A stretch of 64,000 nt of DNA from Candidatus Levyibacteriota bacterium. GTDB taxonomy: Bacteria; Patescibacteriota; Microgenomatia; Levybacterales; UBA12049. Made by a program: the position numbers and the translations under genes. Location of the stretch: assembly GCA_041906785.1 (NCBI GenBank), contig JAYRIM010000023.1, positions 129,985 through 193,984 on the forward strand. Direction: 5' to 3'. Positions 1 through 64,000 of the stretch are shown here, piece by piece; position 1 is the stretch's first letter, and the number at the start of each line of letters is the position of its first letter. Below the pieces are notes generated by a model. That model was not told the DNA's origin. It did no database searches and saw only the letters and a list, made by a program, of their open reading frames with translations.

Positions 1-660
1 GCCAAACATGACCCCGATTTTCTGGCGTAATTGGTTTGTAAAGATAACGACAGTTTTCGATTTCGAAATAACACCAGTGAGTTTACGTAACGCCTGAGAC
101 ATCAGACGCGCTTGAAGGCCGATCGCAGACTCTCCCATTTCCCCTTCTATTTCTGCACGTGGCACAAGCGCTGCTACAGAATCTATAACTAATACATCAA
201 TGCCTCCAGAACGGACGAGGCTTTCTGCGATTTCCAATGCCTGTTCTCCAGTGTCAGGTTGGGAGATAAGAAGCTCATCAAGTTTTACACCAATTCGTTC
301 TGCCCAAAGTGGATCGAGTGCATGTTCTGCATCGATAAACGCTGCTATACCACCATGCTTCTGCGCTTGAGCAATTGTCGAGAGACAGACTGTCGTTTTT
401 CCTGATGATTCAGGTCCGAAGATTTCGATAATTCTTCCACGTGGTAATCCTCCGACACCGAGTGCTAAATCAAGTGGAAGACAACCAGTAGAAATAACTG
501 AAATATCCAGTTTCTGTGCTGCTTCACCAAAACGCATGATAGATCCGCGACCGTACTGTTTTTCGATTTGGTCCATTGCCAAACGGATGGATTCAAGTTT
601 CGCGTTATGATCTGCATTTGGTTGGGGTGAAGCTTTCTGTGGCGCGGTATTTTTTGCCAT
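1..660 (-). CDS. recA: RecA recombinase; start codon at 660, 3' end runs off the window edge
   Basis: Manual minus-strand translation from the ATG at 660 gives [11 protein letters not shown]...GRGSIMRFG...[14 protein letters not shown] (Walker A)...FIDAEHALD...VIDSVAAL. Not in the ORF track because the window edge truncates it. Confidence 0.85.
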
Positions 661-816
661 AAACTTCGTTCATATTACAAAAAAATATCAGAAAACACAA
701 TATGGCTTTTTCATACAAAAAGGATCATATAATATCAATCTTGTCTATCATGTAAACTATAAATAGATAATAATCTATTGGAAAAAATGTGCCTGCTTTT
801 GATACAATCGTTCCAC

Positions 817-887
817 CGGGATGTAGTATAGTGGTAGTACGCCGCGCTGGGGGTGCGGTAGTCCGCGTTCGATTCGCGGCATCCCGA
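817..887 (+). tRNA. tRNA-Pro, anticodon GGG, 71 nt, no encoded CCA
   Basis: A clean cloverleaf folds by hand. Acceptor cgggatg/catcccg (7 bp), D-arm gtat-agtggta-gtac, anticodon stem ccgcg/tgcgg with loop cTGGGgg, T-arm ccgcg-TTCGATT-cgcgg, discriminator A. The loop gives anticodon GGG; a GC-rich tRNA stands out in AT-rich DNA. Confidence 0.8.
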
Positions 888-1005
888 CTCTTCGACAAGC
901 TCAGAGTCTATCGACTCTCTAAAATTGCCAAATTATTATATATGCCACAAAAACTAACAGCTTGACGAAGAGAGCTGAGTTTATCGAAGCTCAATTTACT
1001 TTCTC

Positions 1006-1260
1006 ATGTACAAAGTTTATTTTTTAAAAAACTCTAAAGGTCATCTTTATGTAGGAACAACTCGTAATCTTGAAAAAAGACTTGAACGACACCACACTGG
1101 TGATGGTGCTGAATTTATAAAAAGAAATAAAGGGTTCAAATTAGTTTACTCTGAAACTTACAATACATTACTAGAAGCTCGAAGAAGAGAAAGACAAGTT
1201 AAGGGGTGGAGACGAGAGAAGAAAGAAAATTTAATAAAATTTGGAAAACCAATTCTATAA
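1006..1260 (+). CDS. small GIY-YIG family nuclease (YhbQ/UPF0213-like)
   Basis: 84 aa. It starts YKVYFLKNSKGHLYVGTTRNLEKRLERH with the GIY..YVG and R..E..H motifs and a K/R-rich tail. It lies just downstream of a tRNA. Confidence 0.75.
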   Translation: MYKVYFLKNSKGHLYVGTTRNLEKRLERHHTGDGAEFIKRNKGFKLVYSETYNTLLEARRRERQVKGWRREKKENLIKFGKPIL

Positions 1261-1282
1261 TTTTCATTGACTCGTTATCTCT

Positions 1283-1319
1283 AAACCGCGTACTATATAT
1301 ACATATATGCGGTTTTTTT
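1283..1319 (+). terminator. possible intrinsic terminator after the GIY-YIG gene
   Basis: aaaccgc ...(AT loop)... gcggttt stem followed by a T7 run. It overlaps the annotated start of the next ORF, so the call is uncertain. Confidence 0.3.
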
Positions 1320-2251
1320 ATGTGCCAGAAGTAAAACGATATGTTCTCATAGGAGCTATTATCGCTTTTATCGCCCCAATAATTTTACGATTTTTTATTT
1401 CGTCATGGAATTACCAGGAATTACTGCTGCATCATACGATTCGTCAAAAACTCGGATTTCCAAGTATGGAGTATGCAGGTCCAGCCAGTGTCATGATTAC
1501 GATGTTTTTTCAAATATTTTATGCTTGTGCAGGGGGCGCTTTGGGAATGCTTTATTTTAAAATACGATATAGACATGAAGGTTTTACACTGCTGACTACT
1601 CAAGCGCTTCGCACTGTAACAGGAGTATTTATCTGTACGTTTCTGTATTTTTTCCTCTATGCCGATATGTTCAATATGATCTATCCATATATCGACAACG
1701 CTGCGATTAGACCAATCGCAACATTAGCGAGTTTTGCGTTTCGTACGCCGAGATTTAATGATGATATGTTTCGCTTAGTTCCCTCAACTCCACCTGAATA
1801 TCGACAGCCAAACCCATATGTCCCGCCACCACAAACAAATCCTCCGTCCGTAGGCAATCCTCAACCGCAGCCAGAACCAGAACGCATGGCAACACCTGGT
1901 GAGATAGTTGCTGCGATTAATAACTATCGAGCAAAGAATGGTCGACCTGCACTAGGAGTTGATGATTTTTTGATGGGTTATGCTCAGGAACGATCGAATT
2001 ATTTCACTTCGATAGGTAAAATAGACAATCATGAACAGTTCTTTAAAGATATTCATGAAAGCAGGTTTAGTAGTTATTACTCTCTCGGAGAAAACTCAAG
2101 TTATACAGGCGCGATGTCAGCAGAAAGGTTAGTCGAAGAGGTATTTAAAAATAGTGCTGGCCATGATGAAAATCAGCTGAGTACCCAATGGACACACGTC
2201 GGAGTGGGAGTAAATGGGTATTATATAGATGTGGTGTACGGAAGAAAATAA
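1307..2251 (+). CDS. membrane-anchored CAP/SCP (YkwD-like) domain protein with a Pro-rich linker
   Basis: 314 aa with N-terminal hydrophobic helices and a P-rich linker (PPEYRQPNPYVPPPQTNPPSVGNPQPQPEPE). The C-terminal CAP domain reads GEIVAAINNYRAKNGRPAL...YSLGEN...AGHDENQLSTQWTHVGVG. The true start may be downstream. Confidence 0.6.
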   Translation: MRFFYVPEVKRYVLIGAIIAFIAPIILRFFISSWNYQELLLHHTIRQKLGFPSMEYAGPASVMITMFFQIFYACAGGALGMLYFKIRYRHEGFTLLTTQALRTVTGVFICTFLYFFLYADMFNMIYPYIDNAAIRPIATLASFAFRTPRFNDDMFRLVPSTPPEYRQPNPYVPPPQTNPPSVGNPQPQPEPERMATPGEIVAAINNYRAKNGRPALGVDDFLMGYAQERSNYFTSIGKIDNHEQFFKDIHESRFSSYYSLGENSSYTGAMSAERLVEEVFKNSAGHDENQLSTQWTHVGVGVNGYYIDVVYGRK

Positions 2252-2504
2252 TAAATTACAAGTTTCAAAGTTACAGAGATGCAAAGTCACAAAGTGTAAT
2301 GTCTCATCTTCAACTTTTTGATTTACGCAAGACAGAGGAACTCTGCGAATAATCATTTTTGCGAAAACAACCTATAAGAGCGCTTCACGAAATGAAAATT
2401 TAAACCAGAGCATTTCTGCTGGAAAAGTGGGTGTCGGCAACGCTGCCGACACCCTCGCGATATTCGATTGGAGCCGGGCAGAACTGCCCGGCCTGGCAGC
2501 TTTA

Positions 2505-2675
2505 TCAGCTGCCTGACTCGGACGAGCCGCCTTGGCCCTCGCCACCTTCGGTCTTCTCGCCCTTCTTGCGCCGCGTGCGCTTGGGCTTCGTCTCGGTCGC
2601 CTCTGGCCCGGGGGCAGCCTCTTCAGGCGTGCTTGCGGCTCGAGCCACGGGGGGCTCACCACCAGTCTGTGCCAT
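2505..2675 (-). CDS. 56-aa basic, disordered small ORF inside the GC-rich island (origin uncertain)
   Basis: Manual translation gives MAQTGGEPPVARAASTPEEAAPGPEATETKPKRTRRKKGEKTEGGEGQGGSSESGS*. An AAAGGAGA ribosome-binding site lies 6 nt upstream of the ATG. G is enriched at codon position 1 and GC3 is about 73%. It is below the 60-aa cut-off of the ORF track. Confidence 0.35.
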   Translation of the reverse strand: MAQTGGEPPVARAASTPEEAAPGPEATETKPKRTRRKKGEKTEGGEGQGGSSESGS

Positions 2676-2988
2676 CGGACTCTCCTTTCAATCTACACGG
2701 ACTTGGACGTAATGCCCAACTGCTACGGGGTAACCGCAGTAGGCCAAAAGGCCTACACCGCCTATCCCCGCTAGGCATTGTACAAGTTCGATGTATTCAA
2801 ACACATACAATACCCAGCGAAAGATAGGTATTTTCCTTATTCCATATAGAAAAATCTCTGTCTTGCGTTTTTAATGTACAAAGTTCATGTTTCCAAACAA
2901 GAGATACAATCTGTATCAAAGTCTCAGAAACACAAAGTTTTTTATATCACAAAAAAGCGTTGAAATCAACACTATGAGACTAAATTCC

Positions 2989-3276
2989 CTATTCAAGGGG
3001 TATTGTATCTATAAGAGGTAAATAGATACGGACTTCGTCCCAAAACTTCTCAGAAAGATTGGTAGCGAACTTCCCATATCCACTATTTTCAGATTTTGAA
3101 CAGAGTTCATTATCATATCGACGTATGATTCGAAGAATTTTTCTACCGTTTTCATTGAAATCATCTCTTACAGATTCATCACCCGAAGCAACTTTATCGT
3201 GTAATACTTTAAACTCAGTAAAAAAATCATGGTAATCATTTACCATTGTTGTAAAATGTTTTTTATATTTAGTCAT
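2989..3276 (-). CDS. hypothetical protein
   Basis: 95-aa ORF in typical AT-rich coding context; no recognisable domain. Confidence 0.45.
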   Translation of the reverse strand: MTKYKKHFTTMVNDYHDFFTEFKVLHDKVASGDESVRDDFNENGRKILRIIRRYDNELCSKSENSGYGKFATNLSEKFWDEVRIYLPLIDTIPLE

Positions 3277-3311
3277 AGAAGTGTTAGTATACCATACGGT
3301 TTGCAGAGATA

Positions 3312-3581
3312 GTGTACAATAAATATATGTTTAAACAACCATGGTTTCGTTTACATAAATGGAAAACTGGTTGGGTACCTATTACATGGCAGGGATGGAT
3401 ACTGACTCTCTTATTTATCGGTCTCATCATATACAACTTTTTCCGCATAGATGAAACTTCTCACTCAGTATCTGATACGTTAATTAACTTTATTCCGCAA
3501 ACAGTAGTATTCGCTGGATTATTTAGCGTTTTTTGCTATTTTAAATCGGAACGACCTTCTGGAGAAGAAATGTTAAAATAA
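3312..3581 (+). CDS. small hypothetical membrane protein
   Basis: 89 aa with two hydrophobic helices (ILTLLFIGLIIYNFF and VVFAGLFSVFCYF). Confidence 0.45.
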   Translation: MYNKYMFKQPWFRLHKWKTGWVPITWQGWILTLLFIGLIIYNFFRIDETSHSVSDTLINFIPQTVVFAGLFSVFCYFKSERPSGEEMLK

Positions 3582-3614
3582 AAGAGTCAAAGCTGCAAAG
3601 AGTCAGAGAGTCAA
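3582..3614. repeat. left arm of an imperfect 33-nt inverted repeat flanking the four-helix-bundle gene
   Basis: aagagtcaaagctgcaaagagtcagagagtcaa matches the reverse complement of 3983-4016 at the ends (agagtcaaag ... agagagtcaa). Confidence 0.6.
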
Positions 3615-3617
3615 TTT

Positions 3618-3986
3618 ATGATAGAAAATCATAAAGGATATCATAAACTTATTATTTGGCAAAAAGGTAAACAGTTTATGAAAGTTTTATATTTATTGAC
3701 AGAGAATTATCCTAAACATGAGATTTTCGGACTACAATCTCAAATTAGAAGAGCTGTTGTGTCGTTCCTTCTTAATATCGTTGAAGGTCATAAAAGAAAA
3801 TCTACGAAAGAATTCCTACAATTTCTCAATATTGCAGAGGCATCACTTGTAGAAGTTGAAGCATGTTTAGAGATATCATTCGAATTAAGTTATATAACTG
3901 AGAGGGAGTATAGTCAGCTTGAAGAACAAAGACGCGAACTCGCCAGAATTATGCGAAGTTTTGTTAAAAGTCTTAATAAGCGTTGA
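3618..3986 (+). CDS. four-helix-bundle protein (23S rRNA intervening-sequence protein family, TIGR02436/PF05635-like)
   Basis: 122 aa. The sequence LIIWQKGKQFMKVLYLLTENYPKHEIFGLQSQIRRAVVSFLLNIVEGHKRKSTKEFLQFLNIAEASLVEVEACLEIS fits the family pattern closely. Confidence 0.75.
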   Translation: MIENHKGYHKLIIWQKGKQFMKVLYLLTENYPKHEIFGLQSQIRRAVVSFLLNIVEGHKRKSTKEFLQFLNIAEASLVEVEACLEISFELSYITEREYSQLEEQRRELARIMRSFVKSLNKR

Positions 3987-4016
3987 CTCTCTGCTACTCT
4001 GACTCTTTGACTCTCT
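3983..4016. repeat. right arm of the inverted repeat flanking the four-helix-bundle gene
   Basis: ttgactctctgctactctgactctttgactctc; its reverse complement gagagtcaaagagtcagagtagcagagagtcaa pairs with 3582-3614. Confidence 0.6.
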
Positions 4017-4017
4017 T

Positions 4018-4677
4018 ATGTATATTGTTACATTCTTGATTGAATTATTAGTACTATTTCTTTTATCTAAGCAAGTTACACAACACATTTCTTCACTCCT
4101 ACACAAATTAACGAAAAATAGAAAAGTTACAGTCTATTTAATTGCTTTTTTCTTCCTACCAGGCACTTTTATTCATGAACTTGCTCATTTTCTCATGGCG
4201 AAAATACTTTTCGTTCCTGTAGGGTCATTTTCTCTCAAACCTGAAGCAATTGGTCATGATATTCGCCTAGGAAAAGTTATGATCGCAAAGACAGATTTTT
4301 TCAGACGTCTTCTTATCGGCGCTGCGCCTTTTATCTTAGGTGTCTACCTAATTCTTTTTATCGTTTCAATCATCCAACAAAATCAGCTGTGGAATAACAT
4401 GTATATACTTCTTATATGCGGCGCTCTTATTTTCCAAATCGGCAACACAATGTTTTCAAGTAAAAAAGATATGAAAGGTGCTATCGAACTTATCTGTATT
4501 GTTTTGTTTCTTCTACTTTTTCTCTATCTCATGGGATTCCGTATAGCTGTTACTGACCAAACAATGGACTTTCTAAACTCTATTTTCCAAAAAGCATCTA
4601 TTTTTCTTCTACCGCCCGTTATCATAGATATTTTTCTTCTTGGGCTTTTTAAGGTTTTAGTTAAACCGACAAATTAA
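4018..4677 (+). CDS. polytopic membrane protein with an HExxH motif (putative intramembrane zinc metalloprotease-like)
   Basis: 219 aa with at least 5 hydrophobic helices. HELAH lies within a predicted helix (PGTFIHELAHFLMAKILFVP). The family assignment is tentative. Confidence 0.5.
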   Translation: MYIVTFLIELLVLFLLSKQVTQHISSLLHKLTKNRKVTVYLIAFFFLPGTFIHELAHFLMAKILFVPVGSFSLKPEAIGHDIRLGKVMIAKTDFFRRLLIGAAPFILGVYLILFIVSIIQQNQLWNNMYILLICGALIFQIGNTMFSSKKDMKGAIELICIVLFLLLFLYLMGFRIAVTDQTMDFLNSIFQKASIFLLPPVIIDIFLLGLFKVLVKPTN

Positions 4678-4716
4678 TATCTGGAATTTCCTTTAAAACT
4701 CTACTATAATCACCAT

Positions 4717-5166
4717 ATGGCGAAAGCGAAACAAACAAATACTGTCAGACGTTTATACCGTTCAGATACTGATGTCATTATCGCAGGAGTGGCAGGAGGA
4801 CTTGGAGAATATTTCGAAATTGATCCAGTTATTATTCGACTTCTTTTTCTTTCTTCGATATTTTTCGGAGGCTTTGGTATTCCTGTGTATATTGTGCTTT
4901 GGATTCTCCTTCCAAAAAAGCATACAGGAACAGCAGCTTCAGAAGAGACTATTAAAGAAAACGTAGCAGAAATGAGGAATAAAGTAGAGTCATTCACAGA
5001 AAATATGCGAGTACCAGCAGTAGGTAAAAACCCTCGTAATCTGTTCGCTATTATTCTTATTCTTCTTGGGACAATACTGTTTTTAAGTAAACTAGGCATT
5101 ATTCATATGGATCTTCTCTGGCCTTTATTTCTCATTCTTGTTGGATTCTTCCTTTTCACTCGTTAA
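4717..5166 (+). CDS. PspC-domain membrane protein
   Basis: 149 aa. The N-terminus RRLYRSDTDVIIAGVAGGLGEYFEIDPVIIRLLF matches the PspC domain signature (LYRS..D..IaGVcgGLa.Y...D....R); transmembrane helices follow. Confidence 0.7.
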   Translation: MAKAKQTNTVRRLYRSDTDVIIAGVAGGLGEYFEIDPVIIRLLFLSSIFFGGFGIPVYIVLWILLPKKHTGTAASEETIKENVAEMRNKVESFTENMRVPAVGKNPRNLFAIILILLGTILFLSKLGIIHMDLLWPLFLILVGFFLFTR

Positions 5167-5198
5167 TTATCTATAAAAACATTTTCAGATAGATTATA

Positions 5199-5804
5199 AT
5201 GCGACGTATGCCAAAAAAAGTAGCCTATTGTACCCTTGATCCTGAATTCCCTGAAAAGGCATACATGATTTTTCTTTTTATTCTTCATAATGATCAGATA
5301 GTTGGAACACTCCCCCTAGATGCTATCTATGATGATACAGACCATGCTGCAGATGGAGTAAAACAAATTATCGAACAGTTGGAATCTTCACAAAAACCAG
5401 TAACTGTTCCTCATGAATGTATTCTTATACCAATAACGAAATATTCACTGTTTCCTTTAAAAAAGGAATACTGGAAAAAACCATCTATTTCATATAATGA
5501 ACAGACACGAATCATATCGTTTCGTCCGGTTTTGAATAATCCTTCATTATTCGCTCTTCTAGTTACTCCATATTCCTACGATGATACTGTTAAAAAATGG
5601 TATCTACATGCTGCTATGCCTTTAGCAAATGAGAAGGATGTAAAACCTGTAGAACGGTTTATGCAAGTTAGTGACTACGTGGTAGAACCCCGTGCGAAAT
5701 TTGCAGCAATTTATACCATAGGAGAAAAAATGAGGTTTAACTGGAATACGAAGGAGGTAAAAACTTTCGAGAGGCATCAAAAAGAATCTGAAGTCGACAA
5801 CTAA
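5199..5804 (+). CDS. hypothetical protein
   Basis: 201-aa ORF with no recognisable domain. Confidence 0.45.
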   Translation: MRRMPKKVAYCTLDPEFPEKAYMIFLFILHNDQIVGTLPLDAIYDDTDHAADGVKQIIEQLESSQKPVTVPHECILIPITKYSLFPLKKEYWKKPSISYNEQTRIISFRPVLNNPSLFALLVTPYSYDDTVKKWYLHAAMPLANEKDVKPVERFMQVSDYVVEPRAKFAAIYTIGEKMRFNWNTKEVKTFERHQKESEVDN

Positions 5805-5976
5805 TAATAATTTAGAGTTAAATTTAAGAAATTAAAAGTGTAAAGTTGAAAATTAAAAATAAAAGTGAAAAGATATAAAATTTTTGATTACTGTATACTA
5901 CAACTTTTGACTTTTGACTTTTCATTTCTAACTTTTGGATCTTGAATAAATTTATGCTAAAATTGAATGCGTTATT

Positions 5977-6432
5977 ATGAAAAAGACACTCATTGTTTGG
6001 GGAATAATCCTTCTTCTTTTTATCGAATTTATTCTTGTTATTTCCCCAGGAGATATGAAACTTACAGCAGCAAATCCTATGCCTACCCAAACAATAACGC
6101 TTCAGAAAGAAAGCGTAAAAATTGAAGATATAAAAGAAGGCACAGGTACTGCTGTAAAAATAGGCGATACTGCTGTCGTACACTACAGAGGAACGCTTCA
6201 GGATGGAAAAGAGTTTGACAGTTCATATAATCGTAATGAACCAATATCAGTAACACTTGGCACAGGACAAGTAATAAAAGGATGGGAAGAAGGAATACCA
6301 GGTATGAAAGTAGGAGGTAAACGGAAATTGACGATCCCGCCAAGCCTTGGCTATGGAGAACAAGGGTCACCACCAACTATTCCTCCAAACGCGACTCTTA
6401 TTTTTGAGGTTGAACTCGTCAGTATAAAATAG
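5977..6432 (+). CDS. FKBP-type peptidyl-prolyl cis-trans isomerase with a signal peptide/anchor
   Basis: [64 protein letters not shown]...[13 protein letters not shown] is a canonical FKBP domain. Confidence 0.85.
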
Positions 6433-6433
6433 G

Positions 6434-7546
6434 TTAGGATTTGCTTCTTATCCGCTCTTCTTCTTGTTTTATTGCATAATCCACAACGAAAAGCATTGTA
6501 ATATTAAAAAATAACGTACTTAATGCATAAAATTGGAAACTATAAAAAAGGAAAAACTGAGTCAGGAGAATAAGAATTAATAGGGCAATTTTAAATATTT
6601 TAAAAGCATATAAACGGGAACGGCGAAGAAAAAGCAACCCATGAAGAATAGTTACTGCAGCTACAGAAGCGGTTACTAAAACACCCCATTTATCAAGCGA
6701 AAGCGTCAGATGTTCAGTTAAGCTGTACGAGACAAGTACTATGGAGATACTTGCTTGAACCAATAATAAACAAATTGCAATCCTCGTAAAGAATAATGAT
6801 TTCGTTATTTCAAAATACATTATTCGTATTTTTCTTCTAAACGTATAAAACAAGCTTGGATTCTTTGGATGGATTGCGTCAATATGAGAAAGTAAATCAT
6901 ATAACCACTTAGCAATAGGATCTTCCAGATCAGATTTCTTTACATATTCGAGCGCTAAACGTTCTTCTTCAGTATCTAAATCATTAATAACGGCTTCTTT
7001 CGTCATATCAAGCGCATTAATAAGATACTCTTTTTTTGAAAATGCTTTATATTGCGGAATCATGCGAAATAATAAAAATAGAAAAACGAAAATAATATAG
7101 ATTAGTGCGATAGTAGGCTGAAAAAAATAATTATTATCACTGGTAACAAACTTTCCAAGTTCATCGATAAACGCTCCGAATCCTATGCCTCCTAACGATG
7201 CAGAGATTTTTAAGATAGAACGGTTAAGAAACGTTAACTGAAACACTATAGCAGCAAGCATAAAAAAACCTCCCCAAAGCATATGAGCAATATGAAGACC
7301 ATTTCCACCTAATTCGGGATACCCGGTAATAAAGAGGAAAAAACGAATAACAAACAAAGAAGATACAGCAGAAATAAAAAAATTTTCAAGTAAATCGTCC
7401 GCTTCTATATTCCTAATAAAAATATTCGATGTCTTCATGTCTCTAGTATACCAAAGCATGAGTTGGTTAGTTCTGAAAAAATATGCTATTATTCGCCTAC
7501 TGTGAAGAAGCAAACAAATAAAAAAATACGTGAACAAGCAATACAC
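6434..7546 (-). CDS. polytopic membrane protein, unknown function
   Basis: 370 aa and strongly hydrophobic. The true start is probably an internal Met (near 7459 or 7438) to avoid overlapping the divergent gene at 7463. Confidence 0.5.
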   Translation of the reverse strand: MYCLFTYFFICLLLHSRRIIAYFFRTNQLMLWYTRDMKTSNIFIRNIEADDLLENFFISAVSSLFVIRFFLFITGYPELGGNGLHIAHMLWGGFFMLAAIVFQLTFLNRSILKISASLGGIGFGAFIDELGKFVTSDNNYFFQPTIALIYIIFVFLFLLFRMIPQYKAFSKKEYLINALDMTKEAVINDLDTEEERLALEYVKKSDLEDPIAKWLYDLLSHIDAIHPKNPSLFYTFRRKIRIMYFEITKSLFFTRIAICLLLVQASISIVLVSYSLTEHLTLSLDKWGVLVTASVAAVTILHGLLFLRRSRLYAFKIFKIALLILILLTQFFLFYSFQFYALSTLFFNITMLFVVDYAIKQEEERIRSKS

Positions 7547-8050
7547 ATCGCTGGCGAAATCTCAAACCTTATTACCCAGTATACCCACGACAGCGCTACT
7601 TCTAAGTTTTTTCTTACTGATGAAATAAGCGCGCATTTTTATATAGCAGCTGGAGGCTTTGCATCTGTTATTTATGATCCACAACTTGAAGCGGATACCG
7701 TAAGAAACACTCATGCTTTATCTTTTTTTCTCATCCTTATAACGTATGGATTTCAAATATACCTTCGTGAACGGTCATTAGAAACCAATAGTGCTCCGTA
7801 CACATTACCATCAGATAGTGAAAAAATCGAGCGAGTAAGTACACTCATTCTAGAACGAGCTGAAAATGCAGAACTTGTTTCTTCACCCCTTGCTGACGAA
7901 ATTATAGAGATAACCTTGGCACAAGTTCAAAAAACAATACATACAGACGACTTTATGATTGCAGAACATAAACTGGATGAAAAAAAGCTCTATGTCTATA
8001 TGACAATTTCTCTGTACTACGGCTACAATATCGCCTCGGAATTATTATAA
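7463..8050 (+). CDS. hypothetical protein, paralog A of the pair flanking the helicase
   Basis: 195 aa. It shares clear blocks with the ORF at 10061-10738: QYTHDSATSKF / EYTHDSFSSKF, and FFLILITYGFQIYLRERSLETNSAPY / FYFLIICGIQMYLKERSITKNHAPY. Confidence 0.55.
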   Translation: MVSSEKICYYSPTVKKQTNKKIREQAIHIAGEISNLITQYTHDSATSKFFLTDEISAHFYIAAGGFASVIYDPQLEADTVRNTHALSFFLILITYGFQIYLRERSLETNSAPYTLPSDSEKIERVSTLILERAENAELVSSPLADEIIEITLAQVQKTIHTDDFMIAEHKLDEKKLYVYMTISLYYGYNIASELL

Positions 8051-8102
8051 GAAAATCTCGTTTTTTAAAACGCTTAAGAATAATACGTTGTAATAGAAAT
8101 AG

Positions 8103-9929
8103 TTAGGTTGACAAAACCAATTTTAAATATGTATTTCCTAATACGTATAACTCACTTATGGCACGTGTTAATGCAACATATACGAGATCCCTATCAACCT
8201 TTTTTCTTTCTTCTTGCAAGTTTTCAGGCAACCCCTCCAGATTAAACGATTTCTTATGCATACCAACAAGAAAAACTACATCGAATTCCACTCCCTGTGC
8301 CTCATTAATTGTGAGAACATGAATATTTTTATAGGCTGATAATTGCCTTTTAAATTGTTGTAGATATTCTTCTGATTTTGCCAAAACTCCGATAACCTCA
8401 TCCTTTTTATTTTCAATAACAGAAATGATTTTTTTAATCTCAGACTGTTTATTATCAACGATACATTCTTCAACAGCCCTTCCTTCCTTTACTTGATCCG
8501 GTATAGTGACAGGATAGCCTAAGGATTGAATATATGAAAGAATTTGTTTCGTATTACGATATACTTTTTGGAGTACAACTTTACGGTCAGTTTCAAATGT
8601 TTCATATACTTCTTCCCAATTTGAAATAGTGAAAGGTAATGTTCGCTGAATAAGGTCACCGACATATATAAGACCATTCGTCTGAGAATTAATAGAAGAT
8701 TTAATAAGAGAAATCTGTTCTGAGAGATAATTTTCTGCCTCATCGAGCACAATTAAAGAATATATAACTGGTTGTAGCATAATTTTCTTTACGTACTTAC
8801 CATTCATCAGCTTCACATATTTTTCAACTATTTGATGTAATCGACCTTTTTCCAACATGGAAAGCCTAAGCAATACTGTAAGATCAAATCGATCTAAGAC
8901 ATTCCTCTGTTTTTGATTAGCTAACAACACTAATTGTTCTTCTGAAAAATAATCTTTATAAGTTTCATGCAGTACTTTATAGATATCTTTCCCAAGTTTC
9001 ATAGTTTTTAGATTCTTCAATGCTTGATTTTTAGCGTATTCATATATATCTTTTTTGTGTTCGCTAGTTCCATATCGCAAAACGAATCGCGTATTGGGTA
9101 ACCCTAAAATATCTCGAGCCCATTCATGAAAAGTAGTAATAGTGACTTTATGAATACCAAGTTGGGGTAAAAGTGAGCTAAAGTATTGTTTGGTTATACT
9201 ATCATGTACGAAAACAATAATGTCCTTTGCTGGAAATAATTCAGCTGTATCGGGCGATTGTATGAGAAAAGCAGCTCTGTGAAGTGCAAGTGTTGTTTTA
9301 CCAGAACCTGCAGGACCAGAAATGAGAAATGATCCAAAATAGTGAGAACGGATTATTGTATCCTGGGCTTTTTCCATTTGCTCAACAATTTCTTTAAGCA
9401 TGAATTGATTTTTCTTTTCTGAAAAATATTCTTGATAAATAAGTTCTCGCGGATACCTATCAGATTCTGTCGACATAAAAAGAATTTTTCCATCAACTAT
9501 CAAAAATTGATCTTTCCTTATTAACCATCCACTCCTTTTCTCACCGCTTGGCGTTTCATATAAAAACCTTCCAGGAGAATTGAATCGAATAACTGCCGCA
9601 GGAGCAATCCAAGAATAGGTTGATTCAGCTATGTATGGAAAACGGCCAAAATAGAGTGTCTTCTGCTCAGTTTCATCGTCAAATTTGACATCACAACGAA
9701 CGAAATAAGGAGAAGCATGTTGCTGATCCATGTTTCGCTGAGTGTCTAAGTGAAGATAAAGCAATACTTCTTTCGTATCTCGTTCCTCACCTCGGGCATG
9801 AATTAGCTCTTTACGTAGTTGCATAATCGAAGTATCAATTCTCTTCTTCGTAGAGAGTATTCGGTCAGAAACTTTTAAAACATGCATTTTTGCCTCTTTA
9901 AGCTGAGTATTCTTCTGTATCTCATCCAT
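8103..9929 (-). CDS. SF1 UvrD-like DNA helicase, HelD/helicase-IV-like
   Basis: 608 aa. N-terminal coiled-coil/HelD-like region, Walker A (SGPAGSGKTTLALHRAAF), DEAE-box-like LDEAENY, and C-terminal motif VI (VYVALTRAISELYVLG). Confidence 0.75.
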   Translation of the reverse strand: MDEIQKNTQLKEAKMHVLKVSDRILSTKKRIDTSIMQLRKELIHARGEERDTKEVLLYLHLDTQRNMDQQHASPYFVRCDVKFDDETEQKTLYFGRFPYIAESTYSWIAPAAVIRFNSPGRFLYETPSGEKRSGWLIRKDQFLIVDGKILFMSTESDRYPRELIYQEYFSEKKNQFMLKEIVEQMEKAQDTIIRSHYFGSFLISGPAGSGKTTLALHRAAFLIQSPDTAELFPAKDIIVFVHDSITKQYFSSLLPQLGIHKVTITTFHEWARDILGLPNTRFVLRYGTSEHKKDIYEYAKNQALKNLKTMKLGKDIYKVLHETYKDYFSEEQLVLLANQKQRNVLDRFDLTVLLRLSMLEKGRLHQIVEKYVKLMNGKYVKKIMLQPVIYSLIVLDEAENYLSEQISLIKSSINSQTNGLIYVGDLIQRTLPFTISNWEEVYETFETDRKVVLQKVYRNTKQILSYIQSLGYPVTIPDQVKEGRAVEECIVDNKQSEIKKIISVIENKKDEVIGVLAKSEEYLQQFKRQLSAYKNIHVLTINEAQGVEFDVVFLVGMHKKSFNLEGLPENLQEERKKVDRDLVYVALTRAISELYVLGNTYLKLVLST

Positions 9930-10060
9930 GAAAAGATTATACTTGCAGGTTGTTTATTTACAAGACTGTTTCTTTATGGTAAAATTGAAGATACATTAGT
10001 TAGTACTTATAAATTTCTAGCCTCAAAAAGCTTCAAATTCCTCACTTACAAGCTGATTTT

Positions 10061-10738
10061 ATGTTAAACCTCATAAAATTCACCCTTAGCCCTTTTGTAC
10101 ATCTGACTCTCTATTCTTACTTGCCAATTCTTATATTTCTTTTTATACTGAATATACAGGCAGAATATAGTATGAAAACCCTGCCTGAACCTGCTGAACA
10201 GCAACAACAAACCATCCTCGCAACTCGTATCTGGGAAGACGTCGTCCATTCAATGCATGAATATACACACGACAGTTTTTCTTCGAAATTTTTACCTCCG
10301 GAAGAGATGCTTACTTATGTACGGCCGATAGCTGCAGCCTTTGCTCAACTGCAGTATACTCCTCTACCAACAAAGCGAGAAATTTATAAATCCCATCTGT
10401 ATGCTCTATTTTATTTTCTAATTATTTGTGGCATTCAAATGTATCTTAAAGAACGTTCGATAACCAAAAACCATGCTCCGTATGCTATCGAAACGAACGA
10501 AGCACACGTACGGAGAGTAAAAACGAATGTTATGCAAGAGCTGACAGAAGGAATTAAAGTTTTTCCACCATTAAATCATGTGATGGATATCATGCTAACT
10601 CATCTCGTAACTCCACGCAGACTTGAACGCTTACCATTAAAAAATTTTGAGTTTGACTCAGCTAAATTTGATAAATTTCTACCAGTAACACTTCTCTGGG
10701 GGTATCTTTTCGCCAGAGGAATAATTATTGATAAATAA
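10061..10738 (+). CDS. hypothetical protein, paralog B of the pair flanking the helicase
   Basis: 225 aa as tracked; the likely start is the internal MKTLPEPAEQQQ at about 10172. Paralogous to 7463-8050. Confidence 0.55.
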   Translation: MLNLIKFTLSPFVHLTLYSYLPILIFLFILNIQAEYSMKTLPEPAEQQQQTILATRIWEDVVHSMHEYTHDSFSSKFLPPEEMLTYVRPIAAAFAQLQYTPLPTKREIYKSHLYALFYFLIICGIQMYLKERSITKNHAPYAIETNEAHVRRVKTNVMQELTEGIKVFPPLNHVMDIMLTHLVTPRRLERLPLKNFEFDSAKFDKFLPVTLLWGYLFARGIIIDK

Positions 10739-10758
10739 TAAATATAATATAAGTAATA

Positions 10759-11178
10759 ATGAAATTCTTCTCCCTTCATCCCAACACCTTTATTATACGG
10801 TTTGATGCAAATGAAGATGTTTTTATTTCATTAAGTGATTATTGTAAAACTAATAATACTGGAGGATATTTTACCTGTATTGGATCTACGAAAGATGTGA
10901 CTCTTAGTTATTATAACCTCGAAACGAAACAATATGAAGATCATCAAATTGTCGAGGATCTAGAAGTAGTTAGTATTACTGGGAATATTTCGTTTAAGGA
11001 TTCTGTACCTGCAGTTCATGCACATGGTGTGTTTTCAAAACGAGATTTATCAACAATCGGCGGACACATAAAAAAAATGATCGTTTCTGCGACCTGTGAA
11101 GTTTACCTCACTATTTTTCATAAACCATTGAAACGAGCATTTGATCAAAACACAGGATTAAACTTACTATCAGAGTGA
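10759..11178 (+). CDS. PPC (DUF296) domain protein
   Basis: 139 aa. The pattern IGSTKDVTLSYYN...EVVSITGNISF...HAHGVFS...GGHI...TCEVYLT fits the PPC/DUF296 fold signature. Confidence 0.55.
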   Translation: MKFFSLHPNTFIIRFDANEDVFISLSDYCKTNNTGGYFTCIGSTKDVTLSYYNLETKQYEDHQIVEDLEVVSITGNISFKDSVPAVHAHGVFSKRDLSTIGGHIKKMIVSATCEVYLTIFHKPLKRAFDQNTGLNLLSE

Positions 11179-11234
11179 TTGTGAGGTAGCTCATAGCGCT
11201 TTTTTTATACAATACTGTAGAGTATAATAGCTAT

Positions 11235-12392
11235 ATGAAAATTTTGCGTACATTATGTATCATTCTTCCTTTACTTCTCGTTTCCCTTTTTTATACTCCT
11301 CTTCTCTATGCAGCTACAATAAAAACAGGTGAGAGTATTTATTTATCAGAGGAAACACAAAAGCTTGAAGATCTATATTTATTCGGAAGTACTATTACAA
11401 GTGAAGCACCAGTAACAAATGACCTTGTAGCAGCTGGTGGAAATATTACATTAAATGGTGATGTCTCAGGAAGTTTAATGGCAGCTGGAGGAGATGTGGT
11501 TATTCGTTCAAATGTAGGTAATACACTGCGGGTAGCAGGCGGAAACGTCGTTATCAGTGGTAAAGTTAATCGTGATGTGCTCATCGCAGCAGGATCAGCC
11601 AGAATTACGAAAACAGCATCGATCAGTGGTGATCTTCTCTTTGCTGGAAGTGAACTTATTATTGAAGGGCCTGTCAGAGGAAAGGTAACAATTTACGGTG
11701 AACAAGTTGTTGTGAATAACACTGTTGGCTCGCTGAATGGCTCACTTGCTTCTCTACGACTAGGAAATAAAGCTGTTGTCGAGGGAGATCTACGCTACAC
11801 GTCACCTACAAAAGCAGAAAAGGATACTGGAGCTAACGTAATGGGAGAGGAATATCACCAGCAGATAAAACAGCCACCACAGGAACCTCGTGGGCTTTTA
11901 CGGGCAGTTTCTAGCGGAGCGTTATATGCATTAGCATTAGATATACTTCTATCTGCTGCATTAGTGTTTTTCTTAAGAGAAAAAATAAAAAAACTTTTAG
12001 AGATAATATCAAAATCTCCTGTTTCTTCTTTTGGTACAGGCTTTTTCTTCGTCATTTTTTGGCCTCTTTTAAGTTTAATTATGCTTATTTTTCTATGGTT
12101 AGCAGCTGCCTCATTCCTTTTGTATGGTTTAGTACTTATAGTAAGTATGTTCTTAACAAAAATAATTATTGGATGGCGTATTCTTACCTGGTGGTATAAC
12201 AGACAACAAGATAAAAAGATAACGTATGTTCTTGACTGGAAGACAGCTGTTGTAGGATCACTAGCTGTATATATACTTCTATTAATACCAGTAATAGGAT
12301 GGTTAATAGCCGCATTTGCCTATTTCATAACAGTAGGAGCAGTTATCAAAGGACTACTATCAGTTACCAGCCAAGCTTCGAAAAAAGCATGA
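11235..12392 (+). CDS. bactofilin-like beta-helical repeat protein with a C-terminal multi-TM domain
   Basis: 385 aa with a signal peptide. Repeated AAGGNITLNGDVSGSL / AAGGDVVIRSNVGNTL / VAGGNVVISGKVNRDV motifs, then 4-5 TM helices. Confidence 0.45.
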   Translation: MKILRTLCIILPLLLVSLFYTPLLYAATIKTGESIYLSEETQKLEDLYLFGSTITSEAPVTNDLVAAGGNITLNGDVSGSLMAAGGDVVIRSNVGNTLRVAGGNVVISGKVNRDVLIAAGSARITKTASISGDLLFAGSELIIEGPVRGKVTIYGEQVVVNNTVGSLNGSLASLRLGNKAVVEGDLRYTSPTKAEKDTGANVMGEEYHQQIKQPPQEPRGLLRAVSSGALYALALDILLSAALVFFLREKIKKLLEIISKSPVSSFGTGFFFVIFWPLLSLIMLIFLWLAAASFLLYGLVLIVSMFLTKIIIGWRILTWWYNRQQDKKITYVLDWKTAVVGSLAVYILLLIPVIGWLIAAFAYFITVGAVIKGLLSVTSQASKKA

Positions 12393-13021
12393 AAATAACA
12401 AAATACCTTCATTCATGTTTACTGATCGAAGAACAAGGAAAAACAATACTCATAGATCCTGGTAATTACATCTATGAGGCGAAGATCTTTCCTCTAAGCA
12501 CGCTTTCGCAACTTGATTACCTTCTTATTACCCATGAACATGCTGATCATTTTCATATCCCTTTTATTAAAGAAATTCTAGCGAAATTTCCTGATACACA
12601 AATAATAAGTAATGAATCTGTCGTGTCTTTACTAGAGAAAGAAGGAATACAAGCAAGTTCTGAAGGAAATGATAATATCACTTTCAATCCTGTTCCTCAT
12701 GAAGATGTTGTTCTTTCAGTTCCTCCGCTGAATATTTTGTTTACTTTGTTTGGTAAATTCGCTGATCCTGGAGATTCTCATCATTTTTCGACAAATGTAC
12801 CTATACTTGCACTTCCCATTCAAGCACCTTGGGGAAGTTTTGCAGATGCGATAAAACTGGCAGAAGCAATAAGTCCAAAATTTGTTATTCCTATTCATGA
12901 CTGGCATTGGAAAGATGAAGTGAGAAAAGGTATGTATCAACGAGCTGCAGAATACCTACTCCAATCAGATATACAATTTAAAGGCTTAGAGACAGGGGAA
13001 ACAGTTGAGATAACGGTCTAA
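12389..13021 (+). CDS. MBL-fold metallo-hydrolase
   Basis: Start chosen at MKITKYLHSCLLIEEQGKTILIDPG (ATGA overlap with the upstream stop). The metal-binding motif is present (HEHADH in ITHEHADHFH). Confidence 0.7.
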   Translation: MKITKYLHSCLLIEEQGKTILIDPGNYIYEAKIFPLSTLSQLDYLLITHEHADHFHIPFIKEILAKFPDTQIISNESVVSLLEKEGIQASSEGNDNITFNPVPHEDVVLSVPPLNILFTLFGKFADPGDSHHFSTNVPILALPIQAPWGSFADAIKLAEAISPKFVIPIHDWHWKDEVRKGMYQRAAEYLLQSDIQFKGLETGETVEITV

Positions 13022-13023
13022 AT

Positions 13024-13554
13024 TTATTTTAAATAATTTTCTTCCTTAGGTTCTGCAATAATTTTACTGAAGATATATTCATCTTGCCCAAACCAACCTT
13101 TCGCATGCAAACCTATAAGCTTGAACCCCATTTTTTCATAATATTGTTTATTTCTCTTATCAGCATATAAATATAGATTATGACCACCCAGTGATTTAAT
13201 AATTTCTTCCCACTTTTGTAATAATGCTTTACCAACTCCTCGTCTCTGATAATCACTATGTACTATCAACCAAATTCCTAGGCTAACCCCTCCGAATGGA
13301 TACTCTGCTTCTATGAAACCTACAATCTTTTCTTCTATAAAAGCGCCAATAATAAGGCGTGTCTTATTATGGAGAATCTTTCGAAAATTTTCTTTACTCC
13401 ACATACGAGGATCGCTCACCATGGCATGTATTGTGTTTATCGAATATTCTGGAAATTCTGACTGAAGATGTGTAGAGAAAAGAGTGAAAAAATCGTCTAG
13501 ATCTTTTACTGTTAACTCTCTGAGTATAAAGGATTGTTCCATAGAACTCTCCAT
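13024..13554 (-). CDS. GNAT family N-acetyltransferase
   Basis: 176 aa. It has the acetyl-CoA-binding motif QRRGVGKALL within a GNAT-like fold. Confidence 0.7.
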   Translation of the reverse strand: MESSMEQSFILRELTVKDLDDFFTLFSTHLQSEFPEYSINTIHAMVSDPRMWSKENFRKILHNKTRLIIGAFIEEKIVGFIEAEYPFGGVSLGIWLIVHSDYQRRGVGKALLQKWEEIIKSLGGHNLYLYADKRNKQYYEKMGFKLIGLHAKGWFGQDEYIFSKIIAEPKEENYLK

Positions 13555-13563
13555 TGTAATTGT

Positions 13564-14031
13564 TTAACGCTTTGGAGATTGCTTTCTTCGACGTGCTTTT
13601 CCACCAGTTCCAACTTTTCGGCGTTCTCTTACCCGGTCATCACGAGTGAGCAAACCTTTTTTCTTAAGAAGTGGACGATATTCTTCAGGTTCTAAAGCTG
13701 CTAAAGCTCGAGAAATACCTGCTACTACAGCCTCCAGTTGCCCCTCTTTTCCTCCGCCTTCTACACGAATAGTAAAAGCATATTTATTCTGTGCGTTAAC
13801 AACCCGTAATGGCTCACTATAGACTCTTCGCATAACTTCACTTGAGAAGTATTCTGCTATCGGTTTCTCATTTACGAATAACTCACCTTTTTTAATAGGT
13901 TGTTCGTTCCACATCGCATCAGTTTTTACCGCTGTGAGAAGTCTAACTCGCGCGATAGCTTGTTTTCTTCTGCCAACTGCAAATATATAATCTTTTTTAA
14001 CCTGTTTTGTCTGTTTTACTTGTTCTGCCAT
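13564..14031 (-). CDS. rpsI: 30S ribosomal protein S9
   Basis: C-terminus ...GGKARRRKQSPKR and conserved S9 core; its position after rplM is the canonical order. Confidence 0.9.
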   Translation of the reverse strand: MAEQVKQTKQVKKDYIFAVGRRKQAIARVRLLTAVKTDAMWNEQPIKKGELFVNEKPIAEYFSSEVMRRVYSEPLRVVNAQNKYAFTIRVEGGGKEGQLEAVVAGISRALAALEPEEYRPLLKKKGLLTRDDRVRERRKVGTGGKARRRKQSPKR

Positions 14032-14040
14032 ATTTAAATA

Positions 14041-14110
14041 TTAGCGCTTAGGGATTAGGTGCTAGCGTATAGAGAAATTACTAAACGCTATATGCTAATT
14101 AACTAGACGC
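14041..14110. repeat. about 65-nt intergenic repeat element, copy A (inverted relative to copy B at 27161-27226)
   Basis: ttagcgcttagggattag...ctagcgtatag...actaaacgctatatgctaatt matches, in reverse complement, ...ctaaacgctagatgctaatccctaagcgct at 27190-27226. Confidence 0.65.
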
Positions 14111-14530
14111 TGTTTTGAATTTATCTCCGTATATATGATCTTCTCCTGGAAAAATAAATAAACGTTTCATCATACTTGCACCCATCTTATTATCTGGTAA
14201 CATACCTTTTACAGCATGACGAATTACTTCTTCTGGCCTACGAGCACGTAATTCCCGAAGAGTCTCTGATGTAAATCCTCCAGGATAGCCGGAATGACGA
14301 ACATATGTCTTTTTTTCTTCTTTTTTCCCTGTCACTGCAACTTCTTTTGCATTTATAACAACGACATAGTCTCCACAATCAAGATTACGTACAAAATACG
14401 GTTTACTTTTCCCCATGAGTAATTGCGCAATTTCAGTAGAAAAACGACCCAATGTTTTTCCTTTTGCATCGCGTAAATGCCATTCCCTCTTAATCATATC
14501 TTGTTTTGTTGAAACTGTAGCTCCGTTCAT
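14099..14530 (-). CDS. rplM: 50S ribosomal protein L13
   Basis: 143 aa; conserved L13 sequence (WHLRDAKGKTLGR...). Confidence 0.9.
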   Translation of the reverse strand: MNGATVSTKQDMIKREWHLRDAKGKTLGRFSTEIAQLLMGKSKPYFVRNLDCGDYVVVINAKEVAVTGKKEEKKTYVRHSGYPGGFTSETLRELRARRPEEVIRHAVKGMLPDNKMGASMMKRLFIFPGEDHIYGDKFKTASS

Positions 14531-15054
14531 GCTTTTTTCTCCTTACGTTTCGTCTCTTTCTTTGTTTCTTTCTCCAATTTTTTATTTGCTTTTTTCTCTT
14601 CTTTCTTATTGTCTTTTTTGTTTGCTATCACTGTTGATTCCACAATATCGGTTTTTTTATTTTCCTTTTTTACTTTTTCATTTTTATTTTTTATTACTTG
14701 GCTACGCTCAACCCATTCTAAAATAACAACAGTCGCATCGTCTCCAAATCTTTTACCAAGTCTGATAATTCGAGTATAACCGCCAGGTCTATTCGCGAAA
14801 CGAGGTGCTATATCAATAATCATTCGTTTTACTGCATCCTCATGTAAATAAGGAAGTAAAAGCGGTGTAGCTGCTATACCCTTTATCTTCGCTTTAGTAA
14901 CAAGTTTTTCTACAGCTCCTTTAACGGCTTTCGCTTTCTGTTCAGTTGTCTCTATTCTCTCTTGTAAAACCAATGATGTCATTAACCCTTTAAATAGAGC
15001 TTTTCTTTCATTAGCATCTCGCTTAAATTGTCTTCCAAATACGTTTTTTTTCAT
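14527..15054 (-). CDS. rplQ: 50S ribosomal protein L17 with a Lys-rich C-terminal extension
   Basis: L17 core (GLMTSLVLQERIETT) plus a K-rich tail of about 50 aa (KKENKKTD...KKEEKKANKKLEKETKKETKRKEKKA). Confidence 0.9.
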   Translation of the reverse strand: MKKNVFGRQFKRDANERKALFKGLMTSLVLQERIETTEQKAKAVKGAVEKLVTKAKIKGIAATPLLLPYLHEDAVKRMIIDIAPRFANRPGGYTRIIRLGKRFGDDATVVILEWVERSQVIKNKNEKVKKENKKTDIVESTVIANKKDNKKEEKKANKKLEKETKKETKRKEKKA

Positions 15055-15060
15055 AAAATA

Positions 15061-15152
15061 AAAAGATATTAATAAATTAAGAAATAAAGATATTAAGTGA
15101 AAGCAAAGGGTTTGTTCTTAATATCTCAATATCCCAATATCTTAATATCTTT
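15061..15152. repeat. nested AT-rich palindromes filling the rpoA-rplQ intergenic region
   Basis: aaagatattaag (15086-15097) pairs with cttaatatct (15117-15126) and cttaatatcttt (15141-15152). An extra gatattaa copy lies at 15063-15072. Confidence 0.55.
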
Positions 15153-15154
15153 TA

Positions 15155-16084
15155 TTATGCTGGCAGGCTAATTCCTTTTGCTTGAAGTTTTTCTTCTATA
15201 ACTGCAAGTGATTTACCGCCCATATTACGCATACTTACAAGATCTTTCCGTGGTGTGTTAACGAGCTCTTCTACTGTCTCTATACCACCGTTTCGAAGTG
15301 AGTTATAGATTCTTGTAGGTAAATCTAATTCATCTATTGTTAATTTTAATGTCTCTGGCGCAATAGTAGATGTTTTATCTGTACTTTCACCATCTGTTAT
15401 AGTTGGAGCTTTTGGACTATAAACCATCAAAAATGACTCTGCGAGGATTCTTGATGCGTCATCTAACGTTTTTCGAGGGTTTATAGTACCATTTGTCCAA
15501 ATCTTCATAACCAACTTATCGAGATTGGTTTGACGTCCGACACGTGTCGCTTCTACTGAATAGGTAACTCTTTTTATGGGAGTAAATACAGCGTCAGTAG
15601 GAATAACCTCTAAGCTTACTGCTTTACGATCTTCAGCAAGAGAATAACCTAATCCTCGCTCTATTGTTAGCTCCATATCAAGCTTTGCCTTTGGACCATT
15701 CAAAGTACCAAGATAAAGGTCTTTATTGACAACTTCTACTCCATCAGTTTCTTCAAAATCTGCTGCTGTTACTGTATTATCTCCCTTTACAGAAAGTTTT
15801 AATGTGGCTGATTCTTTAGAATCAGCAAGCTTTATACATAACTGTTTAACATTAAGAAGGAGATCAATAACATTTTCTTTTAAACCGGGAAGAGTAGAGA
15901 AACGGTGCTTGACACCACTTATGCGTACAGAAGTGACTGATGCACCTGGGATTGAAGCATAAAGAACCCGGCGAAGCGCATTTCCCATCGTATAACCAAA
16001 CCCTGGTTCCAATGGTTCGATAACGAATTCTCCGTATTCTTCTGTTAATGTTGTCTCTTTTACTTTAAAATCTAATTCAACCAT
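15155..16084 (-). CDS. rpoA: DNA-directed RNA polymerase alpha subunit
   Basis: 309 aa; N-terminal domain (MVELDFKVKETTLTEEYGEFVIEPLEPGFGYT) and C-terminal domain (DELDLPTRIYNSL). Confidence 0.9.
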   Translation of the reverse strand: MVELDFKVKETTLTEEYGEFVIEPLEPGFGYTMGNALRRVLYASIPGASVTSVRISGVKHRFSTLPGLKENVIDLLLNVKQLCIKLADSKESATLKLSVKGDNTVTAADFEETDGVEVVNKDLYLGTLNGPKAKLDMELTIERGLGYSLAEDRKAVSLEVIPTDAVFTPIKRVTYSVEATRVGRQTNLDKLVMKIWTNGTINPRKTLDDASRILAESFLMVYSPKAPTITDGESTDKTSTIAPETLKLTIDELDLPTRIYNSLRNGGIETVEELVNTPRKDLVSMRNMGGKSLAVIEEKLQAKGISLPA

Positions 16085-16186
16085 AGTGTAAAATTGATGC
16101 GAAAAGGTAGATTGAACATTGTCCTTAATCTACAATTTCCAATACTTAGCTTCTAGCATCTCAGGCTCAACCTGACTAGTATACCA

Positions 16187-16789
16187 TTAACGAGAGTAAT
16201 ATTCAATAATCTGTCTCGTATTAAATGGTAGCTCGATATCTTCTCGTTTTGGTTTACGTACTAACTTCCCTTGATTACCTTCCTTAGAAAGAAAAGGAGC
16301 GACTTGAACATTTTCATTCATGAGTTTCATGATATCGGGATTTTTCTGCATGGCGTCAGAAATACCTATAATGTCATTTTCCTTCACTTGATATGAAGGA
16401 ATTGTCATCTTTTCGCCATTCACAGTTACATGTCCATGGGTAACCATTTGACGAGACATGAAACGAGTTTTCGCAAAACCCAACCGATAAACAACATTAT
16501 CTAATCTTGTTTCAAGAAGCGATAATAAGAGTTCTTCTGTATCACCTTTTTGTTTCGCTACTCTGTCAACAAGTTGTTTAAATTGTTTTTCTAATACTCC
16601 ATAAATTGCTTTTGCTTTTTGTTTTTCTCGAAGCTGCAATCCAAACTCTGATAATCTTCGCTTTCGTTTCTTTCCGTGAACACCAGGTGGAACGGTAATA
16701 CGGCGGAGAAGACTTGCAGAAGTCTTATCAAGGATATTTACTCCTTCTCGTCGTGCGATTCTATGTTTTGGTCCTGTATATCTTGCCAT
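16187..16789 (-). CDS. rpsD: 30S ribosomal protein S4
   Basis: 200 aa; [16 protein letters not shown] start, as in S4. Confidence 0.9.
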   Translation of the reverse strand: MARYTGPKHRIARREGVNILDKTSASLLRRITVPPGVHGKKRKRRLSEFGLQLREKQKAKAIYGVLEKQFKQLVDRVAKQKGDTEELLLSLLETRLDNVVYRLGFAKTRFMSRQMVTHGHVTVNGEKMTIPSYQVKENDIIGISDAMQKNPDIMKLMNENVQVAPFLSKEGNQGKLVRKPKREDIELPFNTRQIIEYYSR

Positions 16790-17187
16790 TAAACTCTTCT
16801 CCTTTTTTGTGCTCTTGGTCCATTATGTGGAATCGGTGTTATATCTGTAATTGACGCGATACTTAAACCTCCGGCCTTTACACCTCGGAGAGCTGATTCC
16901 CGGCCGGCTCCCGGACCTTTAATATAAACATCTACTGTTTTTAAGCCATTTGTAACTGCACGTTTAGCAGCATCTTCCACTGCTAATGAAGCTGCATACG
17001 GCGTAGATTTTCTTGTTCCTTTAAATCCCTTTGCACCTGAAGAACTCCATGATATTGTATCTCCTTTATCGTTTGTAATGGTAACGAGGGTATTATTAAA
17101 TGTAGCTGTTATAAAAACACTTCCATGAACTCCTACTGTAAGAGTACTCTTTTTCTTAGTTTGTTTTGTCGCTGCTTTTGTTGCCAT
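16789..17187 (-). CDS. rpsK: 30S ribosomal protein S11
   Basis: 132 aa; conserved S11 block ([17 protein letters not shown]). Confidence 0.9.
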
Positions 17188-17190
17188 ATG

Positions 17191-17607
17191 TTACTTTGCT
17201 GGTGTATCTTTTGTTTTTTGAGCTGCTTCAATCTTTGCTACAACTTCCTTCTTTACTGCTCCGATTGTTACACGCTTTCCACGCTTAGTACGTGCATTTG
17301 ATCGAGTTCTTTGTCCTCGCGAAGGAAGATTTCGACTATGTCGGACGCCTCTATACGCACCAATTTCTTTTAAGCGTCTGATATTCTCATGTACTTCTGC
17401 ACGGAGATCTCCTTCAATTTTTATATGCTCCAATGCATCTGTAATACGCTTGACCTCAGCTTCTGTAAGCGTCTTTGCTCTTTTAGAAGCATCTATTTCT
17501 GCTTTTTTAAGAATACCCCTGACATTGCTTCTTCCTATACCGTATAAGTATGTAAGAGCGATGTCAATCCTTTTTTCGTCTGGTATATTTGCGCCTAATA
17601 CTCTCAT
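17191..17607 (-). CDS. rpsM: 30S ribosomal protein S13
   Basis: 138 aa; MRVLGANIPDEKRIDIALTYLYGIGRSN start, as in S13. Confidence 0.9.
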   Translation of the reverse strand: MRVLGANIPDEKRIDIALTYLYGIGRSNVRGILKKAEIDASKRAKTLTEAEVKRITDALEHIKIEGDLRAEVHENIRRLKEIGAYRGVRHSRNLPSRGQRTRSNARTKRGKRVTIGAVKKEVVAKIEAAQKTKDTPAK

Positions 17608-17755
17608 TGTATGTTACAGATTAATCCTAATTATTTTGCTATTTTAGCATATTCGGATTAATTCGGATGCGAGAATATCTTCCAAACGTATTCTCCTCAT
17701 ACGAATTACTACGAATTAGAAGAACAAGAATGCATAATTCGGATGCATTCGTAGT

Positions 17756-17869
17756 TCAACCTTGTCTTTGTTTATGTTTTGCTGTTTTGCACACGATAAA
17801 CACAACACCTTTTCGTCGGATAATTTTACAATTTTTGCATCGAGGTTTTACGCTTGCTTGAACTTTCAT
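17756..17869 (-). CDS. rpmJ: 50S ribosomal protein L36 (found by hand; below the ORF-track size cut-off)
   Basis: The minus strand encodes [37 protein letters not shown], which has the L36 zinc-ribbon signature and sits in the canonical position between infA and rpsM. Confidence 0.85.
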
Positions 17870-17870
17870 A

Positions 17871-18089
17871 TTATCTTGTTCTCTTAATAATTCTTCCTTT
17901 AGTCGGATCGTACTTTGTCATTTCGATCCTAACTCTATCACCAGGTAAGATACGAATAAAATTCATTCTCATTTTACCTGATAGATGACATAATACTATT
18001 GTTCCATCCTCTAGCTCAACACGAAAAAGTGTATTGGGCAATGCTTCTTTTACAATTCCATCTACTTCAATTGAGCCCTGATGAGCCAT
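17871..18089 (-). CDS. infA: translation initiation factor IF-1
   Basis: The conserved IF-1 S1-like domain starts at [29 protein letters not shown]. The tracked ORF extends to 18125 through an upstream in-frame ATG that is probably not used. Confidence 0.8.
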
Positions 18090-18282
18090 ATGACACGAAA
18101 CACACGAATAAAACTTCCCATTCACTTGCTATTTCTTGTTTCGAGAGCGAGGTGATCGTAGAAGACTCAATCTCAACTCGCGAATGTCGCGAAACGCGTT
18201 TGACGCGTCGAACAGGCAGAATAAGAAAGCATATTCGTGTCTTACGGGATATTATAGCAAACCAGCCTGGAAAGAGCAAACG

Positions 18283-19086
18283 TTATTTTGTCAAAATTAG
18301 TGGTCCCTCCTTCATAATCGCCAGGGATCTCTCGAAAACAGCAGAAAGACTTCCATCTGCTGTTTTTATCGTCCAATCATCAGTTCCGGCATAAACTACA
18401 TCCGGTCCTCCCATGTTATAGATCACTTCAATTGCTATGGTCATTCCTTCTCGAAGAAGAGGAGTTTTAGCTATTGGTTGGTCTAAAAACCCTGGTACTT
18501 CAGGTTCTTCATGGAGCTCTTTTCCAACTCCATGTCCGATAAGTGTTCTCACAATGGAATAGTGACCTTCATCTTCAACGATATCTTGTATTGCTTTTGA
18601 GATATGCCCAATACGATTACCTAATACTGCCTGCGCAATACCAGCATCTAATGCTTTCTTACCAATTTCTAAAAACTTTTCCTTTTCTCCAAAACTTTTA
18701 ACTTTTTCGGCCAGAGGCTGATACGCCTTAGGCGGAGACTTTTGACTTTCAACTATGGCTGTTTCGGCCATATCCGTGTGATAACCTTTATAAAAAACTC
18801 CACAATCAATACAGACAACATCTCCGTCTTTAAAGGTATATGAAGATGGTATTCCGTGAACTACTACATCATTTGTACACGCACAAATCGTGTGATGGTA
18901 TCCATCAACCTTCTTAAACCCTGGTTCCCCACCTCTTTCTCGTATCAATTTCTCTGCTAACGTATCTATTTCAAGCTCTGAAATTCCAGGCTTAACCTGT
19001 TCCATAACTTTCCGTAACACATCAGCGAGAATGGCCCCACCTTGTTTCATAATCTTAATCTCTTCAGATGTTTTAATATCAATCAT
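18283..19086 (-). CDS. map: methionine aminopeptidase type I
   Basis: 267 aa; pita-bread fold motifs with the metal ligands (DGYHHT..., ...GHGVGKELHEEP). Confidence 0.9.
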   Translation of the reverse strand: MIDIKTSEEIKIMKQGGAILADVLRKVMEQVKPGISELEIDTLAEKLIRERGGEPGFKKVDGYHHTICACTNDVVVHGIPSSYTFKDGDVVCIDCGVFYKGYHTDMAETAIVESQKSPPKAYQPLAEKVKSFGEKEKFLEIGKKALDAGIAQAVLGNRIGHISKAIQDIVEDEGHYSIVRTLIGHGVGKELHEEPEVPGFLDQPIAKTPLLREGMTIAIEVIYNMGGPDVVYAGTDDWTIKTADGSLSAVFERSLAIMKEGPLILTK

Positions 19087-19778
19087 ATAAGGTTTCTTTT
19101 CTGCAACTCTGTTATTATTATACCTAATGTCTGACGTTCTGTTAGATCTGAATTATCAATTATAAAGTACCCAAATTTCTCAGGTTCGGTTGTTAATGGT
19201 GAAAGCTTACGAGTTGAATCCCTATAATCTCTTTCTTTTATTTTCTGTACAACTTGAGTAAAACTGAAATCCTCACCTTTTTGTCTATACTGCATAAATC
19301 TTCTTTGTGCTCTGACGTCTAAACGAGCTGTCAAATATATTTTCATAGGTGAATGAGGAAAAACGGTTGTTCCCATATCTCGCCCTTCTGCTACAACAAT
19401 TTTCCCCTGTTCAATATATGTATCCGCAAGCTTTCTTTGTAATTCTGCAAGCTTTTCTCGGACTTTTCGTATAACGCCAAGACGAGATGCCATAGCTGCA
19501 ACTTCACTATTCCGGATAGAATCTGTAACAATTTTCCCATTTAGTAGTAATTCTCTCCCTTCTATATCTATCGTTATATCTGGTAGATTTTTGTTTACTG
19601 TTTCTTCGTCATCAATCTGTAAGCCTTTATCTAAAAAGTACAAGGCAACACAACGAAACATTGCTCCTGAATCTACATAAATCCCTTTTACTGCAGAAGC
19701 TAACATCGGCGCCAATGTGCCTTTCCCCGAACCTACTGGACCATCTATAGCTATGACAAAACCTTTTTTTCTTATCAT
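19083..19778 (-). CDS. cmk: cytidylate kinase
   Basis: IAIDGPVGSGKGT P-loop, YVDSGAMFR and YLTARLDVRAQRR motifs. Confidence 0.8.
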   Translation of the reverse strand: MIRKKGFVIAIDGPVGSGKGTLAPMLASAVKGIYVDSGAMFRCVALYFLDKGLQIDDEETVNKNLPDITIDIEGRELLLNGKIVTDSIRNSEVAAMASRLGVIRKVREKLAELQRKLADTYIEQGKIVVAEGRDMGTTVFPHSPMKIYLTARLDVRAQRRFMQYRQKGEDFSFTQVVQKIKERDYRDSTRKLSPLTTEPEKFGYFIIDNSDLTERQTLGIIITELQKRNLI

Positions 19779-19843
19779 ATAAAATGTACTAACTACATGA
19801 CTCTATAATGATTTTGAAAAACAATTGTGTGACATAAGAAGCA

Positions 19844-20416
19844 TTACACATGGAGTTTACTCATTATTTCTTTATGGATCTTCTCTATTGGCTGTTCTCC
19901 ATTTATTTCAATTAATAACCGTTTTCGGTGATAGTACTGTAAAACAGGTTGTGTATATTTATGAAACAGTTCTATACGATGACGGACAGCTGCTAAAGTT
20001 TCATCATCTCGTGCCTCTGTTTCATTCTCTTCACGGTATGATAACCGCCAAAGGGCTTCTCTATCAGAGACTTTTAAATATACAACATCGTCAATTTTTT
20101 CTGTAAATGCTTCAGTTTGTTTTATAGTTCGAGGAAATCCATCAAGAATATACCCATTTTTATATTCCGGACGCTGTAAATATTCAGTTACGATACGTAA
20201 TGTTTGGGTATCAGGGACCAATGTTCCTGCGTGAAGCAATTCCTTAATGTACCGACCAAGCTTCGTGTGTTCTTTAGCAATATCACGGAAAATATGACCT
20301 GTCGAGAGATAAGGAACATGAAGTTTTTTTGATAAAAGATTACCTTGCGTTGATTTTCCGGAACCTTGGATTCCAATAATAATTATTCTCGCTGGTGTAC
20401 GTATAGCATCAGTCAT
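19844..20416 (-). CDS. adk: adenylate kinase (short-lid form)
   Basis: IIIIGIQGSGKSTQG P-loop, GYILDGFPRT, and a short LID without Cys ligands. Confidence 0.85.
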   Translation of the reverse strand: MTDAIRTPARIIIIGIQGSGKSTQGNLLSKKLHVPYLSTGHIFRDIAKEHTKLGRYIKELLHAGTLVPDTQTLRIVTEYLQRPEYKNGYILDGFPRTIKQTEAFTEKIDDVVYLKVSDREALWRLSYREENETEARDDETLAAVRHRIELFHKYTQPVLQYYHRKRLLIEINGEQPIEKIHKEIMSKLHV

Positions 20417-20421
20417 GAGTA

Positions 20422-21711
20422 TTATCTTCTCAAGAATTCTTCATAATTGCGACTAACGAGACTAGCTTCTATCGATTTAAACATTTCTAGGACAACACTA
20501 ACCACGATCAGTACACCTGTACCTCCTAGTAATAAGGTTTGGGAATTAGTAATTGTTTGGGCTATCGAAGGGAAAACGGCAATAACACCAAGGAATAATG
20601 CACCTACTAAAGTAATTCTATTCAAAATATAATTCAGATATTTCGCTGTCTGTGAACCAGGACGGATACCTGGAATAAACCCGCCATATTTTTGAATTTC
20701 TTCAGCGATTTTAGTTGGATTAAATACGACAGCTGTATAGAAATAGGTAAATGCTACTACTAACGTGAAGTAGATAGCATTATAAGGAATTCCTTTTGGT
20801 GCAAACCAGAGCGTTAATGTTTGGCCGATACTGCTCAAGTTTTTATCAGGAGAGGTGACTAAATAATTCCCGAGAAGTGAAGGAATGAGAACAAGAGAAA
20901 CTGCAAAGATAATTGGAATGACACCTGCTTGATTAAGACGAAGAGGCAAATGTGTCGATTGCCCACCTAACATTTTACTTCCCCGTACACGTTTCGCATA
21001 ATACACAGTAATTTGGCGTGTGGCCTCATTTACTACAATGACTGAGGCAATCATGGCAACTCCAAGTAACGCATATATAACAATATTGACAGCATTTTCA
21101 GCTGTAACTGTTGATGCTGTCTGGCCAAGCAATACCGGCAATCTACCTACAATTCCTGCGAATATAAGCACAGACGTACCATTTCCCACCCCTCGCTCTG
21201 TAATCAATTCTCCAAGCCAAACAAGTAACATCGTACCTGCCACCATCGTGACGATAAATGATAATAAACCGAGTGGAGGAAGAGTCGTGATAATACCCTG
21301 ACTACGAAGTAATGCATACATGCCGATAGCTTGAAGCGCAGCTAATGGAACGGTAATGAAACGAGTGTATTGGTTAATCTTTCGTCTTCCTTGCTCACCT
21401 TCTTTAGACAACTCCTCAAGTTTAGGAAAAATCATAGTCAAAAGTTGTAAAATAATCGAGGCATTAATGTATGGATTTAACCCCAATGCCATTATAGAAA
21501 AGTTGGCCAGTGTTCCGCCTGAGAATATATCCAATAACCCAAGGAATTGGTTCTGGCTAAATAAATTACGGAGCTGGGCTACATTTACTCCTGCAACGGG
21601 AACGTATGCGAATAATCTAAAAAAGAAAAATATCATTACAGTAAACAGAATTTTTTTCCGTATATCAGGAGTTTTTAAACTGTTGCGAAGAGTGCGAATA
21701 GCGTCATTCAT
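20422..21711 (-). CDS. secY: preprotein translocase subunit SecY
   Basis: 429 aa with 10 TM helices and conserved SecY blocks ([26 protein letters not shown]). Confidence 0.9.
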
Positions 21712-21760
21712 GGATTAAAAATACGAACGATATAAGCTATCTAGAAACTGCTTACATCGA

Positions 21761-22204
21761 TTATACTGTCGTTTCGATAGTTCCGCCTGCTTTTTTAATT
21801 TTATCAGCAGCAGATTGTGAAACTGGAATTCTTATAGTGTATGCAGCTGTTACTTCACCATGACCTAATAGTTTAACTCCTCTGGTACGAGCTTCGTCTG
21901 AAACAATGCGTTGTTTAATCAAAACCTCTATATCAACAACACCTTTTGCAGATAAACGAGCCAAATCATCTAAATTAATGACCACAGGTTTTTGCTGAAG
22001 GGATTTATTACGATCTTTACCTCTAAGAAAAGGCATACGTTTTACGAGAGGAAGCGCTCCTCCTTCAAAGCGGAGAGGAATATCATTTCGTGCTTTTTGA
22101 CCCTTTGTACCCCTTCCTGCGGTCTTTCCACGGCCTGAACCATGGCCTAACCCAAGACGTTTCTTTCTTTGAGATACTACTGATGGTAAAAAATGTAATT
22201 CCAT
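21761..22204 (-). CDS. rplO: 50S ribosomal protein L15
   Basis: 147 aa; G-rich N-terminus (GHGSGRGKTAGRGTKGQKAR). Confidence 0.9.
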   Translation of the reverse strand: MELHFLPSVVSQRKKRLGLGHGSGRGKTAGRGTKGQKARNDIPLRFEGGALPLVKRMPFLRGKDRNKSLQQKPVVINLDDLARLSAKGVVDIEVLIKQRIVSDEARTRGVKLLGHGEVTAAYTIRIPVSQSAADKIKKAGGTIETTV

Positions 22205-22719
22205 TATTTATTTTTCTCCTTTTTCGTATTTCTCATGCGCTCATACCGCTGTGAAACCTGACGAAGAGCTTCGATTGTAGCATAAACATTATTGGCTTGA
22301 TTTTTTGTACCGAGAACTTTACTTGAAATATTTTGAATACCTGCCGCCGCGACAACACTTCGTACTGCACCGCCGGCAATAATTCCTGAACCTGGAGGTG
22401 CTGGTTTCAACATCACTTTTGCCGCACCTACTTTCACATCTACTCGTAATGGGATGGTTCCGTTAATAATAGGGACATAGAGCATATGTTTCCTAGCTAA
22501 CGTGATACCTTTTCGGATTGCAGATGAAACATCCATCGCTTTCCCCAATCCGATTCCTACTCTTCCATTTTTATCTCCTACAACAGCTAAAGCTGCAAAT
22601 CCCATTTTATTTCCACCTTTCGTCTTTTTAGAAACACGATTAATATTCACAACCTGTTCAGAAAAACCTGATTGGATATCTGTTTCTTTTTGCATAAGTT
22701 TACTATCTCGATTATTCAT
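22204..22719 (-). CDS. rpsE: 30S ribosomal protein S5
   Basis: 171 aa. Its stop overlaps the rplO start (TAATG), leaving no room for rpmD. Confidence 0.9.
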   Translation of the reverse strand: MNNRDSKLMQKETDIQSGFSEQVVNINRVSKKTKGGNKMGFAALAVVGDKNGRVGIGLGKAMDVSSAIRKGITLARKHMLYVPIINGTIPLRVDVKVGAAKVMLKPAPPGSGIIAGGAVRSVVAAAGIQNISSKVLGTKNQANNVYATIEALRQVSQRYERMRNTKKEKNK

Positions 22720-22731
22720 ATGTGTTACAAA

Positions 22732-23073
22732 TTAGAATTGTAATCCTCCTTCTCTTGCTCCTTCTGCGAGAGCTTTTATTTTACCATGATACGCATAACT
22801 TCCTTTATCAAAAACTACTGCTGTAACTTTTTTTGCTTTAGCAAGTTCTGCTAATTTTAAACCTAGCTTTTTTGCTTTCTCAACACCTGTTCCTGTCTTC
22901 TCTGAAAGAACCTTATCCATAACACTTACCAGTGTTTTCCCAGCCTTATCATCAATGATTTGTGCATATAAATGCTTATTTGACCTGAACACCGATAAAC
23001 GAGCTCTATCAGAAACGATACGTATATTCTTTCGAATCCTTGTTTGACGTTGTTTTTTTCTATTATTATTCAT
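22732..23073 (-). CDS. rplR: 50S ribosomal protein L18
   Basis: 113 aa; conserved L18 sequence (RLSVFRSNKHLYAQIIDD). Confidence 0.9.
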   Translation of the reverse strand: MNNNRKKQRQTRIRKNIRIVSDRARLSVFRSNKHLYAQIIDDKAGKTLVSVMDKVLSEKTGTGVEKAKKLGLKLAELAKAKKVTAVVFDKGSYAYHGKIKALAEGAREGGLQF

Positions 23074-23083
23074 AATTTTTAAT

Positions 23084-23635
23084 TTACTTGGTTCCTACAG
23101 CCTTCGCTGCTTTTCCTACTTTTCGTTTAACTTGTTCTCCTTTATATCTAATACCTTTTCCTTTATATGGCTCTGGTGGTTTAATGGCTCGAATTTTTGC
23201 AGCTGTTTCTCCGACTAACATTTTATCTGCTCCAGAAACGGTAATAATATTTTCATCAACTGCAATCTTAACCGTCGCATGAGGTTTGAATTTTACAGGA
23301 TGAGAAAATCCAAGTGATAACACAAGATCATTCCCTTGAACTTGGGCTCTATACCCGACACCCTGTAACTCAAGTTTCTTTTCAAAACCTGTATCTACAC
23401 CTTTAATCATATTTGCAAGTTGTGCTCGAGCTAAACCATATAGTGCTCTAACTTGACGATCATTTGTCTCCTTTTGTGAAAGTACAACTTTTCCATCTAC
23501 TACACTAGCATTAATACCAGCTGGTAAGGTAAATAAAGCCTCACCTTTCGTACCGGTAACTTTTACCATATTACCCTCAATAGCTACTTGCACGCTTGAT
23601 TTTACTTCTATTGGTGTCTTTCCTATTTTTGACAT
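23084..23635 (-). CDS. rplF: 50S ribosomal protein L6
   Basis: 183 aa; MSKIGKTPIEV start, as in L6. Confidence 0.9.
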   Translation of the reverse strand: MSKIGKTPIEVKSSVQVAIEGNMVKVTGTKGEALFTLPAGINASVVDGKVVLSQKETNDRQVRALYGLARAQLANMIKGVDTGFEKKLELQGVGYRAQVQGNDLVLSLGFSHPVKFKPHATVKIAVDENIITVSGADKMLVGETAAKIRAIKPPEPYKGKGIRYKGEQVKRKVGKAAKAVGTK

Positions 23636-23637
23636 AC

Positions 23638-24027
23638 TTACCAGATCTTAAAAAGAAGTTCTCCACCCACTCCTTTTTTAAGAGCCTCCTTTCCTGTCAT
23701 AATTCCGTTACTCGTCGAAATAATTGCAGTTAAAGATCGCTCTTTATCTTGTTTTATATCTGTATTATCTACATAAACACGAACAGAAGGCTTTGAAATA
23801 ATCCTGATATCATGCATGGCTGGCCGTCGGTTCTCATATCTTAACTGTGCAACAAGTGCTTTTTTTCCATCTGTGTCCTGTTCAACAACGCCGGCCAAAT
23901 AACCTTCCTTTACCAATACTTGTGCTATGGCCTTATTAATTTTTGAAAAAGGCATAGTGACCTGTTTTTGTCTAGCTAGATATGCATTTTTAATTCGAAC
24001 GATAAAATCGCCTACTTGATAATTCAT
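23638..24027 (-). CDS. rpsH: 30S ribosomal protein S8
   Basis: 129 aa; conserved S8 sequence. Confidence 0.9.
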   Translation of the reverse strand: MNYQVGDFIVRIKNAYLARQKQVTMPFSKINKAIAQVLVKEGYLAGVVEQDTDGKKALVAQLRYENRRPAMHDIRIISKPSVRVYVDNTDIKQDKERSLTAIISTSNGIMTGKEALKKGVGGELLFKIW

Positions 24028-24035
24028 AGTTCAGT

Positions 24036-24221
24036 TTACCAGGTCGATTTGATTACTCCTGGTAATTCTCCTTTCATTGCAAGTTCGCGGAAACACATTC
24101 TGCACAATCCGAATCTTCGGAAGTAAGCACGTGATCTTCCACAAATACCACACCGGTTTACATTCCGGACTGCATATTTTTGTTTTTTCTTAAATTTAAC
24201 AATATCTGATGTTTTAGCCAT
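24036..24221 (-). CDS. rpsZ: 30S ribosomal protein S14, zinc-binding type Z
   Basis: 61 aa starting [30 protein letters not shown]...CRMCFRE (a C4 zinc knuckle). The tracked ORF has a 5-aa upstream extension to 24236. Confidence 0.85.
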
Positions 24222-24283
24222 AATAAAATTACGCACAAATTATACCATTCCTCATAGCGAATGTCGATCTACTTTATAGAAAG

Positions 24284-24823
24284 CTACTTCTGAAATGGTA
24301 TCCCAAGTGCTTTTAATAAGGTTATACCTCGTTCGTTTGTTTTTGCATTCGTGACAAAAATAACCTCTAACCCCTGTAATCTATCTACAGTACCCAAATC
24401 AATCTCTGGAAAAACAGAATACTCTCTGAAACCTAATGCATAATTTCCTCTTCCATCAAAACTGTCTTTACTAACACCATGGAAATCTTTAACACGTGGT
24501 AAAACGATTTTCGTCAAACGCTCCATGAAATCATACATTTTTTTACCTCGCAAGGTCACTGTTACACCTATTGGATCTCCTTGTCGAAGCTTAAATGATG
24601 CGATAGATTTCTTAGCACGTGCGACTTTCGGCCGTTGTCCAGCAATAGTTGTAACAACAGTTACCATTTTATCAATAAGCTTTTTATCACTTGTCGCATC
24701 TTTTACTCCCATGTTAATCACAATTTTTTCAAGCCGCGGAGTAGCCATAACATTTGTAATATGCAAATCTTTCTGTAATTGTGGAATAATTTCTTGTTTA
24801 TATTTTTTCTGTAATTGTGTCAT
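24284..24823 (-). CDS. rplE: 50S ribosomal protein L5
   Basis: 179 aa; conserved L5 sequence. Confidence 0.9.
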   Translation of the reverse strand: MTQLQKKYKQEIIPQLQKDLHITNVMATPRLEKIVINMGVKDATSDKKLIDKMVTVVTTIAGQRPKVARAKKSIASFKLRQGDPIGVTVTLRGKKMYDFMERLTKIVLPRVKDFHGVSKDSFDGRGNYALGFREYSVFPEIDLGTVDRLQGLEVIFVTNAKTNERGITLLKALGIPFQK

Positions 24824-24826
24824 ATG

Positions 24827-25144
24827 TTACTTTCCTTCACCTATCTCTGCATTACATTTCCTGCAAATTCGTACTTTTTTACCATCTTTCAGAAGGTATC
24901 CTACACGTGTCTGCTTTTTGCACTTAGGGCAGACAAGTGCAACTTGAGAAATAGGCAGAGGTTTTGTAATTGTTACGATTTCAGATTGCTGACCTTGGGC
25001 TCGTGCTTTTACATGTCTTTTATACTGGTTTACTCCAGGCACTAATACACGCATCTCTTTTTCAAAAACTTTCTCAATTTTGCCAGTTTTTCCGGCATCT
25101 TTTCCTAATAAAATTTTTACCTCATCACCTTTTAGTAATTTCAT
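24827..25144 (-). CDS. rplX: 50S ribosomal protein L24 with a C-terminal C4 zinc-ribbon extension
   Basis: KOW domain (MKLLKGDEVKILLGKDAGKTGKI) followed by CPKCKK...RICRKCN. Confidence 0.85.
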   Translation of the reverse strand: MKLLKGDEVKILLGKDAGKTGKIEKVFEKEMRVLVPGVNQYKRHVKARAQGQQSEIVTITKPLPISQVALVCPKCKKQTRVGYLLKDGKKVRICRKCNAEIGEGK

Positions 25145-25147
25145 AGT

Positions 25148-25522
25148 TTATACAACCTCCACCGCCATACTTGCTATTTTCGTAAATCCTTTATCACGCA
25201 CTTCTCGAGGAATTGGTCCAAAAATACGTGTACCGCGAGGATTTTTATCTTTTTCATTGTCAATGATAACCGCTGCATTATCTGAAAATCTAACATATGA
25301 CCCATCTTTACGTCGGTATTCTTTTCGTGTTCTGACTACGACTGCTTTTACAAGTTCGCTATCTTTCACTTGACCATGAGGTGTAGCTACTTTAACAACG
25401 CAATTGACAATATCACCAATATGGCCAAACTTACGTTTCGATCCGCCAAATATATGCACTACAGAGAGTGCTTTTGCTCCTGAGTTGTCCGCAACTGATA
25501 ATATCGTTCGTAACTGTATCAT
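25148..25522 (-). CDS. rplN: 50S ribosomal protein L14
   Basis: 124 aa; [17 protein letters not shown] start, as in L14. Confidence 0.9.
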
Positions 25523-25812
25523 ACTTTTTCCTCCTTAACCTTTTTTTCTTTAACTGTTTTCTCAGCTTTTCCGGCTTTTACTTGATCTTTTCCTGAAATA
25601 ACATGATGAATTGTTTTTGATAATGGACGAGTTTCTGCAATCGAAACTGTATCACCAACTTGGACATCATGCCCGTTTACAGCAACTCTATATTTCTTAC
25701 TGCGTGTTAATAATTTTTTATATTTAGGATGTGGAATTTTTCTGGTTACTTCTACCACAACCGCTTGTGTCATTTTTGTTGATATTACCACTCCTTTAAG
25801 CGTTTTTGCCAT
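25519..25812 (-). CDS. rpsQ: 30S ribosomal protein S17
   Basis: 97 aa; conserved S17 sequence. Confidence 0.9.
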
Positions 25813-26014
25813 ATGATGCCAACTCCTTTCCTCTTAGGACTGTTTTCACACGAGCAATTACTGTTCGTAATGATCGCAACGTTCTAACATTTTTAATTTT
25901 TCCCCGAGAATGATCAAGACGAGCAGATGCTAATTCTTTTTGTGTATCCATAAGCATTTTCTTTAATTCCTCAATTGATTGTTCATGTAATTCTACTTTT
26001 TTTTCTTTCTTCAT
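25796..26014 (-). CDS. rpmC: 50S ribosomal protein L29
   Basis: 72 aa; conserved L29 sequence (LRTVIARVKTVL). Confidence 0.85.
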   Translation of the reverse strand: MKKEKKVELHEQSIEELKKMLMDTQKELASARLDHSRGKIKNVRTLRSLRTVIARVKTVLRGKELASYGKNA

Positions 26015-26018
26015 AGTG

Positions 26019-26432
26019 TTATTGTGCTTTCTTTTGTATTAACTTTGACCGAATTGGCAACTTATGCGCTGCACGTTTTAATGCTTCAACTGCAATGTCT
26101 GGAGTTACGCCACCAATTTCGAACATGATGCGTCCAGGTCGTACAGTCGCTACATATTCATGAACATCTCCTTTTCCTCCACCCATACGCACCTCTGGTG
26201 GTTTTTTCGTAATTGGTTTATCTGGAAAAATACGAATCCAGACTCTTCCACCTCGTTGCGTGTAGTGGGTAATAGCACGACGAGCAGATTCTATCTGTCT
26301 ACTTGAAATCCAGCCTGCATCTTCAGCGCTTAAACCATATTCCCCATACGCCAGTTCGACACCTCGGCTCGCATCGCCTCGCATCGTACCGCGCATTTGT
26401 TTTCTATATTTTACTCTTCTTGGTAATAACAT
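26019..26432 (-). CDS. rplP: 50S ribosomal protein L16
   Basis: The conserved L16 N-terminus [15 protein letters not shown] puts the start at 26432. The tracked ORF runs on to 26480 through the intergenic hairpin. Confidence 0.85.
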
Positions 26433-26456
26433 ATTTTGAATTGAGATTTTAGAGTG

Positions 26457-26492
26457 GAGAATTGAGAATTTTAGTCTCAACTCTCAATTCTC
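26457..26492. repeat. perfect 11-bp inverted repeat (hairpin) in the rpsC-rplP spacer
   Basis: gagaattgaga - 14 nt - tctcaattctc. Flanking ttgagatttt / tcatttctcaatttt extend an imperfect palindrome across 26433-26503. Confidence 0.6.
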
Positions 26493-26503
26493 ATTTCTCA
26501 ATT

Positions 26504-27148
26504 TTATTTCCCTTCTGGTTTATGAATCCAAACTTTTATACCGATATATCCTTTTTTTGTTAAAGAAGGTGTGCTTGCAAAATCAATATTTTCTCGAATT
26601 GTTGATAACGGAACTGTACCGATTTGTATTTTTTCCCTTCGTCCAATTTCAGCTCCTGCGATGCGGCCAGATAGTAAAATTCTTACACCTTTTGCACCTG
26701 AACCCATTACACGCTCTGCAGCTTGATTCATAACTCTCTTAAATGGTAGACGTCTTTCTAACTGATCTGCGATATTTCTTGCTACTAAGTATGCATCTAG
26801 ATTTGGTTCCTTTATTGGTTCGACTCTAATATCAAGTTTTGGCATATGTTTCGTCTTTCTTTTAACGAAAAATGCATTAATAGTCTTTTTTAACTCTTCT
26901 AGTCCTGTTCCCGCTCTTCCGATAACAATTCCAGGCCTTGCTACATAGATCACAATTCGCAGACTGTTAATAGATCTCTCAAGCTCGATTTGTGATACTC
27001 CAGCATTTTTCAATTTCTCACGGAGCATCTTTCGAAGTAAAAAATCTTCTAGTACTGTATCTTTATAGTGTTTTTCATTAAACCATCTGCTGTTCCATTG
27101 AAAAACAGTTTGTAATCGTAATACATGTGGATTAACTTTTTGTCCCAT
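26504..27148 (-). CDS. rpsC: 30S ribosomal protein S3
   Basis: 214 aa; MGQKVNPHVLRLQ start and KH domain. Confidence 0.9.
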   Translation of the reverse strand: MGQKVNPHVLRLQTVFQWNSRWFNEKHYKDTVLEDFLLRKMLREKLKNAGVSQIELERSINSLRIVIYVARPGIVIGRAGTGLEELKKTINAFFVKRKTKHMPKLDIRVEPIKEPNLDAYLVARNIADQLERRLPFKRVMNQAAERVMGSGAKGVRILLSGRIAGAEIGRREKIQIGTVPLSTIRENIDFASTPSLTKKGYIGIKVWIHKPEGK

Positions 27149-27160
27149 ATTTCAATAGTA

Positions 27161-27226
27161 TTTAGCGACTAGATAATTAGCGTTTAGAAATCAATACTAA
27201 ACGCTAGATGCTAATCCCTAAGCGCT
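27161..27226. repeat. about 65-nt intergenic repeat element, copy B (inverted relative to copy A at 14041-14110)
   Basis: tttagcgactagataattagcgtttagaaatcaatactaaacgctagatgctaatccctaagcgct. It contains the 10-bp hairpin tagcgtttag/ctaaacgcta, and its last 16 nt overlap the 3' end of rplV. Confidence 0.65.
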
Positions 27227-27606
27227 TTTTTATCCTCCTTTGCCTCTACTGTTTTCTCTTTTTTTACTTCTTGTTTCATTTCTTCTAAAATCACTCGAAT
27301 ATGACTACTGCGTTTTTTATATGGATGAATTCTCCCTCGTGTTGAAGGATGAAATCGTTTAAACGCCTGACCTTCTGCTACCTCGATATTCGCGATTTGT
27401 AGTTTTGATCTTTCAATCTTAGCATTATTAAGTGCATTTGCTAACGCGCTCTCCATTGTTTTTGCTATAGCCGAAGCAGCTCGTTTTCTCATGAAGCGAA
27501 GTGAAACGAGTGCATTCTCCAATGGTAGATCTCGTACTGCATCTGCTACGAGTCTAACTTTTCTTGGACTTATTCGAACATTTCTACTGATTGCTTGAGC
27601 TTGCAT
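27211..27606 (-). CDS. rplV: 50S ribosomal protein L22
   Basis: 131 aa; conserved L22 sequence. Confidence 0.9.
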   Translation of the reverse strand: MQAQAISRNVRISPRKVRLVADAVRDLPLENALVSLRFMRKRAASAIAKTMESALANALNNAKIERSKLQIANIEVAEGQAFKRFHPSTRGRIHPYKKRSSHIRVILEEMKQEVKKEKTVEAKEDKKALRD

Positions 27607-27621
27607 ATATATTTCCTTTCA

Positions 27622-27906
27622 TTATGTCTTACTAATCTCACGTGCTACGACACGTCCATGACTTCTAAACGTTCTGGTAGGCGAGAACTCTCCTAGGCGT
27701 CGTCCGACCATACCTTCCTGCACTGATACATTAATAAACACTCGTCCATTATGTACAGCAAAGGTATGACCGACAAACTCTGGTGGAATCTGGCATGCTC
27801 GACTCCACGTTTTAATAGCCGTTTTATCACCGGATTGTTTTTGCTGCATTACTTTTTTCAGCAATTTCTCGTCTATAAATGGTCCTTTTTTACTTGATCG
27901 TGCCAT
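27622..27906 (-). CDS. rpsS: 30S ribosomal protein S19
   Basis: 94 aa; conserved S19 sequence ([14 protein letters not shown]...TWSR). Confidence 0.9.
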
Positions 27907-27922
27907 AGTGCGTTATTATACC

Positions 27923-28678
27923 TTATTTCCTTCTTTGAAGGATAAATTTATCAGAATATTTATTCTTTCTTCTTGTTTTCCCGACAGCCACTCTTCCTGC
28001 ATAATTCTTTGGTGAAGTCATACCAATACCTGATCTACCTTCTCCTCCTCCATGAGGATGTGATCGGGGGTTTTGTGCAACTCCACGTACTGTTGGACGA
28101 ATTCCCATATGTCGTGATCGTCCAGCTTTCCCTATAACTTCGTCCTTCCACTCGATATTGCCCAGCTGTCCAATTGTAGCATATCCCGTTGCAGGCACCC
28201 GTCGAAGTTCACCAGAAGGCAGCTTAATATGCACATGTTCACCTTCTCTAGCTGAGACTACTGCGCTTGTTCCTGCACTTCGTGCCATTTGTCCTCCCCG
28301 CCCAGGGTGTAATTCTACATTATGAATTACAGTTCCTACAGGAATATTACCTATAGGTAATGCATTTCCAATTTTTAATTCAACATCTGGACCTGCAGCG
28401 ACACTTTGAGAAACAGTAATGGTGTTAGGCGCTAAAATATAACGACGTTCACCATCAGCATATTGAATAAGCGCTATATCGACTGAACGATTTGGATCAT
28501 ACTCAATCGCTACCACTTTCCCAGCTATTCCCACCTTATCACGCTTAAAATCTATGTCGCGATAATATCGTTTATGCTCTCCACCTTTATGGCGGACAAC
28601 AACTTGTCCATGTGCTCCTCTTCCTGTTGTCTTTTTTCGTATGTGTTTTAACTGTTTCATATTATTCAGAAAGTTCAA
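27923..28678 (-). CDS. rplB: 50S ribosomal protein L2
   Basis: 251 aa; conserved L2 sequence ending ...[20 protein letters not shown]. Confidence 0.9.
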
Positions 28679-28949
28679 ATAAACTTATTTTCTGTCCTGG
28701 TTTTACGAATACGACAGCTTTCTTCATGGATGTTTCTTTTTTCTCTGTTCGGCGAACGCCTATTCTCTTCGTTTTTCCCTTAATATACGTTGTCAAAACA
28801 CCAGTTACATCAACATTAAATGCATCCTTTACAGCTTGTTTAATAACATCCTTATTAGCTGATCTGTCTACGATAAATGTATATTTACCAGCAGCAGCTA
28901 AAGCCATGGAACGTTCAGTTATTACTGGTTTTAGGATAATACGTTTCAT
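28662..28949 (-). CDS. rplW: 50S ribosomal protein L23
   Basis: 95 aa; conserved L23 sequence. Confidence 0.9.
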
Positions 28950-28950
28950 A

Positions 28951-29721
28951 TTATTTACCTGTGTCCTTTCCTAGTACTTCAATAGCATTCTTCATGAAAA
29001 TAACAGCATCGTGTTCCATAACTTCGTATGTATGCAATTGCTTAGCGTATTCATATGTAACTCCATTAATATTCCTGACTGATCGAATGACGTTATCATT
29101 CTTTGTATCTAAAATAAATAATATTTTTTTGCTTTTTGGATCCTGAATTTTTGCAAATAAGGTCGCCATTACTTTTGTTTTTGGTTCAATATTTTCTAGA
29201 CCATTCACGATCTTTACTTTTCCGCTTCTTACTTTTTCACTTAATGCAGCGTATAATGCTGCTTTTTTCATTTTTTTTGGCATTTCAAGGCTAAAATCTC
29301 TTGGCTTTGGCCCATGCGCAATTCCTCCATGAACGAAAATTGGTGCCCGGATTCCACCATGTCGAGCACGTCCAGTTCCTTTTTGTCGATAAATTTTCTT
29401 TGATGAACCTTCTACTTCACCTCGGGATTTCGTCGACGCTGATCCTGCACGTTGATTTGCTAAATACACACGAACTGCTTGAGCAATCAAACGTGGATTA
29501 CTTTTTACACCGAATATTTGTTCTGGTAATGCAATCGTATCAACTACTTTTCCAGCTACATCATAAACGTCAGCATGCAAAACACTCGTTTTTTTAATAG
29601 GTTTTGCTATTTTAGTAGGTTTCAGATCTGCAACCAAATCTACTCCCTCAGCCTTCACCTTCTTTGTTTTTGCGGTTAAACTTTTGACTTTTGACTTTTG
29701 ACTTTTGACTTTTTCTTCCAT
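28951..29721 (-). CDS. rplD: 50S ribosomal protein L4 with a Lys-rich N-terminal extension
   Basis: 256 aa. The KSQKSKVKS N-terminus is encoded by ttttgac tandem repeats at 29676-29715. Confidence 0.9.
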   Translation of the reverse strand: MEEKVKSQKSKVKSLTAKTKKVKAEGVDLVADLKPTKIAKPIKKTSVLHADVYDVAGKVVDTIALPEQIFGVKSNPRLIAQAVRVYLANQRAGSASTKSRGEVEGSSKKIYRQKGTGRARHGGIRAPIFVHGGIAHGPKPRDFSLEMPKKMKKAALYAALSEKVRSGKVKIVNGLENIEPKTKVMATLFAKIQDPKSKKILFILDTKNDNVIRSVRNINGVTYEYAKQLHTYEVMEHDAVIFMKNAIEVLGKDTGK

Positions 29722-29722
29722 A

Positions 29723-30559
29723 TTACTTTTCTCCTTCCGTTAATCCTGCTTTTTCTTCTCTGTTTGTTTCAGATTCTTTAGTCTCTTCTTCTTTACCTTC
29801 TTCAACCGATGGCTCTTCTGCTACTGGTTCACTAACTACAACTGTTTCTTCCACCTTTTCTGTAACAATTTCTTCCTCGGTTAATAATGGTATAAACTTT
29901 CTTTCAGGAAGTTCTCCAGTTTTTTCAATTCTTACAATAGTATTTACTCCACCCGGAATAAGTCCTTTAACTAGTACCTTCTTTACCCCATCTGCTGTCT
30001 GTACAGCAACAATCTCTAGATTTGTTACTGTAACCTGCTCATTACCCATTCTTCCTGCCATTCTTTTCCCTCTATATACTCTTCCTGGTGTGGTAGTTTG
30101 CCCAATAGAACCTGGAGCTCTCTCTCTGTCTGATTGGCCATGTGTTCGAGGTCCACCACGAAAATTATGCCTTTTTACAACACCAGCAAAGCCTTTTCCT
30201 TTCGATAGACCAGTCACTTTCACGATATCTCCAGCTTTTAAAACTGTATCGACATCAATAATATTTCCTACAGATGGAGCAGTCGCATCAGACGCCATAC
30301 GGACTTCACGAATTTGATACGGGGGAGTCTGTAGCCCAGCTTTTTTAGCCATTCCCTGAAGTAACTTGCCTGATTTCTTACGTACTCCAAACCCAACTTC
30401 AACTGCAGTATAGCCATGCTTTTCCTGTGTTTTTAAGCCTACAACTGCATTATCTGTTACTGTCACAACAGAAACCGGAATGCGAGTTCCGTCTGTTAAA
30501 AAAGCTTGTGTTTGTTTTATTTTTCTTCCAAATATAGCGTTCATAGTTACTTTCCCCAA
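29723..30559 (-). CDS. rplC: 50S ribosomal protein L3 with an acidic C-terminal extension of about 70 aa
   Basis: 278 aa; L3 core plus an EEEIVTEKVEETVVVSEPVAEEPSVEEGKEEETKESE tail. Confidence 0.9.
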   Translation of the reverse strand: MGKVTMNAIFGRKIKQTQAFLTDGTRIPVSVVTVTDNAVVGLKTQEKHGYTAVEVGFGVRKKSGKLLQGMAKKAGLQTPPYQIREVRMASDATAPSVGNIIDVDTVLKAGDIVKVTGLSKGKGFAGVVKRHNFRGGPRTHGQSDRERAPGSIGQTTTPGRVYRGKRMAGRMGNEQVTVTNLEIVAVQTADGVKKVLVKGLIPGGVNTIVRIEKTGELPERKFIPLLTEEEIVTEKVEETVVVSEPVAEEPSVEEGKEEETKESETNREEKAGLTEGEK

Positions 30560-30790
30560 TCATAGTTTATGACATAAAAAAAGATAGCCCATTCGGCTAC
30601 CTTCCTAGTAATGTTACTACTTATGAACCCGAATTTAGGCTGTTTTCAACCTCCTAATTAAAGAAATGTTGGGCATTAAAGTTTTAAACATGTAAGTTTT
30701 ACGTGTTACAAAAACTATCTTACTGTTTTTTATTCGTCGTACTTAGTATGTGAGAAATAAGCTTTCTCAACATCCGAACTACTACGGAAA

Positions 30791-31099
30791 TTACATTTTA
30801 ATTTCTACATCGACTCCTGCAGGCAGCTCAAGGTGTGTTAAGCTATCAATTGTTTTGTCTGTTGGTGAAACAATATCAATTAATCGTTTATGTACACGAA
30901 TTTCGAAGTGATCGCGTGCATCTTTATCTATAAAAGGAGACCTGTTAACAGCATAAACACTCCGATCTGTAGGCAATGGTATCGGTCCAACTATTTTCGC
31001 TCCAGTACGAATCGCAGTATCAAGAATCTGCTGGCAGCAAGCATCAAGAACTCGTGAATCGTAACTTTTTAATCTAACTCTAATTTTTCCTTTCGGCAT
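30791..31099 (-). CDS. rpsJ: 30S ribosomal protein S10
   Basis: 102 aa; [14 protein letters not shown] start, as in S10. Confidence 0.9.
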
Positions 31100-31143
31100 A
31101 GTGATATTGTTTTAATTCCAACAAACTGTTAAAGAGCACATTC

Positions 31144-31170
31144 CATTAAAAAATAGGCCCTGAGGCCTAT
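31144..31170 (-). terminator. intrinsic terminator downstream of tuf
   Basis: On the minus strand: stem ataggcc / ggcctat with loop tcag, followed by UUUUUAA (aaataggcctcagggcctatttttta). Confidence 0.6.
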
Positions 31171-31179
31171 TTATGTTTA

Positions 31180-32361
31180 TTAAGCAATAATCTTTGTGAT
31201 AACACCTGCTCCGACAGTTTTACCACCTTCGCGGATAGCGAAGCGTTGTCCCTCTTCAAGAGCAACTGGTACGATAAGCTTTACTTTCATCTTACTGTTG
31301 TCGCCTGGAATTACCATTTCAACGCCTTCTGGTAACTCAACAGCTCCGGTAACGTCAGTTGTTCTGATATAGAATTGAGGTCGGTATCCTTTAAAGAAAG
31401 GCGTATGACGTCCACCTTCTTCTTTCGTTAAGATATATGCTTCTGCGTCAAACTCTGTATGAGGAGTAATTGAACCTGGTTTTGCGAGAACTTGTCCTCG
31501 TTCTACATCATCTTTTTCAACACCTCGGAGAAGAAGTCCGACGTTATCTCCAGCTTGACCTTCATCGAGTTGCTTTCTAAACATTTCAACTCCAGTTACT
31601 ACAGTATTCTTTGTTGGACGAAGACCGATAATTTCAACTGTATCGTTAACTTTTACGATTCCACGGTCAATTCTTCCTGTTACGACTGTTCCTCGACCTT
31701 TGATCGAAAAAACATCTTCAATTGCCATTAAGAATGGTTTATCTACTGGTCGTTCTGGTGTAGGGATATAATTATCTACTGCTTCCATTAATTCTAAGAT
31801 TTTCTTTTCATATTCAGCATCACCTTCTAATGCCTTTAACGATGAACCCCGAATTATTGGTACTTGGTCACCTGGATATTTATATTTCGTAAGTAATTCT
31901 CTGACTTCCATCTCTACGAGGTCAAGAAGCTCCGCATCCTGAACCATATCACATTTATTAAGATAAACTACTATTGCTGGGACTCCTACTTGGTATGCTA
32001 AAAGAATGTGTTCGCGGGTTTGAGGCATTGGTCCGTCTGGAGCAGAGACTACGAGGATTGCGCCATCCATTTGCGCAGCTCCGGTAATCATGTTCTTAAT
32101 GTAATCAGCATGACCTGGGGCGTCAATGTGTGCATAGTGTCTTTTTGCTGTTTCGTATTCGATGTGGGAAATATTAATGGTGACTCCACGTGCTTTTTCT
32201 TCTGGGGCATTATCTATATCTTCATACTTCTTTGCCTGCGCAAGACCCTGCTTTGCAAGAACTGTAGCAATTGCTGCTGTCGTTGTAGTTTTACCATGGT
32301 CTACATGACCGATGGTTCCGATATTTACGTGTGGTTTTGTTCTTTGAAATTTATCTGCCAT
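31180..32361 (-). CDS. tuf: elongation factor Tu
   Basis: 393 aa; [17 protein letters not shown] and NKCD GTPase motifs. Confidence 0.95.
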
Positions 32362-32562
32362 AGTATTAATGTCTCTGTTAAGACAAAATAAAACTCATTT
32401 TTTAAAATGAGATATTGTGTATATTACACTACTTTTTTTTATTCGTCAATACCCTTGTAATATTTCTTCAATAAATAATTAAGAGTCGTGTAATAATCTT
32501 CTGAATAACACAATATATAAGTATTGTACTACACTCGTAACAGCCTTGCAATATGCAGTTTA

Positions 32563-33222
32563 TTATACCCTATCTGGTAATTCACCAAAGTTATTAAGAA
32601 TATATTTTTCTTCTAGACCATTCTGAATAAATTGCTCTTTTGTTGTGAATCCTGAGGTAACAGCATAAAATAAAATACCCCTGTTTTTTGCGGCGGCGTA
32701 ATCTATAAGGCTATCACCTACATAGAGAACGTCCTCCTTTACAATTTTCATTTGTTGCAAGATTTCTAAAGCCTTATCGAAGACTCTCGGATCTGGTTTA
32801 TGAAATGGTGTATCGTCACCGCTAAAAAAGAAGGTATATGTGTCTTCAGGAAGTTGAAAATATTTTCTCAATGTATCGTGCATGCCTTTTTTTGGACCTG
32901 TACTTATAACACCGAGAATATACCCATTCTTTTTTAATCTACGTATCGTTCTTTCAGTATAGGGAAAAGGTTTTATAGCAAAATCTACTTTTTTAACATA
33001 TCCCCAAAACTTTTCTTCAAGAACAGGTAGTTCTAAAGTTGGCCAAAGTCCCTGGAGTAGCTGTGACATGGTTTTCCCCCAATATAAACGTATAGTATTC
33101 ATAGTTGGAGCCTCCAAGTTTTCAGACGCAGAAAAAGATTTATAAAAGTCGAAAACAGAAGAGAATGTAGCTACTTTTGTATCATCCCAATCCGAAATAA
33201 TAGCTTTAATGTTTCTATTCAC
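32563..33222 (-). CDS. HAD-superfamily hydrolase
   Basis: 219 aa; HAD-like core with the motif-IV region VGDSLID. Confidence 0.6.
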   Translation of the reverse strand: MNRNIKAIISDWDDTKVATFSSVFDFYKSFSASENLEAPTMNTIRLYWGKTMSQLLQGLWPTLELPVLEEKFWGYVKKVDFAIKPFPYTERTIRRLKKNGYILGVISTGPKKGMHDTLRKYFQLPEDTYTFFFSGDDTPFHKPDPRVFDKALEILQQMKIVKEDVLYVGDSLIDYAAAKNRGILFYAVTSGFTTKEQFIQNGLEEKYILNNFGELPDRV

Positions 33223-33650
33223 AGCTTCTTATTTTTTTCAATATACTCTTTCGCTTTTAGTAATGCAAAGGTTCTGACATCTGTATTTGCAAGTTTAATC
33301 GCCTGATCAATATCTATCCACTCAAGTCGTGAATCAGGCTCACCTTCTTCTTTTATATGAGAAGGAACTTCTCCATCCCATTTCGTAATAAGAAATGTAA
33401 AGTATCGCGATCCTGTTTCTGAACGGATTGTGTTACCTGCATAGTGGTATTCAAGTATATTTATTTGATTACCCAGTTCTTCTTCCACTTCTCGTTTCAT
33501 GGCTATTTGCGCATATTTTTCATCAACAGCTTTATCAAAATGCTCTATACCTCCACCAGGAATATGCATCTCTTCTTTCTGGCCAAATGGCCGGAATTCG
33601 AGAAGTACCTTTTTTTGTTTAATAAATAAAAATACTACTGCTTCGCCCAT
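33219..33650 (-). CDS. NUDIX hydrolase
   Basis: Nudix box GGGIEHFDKAVDEKYAQIAMKREVEEELG. Confidence 0.8.
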   Translation of the reverse strand: MGEAVVFLFIKQKKVLLEFRPFGQKEEMHIPGGGIEHFDKAVDEKYAQIAMKREVEEELGNQINILEYHYAGNTIRSETGSRYFTFLITKWDGEVPSHIKEEGEPDSRLEWIDIDQAIKLANTDVRTFALLKAKEYIEKNKKL

Positions 33651-34207
33651 AAGTGTGTTTGAATAGTTAGATCAGAAATTGTTGCAGAATCAAAAATTTT
33701 TGTAAGGAAATTACCTGTACGTGGTCTTCGACTATATAACCAATGTTGTGCTGTAGCATGCAACCTTTTTTCTCTTTTTTCTCCTTCTTCTTCACCTAAC
33801 CCGGGAATAATGTTTGTCTTATAGAGAGTCGTACATATTGCTGTTAATTGCCCATTATCTAAAATCATATATTCTTGGGCACGTTTAAAATCAGATAAAA
33901 GTATCGCCCGTGCATCGCCTTCGTCTACTTGAGGTATATCCCATCTATCCCTTGCCATATGAGCAGCGTTCGCTGCTTTACTTAACTTTTTCAATTGTCT
34001 ATCGTCGTCGGAAATCGCTGTATACAAATCCATCGGATTATTTCCAACATATTTACATTCTCTTGCAATGTAAGCGGCCTGAGCTGTAACAGAAGCAGGA
34101 CATTGTATACTTGCCTCAGCAAAAATAGCCGCTGCAATTTGCGAAGTACTTTTTCCTTCAAATCTTCTTTTTGTCGTATTTCGTTCAATTTCAACTAACA
34201 TAAGCAA
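33635..34207 (-). CDS. hypothetical protein, co-operonic with the NUDIX gene (16-nt overlap)
   Basis: 190-aa ORF with no confident domain. Confidence 0.45.
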   Translation of the reverse strand: MLMLVEIERNTTKRRFEGKSTSQIAAAIFAEASIQCPASVTAQAAYIARECKYVGNNPMDLYTAISDDDRQLKKLSKAANAAHMARDRWDIPQVDEGDARAILLSDFKRAQEYMILDNGQLTAICTTLYKTNIIPGLGEEEGEKREKRLHATAQHWLYSRRPRTGNFLTKIFDSATISDLTIQTHLWAKQ

Positions 34208-34291
34208 AACCTATGTATTATACGGGATTTATGAAAAAAACGGCAATAGTTCACAGATCTATTCCCGAGTCTAGTTTGGAGATAGAGAAGA

Positions 34292-35266
34292 TTATCTAAC
34301 AACTGGTTCATCGATTGTAAATTTTAAGTTTATCGCATCCATAGTTGCTATAGCACCAATCGGAAGCAAAATGTTTTCGACTCGGTGACCAATCTCTCCA
34401 ACTTGCATGATTGGAAAATCATAGCCTTCTGTAACTTCAAGCAACATATCTTTCAAAGATCTCTCATCTCCGGGCTGTGTTGGATCGTCGCTTCCTAAAC
34501 AATATCCTACAATAATACCCGAAAGTCTCTTAAACTCTCCTCGTAATCTCATACTTATTAATCTATGATGTATTGCTTTTTTATGCATTCTATATCCTTC
34601 AAATACGAAAATATTTTGATCCAATGATGGATAATAATCTGTTCCAGATAGATAGGTAATACTACCTAAATTTCCCCCGATAATCCTTCCCTTAGCAGTT
34701 CCTGGTCTAATAGTTTGCCAACCATTATATGTTGTGGGCAAATCATCATAATTTTTCCATTTGGGATTTAAGGTAACTTCTTTCAAAGTTCCTTCAAACC
34801 ATGTTTTCTCTATCTGTTCATACGTATAATCCATAGGCAACCACCCGAACATAGTAAATTCAAGTCCTAGGAATGTTATCAAACCAGTTTTAACAAAGAT
34901 AGGGTTAAGAATAGTAGTGGCGTCTGAAATACCAGAAATTATTTTCGGATTTTTTCTTATAAGCTCATAATCTAGCTTATCGATTAAGTCAATCGCTGTG
35001 TTGCCTCCGACTGAAAAAAGTATACCTTTTATTGAAGGATCTTTAAGAAATTGATGGAAATCAGATAGTCTCTCTTGAACAGTTCCTGAGGAATAGTAAT
35101 ATCTTCCTAATGTATGAGAACCAAGAATTAACTCAAGGCCAGTTCTCTGGGAAAAAGAGGTTTTAGCTTTTTCAAATTTTTCCATCCGATTTTGTATAGA
35201 TTGAGAAGGGGAGATAATACCGACTTTATCGCCTTTTTTTAACCTCGGTGGGATGATAGTTTGCAT
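34292..35266 (-). CDS. S66 family LD-carboxypeptidase (LdcA/MccF-like)
   Basis: Ser nucleophile motif ISGISDATT and C-terminal His motif GEIGHRVENILLPIG. Confidence 0.65.
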   Translation of the reverse strand: MQTIIPPRLKKGDKVGIISPSQSIQNRMEKFEKAKTSFSQRTGLELILGSHTLGRYYYSSGTVQERLSDFHQFLKDPSIKGILFSVGGNTAIDLIDKLDYELIRKNPKIISGISDATTILNPIFVKTGLITFLGLEFTMFGWLPMDYTYEQIEKTWFEGTLKEVTLNPKWKNYDDLPTTYNGWQTIRPGTAKGRIIGGNLGSITYLSGTDYYPSLDQNIFVFEGYRMHKKAIHHRLISMRLRGEFKRLSGIIVGYCLGSDDPTQPGDERSLKDMLLEVTEGYDFPIMQVGEIGHRVENILLPIGAIATMDAINLKFTIDEPVVR

Positions 35267-35286
35267 GGGTAGATTATAACAGACCT

Positions 35287-35796
35287 TTATGGAAGGTAGT
35301 GAAAAGATTGGGCGATTTCATTTAGACTCTCTAAGAGTAAATCTGAAGAGGTAGAAAAGGAATACACATATCCATTATCTGTGTAAATAAAGTAATATTG
35401 CTCATTACCCATTTGTCCTTTTACAGCAGAAAATCCGTTGATCGTGAGTCTATTTTTTTTAGTTAAAGAGAAAAGATTTTCATCAGTCATTTCTTGCATA
35501 AATTCGTCAATACTTTCGGCATTTATCTGCCTTCGCTTGATAAATATATCTCCATTCTGGTGATGTAATGTTAAAGAATTTTCATCTTCTAAAATTTGGA
35601 AAACATTACTGACATTAATTTTTATATGCATATCTTTTGATTCATATGTTCGCATCATTTCCTGAAATCTCGGGGCTTGAATCGTACGTAATGAGTTTTT
35701 TGTATCAAAATAAAGAAATAGTAGGACAAACAAACCAACTACTAGCACGATTGCATTAGTAAGAAAATCTTTTGTTGTTCGCCCATGAAATACCAT
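35287..35796 (-). CDS. hypothetical membrane-anchored protein
   Basis: 169 aa with an N-terminal TM helix. Confidence 0.45.
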   Translation of the reverse strand: MVFHGRTTKDFLTNAIVLVVGLFVLLFLYFDTKNSLRTIQAPRFQEMMRTYESKDMHIKINVSNVFQILEDENSLTLHHQNGDIFIKRRQINAESIDEFMQEMTDENLFSLTKKNRLTINGFSAVKGQMGNEQYYFIYTDNGYVYSFSTSSDLLLESLNEIAQSFHYLP

Positions 35797-35846
35797 ATCT
35801 TAAGATTAACGCGGATCAGGTATATTTGCAACAAACACGAAACGAA

Positions 35847-36914
35847 TCAGAAGTATGAATATGCCCAATAGCTGAAATTGTTTATGCCTCTTTTTTTTAG
35901 ATAATCACGCTTTGTAGAAACAGACTCTGTATCCTCAAACCATACTCTATGCTTCGTTCCGCTTTCGATATAATCAATTCTAGTCTCTTTTGATAAAGGA
36001 TCCCTATATATATTACATGAGAGTTTCTTACAGAAAGCGATAATTGTTGTCTGAATTTCATTAAAGCTAAGTGGTTTGCCAATTTTTTGAGAAATATTCT
36101 TTCCATCCACTTCCCAATCATAACCAAATAACCCAAAGACAATGGTAATATTTTCTGCACGAACATCCTCTAAAAGTTTATCGATTAGTAATGAATAATC
36201 ATATCCATATTCTTTATTACCAGAAAGAGGAAAATTCGGTCCGGGATTTCCACCTGCCTTATGTAGGTCATATGCCATAATAAAAATTTGATCGACATAT
36301 TTCCCTAATGTTTGTAATTCAAATGGTCGAACTCGATAATAGGTATCGCCATAGAGTGTCATCGAAAAAGAAATTTTTTCTTTTTTCGAAGCTGCTGAAA
36401 AATCTTTAGTAAAAGAATTTATCTGTTTAATAAGTGACTCAAATGGAAGTGCCGAGAGTTCAAGATCGAGAATAACCCCTTCAAAATTATATTCTTTCAC
36501 TACCTGTAATACTTCTGAAATAATGGTTGCTTGTTTTTTATGATCTTTTAAAATTTTGAAATTATCTTGGGAATCAAGCATGCGTACAGTTAGGTATGTT
36601 TGCTTTCCACTAAATGCATTTTTAAACTGTTCGAGTCGGAGATACCCTGCATCTTTTTTATTAATATGTTCTACCGTTGGGGTTATACCAAAGTAAATAT
36701 ACGTATCATACATAGATATATCTGTAACATCTTTAGGGATATTCCAATAGGGTATAAAGATAGATGTTTGTTCTTTTATATCAATATGTTCTAATGTAAC
36801 AGTTGGTTGAACATTACCTTTATTCCATTGCTGCTTTTTTTCAGTTAAAAAAGTATTTCGCATTAAGAAAGCAAAGACGATCAATAAAAATGAGAAGACA
36901 ATTGCTTTTCTCAT
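35847..36914 (-). CDS. GH18-like (chitinase/YaaH-like) domain protein with a signal anchor
   Basis: Motifs FEGVILDLE (a degenerate DGxDxDWE) and IMAYDLHK (GH18 MxYD). Confidence 0.45.
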   Translation of the reverse strand: MRKAIVFSFLLIVFAFLMRNTFLTEKKQQWNKGNVQPTVTLEHIDIKEQTSIFIPYWNIPKDVTDISMYDTYIYFGITPTVEHINKKDAGYLRLEQFKNAFSGKQTYLTVRMLDSQDNFKILKDHKKQATIISEVLQVVKEYNFEGVILDLELSALPFESLIKQINSFTKDFSAASKKEKISFSMTLYGDTYYRVRPFELQTLGKYVDQIFIMAYDLHKAGGNPGPNFPLSGNKEYGYDYSLLIDKLLEDVRAENITIVFGLFGYDWEVDGKNISQKIGKPLSFNEIQTTIIAFCKKLSCNIYRDPLSKETRIDYIESGTKHRVWFEDTESVSTKRDYLKKRGINNFSYWAYSYF

Positions 36915-37087
36915 GGAGGTATTATAACCGGTATCGTTGGGGAATCAAAATAGATTATATAACTTCTTCAAACAATTTCTCATCTAGCTTTTTTATGTAT
37001 TCTCTTTCATCAGCAATATGTGTTTTTAGAGTTTTACCTTTTCTTGCAATGATTTCACAATACCGTCACGGACAAGTTTATTATATT

Positions 37088-37546
37088 TCATGAATGAGGT
37101 AATTTTTTATAATCTTCAATAATCCTCCTATGGTCAAAAGCAATATTGTCTGGTAAATTATCTAGTGAAAACCACCGAACTTCTTTCACTTCTACAGGAT
37201 TCAACACAAACATATAAGACAAGGGTTTTATGAGATAGACTATCGCTACATTTTGAATATTTCGATCATGATCTCTATCTGGATCAGAGTAGACACCAAA
37301 AAGCCCAATCACTTCCGTTTCAATACCAATTTCCTCTTTAACTTCTCTCATTATAGCCTGTTCTGTAGATTCATCCCAATCTACATATCCTCCCATAAAT
37401 GCCCATTTCCCTTTATCAGGTTCATGATTTCGTAGTTCAAGAAGCACTTTCCCGTCATGAACAATCAATGCATCTACAACTGCATGACGGTCATAATATC
37501 GTTGGCATGTTGGACATTTTTCCCCTTTTTTAATTTGTTGTTCCAT
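37088..37546 (-). CDS. NUDIX hydrolase with an N-terminal zinc ribbon
   Basis: CPTCQRYYDRH...C zinc ribbon and Nudix box GGYVDWDESTEQAIMREVKEEIGIE. Confidence 0.75.
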   Translation of the reverse strand: MEQQIKKGEKCPTCQRYYDRHAVVDALIVHDGKVLLELRNHEPDKGKWAFMGGYVDWDESTEQAIMREVKEEIGIETEVIGLFGVYSDPDRDHDRNIQNVAIVYLIKPLSYMFVLNPVEVKEVRWFSLDNLPDNIAFDHRRIIEDYKKLPHS

Positions 37547-37548
37547 AA

Positions 37549-38202
37549 CTATTTTTTAACTACGTAAAAGTGTTCTGTTTTCGGTAGCTTTTCAAGCTTA
37601 CGAATAACACGGTCGGCATCATGTTTTTGGGATATATGCTCTCGCATACAAGCAAGTTTTTTCTCCCACACACAAGATACATCATATGTTTCATCAATCT
37701 CGCCCTCTGTATATCCTGCAGGGAAATAAATAAAATAGGGTTCCTCCAAAGCTCTGCTTTCTGCTGTAAGACAATAATACATAATTTTCTTTAAGAACGG
37801 TAACTGCTCGAAAACGTATGAACAAATCATTGAAACTGCAATATGATCAAGATGCCCAGAGATACCTCTATGTTCAAAAGTTACTAGTGTCTGAGGCTTA
37901 ATCTTTATCAATATCTGACTAATCTTTTCTGCAATATCATGATAAAGATTATTTGATAATGTCCCGTCTTTATAGCCTAAGAAAAGTACATCTTTTACAC
38001 CAAGCTGTCGAGCTGAACTCATTAATTCCTTTTTCCTTATCTCAGAAAGGAGATGCTTTTCTTCAGGACTACATTTACCTGCGCTTCCATCAGTTACACA
38101 AATAAGATACACATCGTGTTTCTCTGCCAATAACGCTATAGTCCCACTCGGACCAAATGCTTCATCATCAGGATGTGCAAAAATACATACTATCGGTTTC
38201 AT
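37549..38202 (-). CDS. PIG-L/LmbE family N-acetylglucosaminyl deacetylase
   Basis: N-terminus IFAHPDDEAFGPSGTIA (the AHPDDE motif). Confidence 0.75.
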   Translation of the reverse strand: MKPIVCIFAHPDDEAFGPSGTIALLAEKHDVYLICVTDGSAGKCSPEEKHLLSEIRKKELMSSARQLGVKDVLFLGYKDGTLSNNLYHDIAEKISQILIKIKPQTLVTFEHRGISGHLDHIAVSMICSYVFEQLPFLKKIMYYCLTAESRALEEPYFIYFPAGYTEGEIDETYDVSCVWEKKLACMREHISQKHDADRVIRKLEKLPKTEHFYVVKK

Positions 38203-38222
38203 GAAGCGTATTATACAATAGA

Positions 38223-38474
38223 TTAGCCTGCTTTTCCTGTTTGACCTTGTCCCTCTGTCAAAGCTAGTAAGCTTCCCATCTCTTTTAGAAAACGTTTAGC
38301 ATGATTTCTGCTCATACCTATTCTAGAGACAATTCGAAGCTGATTCGATGGACCTATTTTCTGACAAACATCCAATACTACTCCATCTTCGCTTGTTGTC
38401 ATAAATATATTATCTGTATAGAGAATAGGTGTAGTATCAACATTTATATTCACCTGTACTTCCTTTTTATCCAT
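38223..38474 (-). CDS. hypothetical small protein
   Basis: 83-aa ORF with no confident domain. Confidence 0.4.
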   Translation of the reverse strand: MDKKEVQVNINVDTTPILYTDNIFMTTSEDGVVLDVCQKIGPSNQLRIVSRIGMSRNHAKRFLKEMGSLLALTEGQGQTGKAG

Positions 38475-38494
38475 AGTTCACCTCCTTCGTTTAT

Positions 38495-39514
38495 CTAAAC
38501 TTTTAATCCAGCATTTTTTAGTATCTCATCGTCTGTTAGAGGGGGTATGTTTGTATGAAAATCTTGATTCATTTTTTTAAGTAGAAAATTTGCAAAAAGC
38601 CCATTTAATACTGTACCTGGATGAATCGTATCGCTCAAAAAAGCTCGCTTTGGATCATCTCCAGGAATATATAACGATATATTTTCAGATCCCACTTTTA
38701 TACTTCCTAACAATGCTTCAGATAGTAACTTTTTATAGAATACATTCACATCTACAAGGGCAATATTTCTTTGTGAGGCAATTTTTAGTATGTACTCGTT
38801 TGTCTCTTTTATTGCTTTTGAGACACGTTCTCTTCCCTCATCATTCCTATTTGCCAGCTGGATAACAGGACTCAAATTCCAATCAGGAATAGTCATTAAC
38901 ATAATTTTTAGATCTTTTTGCTTTGTTTTTTTTATGTCGTCAAGAATCGTTTCGATATTTTTAACAACGTTCTTTATTTTCTCTTCTACTGCAGAATCAG
39001 ATAATGTCTCGTTATAGATAGGTAGATATCCATCTGTAGTATTAAAAGGAGAGAAATCATTACCTCCAATATAAACAATTACTACATTCACTTTTCCTTC
39101 TGAGATATATTGTGCTAGCCCAGTATGTTGATTATTATTAATCGCATCTTTTGTTGTCGATCCACTTCGAGACCAATTAAATTGAAACCCAGTCCTTCTA
39201 ACATCTCCCCATTGATTCCAAACGCCGAAGTTCAATTTTCTGCTTTTTACAAGCTGCTCGACCCAATTTAATGTCGTAGGAGCATATTCATATCCACGAG
39301 CATCATCTGCTTGGTATTCATCAGATAAGCTATCACCAATCACACCAATGCCTTTAATAATAAAGACTTCTGGTTTTGCTCCTGGAAGAAAACGTGCTAT
39401 ATATCTGTCAAATACTTCAGGACGAAAAGTAGCTAGCAATAAGCCAGCAACAATAATGAGCCCGAAAATAAAAAAGAGAAATTGCCTATTTGACATAGTG
39501 AAGGTAGTATACAA
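38495..39514 (-). CDS. SGNH/GDSL hydrolase with a signal anchor
   Basis: GDSL block GVIGDSLSDEY and an SGNH-like ...GGNDF block. Confidence 0.7.
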   Translation of the reverse strand: MYTTFTMSNRQFLFFIFGLIIVAGLLLATFRPEVFDRYIARFLPGAKPEVFIIKGIGVIGDSLSDEYQADDARGYEYAPTTLNWVEQLVKSRKLNFGVWNQWGDVRRTGFQFNWSRSGSTTKDAINNNQHTGLAQYISEGKVNVVIVYIGGNDFSPFNTTDGYLPIYNETLSDSAVEEKIKNVVKNIETILDDIKKTKQKDLKIMLMTIPDWNLSPVIQLANRNDEGRERVSKAIKETNEYILKIASQRNIALVDVNVFYKKLLSEALLGSIKVGSENISLYIPGDDPKRAFLSDTIHPGTVLNGLFANFLLKKMNQDFHTNIPPLTDDEILKNAGLKV

Positions 39515-39555
39515 TCTTATAATGACACCAACAACCCAAAGTTAATAAATTATTT

Positions 39556-40140
39556 CTAACCTTTTTGAAGTTTTTCCTCTGTTTCTTGCTGAACCATTTT
39601 TCTTAACTTTTTTATTACCGGATTAAATTCGCATTTATCAAGTGCGTAAATAAGGTTAAATGCTTTTTCTTTTTCATTCCACGTTGATAAACTTGCATCA
39701 TTATGCTGTATAAGGGTTTCTATTTTCTCAATAGCTTGAGCAAATTTCGATTCTAGGGTCTTCTTTTTTTCAAATTCCTCCCATATTTCTGTAAGTTCTT
39801 TTCTTTTATGCATCGGTAAATCCCTTAATAGTTTCTTTAAAGCTTCTTTTTCCAATTCATATTTATTTTCTAATACTCCATCAAATGCGTGATGATCTCC
39901 TGCATAAATTTCAGCTAAATCATGAATAGTCAGCATTTTCAAAACTTTTCCTATATCAATCTTTTCACCTATTTCCGAGTAAAGAACTAATGCCATCAAG
40001 CTTGAACGCCACGTATGTTCTGCTACACTTTCTTGTCTTCCATTAGAGAGCCAGGAGTGTCTTAAAAGCTTTTTGAGCGGCTCAACTTCATGAAAGAAAG
40101 ATAAGTATTTTTTGAGTGATTTTCGCGAAGTTTTTTTCAT
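39556..40140 (-). CDS. HD-domain phosphohydrolase (YfbR-like)
   Basis: H...HD motif (ESVAEHTWRSSLMAL ... TIHDLAEIYAGD). Confidence 0.7.
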   Translation of the reverse strand: MKKTSRKSLKKYLSFFHEVEPLKKLLRHSWLSNGRQESVAEHTWRSSLMALVLYSEIGEKIDIGKVLKMLTIHDLAEIYAGDHHAFDGVLENKYELEKEALKKLLRDLPMHKRKELTEIWEEFEKKKTLESKFAQAIEKIETLIQHNDASLSTWNEKEKAFNLIYALDKCEFNPVIKKLRKMVQQETEEKLQKG

Positions 40141-40194
40141 GTATGTACTGGCTAGTATAAAATAATTTCTTCTAAATGAAAAACGAAGAAAAGT

Positions 40195-42324
40195 TTACGC
40201 TGCGATGCGGCCGGTGAAGGTTGACTTTGCTAACATTGCTTGGACAATGTTATTTGGAACTTCCTCATAATGAGATGGTTCCATGTAGTAAGAAGCACGG
40301 CCTTGGGACATAGATCGAAGCTGAGTAGCATATCCCGATAGTTCAGCAAGAGGAACCATCCCAAGAATAATTGTCGCATTTCCATGTTCTTCTGTACCCA
40401 TTATCTGTGCGCGTTTTGCTGAAAGATCTCCGATGACATCTCCCATAAACTCTGAAGGAGTTGTAACTTCTACCTTCATAATAGGTTCGAGAAGAGCCAT
40501 TTGCGCCTTTTTCGCTGCTGCTTGCATTGCTTGCGATGCAGCTATCTTAAATGCCTGTTCGGATGAATCAACATCATGATACGAACCATCATAACACGTT
40601 ACTTTAATATCAACTAACGGATAGCCGAGCATAACACCATTATCAAGCATTTCTGTAACTCCTTTTTGTACTGCCTTTACAAATTCTGCCGGAATAGCTC
40701 CACCTTTAATAGCATCGACAAACTCGAAACCTTCTCCGCGAGGTTTTGGTTCAACACGAAGGAAACAATGACCATATTGTCCACGACCTCCAGATTGGCG
40801 AATATATTTACCTTCTGCTTCTGCAGATGTAGCAAATGTTTCTTTATACGCAACCTGAGGTGCGCCCACATTTGCTAAAACATTAAATTCTCTTTTCATT
40901 CTGTCTACCATAATTTCTAGTTGTAATTCTCCGATACCTGAAATTATTGTCTGCCCTGTTTCATGATTTGTCTTAACTCTAAATGTTGGGTCTTCTTCCA
41001 TAAGGCGCTTTAATGCCAAACCGAGTTTTTCCTGATCTGATTTCGTCTGAGGTTCGATTGCTAAAGAAATGACAGGATCTGGGAAGGAAATCTGTTCAAG
41101 AATGATCGGTTTTGCTTCATCACAAAGCGTATCTCCTGTAATGGTATCTTTCAAACCAACAATCGCCACAATTTCTCCTGCATATGCTTCTTTTATTTCT
41201 TCACGTTCATTAGCATGCATTAAAAGTAATCTACCTACACGTTCACGTATATTTTTTGAGCTGTTATATATATATGAACCTGATTGGATAACACCTGAAT
41301 ACACACGGAAGTATGTCAGTTTACCAACATGTGGATCGTTTTGGATTTTAAATGCCAAACCTGCATAAGCTTCTTCAGGAATAAGTTTACGAACTTCTTC
41401 TGCTCCTGTATGTGGATTTTTGCCTTTAACCTCACTTAAATCGACTGGGGAAGGAAGATAGTCAATTACTGCATCGAGAAGTGGCTGTACTCCTTTATTT
41501 CGAAGACTTGTTCCAGCATAGATTGGTACGAGTTTATAGGCGATAACTGCAGCACGTAAAGCTTTTTTCAATTCTTCAACACTTGGTTCCTCGCCAGCAA
41601 GATATTTTTCGAGAAGTGTATCATCTGTCTCTGAAATTTTTTCAATTAACTTATTTCGATATTCCTCTACCTGAGCTTTCATTTCTTCTGGAATATCATC
41701 CGTAACATCAAATTTTGCACCTAATTCCTCAGATCTCCAAATAATAACTTTTCGTGTTAAAAGATCGACATTTCCAACGTATGAACTCTCTGCACCGATA
41801 GGAAGGACCATGATTGCTGGATTTGCACCAAGACGTTTTTCAATACTTCCTACTGTCTGAAGAAAATTCGCGCCAAGTTTATCCATTTTATTTACGAAAC
41901 AAATACGAGGAACTTTATATTTATCAGCTTGTCGCCAGACGGTTTCTGACTGGGATTGGACTCCTTCTTCTGCATCAAGAACAGTGATACCTCCATCGAG
42001 TACACGAAGCGAGCGCTCGACTTCTGCAGTAAAGTCTACGTGACCAGGAGTATCGATGATATTAATACGATGATCCTTCCAAAATGTGGTAGTGGCTGCA
42101 GAAACAATAGTGATACCACGCTCTCTCTCCTGTTCCATCCAGTCCATTTGGGTATTCCCTTCGTCAATATCTCCGATTTTGTAGGTTCGGCCAGTATAAA
42201 ACAAGATACGCTCTGTTGTCGTGGTTTTTCCTGCATCAATATGCGCGATAATTCCGATATTTCGGATTTTATCGAGAGGATACATTCGTGTTTTTCCAAT
42301 ATCTGCCATAATTAAAAAACTCAA
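40195..42324 (-). CDS. fusA: elongation factor G
   Basis: 709 aa; [17 protein letters not shown] and NKMD motifs plus domains III-V. Confidence 0.95.
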
Positions 42325-42539
42325 AGCTTAAAACTCAAATGTCAAATCTACAACTAAAAATTATTATCTTTGAGATTTAAGATGTAGTTTTGAGATTTGC
42401 GCTTTGAGATTTGAGATGTTTTAGAGTATACCATAAATTGGTAAAGAAAAAAAGATCTCTCTAAACCTATTTCAGCTTTGACAAACACTCGAAAAACACA
42501 TAGACTGGAATTAGTCCGCCAGTCGGCGGATTATCTGCT

Positions 42540-43085
42540 ATGGCAAGCGAACACCTGTCCATTAATTTGCTTGATGACAAAGAAAAAAAAATCTCTGACA
42601 CAGTACTTGACTGGGCAATCTACATTGGTCGATTACTCGTTATCCTTACGGAAGCTATCGCTCTTTATGTCTTCGCTAGCCGGTTCACATTAGATAGAAA
42701 ATTGGTTGACCTTCATGATGAAATCAAAAAAAATCAGGCCTTTGTAGGATATATGCAGGGTCGTGAAGAAACCTATAGACGAATTCATGAAAAACTGAAA
42801 CTAAATAAAACAGCGGATGATAAGAATGCAAGAACTGTCGCTTTATTTGAAGAAATAATGCATGAAACGAATAAAGATATCTCTATCATGAATTTCTCTT
42901 TATCCCCATCTAGCATGGCTGTGACACTTCAAGTACGATCATTGCAACCACTTTCAGAATTTACTAATAAATTAAAGCAGCATCCTGACATACTCTCGGT
43001 AAACGTCGAGAAAATAGAAAATAAAACATCAAGTGCAGTAATAGTTGTATCTTATACAGCAAAATTACGACAAGATAAAGAATAA
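42540..43085 (+). CDS. PilN-like type IV pilus assembly protein
   Basis: N-terminal INLL motif (HLSINLLDDKEKK), then a single TM helix and a periplasmic domain. Confidence 0.5.
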   Translation: MASEHLSINLLDDKEKKISDTVLDWAIYIGRLLVILTEAIALYVFASRFTLDRKLVDLHDEIKKNQAFVGYMQGREETYRRIHEKLKLNKTADDKNARTVALFEEIMHETNKDISIMNFSLSPSSMAVTLQVRSLQPLSEFTNKLKQHPDILSVNVEKIENKTSSAVIVVSYTAKLRQDKE

Positions 43086-43087
43086 TT

Positions 43088-43705
43088 ATGGCACTATTTC
43101 GAAAAACATTTATTAAAGATTTTACAAAAGAACGGTACATGGCACTTGTCCGTGCATACCCGAGAATAAAGGAAGAAAAAACACAGCGATATATCATGCT
43201 TATCCTTACATTTCTTTCATTATCATTTTTAGGAATTTTTGCAATTAGCCCGACATTAAATACGATAGCTGAGTTAAATAAAAAACTTGAAGATAGCGAA
43301 TTTGTTAATAACGCTTTGAAATCTAAACTTAATAACTTATCTTCTCTAAACAGCCAATATGAATCAATGGCATCAGGATTATCTGCCGTACATGCTGTCG
43401 TTCCCGATACACCCCACGTACCAAAATTACTTGCCCAAGTACAGTCTGTCGCAAAAGATACTGGTGTAGCGATTACAAATTTGCAGTCTTATCAGGTAGA
43501 TTTAACAAAGCAAAAAAACACTCTTCAACCTGTAGGGACACAATTTATCTTTACTCTTACAGCAGAAGGATCGCTGGACAGTCTTTTACAATTTACGAAG
43601 CTTTTATCTACGATGGATCGAGCTGTAACCATAGAATCCTTAAATTTTACCAATGAGCAAAAACAACGCCTAACAATCCGAGGAAGTGCATATTACTTAC
43701 CATGA
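43088..43705 (+). CDS. PilO-like pilus assembly protein
   Basis: 205 aa with a TM helix and coiled coil (LNKKLEDSEFVNNALKSKLNNLSSL); it directly follows the PilN-like gene. Confidence 0.45.
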   Translation: MALFRKTFIKDFTKERYMALVRAYPRIKEEKTQRYIMLILTFLSLSFLGIFAISPTLNTIAELNKKLEDSEFVNNALKSKLNNLSSLNSQYESMASGLSAVHAVVPDTPHVPKLLAQVQSVAKDTGVAITNLQSYQVDLTKQKNTLQPVGTQFIFTLTAEGSLDSLLQFTKLLSTMDRAVTIESLNFTNEQKQRLTIRGSAYYLP

Positions 43706-44058
43706 AAAAAAGAAAATACACAATACAAAAAGACGTTACGTTACTATCTTTTTCACTCTTCGTTATCGTTACGTTATGGATTGGATTAACAGTGTATGGC
43801 ATTTATGTAACCAGTACAGTCAGTGATACGTTACAATTGCAAATTTCACCTATCAAAGGCTCATTTGATAAAGAAAGCATCTCTATCATAGAAAACCGCA
43901 TCCCAGTTATTCCTGAATATTCAGCAAGCGATTCAGCTAGTACTGTAACCTTTGATGCGTTACCCACACCGTTTATTTCTAATGAGCAATTATTACCAAC
44001 TCAAACACCAAATACAATATTACAGCCAACTAGCGAATCAGCAGGAGGTCAACTGTGA
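43702..44058 (+). CDS. small membrane protein (PilP-like position)
   Basis: 118 aa with a single TM helix; operonic overlap with neighbours on both sides. Confidence 0.4.
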   Translation: MKKRKYTIQKDVTLLSFSLFVIVTLWIGLTVYGIYVTSTVSDTLQLQISPIKGSFDKESISIIENRIPVIPEYSASDSASTVTFDALPTPFISNEQLLPTQTPNTILQPTSESAGGQL

Positions 44059-45482
44059 AACGAACACTCTTAAATAAAAAAATACCATCTTATATCGGCT
44101 TTCTGGGTCTGTTACTTCTTATCCCTCTCATTTCATGGTTTGTCGAGAATAATTCATTTGTCCGAATTAAAGCAAATCCGAATTATTCACCTCGCGATAT
44201 TCAAATAAGTAATGTTACTGATTCTTCTTTTACCGTATCATTTATAACTACAGAAGCGACGCCAAGCACGATTTCGTACGGAGAGAAAAACGATTTAAAA
44301 GACATAGCTTTCGATATACGAGATACGACCCAGAGCAAACCTGCAGCACATAAGGCTCATTTCTTTACGGTAAATAATCTCCGTACGAATACTGAGTATT
44401 CATTTACTATTTTAGCCGGAAATATGGTATTTAAAAAAGACGGTCAACCCTATACAGTAACTACTGGATCAGTACTAACGACGATACCAAAAGAATCGAA
44501 AAAGATTACTGGGCATGTTATTTTACCTGATGGTACATATCCTACAGAAACTATCGTATATGTAATTTCAAACACATCACAACAATTAGCGAAATTAACT
44601 GAACTAGATGGTTCATTTTCTATTGAGCGATCTCTTTTACGAACAAGTACTTTTGATGGATATGCTGATCTTCCTGAATCTGAAGAACTACAGCTTCGTG
44701 TAGTGAATAGTGACCATGAAACATCAGTAAATGTTCTCGTAAAAAATGCAGGAGTTGTCCCTACGATTACGTTATCAAAAAATTATGATTTTACCTATGA
44801 TACAGCACCCGATGAAGGACATAATACTACTGATACTGCGAATCTTTTTCCTGAATATTCAACAAATAAAATTCTCAGTAAAACTCCCCAGATACTTATT
44901 CCCACAGAAAATCAGGCATTTGATGATCTACAACCAGAATTTAGTGGGACTGCGCTTCCTTCAAAAACTATAGATATAAGTTTTGATACTTCACCTATAA
45001 AATCTACGGTAAGAGCAAACGCAACAGGGAGTTGGTATTACCGTCCGAAACTTCCTATGGAACCTGGAAATCATACAATTATTGTCAGTACTAAAGATGA
45101 TTCAGGCATGTTAGTAACTTCATCACAAACATTTGCAATCCATGCAATAGGTAGCCAGTTTTTTGCACCATCTCCAGCCGTTTCACCAACACTTACCCCA
45201 ACTGTAAAACCATCTATCTCCCCAACCATACAACCGACAGTGACAGTCCAACCAACTGTTCCTACCGGTGGTCCCACCCTATCTCCTGTTCTAACTCCGA
45301 CTATTACACCGAGCCTTCTTCCTAGCCCGACTCCAATAGCTGTAATCACCGTCACGATTCCGCCTACTACTCCATTACCAAGTGTCACACCACCAGGAAG
45401 TGGAACTGTCGCAGTAACTTTCGGATTCGCGTTATTTGCTATTGTTGTTGGCATTATGGTATTTTTTCTTACCCATGTATAA
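44055..45482 (+). CDS. large surface protein with FN3-like/PAP-N, CarboxypepD_reg-like and bacterial Ig-like domains, a Thr/Pro-rich stalk and a C-terminal TM anchor
   Basis: GTG start after an AGGAGG ribosome-binding site. FN3-like segment SNVTDSSFTVSFITTEATPSTISYG...TNTEYSFTI; Ig-like segment PEFSGTALPSKTIDISF...ATGSWYY...GNHTIIV; then a TPTxxPT stalk; the C-terminus GSGTVAVTFGFALFAIVVGIMVFFLTHV. Confidence 0.6.
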   Translation: MKRTLLNKKIPSYIGFLGLLLLIPLISWFVENNSFVRIKANPNYSPRDIQISNVTDSSFTVSFITTEATPSTISYGEKNDLKDIAFDIRDTTQSKPAAHKAHFFTVNNLRTNTEYSFTILAGNMVFKKDGQPYTVTTGSVLTTIPKESKKITGHVILPDGTYPTETIVYVISNTSQQLAKLTELDGSFSIERSLLRTSTFDGYADLPESEELQLRVVNSDHETSVNVLVKNAGVVPTITLSKNYDFTYDTAPDEGHNTTDTANLFPEYSTNKILSKTPQILIPTENQAFDDLQPEFSGTALPSKTIDISFDTSPIKSTVRANATGSWYYRPKLPMEPGNHTIIVSTKDDSGMLVTSSQTFAIHAIGSQFFAPSPAVSPTLTPTVKPSISPTIQPTVTVQPTVPTGGPTLSPVLTPTITPSLLPSPTPIAVITVTIPPTTPLPSVTPPGSGTVAVTFGFALFAIVVGIMVFFLTHV

Positions 45483-45594
45483 TAAATAGTTGCACAGATG
45501 CATAGTCAGGACACCGGACGGTACTTGACATAGTTTCAGAGGTCAATAAATACACTTTTCTCTTATTACTCTGCAACTTTGGATCTTTGTAACT

Positions 45595-46893
45595 TTGAAA
45601 CTTACTACAATGAACATAGGTATTATAGGTGCAGGATTCACAGGTCTTTCTGCAGGATATACACTTACAAAACAAGGCCATATAGTTACTATTTTTGAAA
45701 AAGATCCACAACCAGGCGGATTAGCCATAGGGTATAAAGAAAAAGAGTGGGAATGGTCACTTGAAAAACACTATCACCACTGGTTTACGAATGACAAATT
45801 TATTCTTAATTTAGCAAAGGAAATTAATCATACAGTCTATATTAAAAGACCTCATACAAACTGGTATGTAAATGGTAATATTTATGAGTTCGACTCAATA
45901 CCAGCGGCCTTAAGATTTCCTCCTCTGCCTTTTATTGATAGGATAAGAAATTTAGCAACACTTGGATTACTTCGTTTTAATCCTTTCTGGCAACCACTTG
46001 AAAAATATAATGCACACAAAGTACTTCCATTTTTCATGGGGGGAAAAGCATATAAAATGCTGTGGGAACCATTGTTTATAAATAAATTTGGTAGCTATGC
46101 TACTGATGTCTCACTAGCTTGGTTTTGGGCCAGAATTGCTAAGCGAACACAATCTCTTGCTTATCCAGAAGGAGGTTTTTTAGCCTTTGCCAATCATCTC
46201 GTAACAGGTATAGAAAAAAATGGTGGAAGGGTACAGTTCAATACCGAACTAATTGAATTACTTCAAAATAAAAAGACTACAGTAAAAATAAAAAACATAT
46301 CAGGGAATATAGCTACTGTTTCATTTGATAAAGTGATTGTAACCTTGCCTTCTTTTCTGTTTCTTAAAACAACTCCCCAACTTCCTGATGCATATAAGAA
46401 TTCTCTTGCGAAATTAAAAGGTTTGGGTGCGACAAATCTTATCCTTCGATTAAAACAACCTTTTTTTGCAGATAATACATACTGGTTAAGTGTCGCTGAT
46501 ACTACTTCACCGGTAATGGCAATTGTCGAGCATACAAATTTTATGGATAAAACATTTTATAATAATGAACACTTGCTCTATCTCGGCAACTATGTTCCTC
46601 AAGACCACTCGTATTTCTCTATGACTGAGCAACAAATGCTTGATCATTTCGACAAATTCTTAAAAAGAATAAATCCAACCTATAAAAAAACAATTATAGG
46701 TATGAAATTGTTTAAGGCTCCTTTTGCTCAACCTGTTATTCCTGAGAACTATTCAAAAATGCTTCCTCCAATGAAAACACCGTTATCTCAAGTATTCCTT
46801 GCAAATATAGAACAGGTATACCCATGGGATAGAGGAACAAATTATGCCGTAGAACTAGGACAAAAAGTTGCTCATCTTATTACTAAAACCTGA
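45595..46893 (+). CDS. FAD-dependent oxidoreductase (amine oxidase/HemY/CrtI-like Rossmann)
   Basis: N-terminal dinucleotide-binding motif IGIIGAGFTGLSAGYTL...IFEKDPQPGG. Confidence 0.65.
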   Translation: MKLTTMNIGIIGAGFTGLSAGYTLTKQGHIVTIFEKDPQPGGLAIGYKEKEWEWSLEKHYHHWFTNDKFILNLAKEINHTVYIKRPHTNWYVNGNIYEFDSIPAALRFPPLPFIDRIRNLATLGLLRFNPFWQPLEKYNAHKVLPFFMGGKAYKMLWEPLFINKFGSYATDVSLAWFWARIAKRTQSLAYPEGGFLAFANHLVTGIEKNGGRVQFNTELIELLQNKKTTVKIKNISGNIATVSFDKVIVTLPSFLFLKTTPQLPDAYKNSLAKLKGLGATNLILRLKQPFFADNTYWLSVADTTSPVMAIVEHTNFMDKTFYNNEHLLYLGNYVPQDHSYFSMTEQQMLDHFDKFLKRINPTYKKTIIGMKLFKAPFAQPVIPENYSKMLPPMKTPLSQVFLANIEQVYPWDRGTNYAVELGQKVAHLITKT

Positions 46894-48646
46894 CCATTAC
46901 TATTCTCACATGAAAGCGTTTATTCATTATCTTAAAAAAAGTTCTTTTTTTCTGATTCTCGTTTTTACACTTCTTGGAGGCTTTTTTCGTTTTTATAATC
47001 TGAATTGGGGAGCACCATATTATTTTCATCCTGATGAAAGAAATATCATGGGATCAATAACACAATTGAGATTTCCAGATCAAATGAACCCAAACTTTTT
47101 TGCGTACGGATCGGTTCCTATTTATACGATCTATTTTCTCGGGGTATTCGTTAATGTAATTAACACCTGTGTAACCGGTTCTCTCTGCCCTGTCCTACCT
47201 CTTATTGCTGGACATTGGAATGAACCGTCGATTTGGAACAGTATAAATGCTGTATCATTCGAAAATGCAATTATAATTGCGAGAAGTATTTCTGCTCTTT
47301 TTTCAATTTTATTAATACCGTTGCTCTATATAATAGCGAAGAAAATCCACTCAAAAAAAGCTGGTATTTTAGCCGCTTTTTTTACATTTACAAGTATAGG
47401 CTTTATACAATTCGCTCATTTCGCAACCTTTGAAATGTGGTTGACATTTTTTAGCGTTATCTTAACCTGGTACGCAATAAAAGTAAGCGAGGAAAATAAA
47501 ATTCCAGATGTTCTTTTAATGGGGGTTGGCTTAGGAATTCTTATGGGTATAAAAGTATCAAGTCTTGCCATCATTCCTCTTCCTATCATTGCGATACTCT
47601 ATGGTTGTATAAAAGAAATTTCTTACTATCATGAAAAAAGGAATATATTAAAAACTCTTCTTTTATTTATTGTTTCTTCACTATCTGTATTAATGCTAGC
47701 AAGTATTATGTTTCTTATTACAAATCCTTTTTCCTTACTTGATACAAAAGCTTTCAAAGATAGTCTAACCTACGAAACGAATGTTGCAACTGGTTCATTG
47801 CCTGTTTTTTATACACAATCATTTTTTGATAGCACTCCAGTAATTTACCAATTTGAACATATTTACCCATTTCTGCTAAACCCTCTTACAACTATTTTAT
47901 TTTTCCCTTGCTTTACTTTCTTTTTTATAAAGATGAAATTCGAAAAGAAAGTTTCGTATCTTTTAATTCTTTGCATGTTTTTTCTTCTTTTTCTACCACA
48001 AGCTTTTTTATTTGTTAAATGGACCCGCTATATGCTACCAACGCTTCCATTTATATATCTGATCATTAGTACTATTCTCAGTGACATCATAGAACGTGCG
48101 CATAAAACAAGATTTCTTCCATATATACAGTTTACAAGCAGCCTGATTATCAGTGTGTCTCTTCTGTATGCCACAGCATATTTTCTAACTGTTTACTTTC
48201 AGGGAGATACAAGAATAAAAGCTGCTGAGTGGCTTCAACAAAATACAACAGCAAATCAAACTGCGATAAGTGAAACGTTTGATCCTGGTAGTATTGTTTT
48301 TACAAACGTTTTTTCAAAGAAAATTTTTTGTAATTTTTATGATTTAGAACATGAAGCTTTACCGTGTGAAGGACTTTCTGTATCAGAAGCTTTAGAACGA
48401 TCGACCTATATACTTCTCCCAAGTGAACGAATAATGCAGTCCCGTTTACATAATCCCAAACGCTTTACTAAAGGTTACAACTTTTACCATTCACTTTTAT
48501 CTGATAAAGCACACTACTATTTAGTATATAAAACACCATGCGATATTTTTTGTCGGATCACTTATTTTGGCGATCCTCTTTCTTTATATGAACAGACTGC
48601 ATTTGTCTTCGATAGACCTACTATATATATTTTTCAAAAGCTATAA
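46868..48646 (+). CDS. GT-C fold polytopic membrane glycosyltransferase-like protein (PMT_2/ArnT-like), paralog 1
   Basis: 592 aa with many TM helices. The first loop reads FFRFYNLNWGAPYYFHPDERN, the putative D-E catalytic loop, and is shared with the next gene. Confidence 0.55.
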   Translation: MLILLLKPDHYYSHMKAFIHYLKKSSFFLILVFTLLGGFFRFYNLNWGAPYYFHPDERNIMGSITQLRFPDQMNPNFFAYGSVPIYTIYFLGVFVNVINTCVTGSLCPVLPLIAGHWNEPSIWNSINAVSFENAIIIARSISALFSILLIPLLYIIAKKIHSKKAGILAAFFTFTSIGFIQFAHFATFEMWLTFFSVILTWYAIKVSEENKIPDVLLMGVGLGILMGIKVSSLAIIPLPIIAILYGCIKEISYYHEKRNILKTLLLFIVSSLSVLMLASIMFLITNPFSLLDTKAFKDSLTYETNVATGSLPVFYTQSFFDSTPVIYQFEHIYPFLLNPLTTILFFPCFTFFFIKMKFEKKVSYLLILCMFFLLFLPQAFLFVKWTRYMLPTLPFIYLIISTILSDIIERAHKTRFLPYIQFTSSLIISVSLLYATAYFLTVYFQGDTRIKAAEWLQQNTTANQTAISETFDPGSIVFTNVFSKKIFCNFYDLEHEALPCEGLSVSEALERSTYILLPSERIMQSRLHNPKRFTKGYNFYHSLLSDKAHYYLVYKTPCDIFCRITYFGDPLSLYEQTAFVFDRPTIYIFQKL

Positions 48647-48689
48647 ACAGTTGTCCCAACAGAGATGAGCTGATAATCTAGAAGTATCT

Positions 48690-50402
48690 ATGGAAAATAA
48701 ATTTCAAAAGATTTTATTTCAAAAAAGAATTGTTGAAAAAATACTTTTTTTTTCTATTCTTATTCTTGCTTGTTTTCTGCGGTATTTCAATTTGGACTGG
48801 GACCAAGGGCATCATCTCCATCCAGATGAAAGATTTTTAACGATGGTTGTAAATAAAATTCAATTACCTCATTCTCTTATAACATATCTTACAACTGAAA
48901 CCTCACCACTTAATCCTGCAAATAATGGGTATGATTTTTTTGTTTATGGCATGTTACCACTCACAATTGGAAAATTACTTGCGTTCTGGCTACATGCAGA
49001 TACATATAGTTCGTTTACAATACTTGGGCGTTTTTTATCTGCCACTTTTGATCTTTTAGCAATCTTTATGGTGTACAAGACCGTAAAACTATTTGAAGAA
49101 AAAGAACATCTGGCTAAAAGCGTTAAGTTCTATGCAATGTTTTTCTATACGATTGCTGTTCTGCCAATCCAGTTATCTCATTTTTACGCGAGTGATACCT
49201 TTCTAAATACGTTTGTCATAATTTCATTCTATTTCATACTGAAATTCCTTTATACAAGATCCTTTGCCTCACTTTTCCTAAGTGGTATTTTCTATGGTTT
49301 AGCGTTTTCAGCAAAGATAACCGCTTTATACGCTGCACCATTATTAGGATTGGTCATAGTATATGGAATATATATGTATAATATCTCAGTTAAAAATAAA
49401 AGAACGTTACATCTATTTTTTTATGCATTTGCAGTGTTTTCTACATTTGGTTTAACAACTTATTTTACGCTTCGCATGGCAGATCCATATATATTTGCCT
49501 CTAACAGTTTTTTTAATCCATTAATACATCCTAAGTTTTTTGAAAACTTACAATTGCTACAATCTTGGGAAGGATATGATACATGGTTTCCGCCCTCTAT
49601 CCAATGGATTAATAAACCGCCAATTATATTTGCATTGATGAATATTATTTTCTTTGGTCTAGGTCTACCATACTTTTTGTTCGTAATAATTGGTGTTAGA
49701 TCTCTTTTTAAGAAAAAACCTTTCATCTTTCTTATTATTTTGTTTTGGGTAAGCGGATTCTTTTTATATCAATCCACACGATTTACGAAAAATATGAGAT
49801 ATTTTATTATTCTTTATCCGTTTTTTGCTGTTTTTGCTGGAATAGGATTTTCTTGGTTTACACAAAATAAGAGAAATTTATTTCGTACTATTCTACTGTT
49901 TTTTGTCTTGTTATGGCCATTATCATTTTTTTCAATTTATTTACATCCTCATTCTCGAGTTACCGCATCTGAATGGATCTATAACAATCTACCTACGAAC
50001 AGTATAATCCTGAGTGAATACTGGGATGACGCCCTCCCTTTATCAATACCAAATCAAACTAAACAATTTACGATAGAAGAACTTCATGTTTTCGATCAAG
50101 ATACCCCTTCAAAATGGCAGGAACTAGAGAGACAATTGAATAGAGCTGACTATTACATTCTTTCATCTAACAGAGCGTGGGGCAGTATTCAAACTGTCCC
50201 AGATAAATATCCCCGCATGAGCGCGTTTTATAATGATTTGTTTGCGGGCAAAACACAGTACATGAAAATTCAAGATATTATGTCTTATCCATCTCTCCAG
50301 TATCTAGGTATTCCTTTGACATTTCTTGATGATTTTAGCGATGAATCATTTACGGTCTATGACCATCCCCGTATAATAATATTTAAAAATACGAAAAAAT
50401 AA
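48690..50402 (+). CDS. GT-C fold polytopic membrane glycosyltransferase-like protein, paralog 2
   Basis: 570 aa. FLRYFNLDWDQGHHLHPDERF is the same loop motif as in the upstream gene. Confidence 0.55.
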   Translation: MENKFQKILFQKRIVEKILFFSILILACFLRYFNLDWDQGHHLHPDERFLTMVVNKIQLPHSLITYLTTETSPLNPANNGYDFFVYGMLPLTIGKLLAFWLHADTYSSFTILGRFLSATFDLLAIFMVYKTVKLFEEKEHLAKSVKFYAMFFYTIAVLPIQLSHFYASDTFLNTFVIISFYFILKFLYTRSFASLFLSGIFYGLAFSAKITALYAAPLLGLVIVYGIYMYNISVKNKRTLHLFFYAFAVFSTFGLTTYFTLRMADPYIFASNSFFNPLIHPKFFENLQLLQSWEGYDTWFPPSIQWINKPPIIFALMNIIFFGLGLPYFLFVIIGVRSLFKKKPFIFLIILFWVSGFFLYQSTRFTKNMRYFIILYPFFAVFAGIGFSWFTQNKRNLFRTILLFFVLLWPLSFFSIYLHPHSRVTASEWIYNNLPTNSIILSEYWDDALPLSIPNQTKQFTIEELHVFDQDTPSKWQELERQLNRADYYILSSNRAWGSIQTVPDKYPRMSAFYNDLFAGKTQYMKIQDIMSYPSLQYLGIPLTFLDDFSDESFTVYDHPRIIIFKNTKK

Positions 50403-51617
50403 ATGAAAATTTCATATCGGGCATTACTATTAGCTTTTGTTATCTTATTGCATGTTAGTTTTTATATCTCTGCAATTTCTACAAAAACATATGATTATTT
50501 TTTCCCATGGGGTAATGTCCACGAGTGGCAAGGAATTGACTTTTTTTGTGTTCCAAATGGTGCATATGCATATCTTCGAGGAGGTTCGTTAACCGGAGAA
50601 TTAAAAGATCAACCAACATATACCTATGCAAATATTAATGTCTACCATCCTTTTTTTACTATAGTCTTTGGTTCGTTTTTTCAATTATTCCAACCTAAGA
50701 CAGCTATGCTCATTTGGCATGGCATAAAAGGTTTAATTACAATCGTTATATTTTTAGTATTTTATAGAAAGTACAAACACAATAAATATTTCTATCTCTC
50801 ATCATTCATTTATTTTTCCCTATTTCCTCAATATTTAGAAATCTGGAATGGACAATATCAATTTTTGGTAACGCTGGGTTTGTTCTTACTTTTCTTTTCA
50901 TCCAAGAAACATACAGATACATTTTCGAATGGCTTTTATTACTTTTTTACTTTACTCGTGAAACCAATCGGCTTATTATGGATTCCCGCATTTTTAGTCC
51001 ATAAACAATGGAAAATACTTTTAACAGGAATCTTTCTTTATATATGTTTCACTGCGTTATTTCTTATAGATTCTTCCGGATTGTATTTTGTTACTAATCT
51101 CCTTGAACGAATACAACATCCGATCGGAGGTCCGCCTGGTATTTTTACAATAGAATCGCTTCTTCGCTTTTACTTTCCACTATCGCTTGTAAGTGTCTTA
51201 ATGAAATACATGTTTCTGGGTATTTTACTTGGATTTCAGCTGAAGTGGAAGCCATCTCTTCTGCAATCTCTTTTTATCTGGACAGCGTATTATATGTTAT
51301 TTTACGATCTAGTTTTTGAATACCACTACACATCGCTCATTCCTTTTTTTATGTTCGGTTTAGTAACGAAAGAATTATTCCAAAAAAAACGTGACCAAAT
51401 TCTCCTCCTAACCTACTCCTTCCCAACACCATTTTTCCTTTTTCATTATTTCCAAGTATTTGCTCATGGTCATTATGTGACTGATACAGGTTGGACCATA
51501 TTAGTCCTGACACGAACAATTCCACTTTTTCTGCTTGTTGTCTTTTTTATAATAGACACTATTTTTAATAAAAAACAAGTACATGTAGGGGAGGAGAAAA
51601 AGGTTAAGAAAAACTAA
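50403..51617 (+). CDS. polytopic membrane protein (possible DUF2029/GT87-like glycosyltransferase)
   Basis: 404 aa with at least 9 hydrophobic helices; it sits in the glycosylation locus. Confidence 0.4.
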   Translation: MKISYRALLLAFVILLHVSFYISAISTKTYDYFFPWGNVHEWQGIDFFCVPNGAYAYLRGGSLTGELKDQPTYTYANINVYHPFFTIVFGSFFQLFQPKTAMLIWHGIKGLITIVIFLVFYRKYKHNKYFYLSSFIYFSLFPQYLEIWNGQYQFLVTLGLFLLFFSSKKHTDTFSNGFYYFFTLLVKPIGLLWIPAFLVHKQWKILLTGIFLYICFTALFLIDSSGLYFVTNLLERIQHPIGGPPGIFTIESLLRFYFPLSLVSVLMKYMFLGILLGFQLKWKPSLLQSLFIWTAYYMLFYDLVFEYHYTSLIPFFMFGLVTKELFQKKRDQILLLTYSFPTPFFLFHYFQVFAHGHYVTDTGWTILVLTRTIPLFLLVVFFIIDTIFNKKQVHVGEEKKVKKN

Positions 51618-52725
51618 CGAGAATTTTCCTATATTCTTCAATTGTTTTTTCTATTGAAAATATTCTTTGTACTAGCTGCTTTCTTTTCTTATAAATGTCT
51701 GGAAATTTTAAAACTTTATATATCTTATCTGCTAAATCATCACTGTCTTTTGGTCTAACAAGCTCTCCCATTTGAGTCATTCGGACGGTTGTATTAACTC
51801 CTGGTAAATTTGTCGCTATAACCGGACAGCCGCAAATCATTGCTTCTGCTTGTACCATACCAAATGCTTCTGTTTTATTAATAGAAGGCAATACTAATAG
51901 ATCGAGTGTTTCATATAAAGCACGTAGTTCTTCATCTGTTAAAACGCCTAGCATCTTATGCTTTATTTGTCCTTCTTGTAAAAGAGAAACTATCTTTTTT
52001 CTATAATTATCTTCTCCAACTGGTTGAGGACCAGCAAAAATTAACCGTACTGAATTTTTCACTTTTAACTTCTTTATAGCATAGAGAAGGTATTCTATGC
52101 CTTTCTCTTCCGCTATTCTACCCACAAAGCCTATCCATAACTCATCCTTCTTACTTTCGAGTAGTTTTCTTTTTTTTTCTTTATCTATCGAGATAGTAGG
52201 GATAGGAGGATTAACTTCTTTAATTTTTGAAAGGAAATACTTCGCTAATACTGATGTTTTCTTATATTCAGGTAACATAATAATCTGATCACTTAAGAGT
52301 AGCTGAATAAAAGCACTGATTGATACTATTTTCTCAATAAACCTTGCTGCAGGCTTCCTACCAAGTGATACTTCACAAAAAAACATGACTATAATTTTTT
52401 TATTCATAAGTTTTGCAAATAGAACAAGAGGTAACGCTTCCACATTAGGTAAAGTAACAAAGAGTATCTGTGTTTTTTTTAATTCTTGGAAAAAGGCAGG
52501 AATTGTATAGGGAGAAATAAATCCTTTACTCATTTTAAATAAAAACGGCATTCGTTTAACCGTTATATTTTTATATACCTCTTCATTAGATAACTCTTTC
52601 TTATACTGAAAAGTTAAAAGAGTAATCGTATTGTCAGATGCAAGTCTTGAGAATACTCGTTCAATATAGACTGTAATTCCAGAAATATATGGCAGAAAAT
52701 ACGATGAATATACTAAAATCTTCAT
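51604..52725 (-). CDS. GT4 family glycosyltransferase
   Basis: GT4 motif EAFGMVQAEAMICGCPVIATNLPGV. Confidence 0.8.
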   Translation of the reverse strand: MKILVYSSYFLPYISGITVYIERVFSRLASDNTITLLTFQYKKELSNEEVYKNITVKRMPFLFKMSKGFISPYTIPAFFQELKKTQILFVTLPNVEALPLVLFAKLMNKKIIVMFFCEVSLGRKPAARFIEKIVSISAFIQLLLSDQIIMLPEYKKTSVLAKYFLSKIKEVNPPIPTISIDKEKKRKLLESKKDELWIGFVGRIAEEKGIEYLLYAIKKLKVKNSVRLIFAGPQPVGEDNYRKKIVSLLQEGQIKHKMLGVLTDEELRALYETLDLLVLPSINKTEAFGMVQAEAMICGCPVIATNLPGVNTTVRMTQMGELVRPKDSDDLADKIYKVLKFPDIYKKRKQLVQRIFSIEKTIEEYRKILVSFS

Positions 52726-52726
52726 A

Positions 52727-53317
52727 TTGGCACGCTATAGCAATCTCTTTAGAAAGTTTGTTATGATAGTAACAATCATTATGCGCGTTGGGTTTGACCT
52801 AGATAATGTATTTATTAGTAACCCTCCAATTATACCTCATCGTATAGTTGAAAGATTATATAGGAAAAAAACGAACGGAGATTTGGAGTATAGGATGCCT
52901 AAGAGGTTTGAACAATATATTCGAAAAGCATCCCATGCTCCATTACTACGTCCTGCGATAAAAAATAACCTTTCCGTTCTGAGGTCTATTTCAAAAGATA
53001 AACACACTCTCTTTTTGATTTCAAGCCGATTCGGTTTTTTAAAACAAGCAACAAATAAAATTATTAAAAAGCACAAATTGGACCAGATTTTTTCTGAAAT
53101 GTATTTCAATTTCGATAATAAACAACCCCATTTGTTTAAAGAAGAAACAATAAAAAGATTAAGACTCGACACATTTATCGATGATGATTTACCTTTACTT
53201 AAGTTTCTTGCAAGTAGAAACAATGCTATAAAACTTTATTGGCTGAATAGAAAGATAGATAAAAAAATAAGTGCTAATATAACTGCTATTACTAAATTAG
53301 AACGCATTTTTGAGTAA
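52727..53317 (+). CDS. HAD-like hydrolase
   Basis: Motif I GFDLDNV near the N-terminus and DD near the C-terminus (FIDDDLP). Confidence 0.5.
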   Translation: MARYSNLFRKFVMIVTIIMRVGFDLDNVFISNPPIIPHRIVERLYRKKTNGDLEYRMPKRFEQYIRKASHAPLLRPAIKNNLSVLRSISKDKHTLFLISSRFGFLKQATNKIIKKHKLDQIFSEMYFNFDNKQPHLFKEETIKRLRLDTFIDDDLPLLKFLASRNNAIKLYWLNRKIDKKISANITAITKLERIFE

Positions 53318-55928
53318 CTCTATGAACACTTCCGATTTTATTTTTATTGTTCAATGGTGGGTGATACTTTTCGCCGCGGGTCTTGCTGTATTACCTCTAA
53401 CGATGAACATATTTCACTCGTTTCTCGATAAAGGATATGCCTTCTCTAAAATTCTAGGCATTATTTTTATTAGCTATATCGTGTTTATTTTAGGTGTAAT
53501 TAAAATCGTTCCTTTCTCGTCAGTTACTATTTATAGCGTGTCTATTCTATTATTAGCAGTCTCTTACATTACAGTACAAACTCACTGGAAAAAAGTTTTA
53601 ACACGCAGGATGGTATTACTGTTTTTACTCGAAGAATTACTTTTTTTCTTTGGCTTATGTATATGGTCATATATCAGAGGCTTTAACCCTGATATCTTCG
53701 GTTTAGAGAAATATATGGATTTTGGATTCGTAAATTCGATACTCAGATCTACCTATTTCCCGCCTATGGATATGTGGTATCCACCTTATCCAATTAACTA
53801 TTACTATTTTGGCCACTTGATTACTGCAGTGTTAACTAAAGCTTCTTCTATTCCTTCATTTATAACGTATAATCTTATGATAGCCACGCTTTTTGCTCTC
53901 TCGTTTATAGAATCATTTTCGATTGGTATAACATTATTAGCTCGATTAAAAAACCCTGTTTTAAGAGCTAGAAAAATTATTATTGGGGGAGTTCTTATCG
54001 CATCACTAGTGACACTAGGAGGTAATCTTCATGTGTTGTATGCATTTTTCAAACCATATGAAACAGATAAACCAAAACCGTTTTGGGAATTACCTCTTGC
54101 GCTCGATAACCCTTGTTATGGAAAAGATTCATATGAAAAACCAGTCGCTGACGGAACATTTGAAACAATCTACTGCAGCAATGAAGACAAGGTAAAAATC
54201 TCTTCTTTCCCAAATTCCTATTGGTATCCAAATGCCACACGCTTCATTCATAACACGATTCATGAATTTCCGATATATTCCTGGGTTGTAGCTGACCTTC
54301 ACGGACATGTGAGCGATATCCCCATAGTTCTTTTAACTATAGCGTTTATCTTCTCTATTCTCATTTCTTTTTTTGATCATGAATTAGACTTTGTAAAAGA
54401 TACTAAAAGAGAAAAAAGTAATATTTTTTCACCACTATTACGCTTAAAGAATTATATTTTCCTGGGTTTTCTTATAGGAGTAATGTTTATGACAAATGCG
54501 TGGGATGGATTAACGTATCTACTTTTAAGCGGATGTATGCTTCTTTATACACAATGGAAAAGAGTTCAACAGAACATAGACGAGAAAACGACTCATAATC
54601 CACTATTATTTTTTGTCCCAAAACATCATTTAAAATCTTTCCAACATTTTTTTCTAAAGAATCCGCTGAGAGATATATTTTTTGGCGTAGTAACATATCT
54701 TTGCATTATTGTTATTTCATTTTATATTTTTTCAAAACCATTTACGATCTTTTTTAATGCTTCGCAAATAGTTTCGGGTATTGGAGTTCTTAATGCCCCC
54801 TCTTTTTTATTAGAGAAAAAACATATAGATCCTGCACAGACAATGTACGGTTCTGATAAAAGACCATTTTTCTCTCAAATAGTTATTCCTGATCACTGTA
54901 GAACTTTGATGACACCTGAAGAAGAAAAACTCGTGACAACGCAATATGAAACGAGAAAAATTGGACCTTTTCTTTTTGAACCAGATCATTGTTTACGATC
55001 ACCATGGTGGCAACTTTTCGTTCTCTATGGTTTCTTTTATTTCTTCGTAATTGTCTTAACAGTATTTTTATACAGAAGAAAAAAACAAATACCCGATATT
55101 TTCATAGTACTCCTGATTATTACCTCTTCAGTGTTAATTATTACTCCTGAATTTATTTACATGAAGGATATCTACCCTGATCATTATCGTGCGAATACCA
55201 TGTTCAAACTAGTGTTCCAAGCATTTATTATGCTCTCAATAGTTTCTGGATATACTATCATTCGTGTTTTATCAAAAGATTTACTGAGTAAGAAATCACT
55301 CTCTAAAACAGTCGGAGGTATTTTCTTTATTCTTACAACATTGTTTTTACTATTCATGATATTTATGTACCCTTATTTTGCAGTCACGTCATACTATCCT
55401 GGTTTTAAAGATGACATAGATACCTATATATGTCGAATGCTTCCGTTCCTTCCTAAGGATAAGGCATCATGGTGCGCTTCTAGACAACTTAAATATCAAG
55501 GGTTAGATGGATTGCAATACCTAAAAAAAAGAAGTATTCAAGACGAAAATGATGATTATAAAGCGATTCTCTGGCTTAATCATATAAAAGGTCAGCCCGT
55601 AATTTTGGAATCTCAAGGAGATTCTTATACCGAACATGAACGGATATCGGCAAATACAGGTCTCCCTACAGTATTGGGATGGTTCGTACATGAATGGTTA
55701 TGGAGAGGTGAAGATGTGCCAAAACCCCGCTCAGAAGATGTAAAAAAAATCTATGAATCGGAAAATATTGATGAAACTCGAGATTTACTAAAACGATATA
55801 CAGTTGCATATGTAATTATAGGTGATTTAGAACGACAAAAATATCCAAACCTCATACAGGATAAGTTTAATCGTCTGGGAAGAGAAGTCTTTACTCAAGG
55901 TAAAACAAGTATATACGAAATATATTAA
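53310..55928 (+). CDS. Chlor_Arch_YYY-domain (DUF2298) large polytopic membrane protein
   Basis: 872 aa with many TM helices; the signature YPPYPINYYYFGHL (YYY motif) is present. Confidence 0.6.
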   Translation: MSNSMNTSDFIFIVQWWVILFAAGLAVLPLTMNIFHSFLDKGYAFSKILGIIFISYIVFILGVIKIVPFSSVTIYSVSILLLAVSYITVQTHWKKVLTRRMVLLFLLEELLFFFGLCIWSYIRGFNPDIFGLEKYMDFGFVNSILRSTYFPPMDMWYPPYPINYYYFGHLITAVLTKASSIPSFITYNLMIATLFALSFIESFSIGITLLARLKNPVLRARKIIIGGVLIASLVTLGGNLHVLYAFFKPYETDKPKPFWELPLALDNPCYGKDSYEKPVADGTFETIYCSNEDKVKISSFPNSYWYPNATRFIHNTIHEFPIYSWVVADLHGHVSDIPIVLLTIAFIFSILISFFDHELDFVKDTKREKSNIFSPLLRLKNYIFLGFLIGVMFMTNAWDGLTYLLLSGCMLLYTQWKRVQQNIDEKTTHNPLLFFVPKHHLKSFQHFFLKNPLRDIFFGVVTYLCIIVISFYIFSKPFTIFFNASQIVSGIGVLNAPSFLLEKKHIDPAQTMYGSDKRPFFSQIVIPDHCRTLMTPEEEKLVTTQYETRKIGPFLFEPDHCLRSPWWQLFVLYGFFYFFVIVLTVFLYRRKKQIPDIFIVLLIITSSVLIITPEFIYMKDIYPDHYRANTMFKLVFQAFIMLSIVSGYTIIRVLSKDLLSKKSLSKTVGGIFFILTTLFLLFMIFMYPYFAVTSYYPGFKDDIDTYICRMLPFLPKDKASWCASRQLKYQGLDGLQYLKKRSIQDENDDYKAILWLNHIKGQPVILESQGDSYTEHERISANTGLPTVLGWFVHEWLWRGEDVPKPRSEDVKKIYESENIDETRDLLKRYTVAYVIIGDLERQKYPNLIQDKFNRLGREVFTQGKTSIYEIY

Positions 55929-57049
55929 TGTTCAGGTGAAGGCGTAATACTGCATCCAGCTATTCCTTTTTTTACAAGACAAGAAACATATGTGTGTATT
56001 TCAGAATAATCATCACTTCCAGCTCGAGGAACAATAACCCACTGATAACCAAACTCTTCACTTGTTTTCGGATTTACAAGAAGACCAGGTGCTTCTGTAT
56101 CTTCATTACCAACATCTAATACTGTACTTTCTATATCTGCTTCTTTCATTTTTTCTGCCAATTTTACAAAGTCATCGTACTCTTCCTTCTTAATATCTGT
56201 ATCTATACTATCTTGAAGAATATCAACTAAACCAATAACCTTTATTGGATTTAAAACAGTACCTGTCGAAAATATCTTATCTTTAACTGCTCGAATTACT
56301 TTCTCTTGTCGTTGACTTCTTGCGAAATCCGTGCCTTCTGGTCCTAAGGCATGACGCGAGCGCACAAATTTGAGAGCAGTTTCTCCATCCATTTTTGTTA
56401 TTCCCTTTTGAAACGATAGATGTTCATATCGGCAAGGAAATGCTTCGAGTTGCGCCTCAGCTGTTGCCCGTTTTTGAAATTCTTCATCTTTAAATCCGCA
56501 GTCATCTTCTTCTTTCCCCGCAATAGGATATTCATAATCTTCAAATGATCGAGGAACATCTACATCAACACCGCCAACCAGATCGACAGCCTTTATAAAA
56601 CCAGTAAAATCAATTCGGAATCCATAATCTATATGTTGACCTAAAATTTCAGAAACTGTTTTTTTTGCCTCTTGAAGACCCCAACCTTTTTCTTTTGCTT
56701 CTGCATATGCGTAAGTTGTATTTATTTTCGCATGTAAACGAGTCACCCATAAATCTCTAGGCAGAGATACTAATAATGCTTTTTTCTTTTCTGGATCAAT
56801 GCTTGCCAAAATAATTGTGTCAGTAAGTAAAGGACCTTCGTGTTTTCCACCACCGATTCCAAGAAGTAAAATATTAATCCGTTGCTCCTTCGTTTTCTTT
56901 AACTCTATTTTCTTATTAAACGTATATTCATACACAGGCGTAACGAATTGAAAAAGCTGTATTAAGATATATCCTCCAATTATTAAAAAAATGCTAATAA
57001 GAAGAAGATAGACACGTTTCCTAACTTGTTTTTTTCGTTTCGTCGGCAT
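55925..57049 (-). CDS. LCP (LytR-CpsA-Psr) family protein
   Basis: TM anchor, then NILLLGIGGGKHEGPLLTDTIILASIDPEKKKALLVSLPRDLWV. Confidence 0.8.
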   Translation of the reverse strand: MPTKRKKQVRKRVYLLLISIFLIIGGYILIQLFQFVTPVYEYTFNKKIELKKTKEQRINILLLGIGGGKHEGPLLTDTIILASIDPEKKKALLVSLPRDLWVTRLHAKINTTYAYAEAKEKGWGLQEAKKTVSEILGQHIDYGFRIDFTGFIKAVDLVGGVDVDVPRSFEDYEYPIAGKEEDDCGFKDEEFQKRATAEAQLEAFPCRYEHLSFQKGITKMDGETALKFVRSRHALGPEGTDFARSQRQEKVIRAVKDKIFSTGTVLNPIKVIGLVDILQDSIDTDIKKEEYDDFVKLAEKMKEADIESTVLDVGNEDTEAPGLLVNPKTSEEFGYQWVIVPRAGSDDYSEIHTYVSCLVKKGIAGCSITPSPEH

Positions 57050-57136
57050 AGGAATATCTAGGAAAAACCCCAGGATTATGGGGACTTATATAAACAGAAT
57101 ACTGGTCTCTCCTTTCGCGGTATACATAGCTAAGCG

Positions 57137-57850
57137 TTAAGAATTTACAATGATTTTCAGGAATTGATCACTATCTAGACTTGCTCCTCCCACAAGTACA
57201 CCGTCAAGATGCTCCATACTCGTAAATCTATGAACATTGTCCGCAGTAACACTTCCCCCATAGAGAACTGCTGTAACTCCCTGTGCTTGTTTTATTTGCT
57301 TTGCGACAGTATCGGCGTTTTCTGGTGTATCGGGATGACCACTACCAATTGCGAAGACCGGCTCATATGCCACTATAGATACTCCTTCTGGTATAACTGT
57401 CTCTAGACCTTGGACACAATAAATCGGTTCTATATTGTACTTTTTTGCTTCTGTAACTTTTTTCCCTAATACCTCATCACTTTCAAAAAAATATGTCCTA
57501 CGTTCTGAGTGTCCAATAATAGCAAAAGACACATCATAACCTTCGAGATTCTCTCCACAGACGGCTCCCGTATACGCACCTGCCGAAAACGGGCTTATAT
57601 CTTGCACTCCTAAAGAAAGACCAGGCAGGCTACTTAATAACCTCTCAGAAAAAAGCTGTAAAGATGGAAGCGGAGGAGCTATAACAATGTGTTTCGTATC
57701 AAGAAGAAACTGATCGTTAAAACCTATCTTAAACTTTTCTATCCAGTTCTGAATGTCAAAACGGGTTTTATGAGATTTAAAGTTACCAACAATTGTTAAT
57801 TTTTTCATGTGGTACAATGCATTATACCCTATGCAAATCGATCTGCTCAA
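57137..57850 (-). CDS. tpiA: triosephosphate isomerase
   Basis: AYEPVFAIGSGHPDTPE and VLYGGSVTADN motifs; the start is likely the internal MKKLTIVGNFK at about 57808. Confidence 0.85.
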   Translation of the reverse strand: MSRSICIGYNALYHMKKLTIVGNFKSHKTRFDIQNWIEKFKIGFNDQFLLDTKHIVIAPPLPSLQLFSERLLSSLPGLSLGVQDISPFSAGAYTGAVCGENLEGYDVSFAIIGHSERRTYFFESDEVLGKKVTEAKKYNIEPIYCVQGLETVIPEGVSIVAYEPVFAIGSGHPDTPENADTVAKQIKQAQGVTAVLYGGSVTADNVHRFTSMEHLDGVLVGGASLDSDQFLKIIVNS

Positions 57851-59672
57851 GGATGTAAACGCCGAACAAAAAAAAGCTATTCTTCATACTGATGGTCCTG
57901 CAATCGTTCTTGCTGGCGCAGGATCAGGAAAAACCAGAGTTCTAACATATAAAGTCATCTATCTCATAGTTGAAAAACATGTACCGCCTGATGCTATTCT
58001 TATGGTAACATTTACCAATAAAGCAGCAAGTGAAATGAAAGAGAGAGTTCAAACGTTTCTTTCTCAATACAACATAAAAAACTTTGAAAAACCTTTTATA
58101 TCTACGTTCCACTCACTCTGTGCCAAAATATTAAGAAGAGAAGCTAAATATCTTGGTTTGTCGTCACATTTCGTAATTTATGATGATCAAGATCAACTGG
58201 ACGCTATAAAAGAATGTATGCATAAACTACTCATTTCTCCAAAAGATACAAAACCAAATGCTGTACTTGGAACAATCTCTCAGGCAAAAAATGAACTTAT
58301 ATCTCCAAAAGATTATGCATTATTTGCACGTGGCACATTTCAAAAAATAGCCGCAACGCTTTATACATATTATCAAAATCTTTTAAAAGAACATGACGCA
58401 GTTGATTTCGATGATCTTATTTTTCATGTTGTGACACTATTCCAAAATAATCCAGAAGTTTTAAAAAAATATCAAAATCAGTTCCAATATATTTTAATTG
58501 ATGAATACCAAGATACAAACAGAGCACAATATGTTCTAACGAAGTTATTAGCGCAGACTCATAATAATGTTTGCGTTGTTGGCGATTTTTCACAAAGTAT
58601 TTATTCTTGGAGAGGTGCTGATTATAGAAATCTTTTACGTTTTAAGGAAGATTTTCCTGATACTAAAACATTTTCTTTATCCCAAAATTACCGCTCGACA
58701 CAAAAAATTCTGGATGGAGCATCAACAGTCATAGCTAAGAATACATCTCATCCTGTTTTGTCGCTGTGGACAGAAAATCCAGGGGGAGAAGAGATTGATA
58801 TTTATGAAGCAATCAATGAGCAAGAAGAGGCAGATTTTATTATAAGAACTATTTATTCTATCGGTATAAGTAAGCTTGATCATATTGCTGTGTTATATCG
58901 AACGAACGCTCAATCCCGCGTGGTTGAAGAAGCATTCTTACACCATGGCATTCCTTATACACTTATTGGAGGGACAAGATTCTATGAAAGAAAAGAAGTT
59001 AAAGATGTTTTATCATATTTACGAATATTTGTGAATCCGAAAGATCTTATCTCTTATAAAAGGTTAGAAAAAATCGGTAAAACGAGATTGGCAAGATTCA
59101 TCGAATTTACAAAAAAGCATACGACAGAAGAAGAGACAATCGAGATACTCGATGGAATAATAAAAGAAACGCAGTATCTTGAATTATATGACGAGAACGA
59201 TGAGCAAGATAGAATGCGTCTCGAAAATATAAAAGAGCTTCGTTCAGTTGCGCTTTCTTTTCCACATCTCACAGAATTTTTAGAGAATGTTGCGTTAGTG
59301 GAAAGCGAATATATAACCGAACAAACGAGAAAAGAAGAACGAAAAAATACTGTTACATTAATGACATTACATGCAGCAAAAGGACTCGAATTCCCAATCG
59401 TTTTTATGATCGGCATGGAAGAAGGAATTTTCCCACATAGTCGTTCTTTAATGAATCGAGAAGAATTAGAAGAAGAGAGAAGACTCTGTTATGTAGGTAT
59501 GACCCGAGCAAAAGAGAAACTATATCTAACCTATGCTCGGAGAAGAACATTTTTTGGCCAAAGAACAAATAACACGATCTCACGGTTTATTTTCGAACTG
59601 CCTGAACATGTAGTGAATAAAAGTTTGGAGTACAATAAAATAAAGAAAGAAGGCATACTGGAATACTTCTAG
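57807..59672 (+). CDS. UvrD/PcrA-type SF1 DNA helicase (short form)
   Basis: 621 aa; GAGSGKTRVLT Walker A, DEYQDT, and motif VI (VGMTRAKEKLYLTYA). Confidence 0.8.
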   Translation: MWYNALYPMQIDLLKDVNAEQKKAILHTDGPAIVLAGAGSGKTRVLTYKVIYLIVEKHVPPDAILMVTFTNKAASEMKERVQTFLSQYNIKNFEKPFISTFHSLCAKILRREAKYLGLSSHFVIYDDQDQLDAIKECMHKLLISPKDTKPNAVLGTISQAKNELISPKDYALFARGTFQKIAATLYTYYQNLLKEHDAVDFDDLIFHVVTLFQNNPEVLKKYQNQFQYILIDEYQDTNRAQYVLTKLLAQTHNNVCVVGDFSQSIYSWRGADYRNLLRFKEDFPDTKTFSLSQNYRSTQKILDGASTVIAKNTSHPVLSLWTENPGGEEIDIYEAINEQEEADFIIRTIYSIGISKLDHIAVLYRTNAQSRVVEEAFLHHGIPYTLIGGTRFYERKEVKDVLSYLRIFVNPKDLISYKRLEKIGKTRLARFIEFTKKHTTEEETIEILDGIIKETQYLELYDENDEQDRMRLENIKELRSVALSFPHLTEFLENVALVESEYITEQTRKEERKNTVTLMTLHAAKGLEFPIVFMIGMEEGIFPHSRSLMNREELEEERRLCYVGMTRAKEKLYLTYARRRTFFGQRTNNTISRFIFELPEHVVNKSLEYNKIKKEGILEYF

Positions 59673-59726
59673 TTAATATGAAAGATTAAATATCAAAAAT
59701 AAAATATTTAATCTTTACTTTTTGAT

Positions 59727-60803
59727 ATGGTACTAAGATCAATCACTGAACAAGACAAAGAAAAGTTTAATAAAGTTGTAACTCATCCTCTTCAATCCTA
59801 TGAGTGGGGAGAGTTTCGAAAAAAAACTGGTGTTAGAGTTACACGAAAGGGAGTATATGAGGACAATACATTAGTTGATGGATTCCAGTTAACAATCCAT
59901 CCTCTGCCCAAAACCGATTGGACAATTGGCTACATCCCAAAAGGCAATATGCCAACCGAAGACGTTCTTCAAGATTTGCGGAAAATTGGCAAGGAACAAA
60001 AATGTATCTTTATTCAATTAGAACCAAATGTCCGAAAACACGAACTGACAACTAACCCGCTTCGACCTGTCGAAGACGAGGCGAGCAACTCACAACTTGA
60101 ACCAAAGGCTCATCAGCCTCTGGCTGAGACAACTTTTCGTCCTTCCGCTCATCCACTTTTTACGAAATATACGTTCCAGCTAAATCTTACGCAATCAGAA
60201 GAACAACTTTTAGAAAACATGCACCCAAAAACACGATATAACATAAAAATTGCAAAACGTCATGGGGTAGAGATTAGTGAAGATAATTCTGATGAGGCAT
60301 TTGAAAGATATTGGGAATTAACAAAAGAAACAACCTCTCGACAAGGATTCTATGCGCACGATAAAAAGTATCACCTTCTTCAGTGGCAAACATTTCCCCA
60401 CACAAAAAGTCCAAACGCCTTAAGCTCTCATTTATTTGTTGCAAAATATCAAGGTAAGATTTTGACAACAATGCTATTCTTTATCTTTCATGACACGCTA
60501 TATTACCCATATGGAGCATCCAGTAACGAGTCGAGAAATGTTATGCATTCCACACTTACGATGTGGGAAGCAATATTATTTGGCAAAAAAATGGGATTAA
60601 AAAAGTTTGATATGTGGGGAGCACTAAACCAAAATCCCTCTTCTAGAGATCCCTGGATTGGTTTTCATACCTTTAAAGAACGCTTTGGACCAGAGCATGT
60701 AGAATTTATAGGAAGTTATGACCTTGTAATCCATACTTTTCTTTATCAAGGATATAAAATCGCAGACAAACTCCGCTGGCTTTTGCTACGGTTAAAAAAG
60801 TAG
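59727..60803 (+). CDS. FemAB family (peptidoglycan interpeptide bridge) aminoacyltransferase-like protein
   Basis: 358 aa; the N-terminus QSYEWGEFRKKTG resembles the FemAB start, and TRYNIKIAKRHGVEI is a GNAT-like fold. Confidence 0.6.
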   Translation: MVLRSITEQDKEKFNKVVTHPLQSYEWGEFRKKTGVRVTRKGVYEDNTLVDGFQLTIHPLPKTDWTIGYIPKGNMPTEDVLQDLRKIGKEQKCIFIQLEPNVRKHELTTNPLRPVEDEASNSQLEPKAHQPLAETTFRPSAHPLFTKYTFQLNLTQSEEQLLENMHPKTRYNIKIAKRHGVEISEDNSDEAFERYWELTKETTSRQGFYAHDKKYHLLQWQTFPHTKSPNALSSHLFVAKYQGKILTTMLFFIFHDTLYYPYGASSNESRNVMHSTLTMWEAILFGKKMGLKKFDMWGALNQNPSSRDPWIGFHTFKERFGPEHVEFIGSYDLVIHTFLYQGYKIADKLRWLLLRLKK

Positions 60804-60804
60804 T

Positions 60805-62421
60805 ATGAGCATATTTTCACAGTATTTAAAAAAGCTTGAATTAGTATCTTCTGTTTATATTTCATTTTTCCTCCTTTGTCTTACATTTGTTATATACAGT
60901 AATACGCTAGTAAATGGTCTTTTCTTTGATGACGAACATTTTATTTATAATAATCAATTGGTAAAAGCATTTAATTTTCCAGGAATCTTTACTCAGAGTA
61001 TTTCGAAAGGAGATGGTTTTTCAACAAATTATTATAGGCCATTATTATTATTATCTTTTACTCTTGAATATAAACTTTTTGGAAATGCCGGCTTTATCTA
61101 CCATTTTATGAGTATTCTTTTCCATGCAAGTGGAGGAATAGTCTTATATCTGCTTTTATTGAAAATCAGCAAAAACAAAATTATAAGTTTAATAACTTCT
61201 TTGCTGTTTCTTATTCATCCACTACAAACCGAAGCTGTAGCGTATGCCTCCGGTAGGGGAGATCCCATGAGCGTTTTCTTCATATTACTGACAATTCTTT
61301 TTTCGTTTCAGGGAAAAAAGCGATTTTTTAGTATGTTTTTTTTAATCTGTGCCTTGTTATCAAAGGAGACAGCAATAATTACTCCTATTCTTATGTTTAT
61401 AAGCCATCTTACAGAAAGAAAAGATCTCTCAATACAAACAGTAAAGGAAGTTTTTAAAAAAGCTCTTCCTTCTATAGGAATCGTTCTTTTTTATATTTTT
61501 CTTAGGTTAACAATCTTCAATTTTGCTGACACTCTTAACTTTCAACAGGAACATAATAGTTATACTGATAATATTTTTGTCCGAATAAATACGTTTTTTT
61601 GGCTTCTCCCATCATATATCGGACTTTTACTTTATCCTAAAGATTTATTTATGGAACGGGATCAGCTAGTATCGTTTCAAACGTCCTTCTCGTTTTCAGC
61701 CTCAATAAGTATATTGCTTATGTTTAGTTTTTTCCTTTTGGCAATAAAGTACTTTAAAAAAAATGCGTTATTTTTTTTCAGTATTAGTTGGTTTTACGCA
61801 AATTTTATTCTCTTTTCAGGAATTCTTATTCCTATAAATGGTTATTTCTATGAACATTATCTCTACGCAGCATCAATTGGTGTTTTTCTTTGTATTGCAC
61901 TTGGTATAAACAAAGTAATTACCTATGAGCAACAAAATGTAATAAGAATTTTTACCTTAACAATCTTTTCCTTTATCCTTGTATTTTTTATATACAGAAC
62001 ATGGATAAGAAATTTTGAGTGGCATGATCCAAAAACATTTTATGAGCAAACACTCCGACATATTAAAAGTCCACGCATATATAATAATTTGGGAATGGCA
62101 TATAGTGAAGAGGGGCAGACTGATAAGGCAATAGCAGCATATCGAAATGCAATTAACTTATCTGATACATATGCTGAAACTCATTATAATTTAGCAAACA
62201 TGTATAAAGAAAAAGGAGAATTCAAAAATGCAGAGAACGAATATAGACGATCATTGCAAATAAATCCATATTTTTACCATTCCTATATTCAATTGTACGC
62301 CATATATAAGCAACAACAAAACAACCAAGGAATTCAGGATATAGAAAAAAGTTTAAAAAAGTTGGGGGAGAAAAACAGTGAGTATAATAAACTTTTAGAT
62401 ATACTGCGTAATAATTATTGA
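60805..62421 (+). CDS. TMTC-like membrane protein: GT-C/PMT_2-like N-terminal domain plus C-terminal TPR repeats
   Basis: 538 aa with about 10 TM helices, then TPR repeats (IYNNLGMAYSEEGQTDKAIAAYRNAINL..., AETHYNLANMYKEKGEFKNAENEYRRSLQINP). Confidence 0.6.
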   Translation: MSIFSQYLKKLELVSSVYISFFLLCLTFVIYSNTLVNGLFFDDEHFIYNNQLVKAFNFPGIFTQSISKGDGFSTNYYRPLLLLSFTLEYKLFGNAGFIYHFMSILFHASGGIVLYLLLLKISKNKIISLITSLLFLIHPLQTEAVAYASGRGDPMSVFFILLTILFSFQGKKRFFSMFFLICALLSKETAIITPILMFISHLTERKDLSIQTVKEVFKKALPSIGIVLFYIFLRLTIFNFADTLNFQQEHNSYTDNIFVRINTFFWLLPSYIGLLLYPKDLFMERDQLVSFQTSFSFSASISILLMFSFFLLAIKYFKKNALFFFSISWFYANFILFSGILIPINGYFYEHYLYAASIGVFLCIALGINKVITYEQQNVIRIFTLTIFSFILVFFIYRTWIRNFEWHDPKTFYEQTLRHIKSPRIYNNLGMAYSEEGQTDKAIAAYRNAINLSDTYAETHYNLANMYKEKGEFKNAENEYRRSLQINPYFYHSYIQLYAIYKQQQNNQGIQDIEKSLKKLGEKNSEYNKLLDILRNNY

Positions 62422-63026
62422 CTAGATATTAATGAAGGTTTTATATATTTTGCAAGTTTTATATTCTGTTTAGATTCTAGTTTTGCTTTAATTTCATTAG
62501 CTTTACGATCGTTTAGAAAAAACAAAGGCTGTTTCACAAAGGGAATGTATTTAATAGCCGAAGAGATTTTTAATAAAAGCATACTTTCTGTTTGGCTACC
62601 AAGATCCATTCCAAACCCTATTACTCTTCTACAGTTCACATAGCTACATCTGCATTCCATTTTCCATTCAATTGAGCTATAAAACATACCATAATCACAC
62701 GTTATTTCTTCACCTTTCTGGATATCTCGTACAGCAATATCTGTATAAATCCCGTCAATAAAAAGAGGTAGTACATTTGCATCACAACTGTGATTAGTAT
62801 AAGGACCTTGTTCTGTTATGATCCACGTACCAAATTCATCTTCAACACCATACTTAATGATCTCATCTTTCTGTCGTTGATCAAGCGCCTCAAATTCTTG
62901 CTCGCTATATCGAAAATCTTTATCAGAATAAAAATACACTATAGTTCCTCGCGGAATGAAATCTTCAGCAAAAAAACCATTACCTTCTATCAGACTTCGT
63001 TTAACCGATACCTTTATTACATACAT
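62415..63026 (-). CDS. SET-domain protein (putative protein-lysine methyltransferase)
   Basis: GNGFFA...NHSCDANV...GEEITCDYG SET motifs, then a Cys-rich post-SET region CRCSYVNCRR. Confidence 0.7.
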   Translation of the reverse strand: MYVIKVSVKRSLIEGNGFFAEDFIPRGTIVYFYSDKDFRYSEQEFEALDQRQKDEIIKYGVEDEFGTWIITEQGPYTNHSCDANVLPLFIDGIYTDIAVRDIQKGEEITCDYGMFYSSIEWKMECRCSYVNCRRVIGFGMDLGSQTESMLLLKISSAIKYIPFVKQPLFFLNDRKANEIKAKLESKQNIKLAKYIKPSLISSQ

Positions 63027-63046
63027 GCTTCTTTTAAGTATATGCC

Positions 63047-63574
63047 TTATGGGACTCTATAGACAAATAGCTGATTTTTTTTATCATGTACAATCTCTGG
63101 TAAATAATGTATTGGATAGACATAACTTATTACTTTAGTTCCAGATTTCAATTCTCTTATTAATTTCGGTTTCAGTTTTTTAATAACACGAGGTACGAGA
63201 TACAGATAGACAATAGTAGCAGGGGAGAGGTCCACTGTAAAAAAATCTTTCTGTATAAATGTGACAGTATCAGATACACCTTTCCTTTTTGCTTTCATGT
63301 TTGACCACCATACTCTTGATTTACTTGACTCGATGCCGATAGCTTTTATGTTGTATTCTTTTGCAAGTGTCGTAACAGTAGTTCCTGTTCCAGAACCAAG
63401 TTCGTAAAAAACATCTTTTTTTTTAATTTTAGCTAGTTTTCCAAGAACCTCAGATATCTCAGTTGAGGTAGACCACCATGGAGACCATGGACTGTCAGTA
63501 GGAAGAAACCATGTAAGAAGATAAAGAATGAAAAAAATGATACATAGTAGAACTACTTGTGTAATGATAAACAT
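63047..63574 (-). CDS. class I SAM-dependent methyltransferase with an N-terminal TM helix
   Basis: Motif I YELGSGTGTT followed by a Rossmann-like fold. Confidence 0.6.
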   Translation of the reverse strand: MFIITQVVLLCIIFFILYLLTWFLPTDSPWSPWWSTSTEISEVLGKLAKIKKKDVFYELGSGTGTTVTTLAKEYNIKAIGIESSKSRVWWSNMKAKRKGVSDTVTFIQKDFFTVDLSPATIVYLYLVPRVIKKLKPKLIRELKSGTKVISYVYPIHYLPEIVHDKKNQLFVYRVP

Positions 63575-63600
63575 ATGTTTGGACTGTTATTGCAATATAA

Positions 63601-63900
63601 TTATAGTTTTAGAAGTACCTTTCCAAGAATATCCTTTCGATGTATCATACCAAATTTTCTACTGTCAGTACTTTTATCTTGATTATCTCCACGGATAGAG
63701 TAGAGGGAATTGTTAAAAGCAAATATTCTTTTAATAAGAATTCTGTCTGTTCGAGGATCTTTACAAATAACAATATCTCCCACGGTAGGTTTTCGTAAAA
63801 GATAGGGGAGAGGGGAAGCAATAACAGTATCTCCAGATTTTAATACTGGTACCATGCTATCACCTGATATAACAAACTTTTTGAAAATAAACATATACAT
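63601..63900 (-). CDS. S26-family signal peptidase, mini form
   Basis: GDSMVPVL (Ser box), IKR, and GDNQDKSTDSRKFG boxes within 99 aa. Confidence 0.6.
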   Translation of the reverse strand: MYMFIFKKFVISGDSMVPVLKSGDTVIASPLPYLLRKPTVGDIVICKDPRTDRILIKRIFAFNNSLYSIRGDNQDKSTDSRKFGMIHRKDILGKVLLKL

Positions 63901-64000
63901 AAAAATGTAAAAACTAAAAGGTCAATGTTTGTTTTCGTGAAAATTCAATGTAAGAACGAGGGAATATTTCACAGAGGTTATGTAGCAGATTTTGTTTGGT

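Follow-up and report, generated by a model that had tools for sequence, protein, structure and literature searches.

A conserved locus in Levybacteria-like Patescibacteria that probably serves envelope glycosylation with lipid-linked sugars

There are several described systems that can be compared with the locus reported here. In the Gram-positive transmembrane systems (GtrB/CsbB with GtcA and YfhO; Pgf with PgfS-PgfE-PgfM1-PgfM2), a sugar is activated on polyprenyl phosphate in the cytoplasm and transferred by a GT-C glycosyltransferase outside the membrane. The three-component pentofuranose or mycobacterial decaprenyl-phospho-arabinose systems combine PPPRS/UbiA, a HAD or PAP2 phosphatase and DprE1/DprE2 or an SDR epimerase with a flippase and a GT-C. 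Archaeal N-glycosylation employs AglB/STT3 together with Agl glycosyltransferases (GT2/GT4), a methyltransferase and the GT-C AglS, which uses a Dol-P-sugar. Protein O-mannosyltransferases (GT39; yeast Pmt1-Pmt2 and actinobacterial Pmt) and ArnT (GT83) are further relevant enzymes, and actinobacterial Pmt typically acts on substrates with Pro/Thr-rich acceptor regions. On the other side of the comparison, no characterized activity is known for any member of the DUF2298, NF005560 or HAD families of our locus.

Gene content and family assignments

In the window (the whole stretch of DNA analyzed, 64,000 nucleotides), an ORF check found every gene of the locus where the original prediction had placed it. 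Gene callers and homologue alignments gave slightly different starts for the FAD oxidoreductase (45610, not 45595), the first GT-C (46910, not 46868), the HAD-like gene (52781, not 52727) and DUF2298 (53322, not 53310). Nearly all the family calls made earlier were borne out by profile searches (FAD oxidoreductase, PMT_2-like pair, GT87, GT4, DUF2298, LCP and FemAB).

44055..45482, + strand: fn3/Big_13 surface protein (Pfam Big_13, fn3); context, candidate acceptor
45610..46893, + strand: FAD-dependent oxidoreductase, NF005560 (PRK07233; NCBIfam, Amino_oxidase)
46910..48646, + strand: PMT_2/ArnT-PMT-like GT-C glycosyltransferase, paralogue 1, 578 aa (PMT_2; HPDER in loop 1)
48690..50402, + strand: PMT-like GT-C glycosyltransferase, paralogue 2, 570 aa (hhalign against paralogue 1; HPDER in loop 1)
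50403..51617, + strand: GT87-type (ex-DUF2029) polytopic GT-C glycosyltransferase, 404 aa (Pfam GT87)
51604..52725, - strand: GT4 (GT-B, Leloir) cytoplasmic glycosyltransferase (Glycos_transf_1)
52781..53317, + strand: orphan HAD-fold phosphatase, ~178 aa (unannotated 196-aa ORF opening at 52727)
53322..55928, + strand: Chlor_Arch_YYY/DUF2298 GT-C-fold membrane protein, 868 aa (DUF2298, TIGR03662)
55925..57049, - strand: LCP (LytR-CpsA-Psr) glycopolymer-peptidoglycan ligase (TIGR00350), convergent with DUF2298
59727..60803, + strand: FemAB-family peptidyltransferase, peptidoglycan cross-bridge type (Pfam FemAB); context
60805..62421, + strand: polytopic membrane protein with C-terminal TPRs (TPR matches); context

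The genes for PilN and PilO precede the cluster. Profile searches of this window's locus detected neither a polyprenyl-phosphate sugar synthase (GT2, UbiA) nor a flippase (GtrA, MATE, Wzx).

The FAD oxidoreductase (Amino_oxidase, E 2.6e-24; NF005560, 385 bits with a cutoff of 252) is a cytoplasmic protein of the amine-oxidase/phytoene-desaturase fold. Paralogue 1 exceeded the PMT_2 cutoff of 26.1 bits (32.5 bits) and paralogue 2 fell slightly under it (24.2 bits). The two are homologous end to end (23% identity, E 1e-25), and hhalign profile-profile comparison of paralogue 2 with the paralogue-1 family gave a probability of 100% (E 9e-91); an orthologue of paralogue 2 in a relative (locus L097, 43% identity) matches Pfam PMT (PF02366). 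The first-loop motif that had been proposed for the pair is present in both (RFYNLNWGAPYYFHPDER and RYFNLDWDQGHHLHPDER), with H40, P41, D42 and E43 of HPDE invariant in 15 paralogue-1 orthologues and HPDE at least 90% conserved among paralogue-2 proteins. Paralogue 1 has a Lys-rich N-terminus, and its HPDER comes after TM1. The paralogues stay in tandem among relatives' loci and may act as a pair. The 404-aa protein, previously a possible DUF2029-like protein, matches the renamed family GT87 above cutoff (32.1 bits, cutoff 25; E 1.2e-7), and its gene is an accessory one, rare in relatives.

The 196-aa ORF had been called HAD-like; it indeed encodes a HAD-fold protein, a predicted phosphatase with intact catalytic motifs, and its family is an orphan. 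The neighboring GT4 matches Glycos_transf_1 (E 5e-35). In relatives, Rosetta-stone fusions of HAD and GT4 adjoin DUF2298, and their GT4 half is orthologous to the window GT4 (35% identity over the full length with fusion P0378, E 3e-64). Because HAD is fused to GT4 in relatives, the two should work together, and GT4 is the predicted functional partner of the HAD-like protein.

The DUF2298 ORF of 872 aa (DUF2298, E 1.6e-91; TIGR03662 Chlor_Arch_YYY, 471 bits, cutoff 300) contains the expected YYY motif at PINYYYFGHL. NYYY-G-H is invariant across 20 DUF2298 proteins, and the acidic residues E133, D137 and D154 are conserved alongside it. The predicted structure is a GT-C fold with a C-terminal soluble domain, whose overall architecture, this domain included, looks nearest to that of the archaeal oligosaccharyltransferase AglB, in a model of moderate confidence (pLDDT 71, below 50 in the conserved C-terminal WxxHEWLWRG stretch) with weak Foldseek E-values (no match at 1e-3 or below). 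The description of this family as characteristic of Chloroflexi and Archaea is outdated, since thousands of relatives occur in Patescibacteria and Lachnospiraceae.

LCP (TIGR00350, 99.6 bits, cutoff 62.3) and FemAB (E 3.9e-37; collinear in 49 loci) are clear members of their families. As for the protein formerly called TMTC-like, the TPRs are real and the membrane part gave subthreshold matches only (TMTC_DUF1736, E 0.017; NF046093 'cell surface glycopolymer formation protein', 35.7 bits, under the cutoff of 150). It is possibly a GT-C. It occurs in 3 of ~80 loci, only 2 other loci having homologues of the window's protein, and does not count among the conserved genes of the locus.

Conservation of the cluster among relatives

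The cluster is syntenic in dozens of relatives and outlives rearrangement. The FAD oxidoreductase gene lies 8 kb or less upstream of DUF2298 in 41/56 loci. HAD and DUF2298 genes are adjacent in 35/56, and in the window the stop of the HAD gene overlaps the DUF2298 ORF. Across Levybacteria, collinearity also spans the unrelated housekeeping genes for EF-G, TIM, UvrD/PcrA and DOT1-like; adjacency within this group is thus weak evidence alone, because TIM, UvrD and EF-G have much of the same synteny. In distant relatives, the FAD oxidoreductase, HAD/GT4, PMT-like GT-C and DUF2298 are still together in rearranged loci: L097/L098 hold the FAD oxidoreductase (40% identity), a HAD-GT4 fusion, PMT (43%), GT2 and DUF2298 (33-37%) in a different order with different flanks, and L049, L063, L067 and L075 retain parts of the module. 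The gene clustering exceeds chance.

Some relatives' clusters contain genes for lipid carriers (UppS, polyprenyl synthase), with UppS adjoining the FAD oxidoreductase gene in L049, L063 and L067, or for lipid-linked sugars (a 232-aa GT2 in L028; in L065, a UbiA most similar to decaprenyl-phosphate phosphoribosyltransferases, DPPRS-like), and 29 loci have an SDR epimerase gene beside the HAD gene. In Firmicutes, DUF2298 comes after a small GT2 (L095) or is part of a polysaccharide cluster. Moreover, NF005560 members in three other lineages, Proteobacteria and Actinobacteria included, adjoin UbiA/DprE1/DprE2/GtrA or DegT/GT2: plasmids of Agrobacterium, Burkholderia and Rhodobacteraceae carry them in UbiA-DprE1-DprE2-epimerase-FAD oxidoreductase-GtrA cassettes, and the Embleya member follows DegT and GT2. 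From these contexts we infer that the FAD oxidoreductase alters a lipid-linked sugar or the carrier lipid.

Proposed role and alternative explanations

The locus is a module conserved in Microgenomates (Levybacteria-like Patescibacteria) and probably glycosylates the envelope by way of lipid-linked sugars. In the cytoplasm, GT4 and the HAD phosphatase would make a glycosylated intermediate, GT4 transferring a sugar to a phosphorylated or lipid-bound acceptor and HAD then removing the phosphate, while the NF005560 enzyme would act on the polyprenyl-phosphate-linked sugar or its carrier. Outside the membrane, the four GT-Cs (PMT-like pair, GT87 and DUF2298) would take sugars off lipid carriers and pass them to an acceptor in the envelope, and the AglB-like DUF2298 may perform the last step or a transfer en bloc. 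The sugars may end up on a wall glycopolymer or lipoglycan, attachable to peptidoglycan by the neighboring LCP, or on Ser/Thr residues of a surface protein, for which the Pro/Thr-rich stalk protein encoded next door is a candidate; we lean slightly toward a multi-step surface glycoconjugate over single-sugar decoration. In this picture, the families and folds, the coupling of HAD with GT4 and the conserved clustering are observed, whereas all substrates, the topology, the sequence of steps and a part for LCP are inferred. GT4 and the HAD phosphatase could just as well produce a soluble glycoside with no connection to the GT-Cs. The core of the original prediction, a protein or cell-wall glycosylation pathway with lipid-linked GT-Cs, is retained on the DUF2298 model, the clustering in rearranged loci and the relatives' lipid-sugar genes; its LCP argument, its tie of DUF2298 to Chloroflexi and Archaea and the membership of the TPR protein call for correction.

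The two kinds of acceptor correspond to more specific pathways, each of which we consider rather doubtful as a full account. In protein O-glycosylation, the PMT-like pair and an oligosaccharyltransferase-like DUF2298 would modify Ser/Thr in the stalk of the wall- or membrane-anchored fn3/Big_13 protein, or else pilins of the type IV pilus genes nearby; the Pgf operon of streptococci, Pmt of actinobacteria and TfpW of Pseudomonas are analogues. The PMT/PMT_2 membership of the paralogues, the AglB-like DUF2298 model and the preceding PilN and PilO genes are consistent with this, as is the surface protein (Big_13, E 1.4e-7; fn3, E 4.7e-6), which carries a Pro/Thr/Ser-rich stalk (~aa 375-450) before a hydrophobic C-terminal anchor. 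It is the sole PT-rich ORF of the window, directly upstream of the cluster; its gene is upstream in 35/56 loci, and ~45 orthologues keep both the hydrophobic tail and the stalk (50-82% P/T/S over 60 aa). Likewise, the Pgf genes, for a GT2, an epimerase and two GT-Cs, cluster with those of their Ser/Thr-rich adhesin substrates (PMC12041528), and pilin arabinosylation depends on a GT-C using lipid-linked pentose (PMC11127046). However, most clusters that are rearranged or lie outside Levybacteria (L063, L066, L069, L071-L075, L096-L098) have neither the PT-rich protein nor the Pil genes, sequence searches of the locus proteins found no STT3, WWDYG or PMT MIR features, and DUF2298 of Firmicutes has genes for polysaccharides or the cell wall as its neighbors and none for adhesins.

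The Pseudobutyrivibrio DUF2298, located in an O-antigen-like cluster, fits instead a mycobacterial-type wall polysaccharide or lipoglycan, a pathway that we likewise regard as rather doubtful in its full form. GT4 would prime a lipid anchor or linkage unit in the cytoplasm, GT87, the PMT-like proteins and DUF2298 would extend it outside, and LCP would ligate it to peptidoglycan. The donors would be polyprenyl-phosphate sugars, and these may be pentofuranoses produced by UbiA, HAD, oxidoreductase and epimerase. In its combination of GT4, GT87 and several GT-Cs the locus resembles PimA/PimE/Mpt/Emb (compare PMC6031116), and PPPRS, HAD phosphatase, epimerase and GT-C are described as acting together (Kelly et al., 2024; PMC11127046). 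The SDR epimerase beside the HAD gene in 29 loci, the DPPRS-like UbiA directly before it in L065 and the NF005560 cassettes fit as well. On the other hand, UbiA occurs in only 1 of ~80 loci, only 3/56 loci have GT87 in the 8 kb before DUF2298, and profile comparison does not relate the HAD family to the phosphoribose-phosphatase domains that proteobacteria have fused to UbiA (probability 0.06%). LCP, convergent with DUF2298 with a 4-bp overlap, adjoins it in 49/68 loci and in L096, always with TIM and UvrD, and only where FemAB is also collinear; the adjacency of LCP, TIM and UvrD is kept mainly inside Levybacteria. The link of LCP to the pathway may be plain synteny, because the rearranged clusters (L097/L098, L049, L063, L067, L075) are without it. 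LCP, the main argument of the original prediction, is a possible member of the pathway. That there is no single pathway, only independent envelope functions as chance neighbors in a small, highly collinear genome, is improbable: the Levybacteria collinearity, the variable middle of the cluster (GT87, GT4, methyltransferase, epimerase or an unknown 545-aa protein) and an uninformative promoter and terminator scan would agree with it, but the four families re-cluster in L097/L098, HAD-GT4 fusions exist and HAD and DUF2298 frames overlap or adjoin.

Comparison with known systems

What is new here is the AglB-like GT-C fold of the DUF2298 model, the HAD-GT4 fusion, the NF005560 contexts and a module surviving rearrangement. 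In contrast to AglB/STT3, DUF2298 has no STT3 HMM match or WWDYG, its conserved loop comes after the fourth predicted helix, not the first, and its profile has no sequence match among solved structures. The PMT-like pair shares with Pmt and ArnT the PMT_2/PMT HMM matches, an acidic D-E motif in the first loop after TM1 and a paralogue pair kept in tandem, whereas its scores are marginal (24-32 bits), MIR is absent, a distinct C-terminal domain of ~150 aa is present, and solved Pmt or ArnT structures gave no sequence match.

With the Gram-positive systems, the proposed pathway has in common activation on polyprenyl phosphate inside and GT-C transfer outside. The Pgf operon also unites an epimerase and two GT-Cs and clusters with wall-anchored Ser/Thr-rich acceptors, as our locus does with the PT-rich stalk protein. 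Unlike them, the window's locus has PMT_2/PMT-like, GT87 and DUF2298 GT-Cs, not YfhO; it lacks GT2 and GtrA/GtcA and holds GT4, the orphan HAD phosphatase and the NF005560 flavoenzyme, which are absent there. As for the pentofuranose systems, the window lacks UbiA, its flavoenzyme has an amine-oxidase fold instead of the VAO fold of DprE1, and its HAD family is unrelated to the PRP domain at profile level and fused to GT4 in relatives. Nevertheless, both have the same classes of enzyme, with a phosphatase, a flavin oxidoreductase, several GT-Cs and, in relatives of our locus, an SDR epimerase, and the DPPRS-like UbiA before the HAD gene in L065 and NF005560 in UbiA-DprE1-DprE2-GtrA cassettes add to this likeness.

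Gene content and conservation of the locus

The window is AT-rich (G+C about 32-39%) and also contains a ribosomal-protein region, EF-G and type IV pilus genes, and its proteins have their best named relatives in Candidatus Levybacteria/Levyibacteriota and other Microgenomates (Patescibacteria). The open reading frames (ORFs) at 45.6-57.0 kb match exactly the gene list of the original prediction, and profile searches confirmed its family calls. The genes considered here are as follows.

44055-45482 (+), fn3/Big_13 protein with a C-terminal stalk (stalk protein)
45610-46893 (+), FAD-dependent oxidoreductase of NF005560 (flavoenzyme)
46910-48646 (+), PMT-like GT-C protein of 578 aa (paralogue 1)
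48690-50402 (+), PMT-like GT-C protein of 570 aa (paralogue 2)
50403-51617 (+), GT87 protein
51604-52725 (-), GT4 glycosyltransferase
52781-53317 (+), HAD protein
53322-55928 (+), DUF2298 (Chlor_Arch_YYY) protein
55925-57049 (-), LCP ligase
60805-62421 (+), TPR membrane protein

The flavoenzyme matched Amino_oxidase (E 2.6e-24) and NF005560/PRK07233 (385 bits against a cutoff of 252), a family that NCBIfam names only 'hypothetical protein'. The 404-aa polytopic protein, tentatively called DUF2029-like before, matched GT87 (formerly DUF2029) above the gathering score (32.1 bits against 25, profile positions 2-205 of 237), and the call of the convergent GT4 gene was also upheld by profile search. 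The convergent LCP ligase has both the domain (TIGR00350, 99.6 bits against 62.3; PF03816, E 2.8e-33) and the N-terminal membrane anchor of the family, the latter as a single hydrophobic segment after a basic tail. TIM, PcrA/UvrD, FemAB and the TPR membrane protein follow LCP in this order. The longest TIM ORF, which opens with TTG at 57850, runs into the beginning of the divergent PcrA/UvrD ORF (57807-57850), probably as an artefact of ORF calling, because gene callers place the TIM start later (223 aa). A promoter and terminator scan gave a result no better than shuffled sequence.

The window proteins, by tblastn, and HMMs built from them were compared with 86-92 related loci. Synteny in relatives, on which the original prediction was staked, was found within Levybacteria, where the collinear order is PilN, PilO, a 118-aa protein, fn3/Big_13, flavoenzyme, GT-C, GT-C and a variable segment, followed by HAD, DUF2298, LCP, TIM, UvrD and FemAB. 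Among non-redundant loci, the 8 kb upstream of DUF2298 (n=56) carried GT-C in 44, the flavoenzyme in 41, HAD in 35, GT4 in 9 and GT87 in 3, and the 3 kb downstream (n=68) carried LCP in 49, each time with TIM. The variable segment most commonly encodes an SDR epimerase (29 loci), and otherwise a methyltransferase, GT4, GT87, a 232-aa GT2 (locus L028) or a UbiA protein (L065) nearest to decaprenyl-phosphate phosphoribosyltransferases. In more distant Microgenomates (L049, L063, L066, L067, L069, L075) the LCP-TIM-UvrD flank is lost, while the flavoenzyme, GT-C and HAD stay with DUF2298. Two further loci (L097/L098) keep the set in scrambled order. They encode the flavoenzyme (40% identity), DUF2298 (33-37%), a PMT-family GT-C that is 43% identical to paralogue 2, GT2 and a HAD-GT4 fusion; a DegT aminotransferase and methyltransferases are also present, and LCP and Pil genes are absent. 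It is mainly this rearranged conservation, together with gene fusions, that argues for one functional module. The LCP neighbour had been given too much weight, since LCP always comes with TIM and is lost in the distant Microgenomates. GT2, UppS and polyprenyl synthase genes also adjoin DUF2298 in relatives.

The stalk gene holds a conserved position after PilN, PilO and the 118-aa protein. Its product, with about 45 orthologues, ends in a Pro/Thr/Ser-rich stalk of 60-100 aa. In many orthologues the stalk leads into a motif like P-x-T/A-G-(N/S)-S and then a hydrophobic tail, which together resemble a sorting signal; in the window copy the motif is TPPGSG, and a basic C-terminal tail is lacking. 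Many Levybacteria-like GTDB contigs (L007, L012, L014, L016 and others) that keep the synteny at 40-54% identity are titled 'uncultured Gammaproteobacteria bacterium', which appears to be a placeholder or mislabel.

Elsewhere in the window, a SET-domain protein (62415-63026 (-), E 3.9e-11) adjoins a DOT1-like methyltransferase (63047-63574 (-), E 1.1e-7). Histone methyltransferases of eukaryotes typically carry domains of these two types. Collinearity of the DOT1-like gene extends to 33 related loci, in none of which the SET gene was found. Just past the DOT1-like gene, relatives (L002 18240-19115, L004 20461-21167, L005 20816-21552) have a nickel superoxide dismutase (Sod_Ni) and an adjacent S26-type peptidase; no such pair was seen in the last kilobases of the window. 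Further wall-related genes, at 34292-39514 (-) upstream of EF-G, encode a GH18 chitinase-like protein, a GDSL lipase/acylhydrolase and an LD-carboxypeptidase (S66).

Fold and distribution of the GT-C proteins

The 872-aa DUF2298 protein matched TIGR03662 with 471 bits (cutoff 300) and PF10060 with 308 bits (cutoff 27.8). The two motifs quoted in the original prediction, HPDER and YYY, are genuine and conserved in orthologues. The window DUF2298 protein has NYYYFGH, of which NYYY-G-H is invariant in 20 DUF2298 proteins, as are E133, D137 and D154 in the loop preceding YYY. This acidic/YYY loop comes after the fourth helix, following basic loops, and the positive-inside pattern suggests that it faces outside.

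Searches by sequence found no solved structure for the DUF2298 family profile, the PMT-like protein, the HAD protein (whether as a single sequence or as a profile) or the membrane part of the TPR protein, so that fold comparison was needed. We compared an AlphaFold model of the DUF2298 protein (pLDDT 71, pTM 0.76, with confident helices and several loops that are not) with the PDB by Foldseek. The top three matches were full-length A. fulgidus AglB-L, followed by ArnT; the AglB-L matches had probabilities of 0.97-1.0, yet E-values of only 4e-3 to 8e-3. Comparison of the model with the PDB thus shows a GT-C fold, with a predicted membrane module like that of solved GT-C enzymes. On the other hand, no STT3 HMM match, WWDYG motif or PDB sequence match was found, and DUF2298 resembles the STT3/AglB/PglB oligosaccharyltransferases in structure only. 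The likeness of the model to these enzymes is a lead rather than membership.

DUF2298 had been described as characteristic of Chloroflexi and Archaea, which is outdated, since Patescibacteria and Lachnospiraceae also carry it. At E <= 1e-10 there were 3,208 matches around the window protein and 1,768 around a Lachnospiraceae member, and GTDB representative genomes hold at least 587 loci, the best 80 of which are all in Microgenomates. A match on a Halarchaeum plasmid is a fragment only. A plasmid of Pseudobutyrivibrio has DUF2298 within a polysaccharide cluster that also encodes GT2s, WecB, an aminotransferase and a protein of the O-antigen-ligase family, and in a Eubacteriales genome DUF2298 comes after a 236-aa GT2. 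The context in gut Lachnospiraceae differs from that in Patescibacteria: in Blautia/Lachnospiraceae (L093 5553-9813, L094 7014-11247) DUF2298 overlaps the end of an unannotated protein of ~670 aa and follows genes for Amidase_3 (muramidase-type amidase) and sporulation sigma factors (Peptidase_U4, sigma-70). These independent Firmicute contexts agree with a putative role in surface glycans. We found no functional work on DUF2298, Chlor_Arch_YYY or the 'YYY domain' in the literature.

With regard to the PMT-like pair, paralogue 1 scored above the PMT_2 cutoff of 26.1 bits (32.5) and paralogue 2 below it (24.2), and an orthologue of paralogue 2 in L097 matches PF02366 (PMT). The two share 23% identity (E 1e-25), with a profile-profile probability of 100% over the full length; on this comparison they are true but old paralogues. 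All 15 orthologues of paralogue 1 compared have HPDE directly after TM1, and in paralogue 2 its conservation is at least 90%; GT-C topology and the Lys-rich N-termini place the HPDER loop, by prediction, on the extracytoplasmic side. The PMT-like family and DUF2298 showed no similarity when their profiles were compared, and thus the two are not detectably related by sequence. Between the flavoenzyme and DUF2298, 15 related loci encode a polytopic membrane protein of ~545 aa in place of one or both paralogues (e.g. L036 8361-9995, L004 6851-8476). This protein has no Pfam match and may be another unrecognised GT-C family.

The 538-aa TPR protein, previously called TMTC-like, has strong TPRs and matches TMTC_DUF1736 only at E 0.017 (15.5 bits against 27), and it showed no similarity to the other GT-Cs. 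It is not conserved in the locus and is at most a possible GT-C.

The GT4-HAD pair and the flavoenzyme

A 196-aa ORF gave no match in the first profile searches but proved, as predicted, to be HAD-like, with a Rossmannoid HAD fold and motifs I-IV (DxD, S/T, K, DD) of HAD phosphatases. With 251 representatives in a set of 1.84 billion proteins this is a small family, and in at least 10 representatives of 548-601 aa the HAD domain is fused N-terminal to GT4. The GT4 half of one such fusion, whose gene lies back-to-back with DUF2298, is 35% identical to the window GT4 over the full length (E 3e-64). In the window the two genes are divergent neighbours ~55 bp apart, and the HAD ORF overlaps that of DUF2298. 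These arrangements indicate that the orphan HAD family is coupled to GT4. A glycosyltransferase acting in two steps with a HAD phosphatase is known from the sucrose-phosphate, trehalose-phosphate and mycothiol pathways, whose logic the GT4-HAD pair shares. Orthology with the phosphoribose phosphatase (PRP) of pentofuranose systems was rejected on profile comparison, which detected no relation to the PRP domains fused to proteobacterial UbiA; in view of the UbiA in L065, a similar function is nevertheless possible. A canonical HAD_2 phosphatase is encoded separately at 32563-33222.

The NF005560 flavoenzyme occurs in other lineages. The Agrobacterium homologue belongs to the family (510 bits), and plasmids of Agrobacterium, Burkholderia and Rhodobacteraceae carry it in one conserved cassette (L089 3446-9628; L090 3500-9739; L092 4511-10678) in the order HAD-UbiA fusion, DprE1-like oxidase, SDR, NAD epimerase, NF005560 and GtrA. 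The fusion resembles decaprenyl-phosphate phosphoribosyltransferase (DPPRS-like), and the cassette has the look of a pathway for lipid-linked pentofuranose to which two tailoring enzymes have been added. It is flanked by large glycosyltransferases or unknown proteins of 530-580 aa. The actinomycete Embleya has the closest homologue in the plasmid collection (30% identity), and there the gene comes after those for a DegT aminotransferase and a GT2. In Daviesbacteria-like loci the flavoenzyme gene is divergent from undecaprenyl-diphosphate synthase, and a polyprenyl synthase lies two genes past DUF2298. From gene context alone, we infer that the flavoenzyme acts on a polyprenyl-phosphate sugar or the carrier lipid. 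UDP-galactopyranose mutase, protoporphyrinogen oxidase and carotenoid desaturase were rejected, as PDB and NCBIfam supported only the common FAD-binding N-terminus.

Donor, acceptor and comparison with known systems

The original reading of lipid-linked GT-C glycosylation was right in kind. In the best-supported picture, the cytoplasmic half would consist of GT4 with HAD and the flavoenzyme, joined in relatives by an epimerase, a methyltransferase and GT2 or UbiA, and the extracytoplasmic half of four GT-C enzymes that would use lipid-linked donors. Profile searches found no polyprenyl-phosphate sugar synthase (GT2 or UbiA) within 45.5-62.5 kb of the window, although relatives have one (L028, L065, L095, L097), and no locus ORF matched a dedicated flippase (GtrA, MATE, Wzx) in Pfam or NCBIfam. 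The locus thus differs from a three-component extracytoplasmic glycosylation system in having neither the lipid-sugar synthase nor the dedicated flippase; these functions would have to be encoded elsewhere, unless GT4 acts on a lipid directly.

The acceptor may be a wall polymer or lipoglycan, as the LCP neighbour would suggest. The set of GT4, GT87 and multiple GT-Cs has a parallel in how mycobacteria make PIM/LM/LAM and arabinan, and the pentofuranose systems that Kelly et al. 2024 describe (PMC11127046) point the same way. A surface protein modified by O-glycosylation is the other candidate. The PMT kinship of the paralogues and the AglB-like shape of the DUF2298 model are consistent with it, and directly upstream lies the stalk protein, the sole PT-rich ORF of the 64-kb window, whose Pro/Thr-rich stalk is conserved and whose C-terminus has a hydrophobic anchor; most of the rearranged clusters, however, have no stalk protein. 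We consider it unlikely that DUF2298 is an unrecognised AglB/STT3-like oligosaccharyltransferase family of Patescibacteria, Firmicutes, Chloroflexi and Archaea which, with GT4-HAD and NF005560 tailoring the lipid-linked donor, forms a new kind of bacterial machinery that glycosylates surface proteins or the wall en bloc. Such a system might act on the Pro/Thr-rich stalk protein encoded near type IV pilus genes in these ultrasmall symbionts. As judged from its genes, the locus is probably a lipid-linked GT-C glycosylation system, and its notable features are a widespread AglB-like GT-C family, a GT4-coupled orphan HAD and a flavoenzyme tied to polyprenyl-sugar metabolism.

Patescibacteria live attached to other cells, and to our knowledge their surface chemistry is almost unknown. 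The locus is conserved over Levybacteria and related Microgenomates and joins the abundant DUF2298 GT-C family, the orphan phosphatase and NF005560, which also goes with lipid-linked pentose pathways in Proteobacteria. If the proposed roles hold (GT4-HAD unit, lipid-sugar oxidoreductase, AglB-like transferase), thousands of 'hypothetical' genes would be annotated, and there would be a handle on the glycans behind host attachment, phage recognition or wall architecture in uncultured bacteria. If this is an ordinary wall-polysaccharide cluster, the gain would be better annotation only.

Finally, in the streptococcal Pgf operon the enzymes (GT2, epimerase and two GT-Cs) are encoded together with the wall-anchored, Ser/Thr-rich proteins that they modify (PMC12041528), an arrangement mirrored here by the GT-Cs next to the stalk protein as candidate acceptor.
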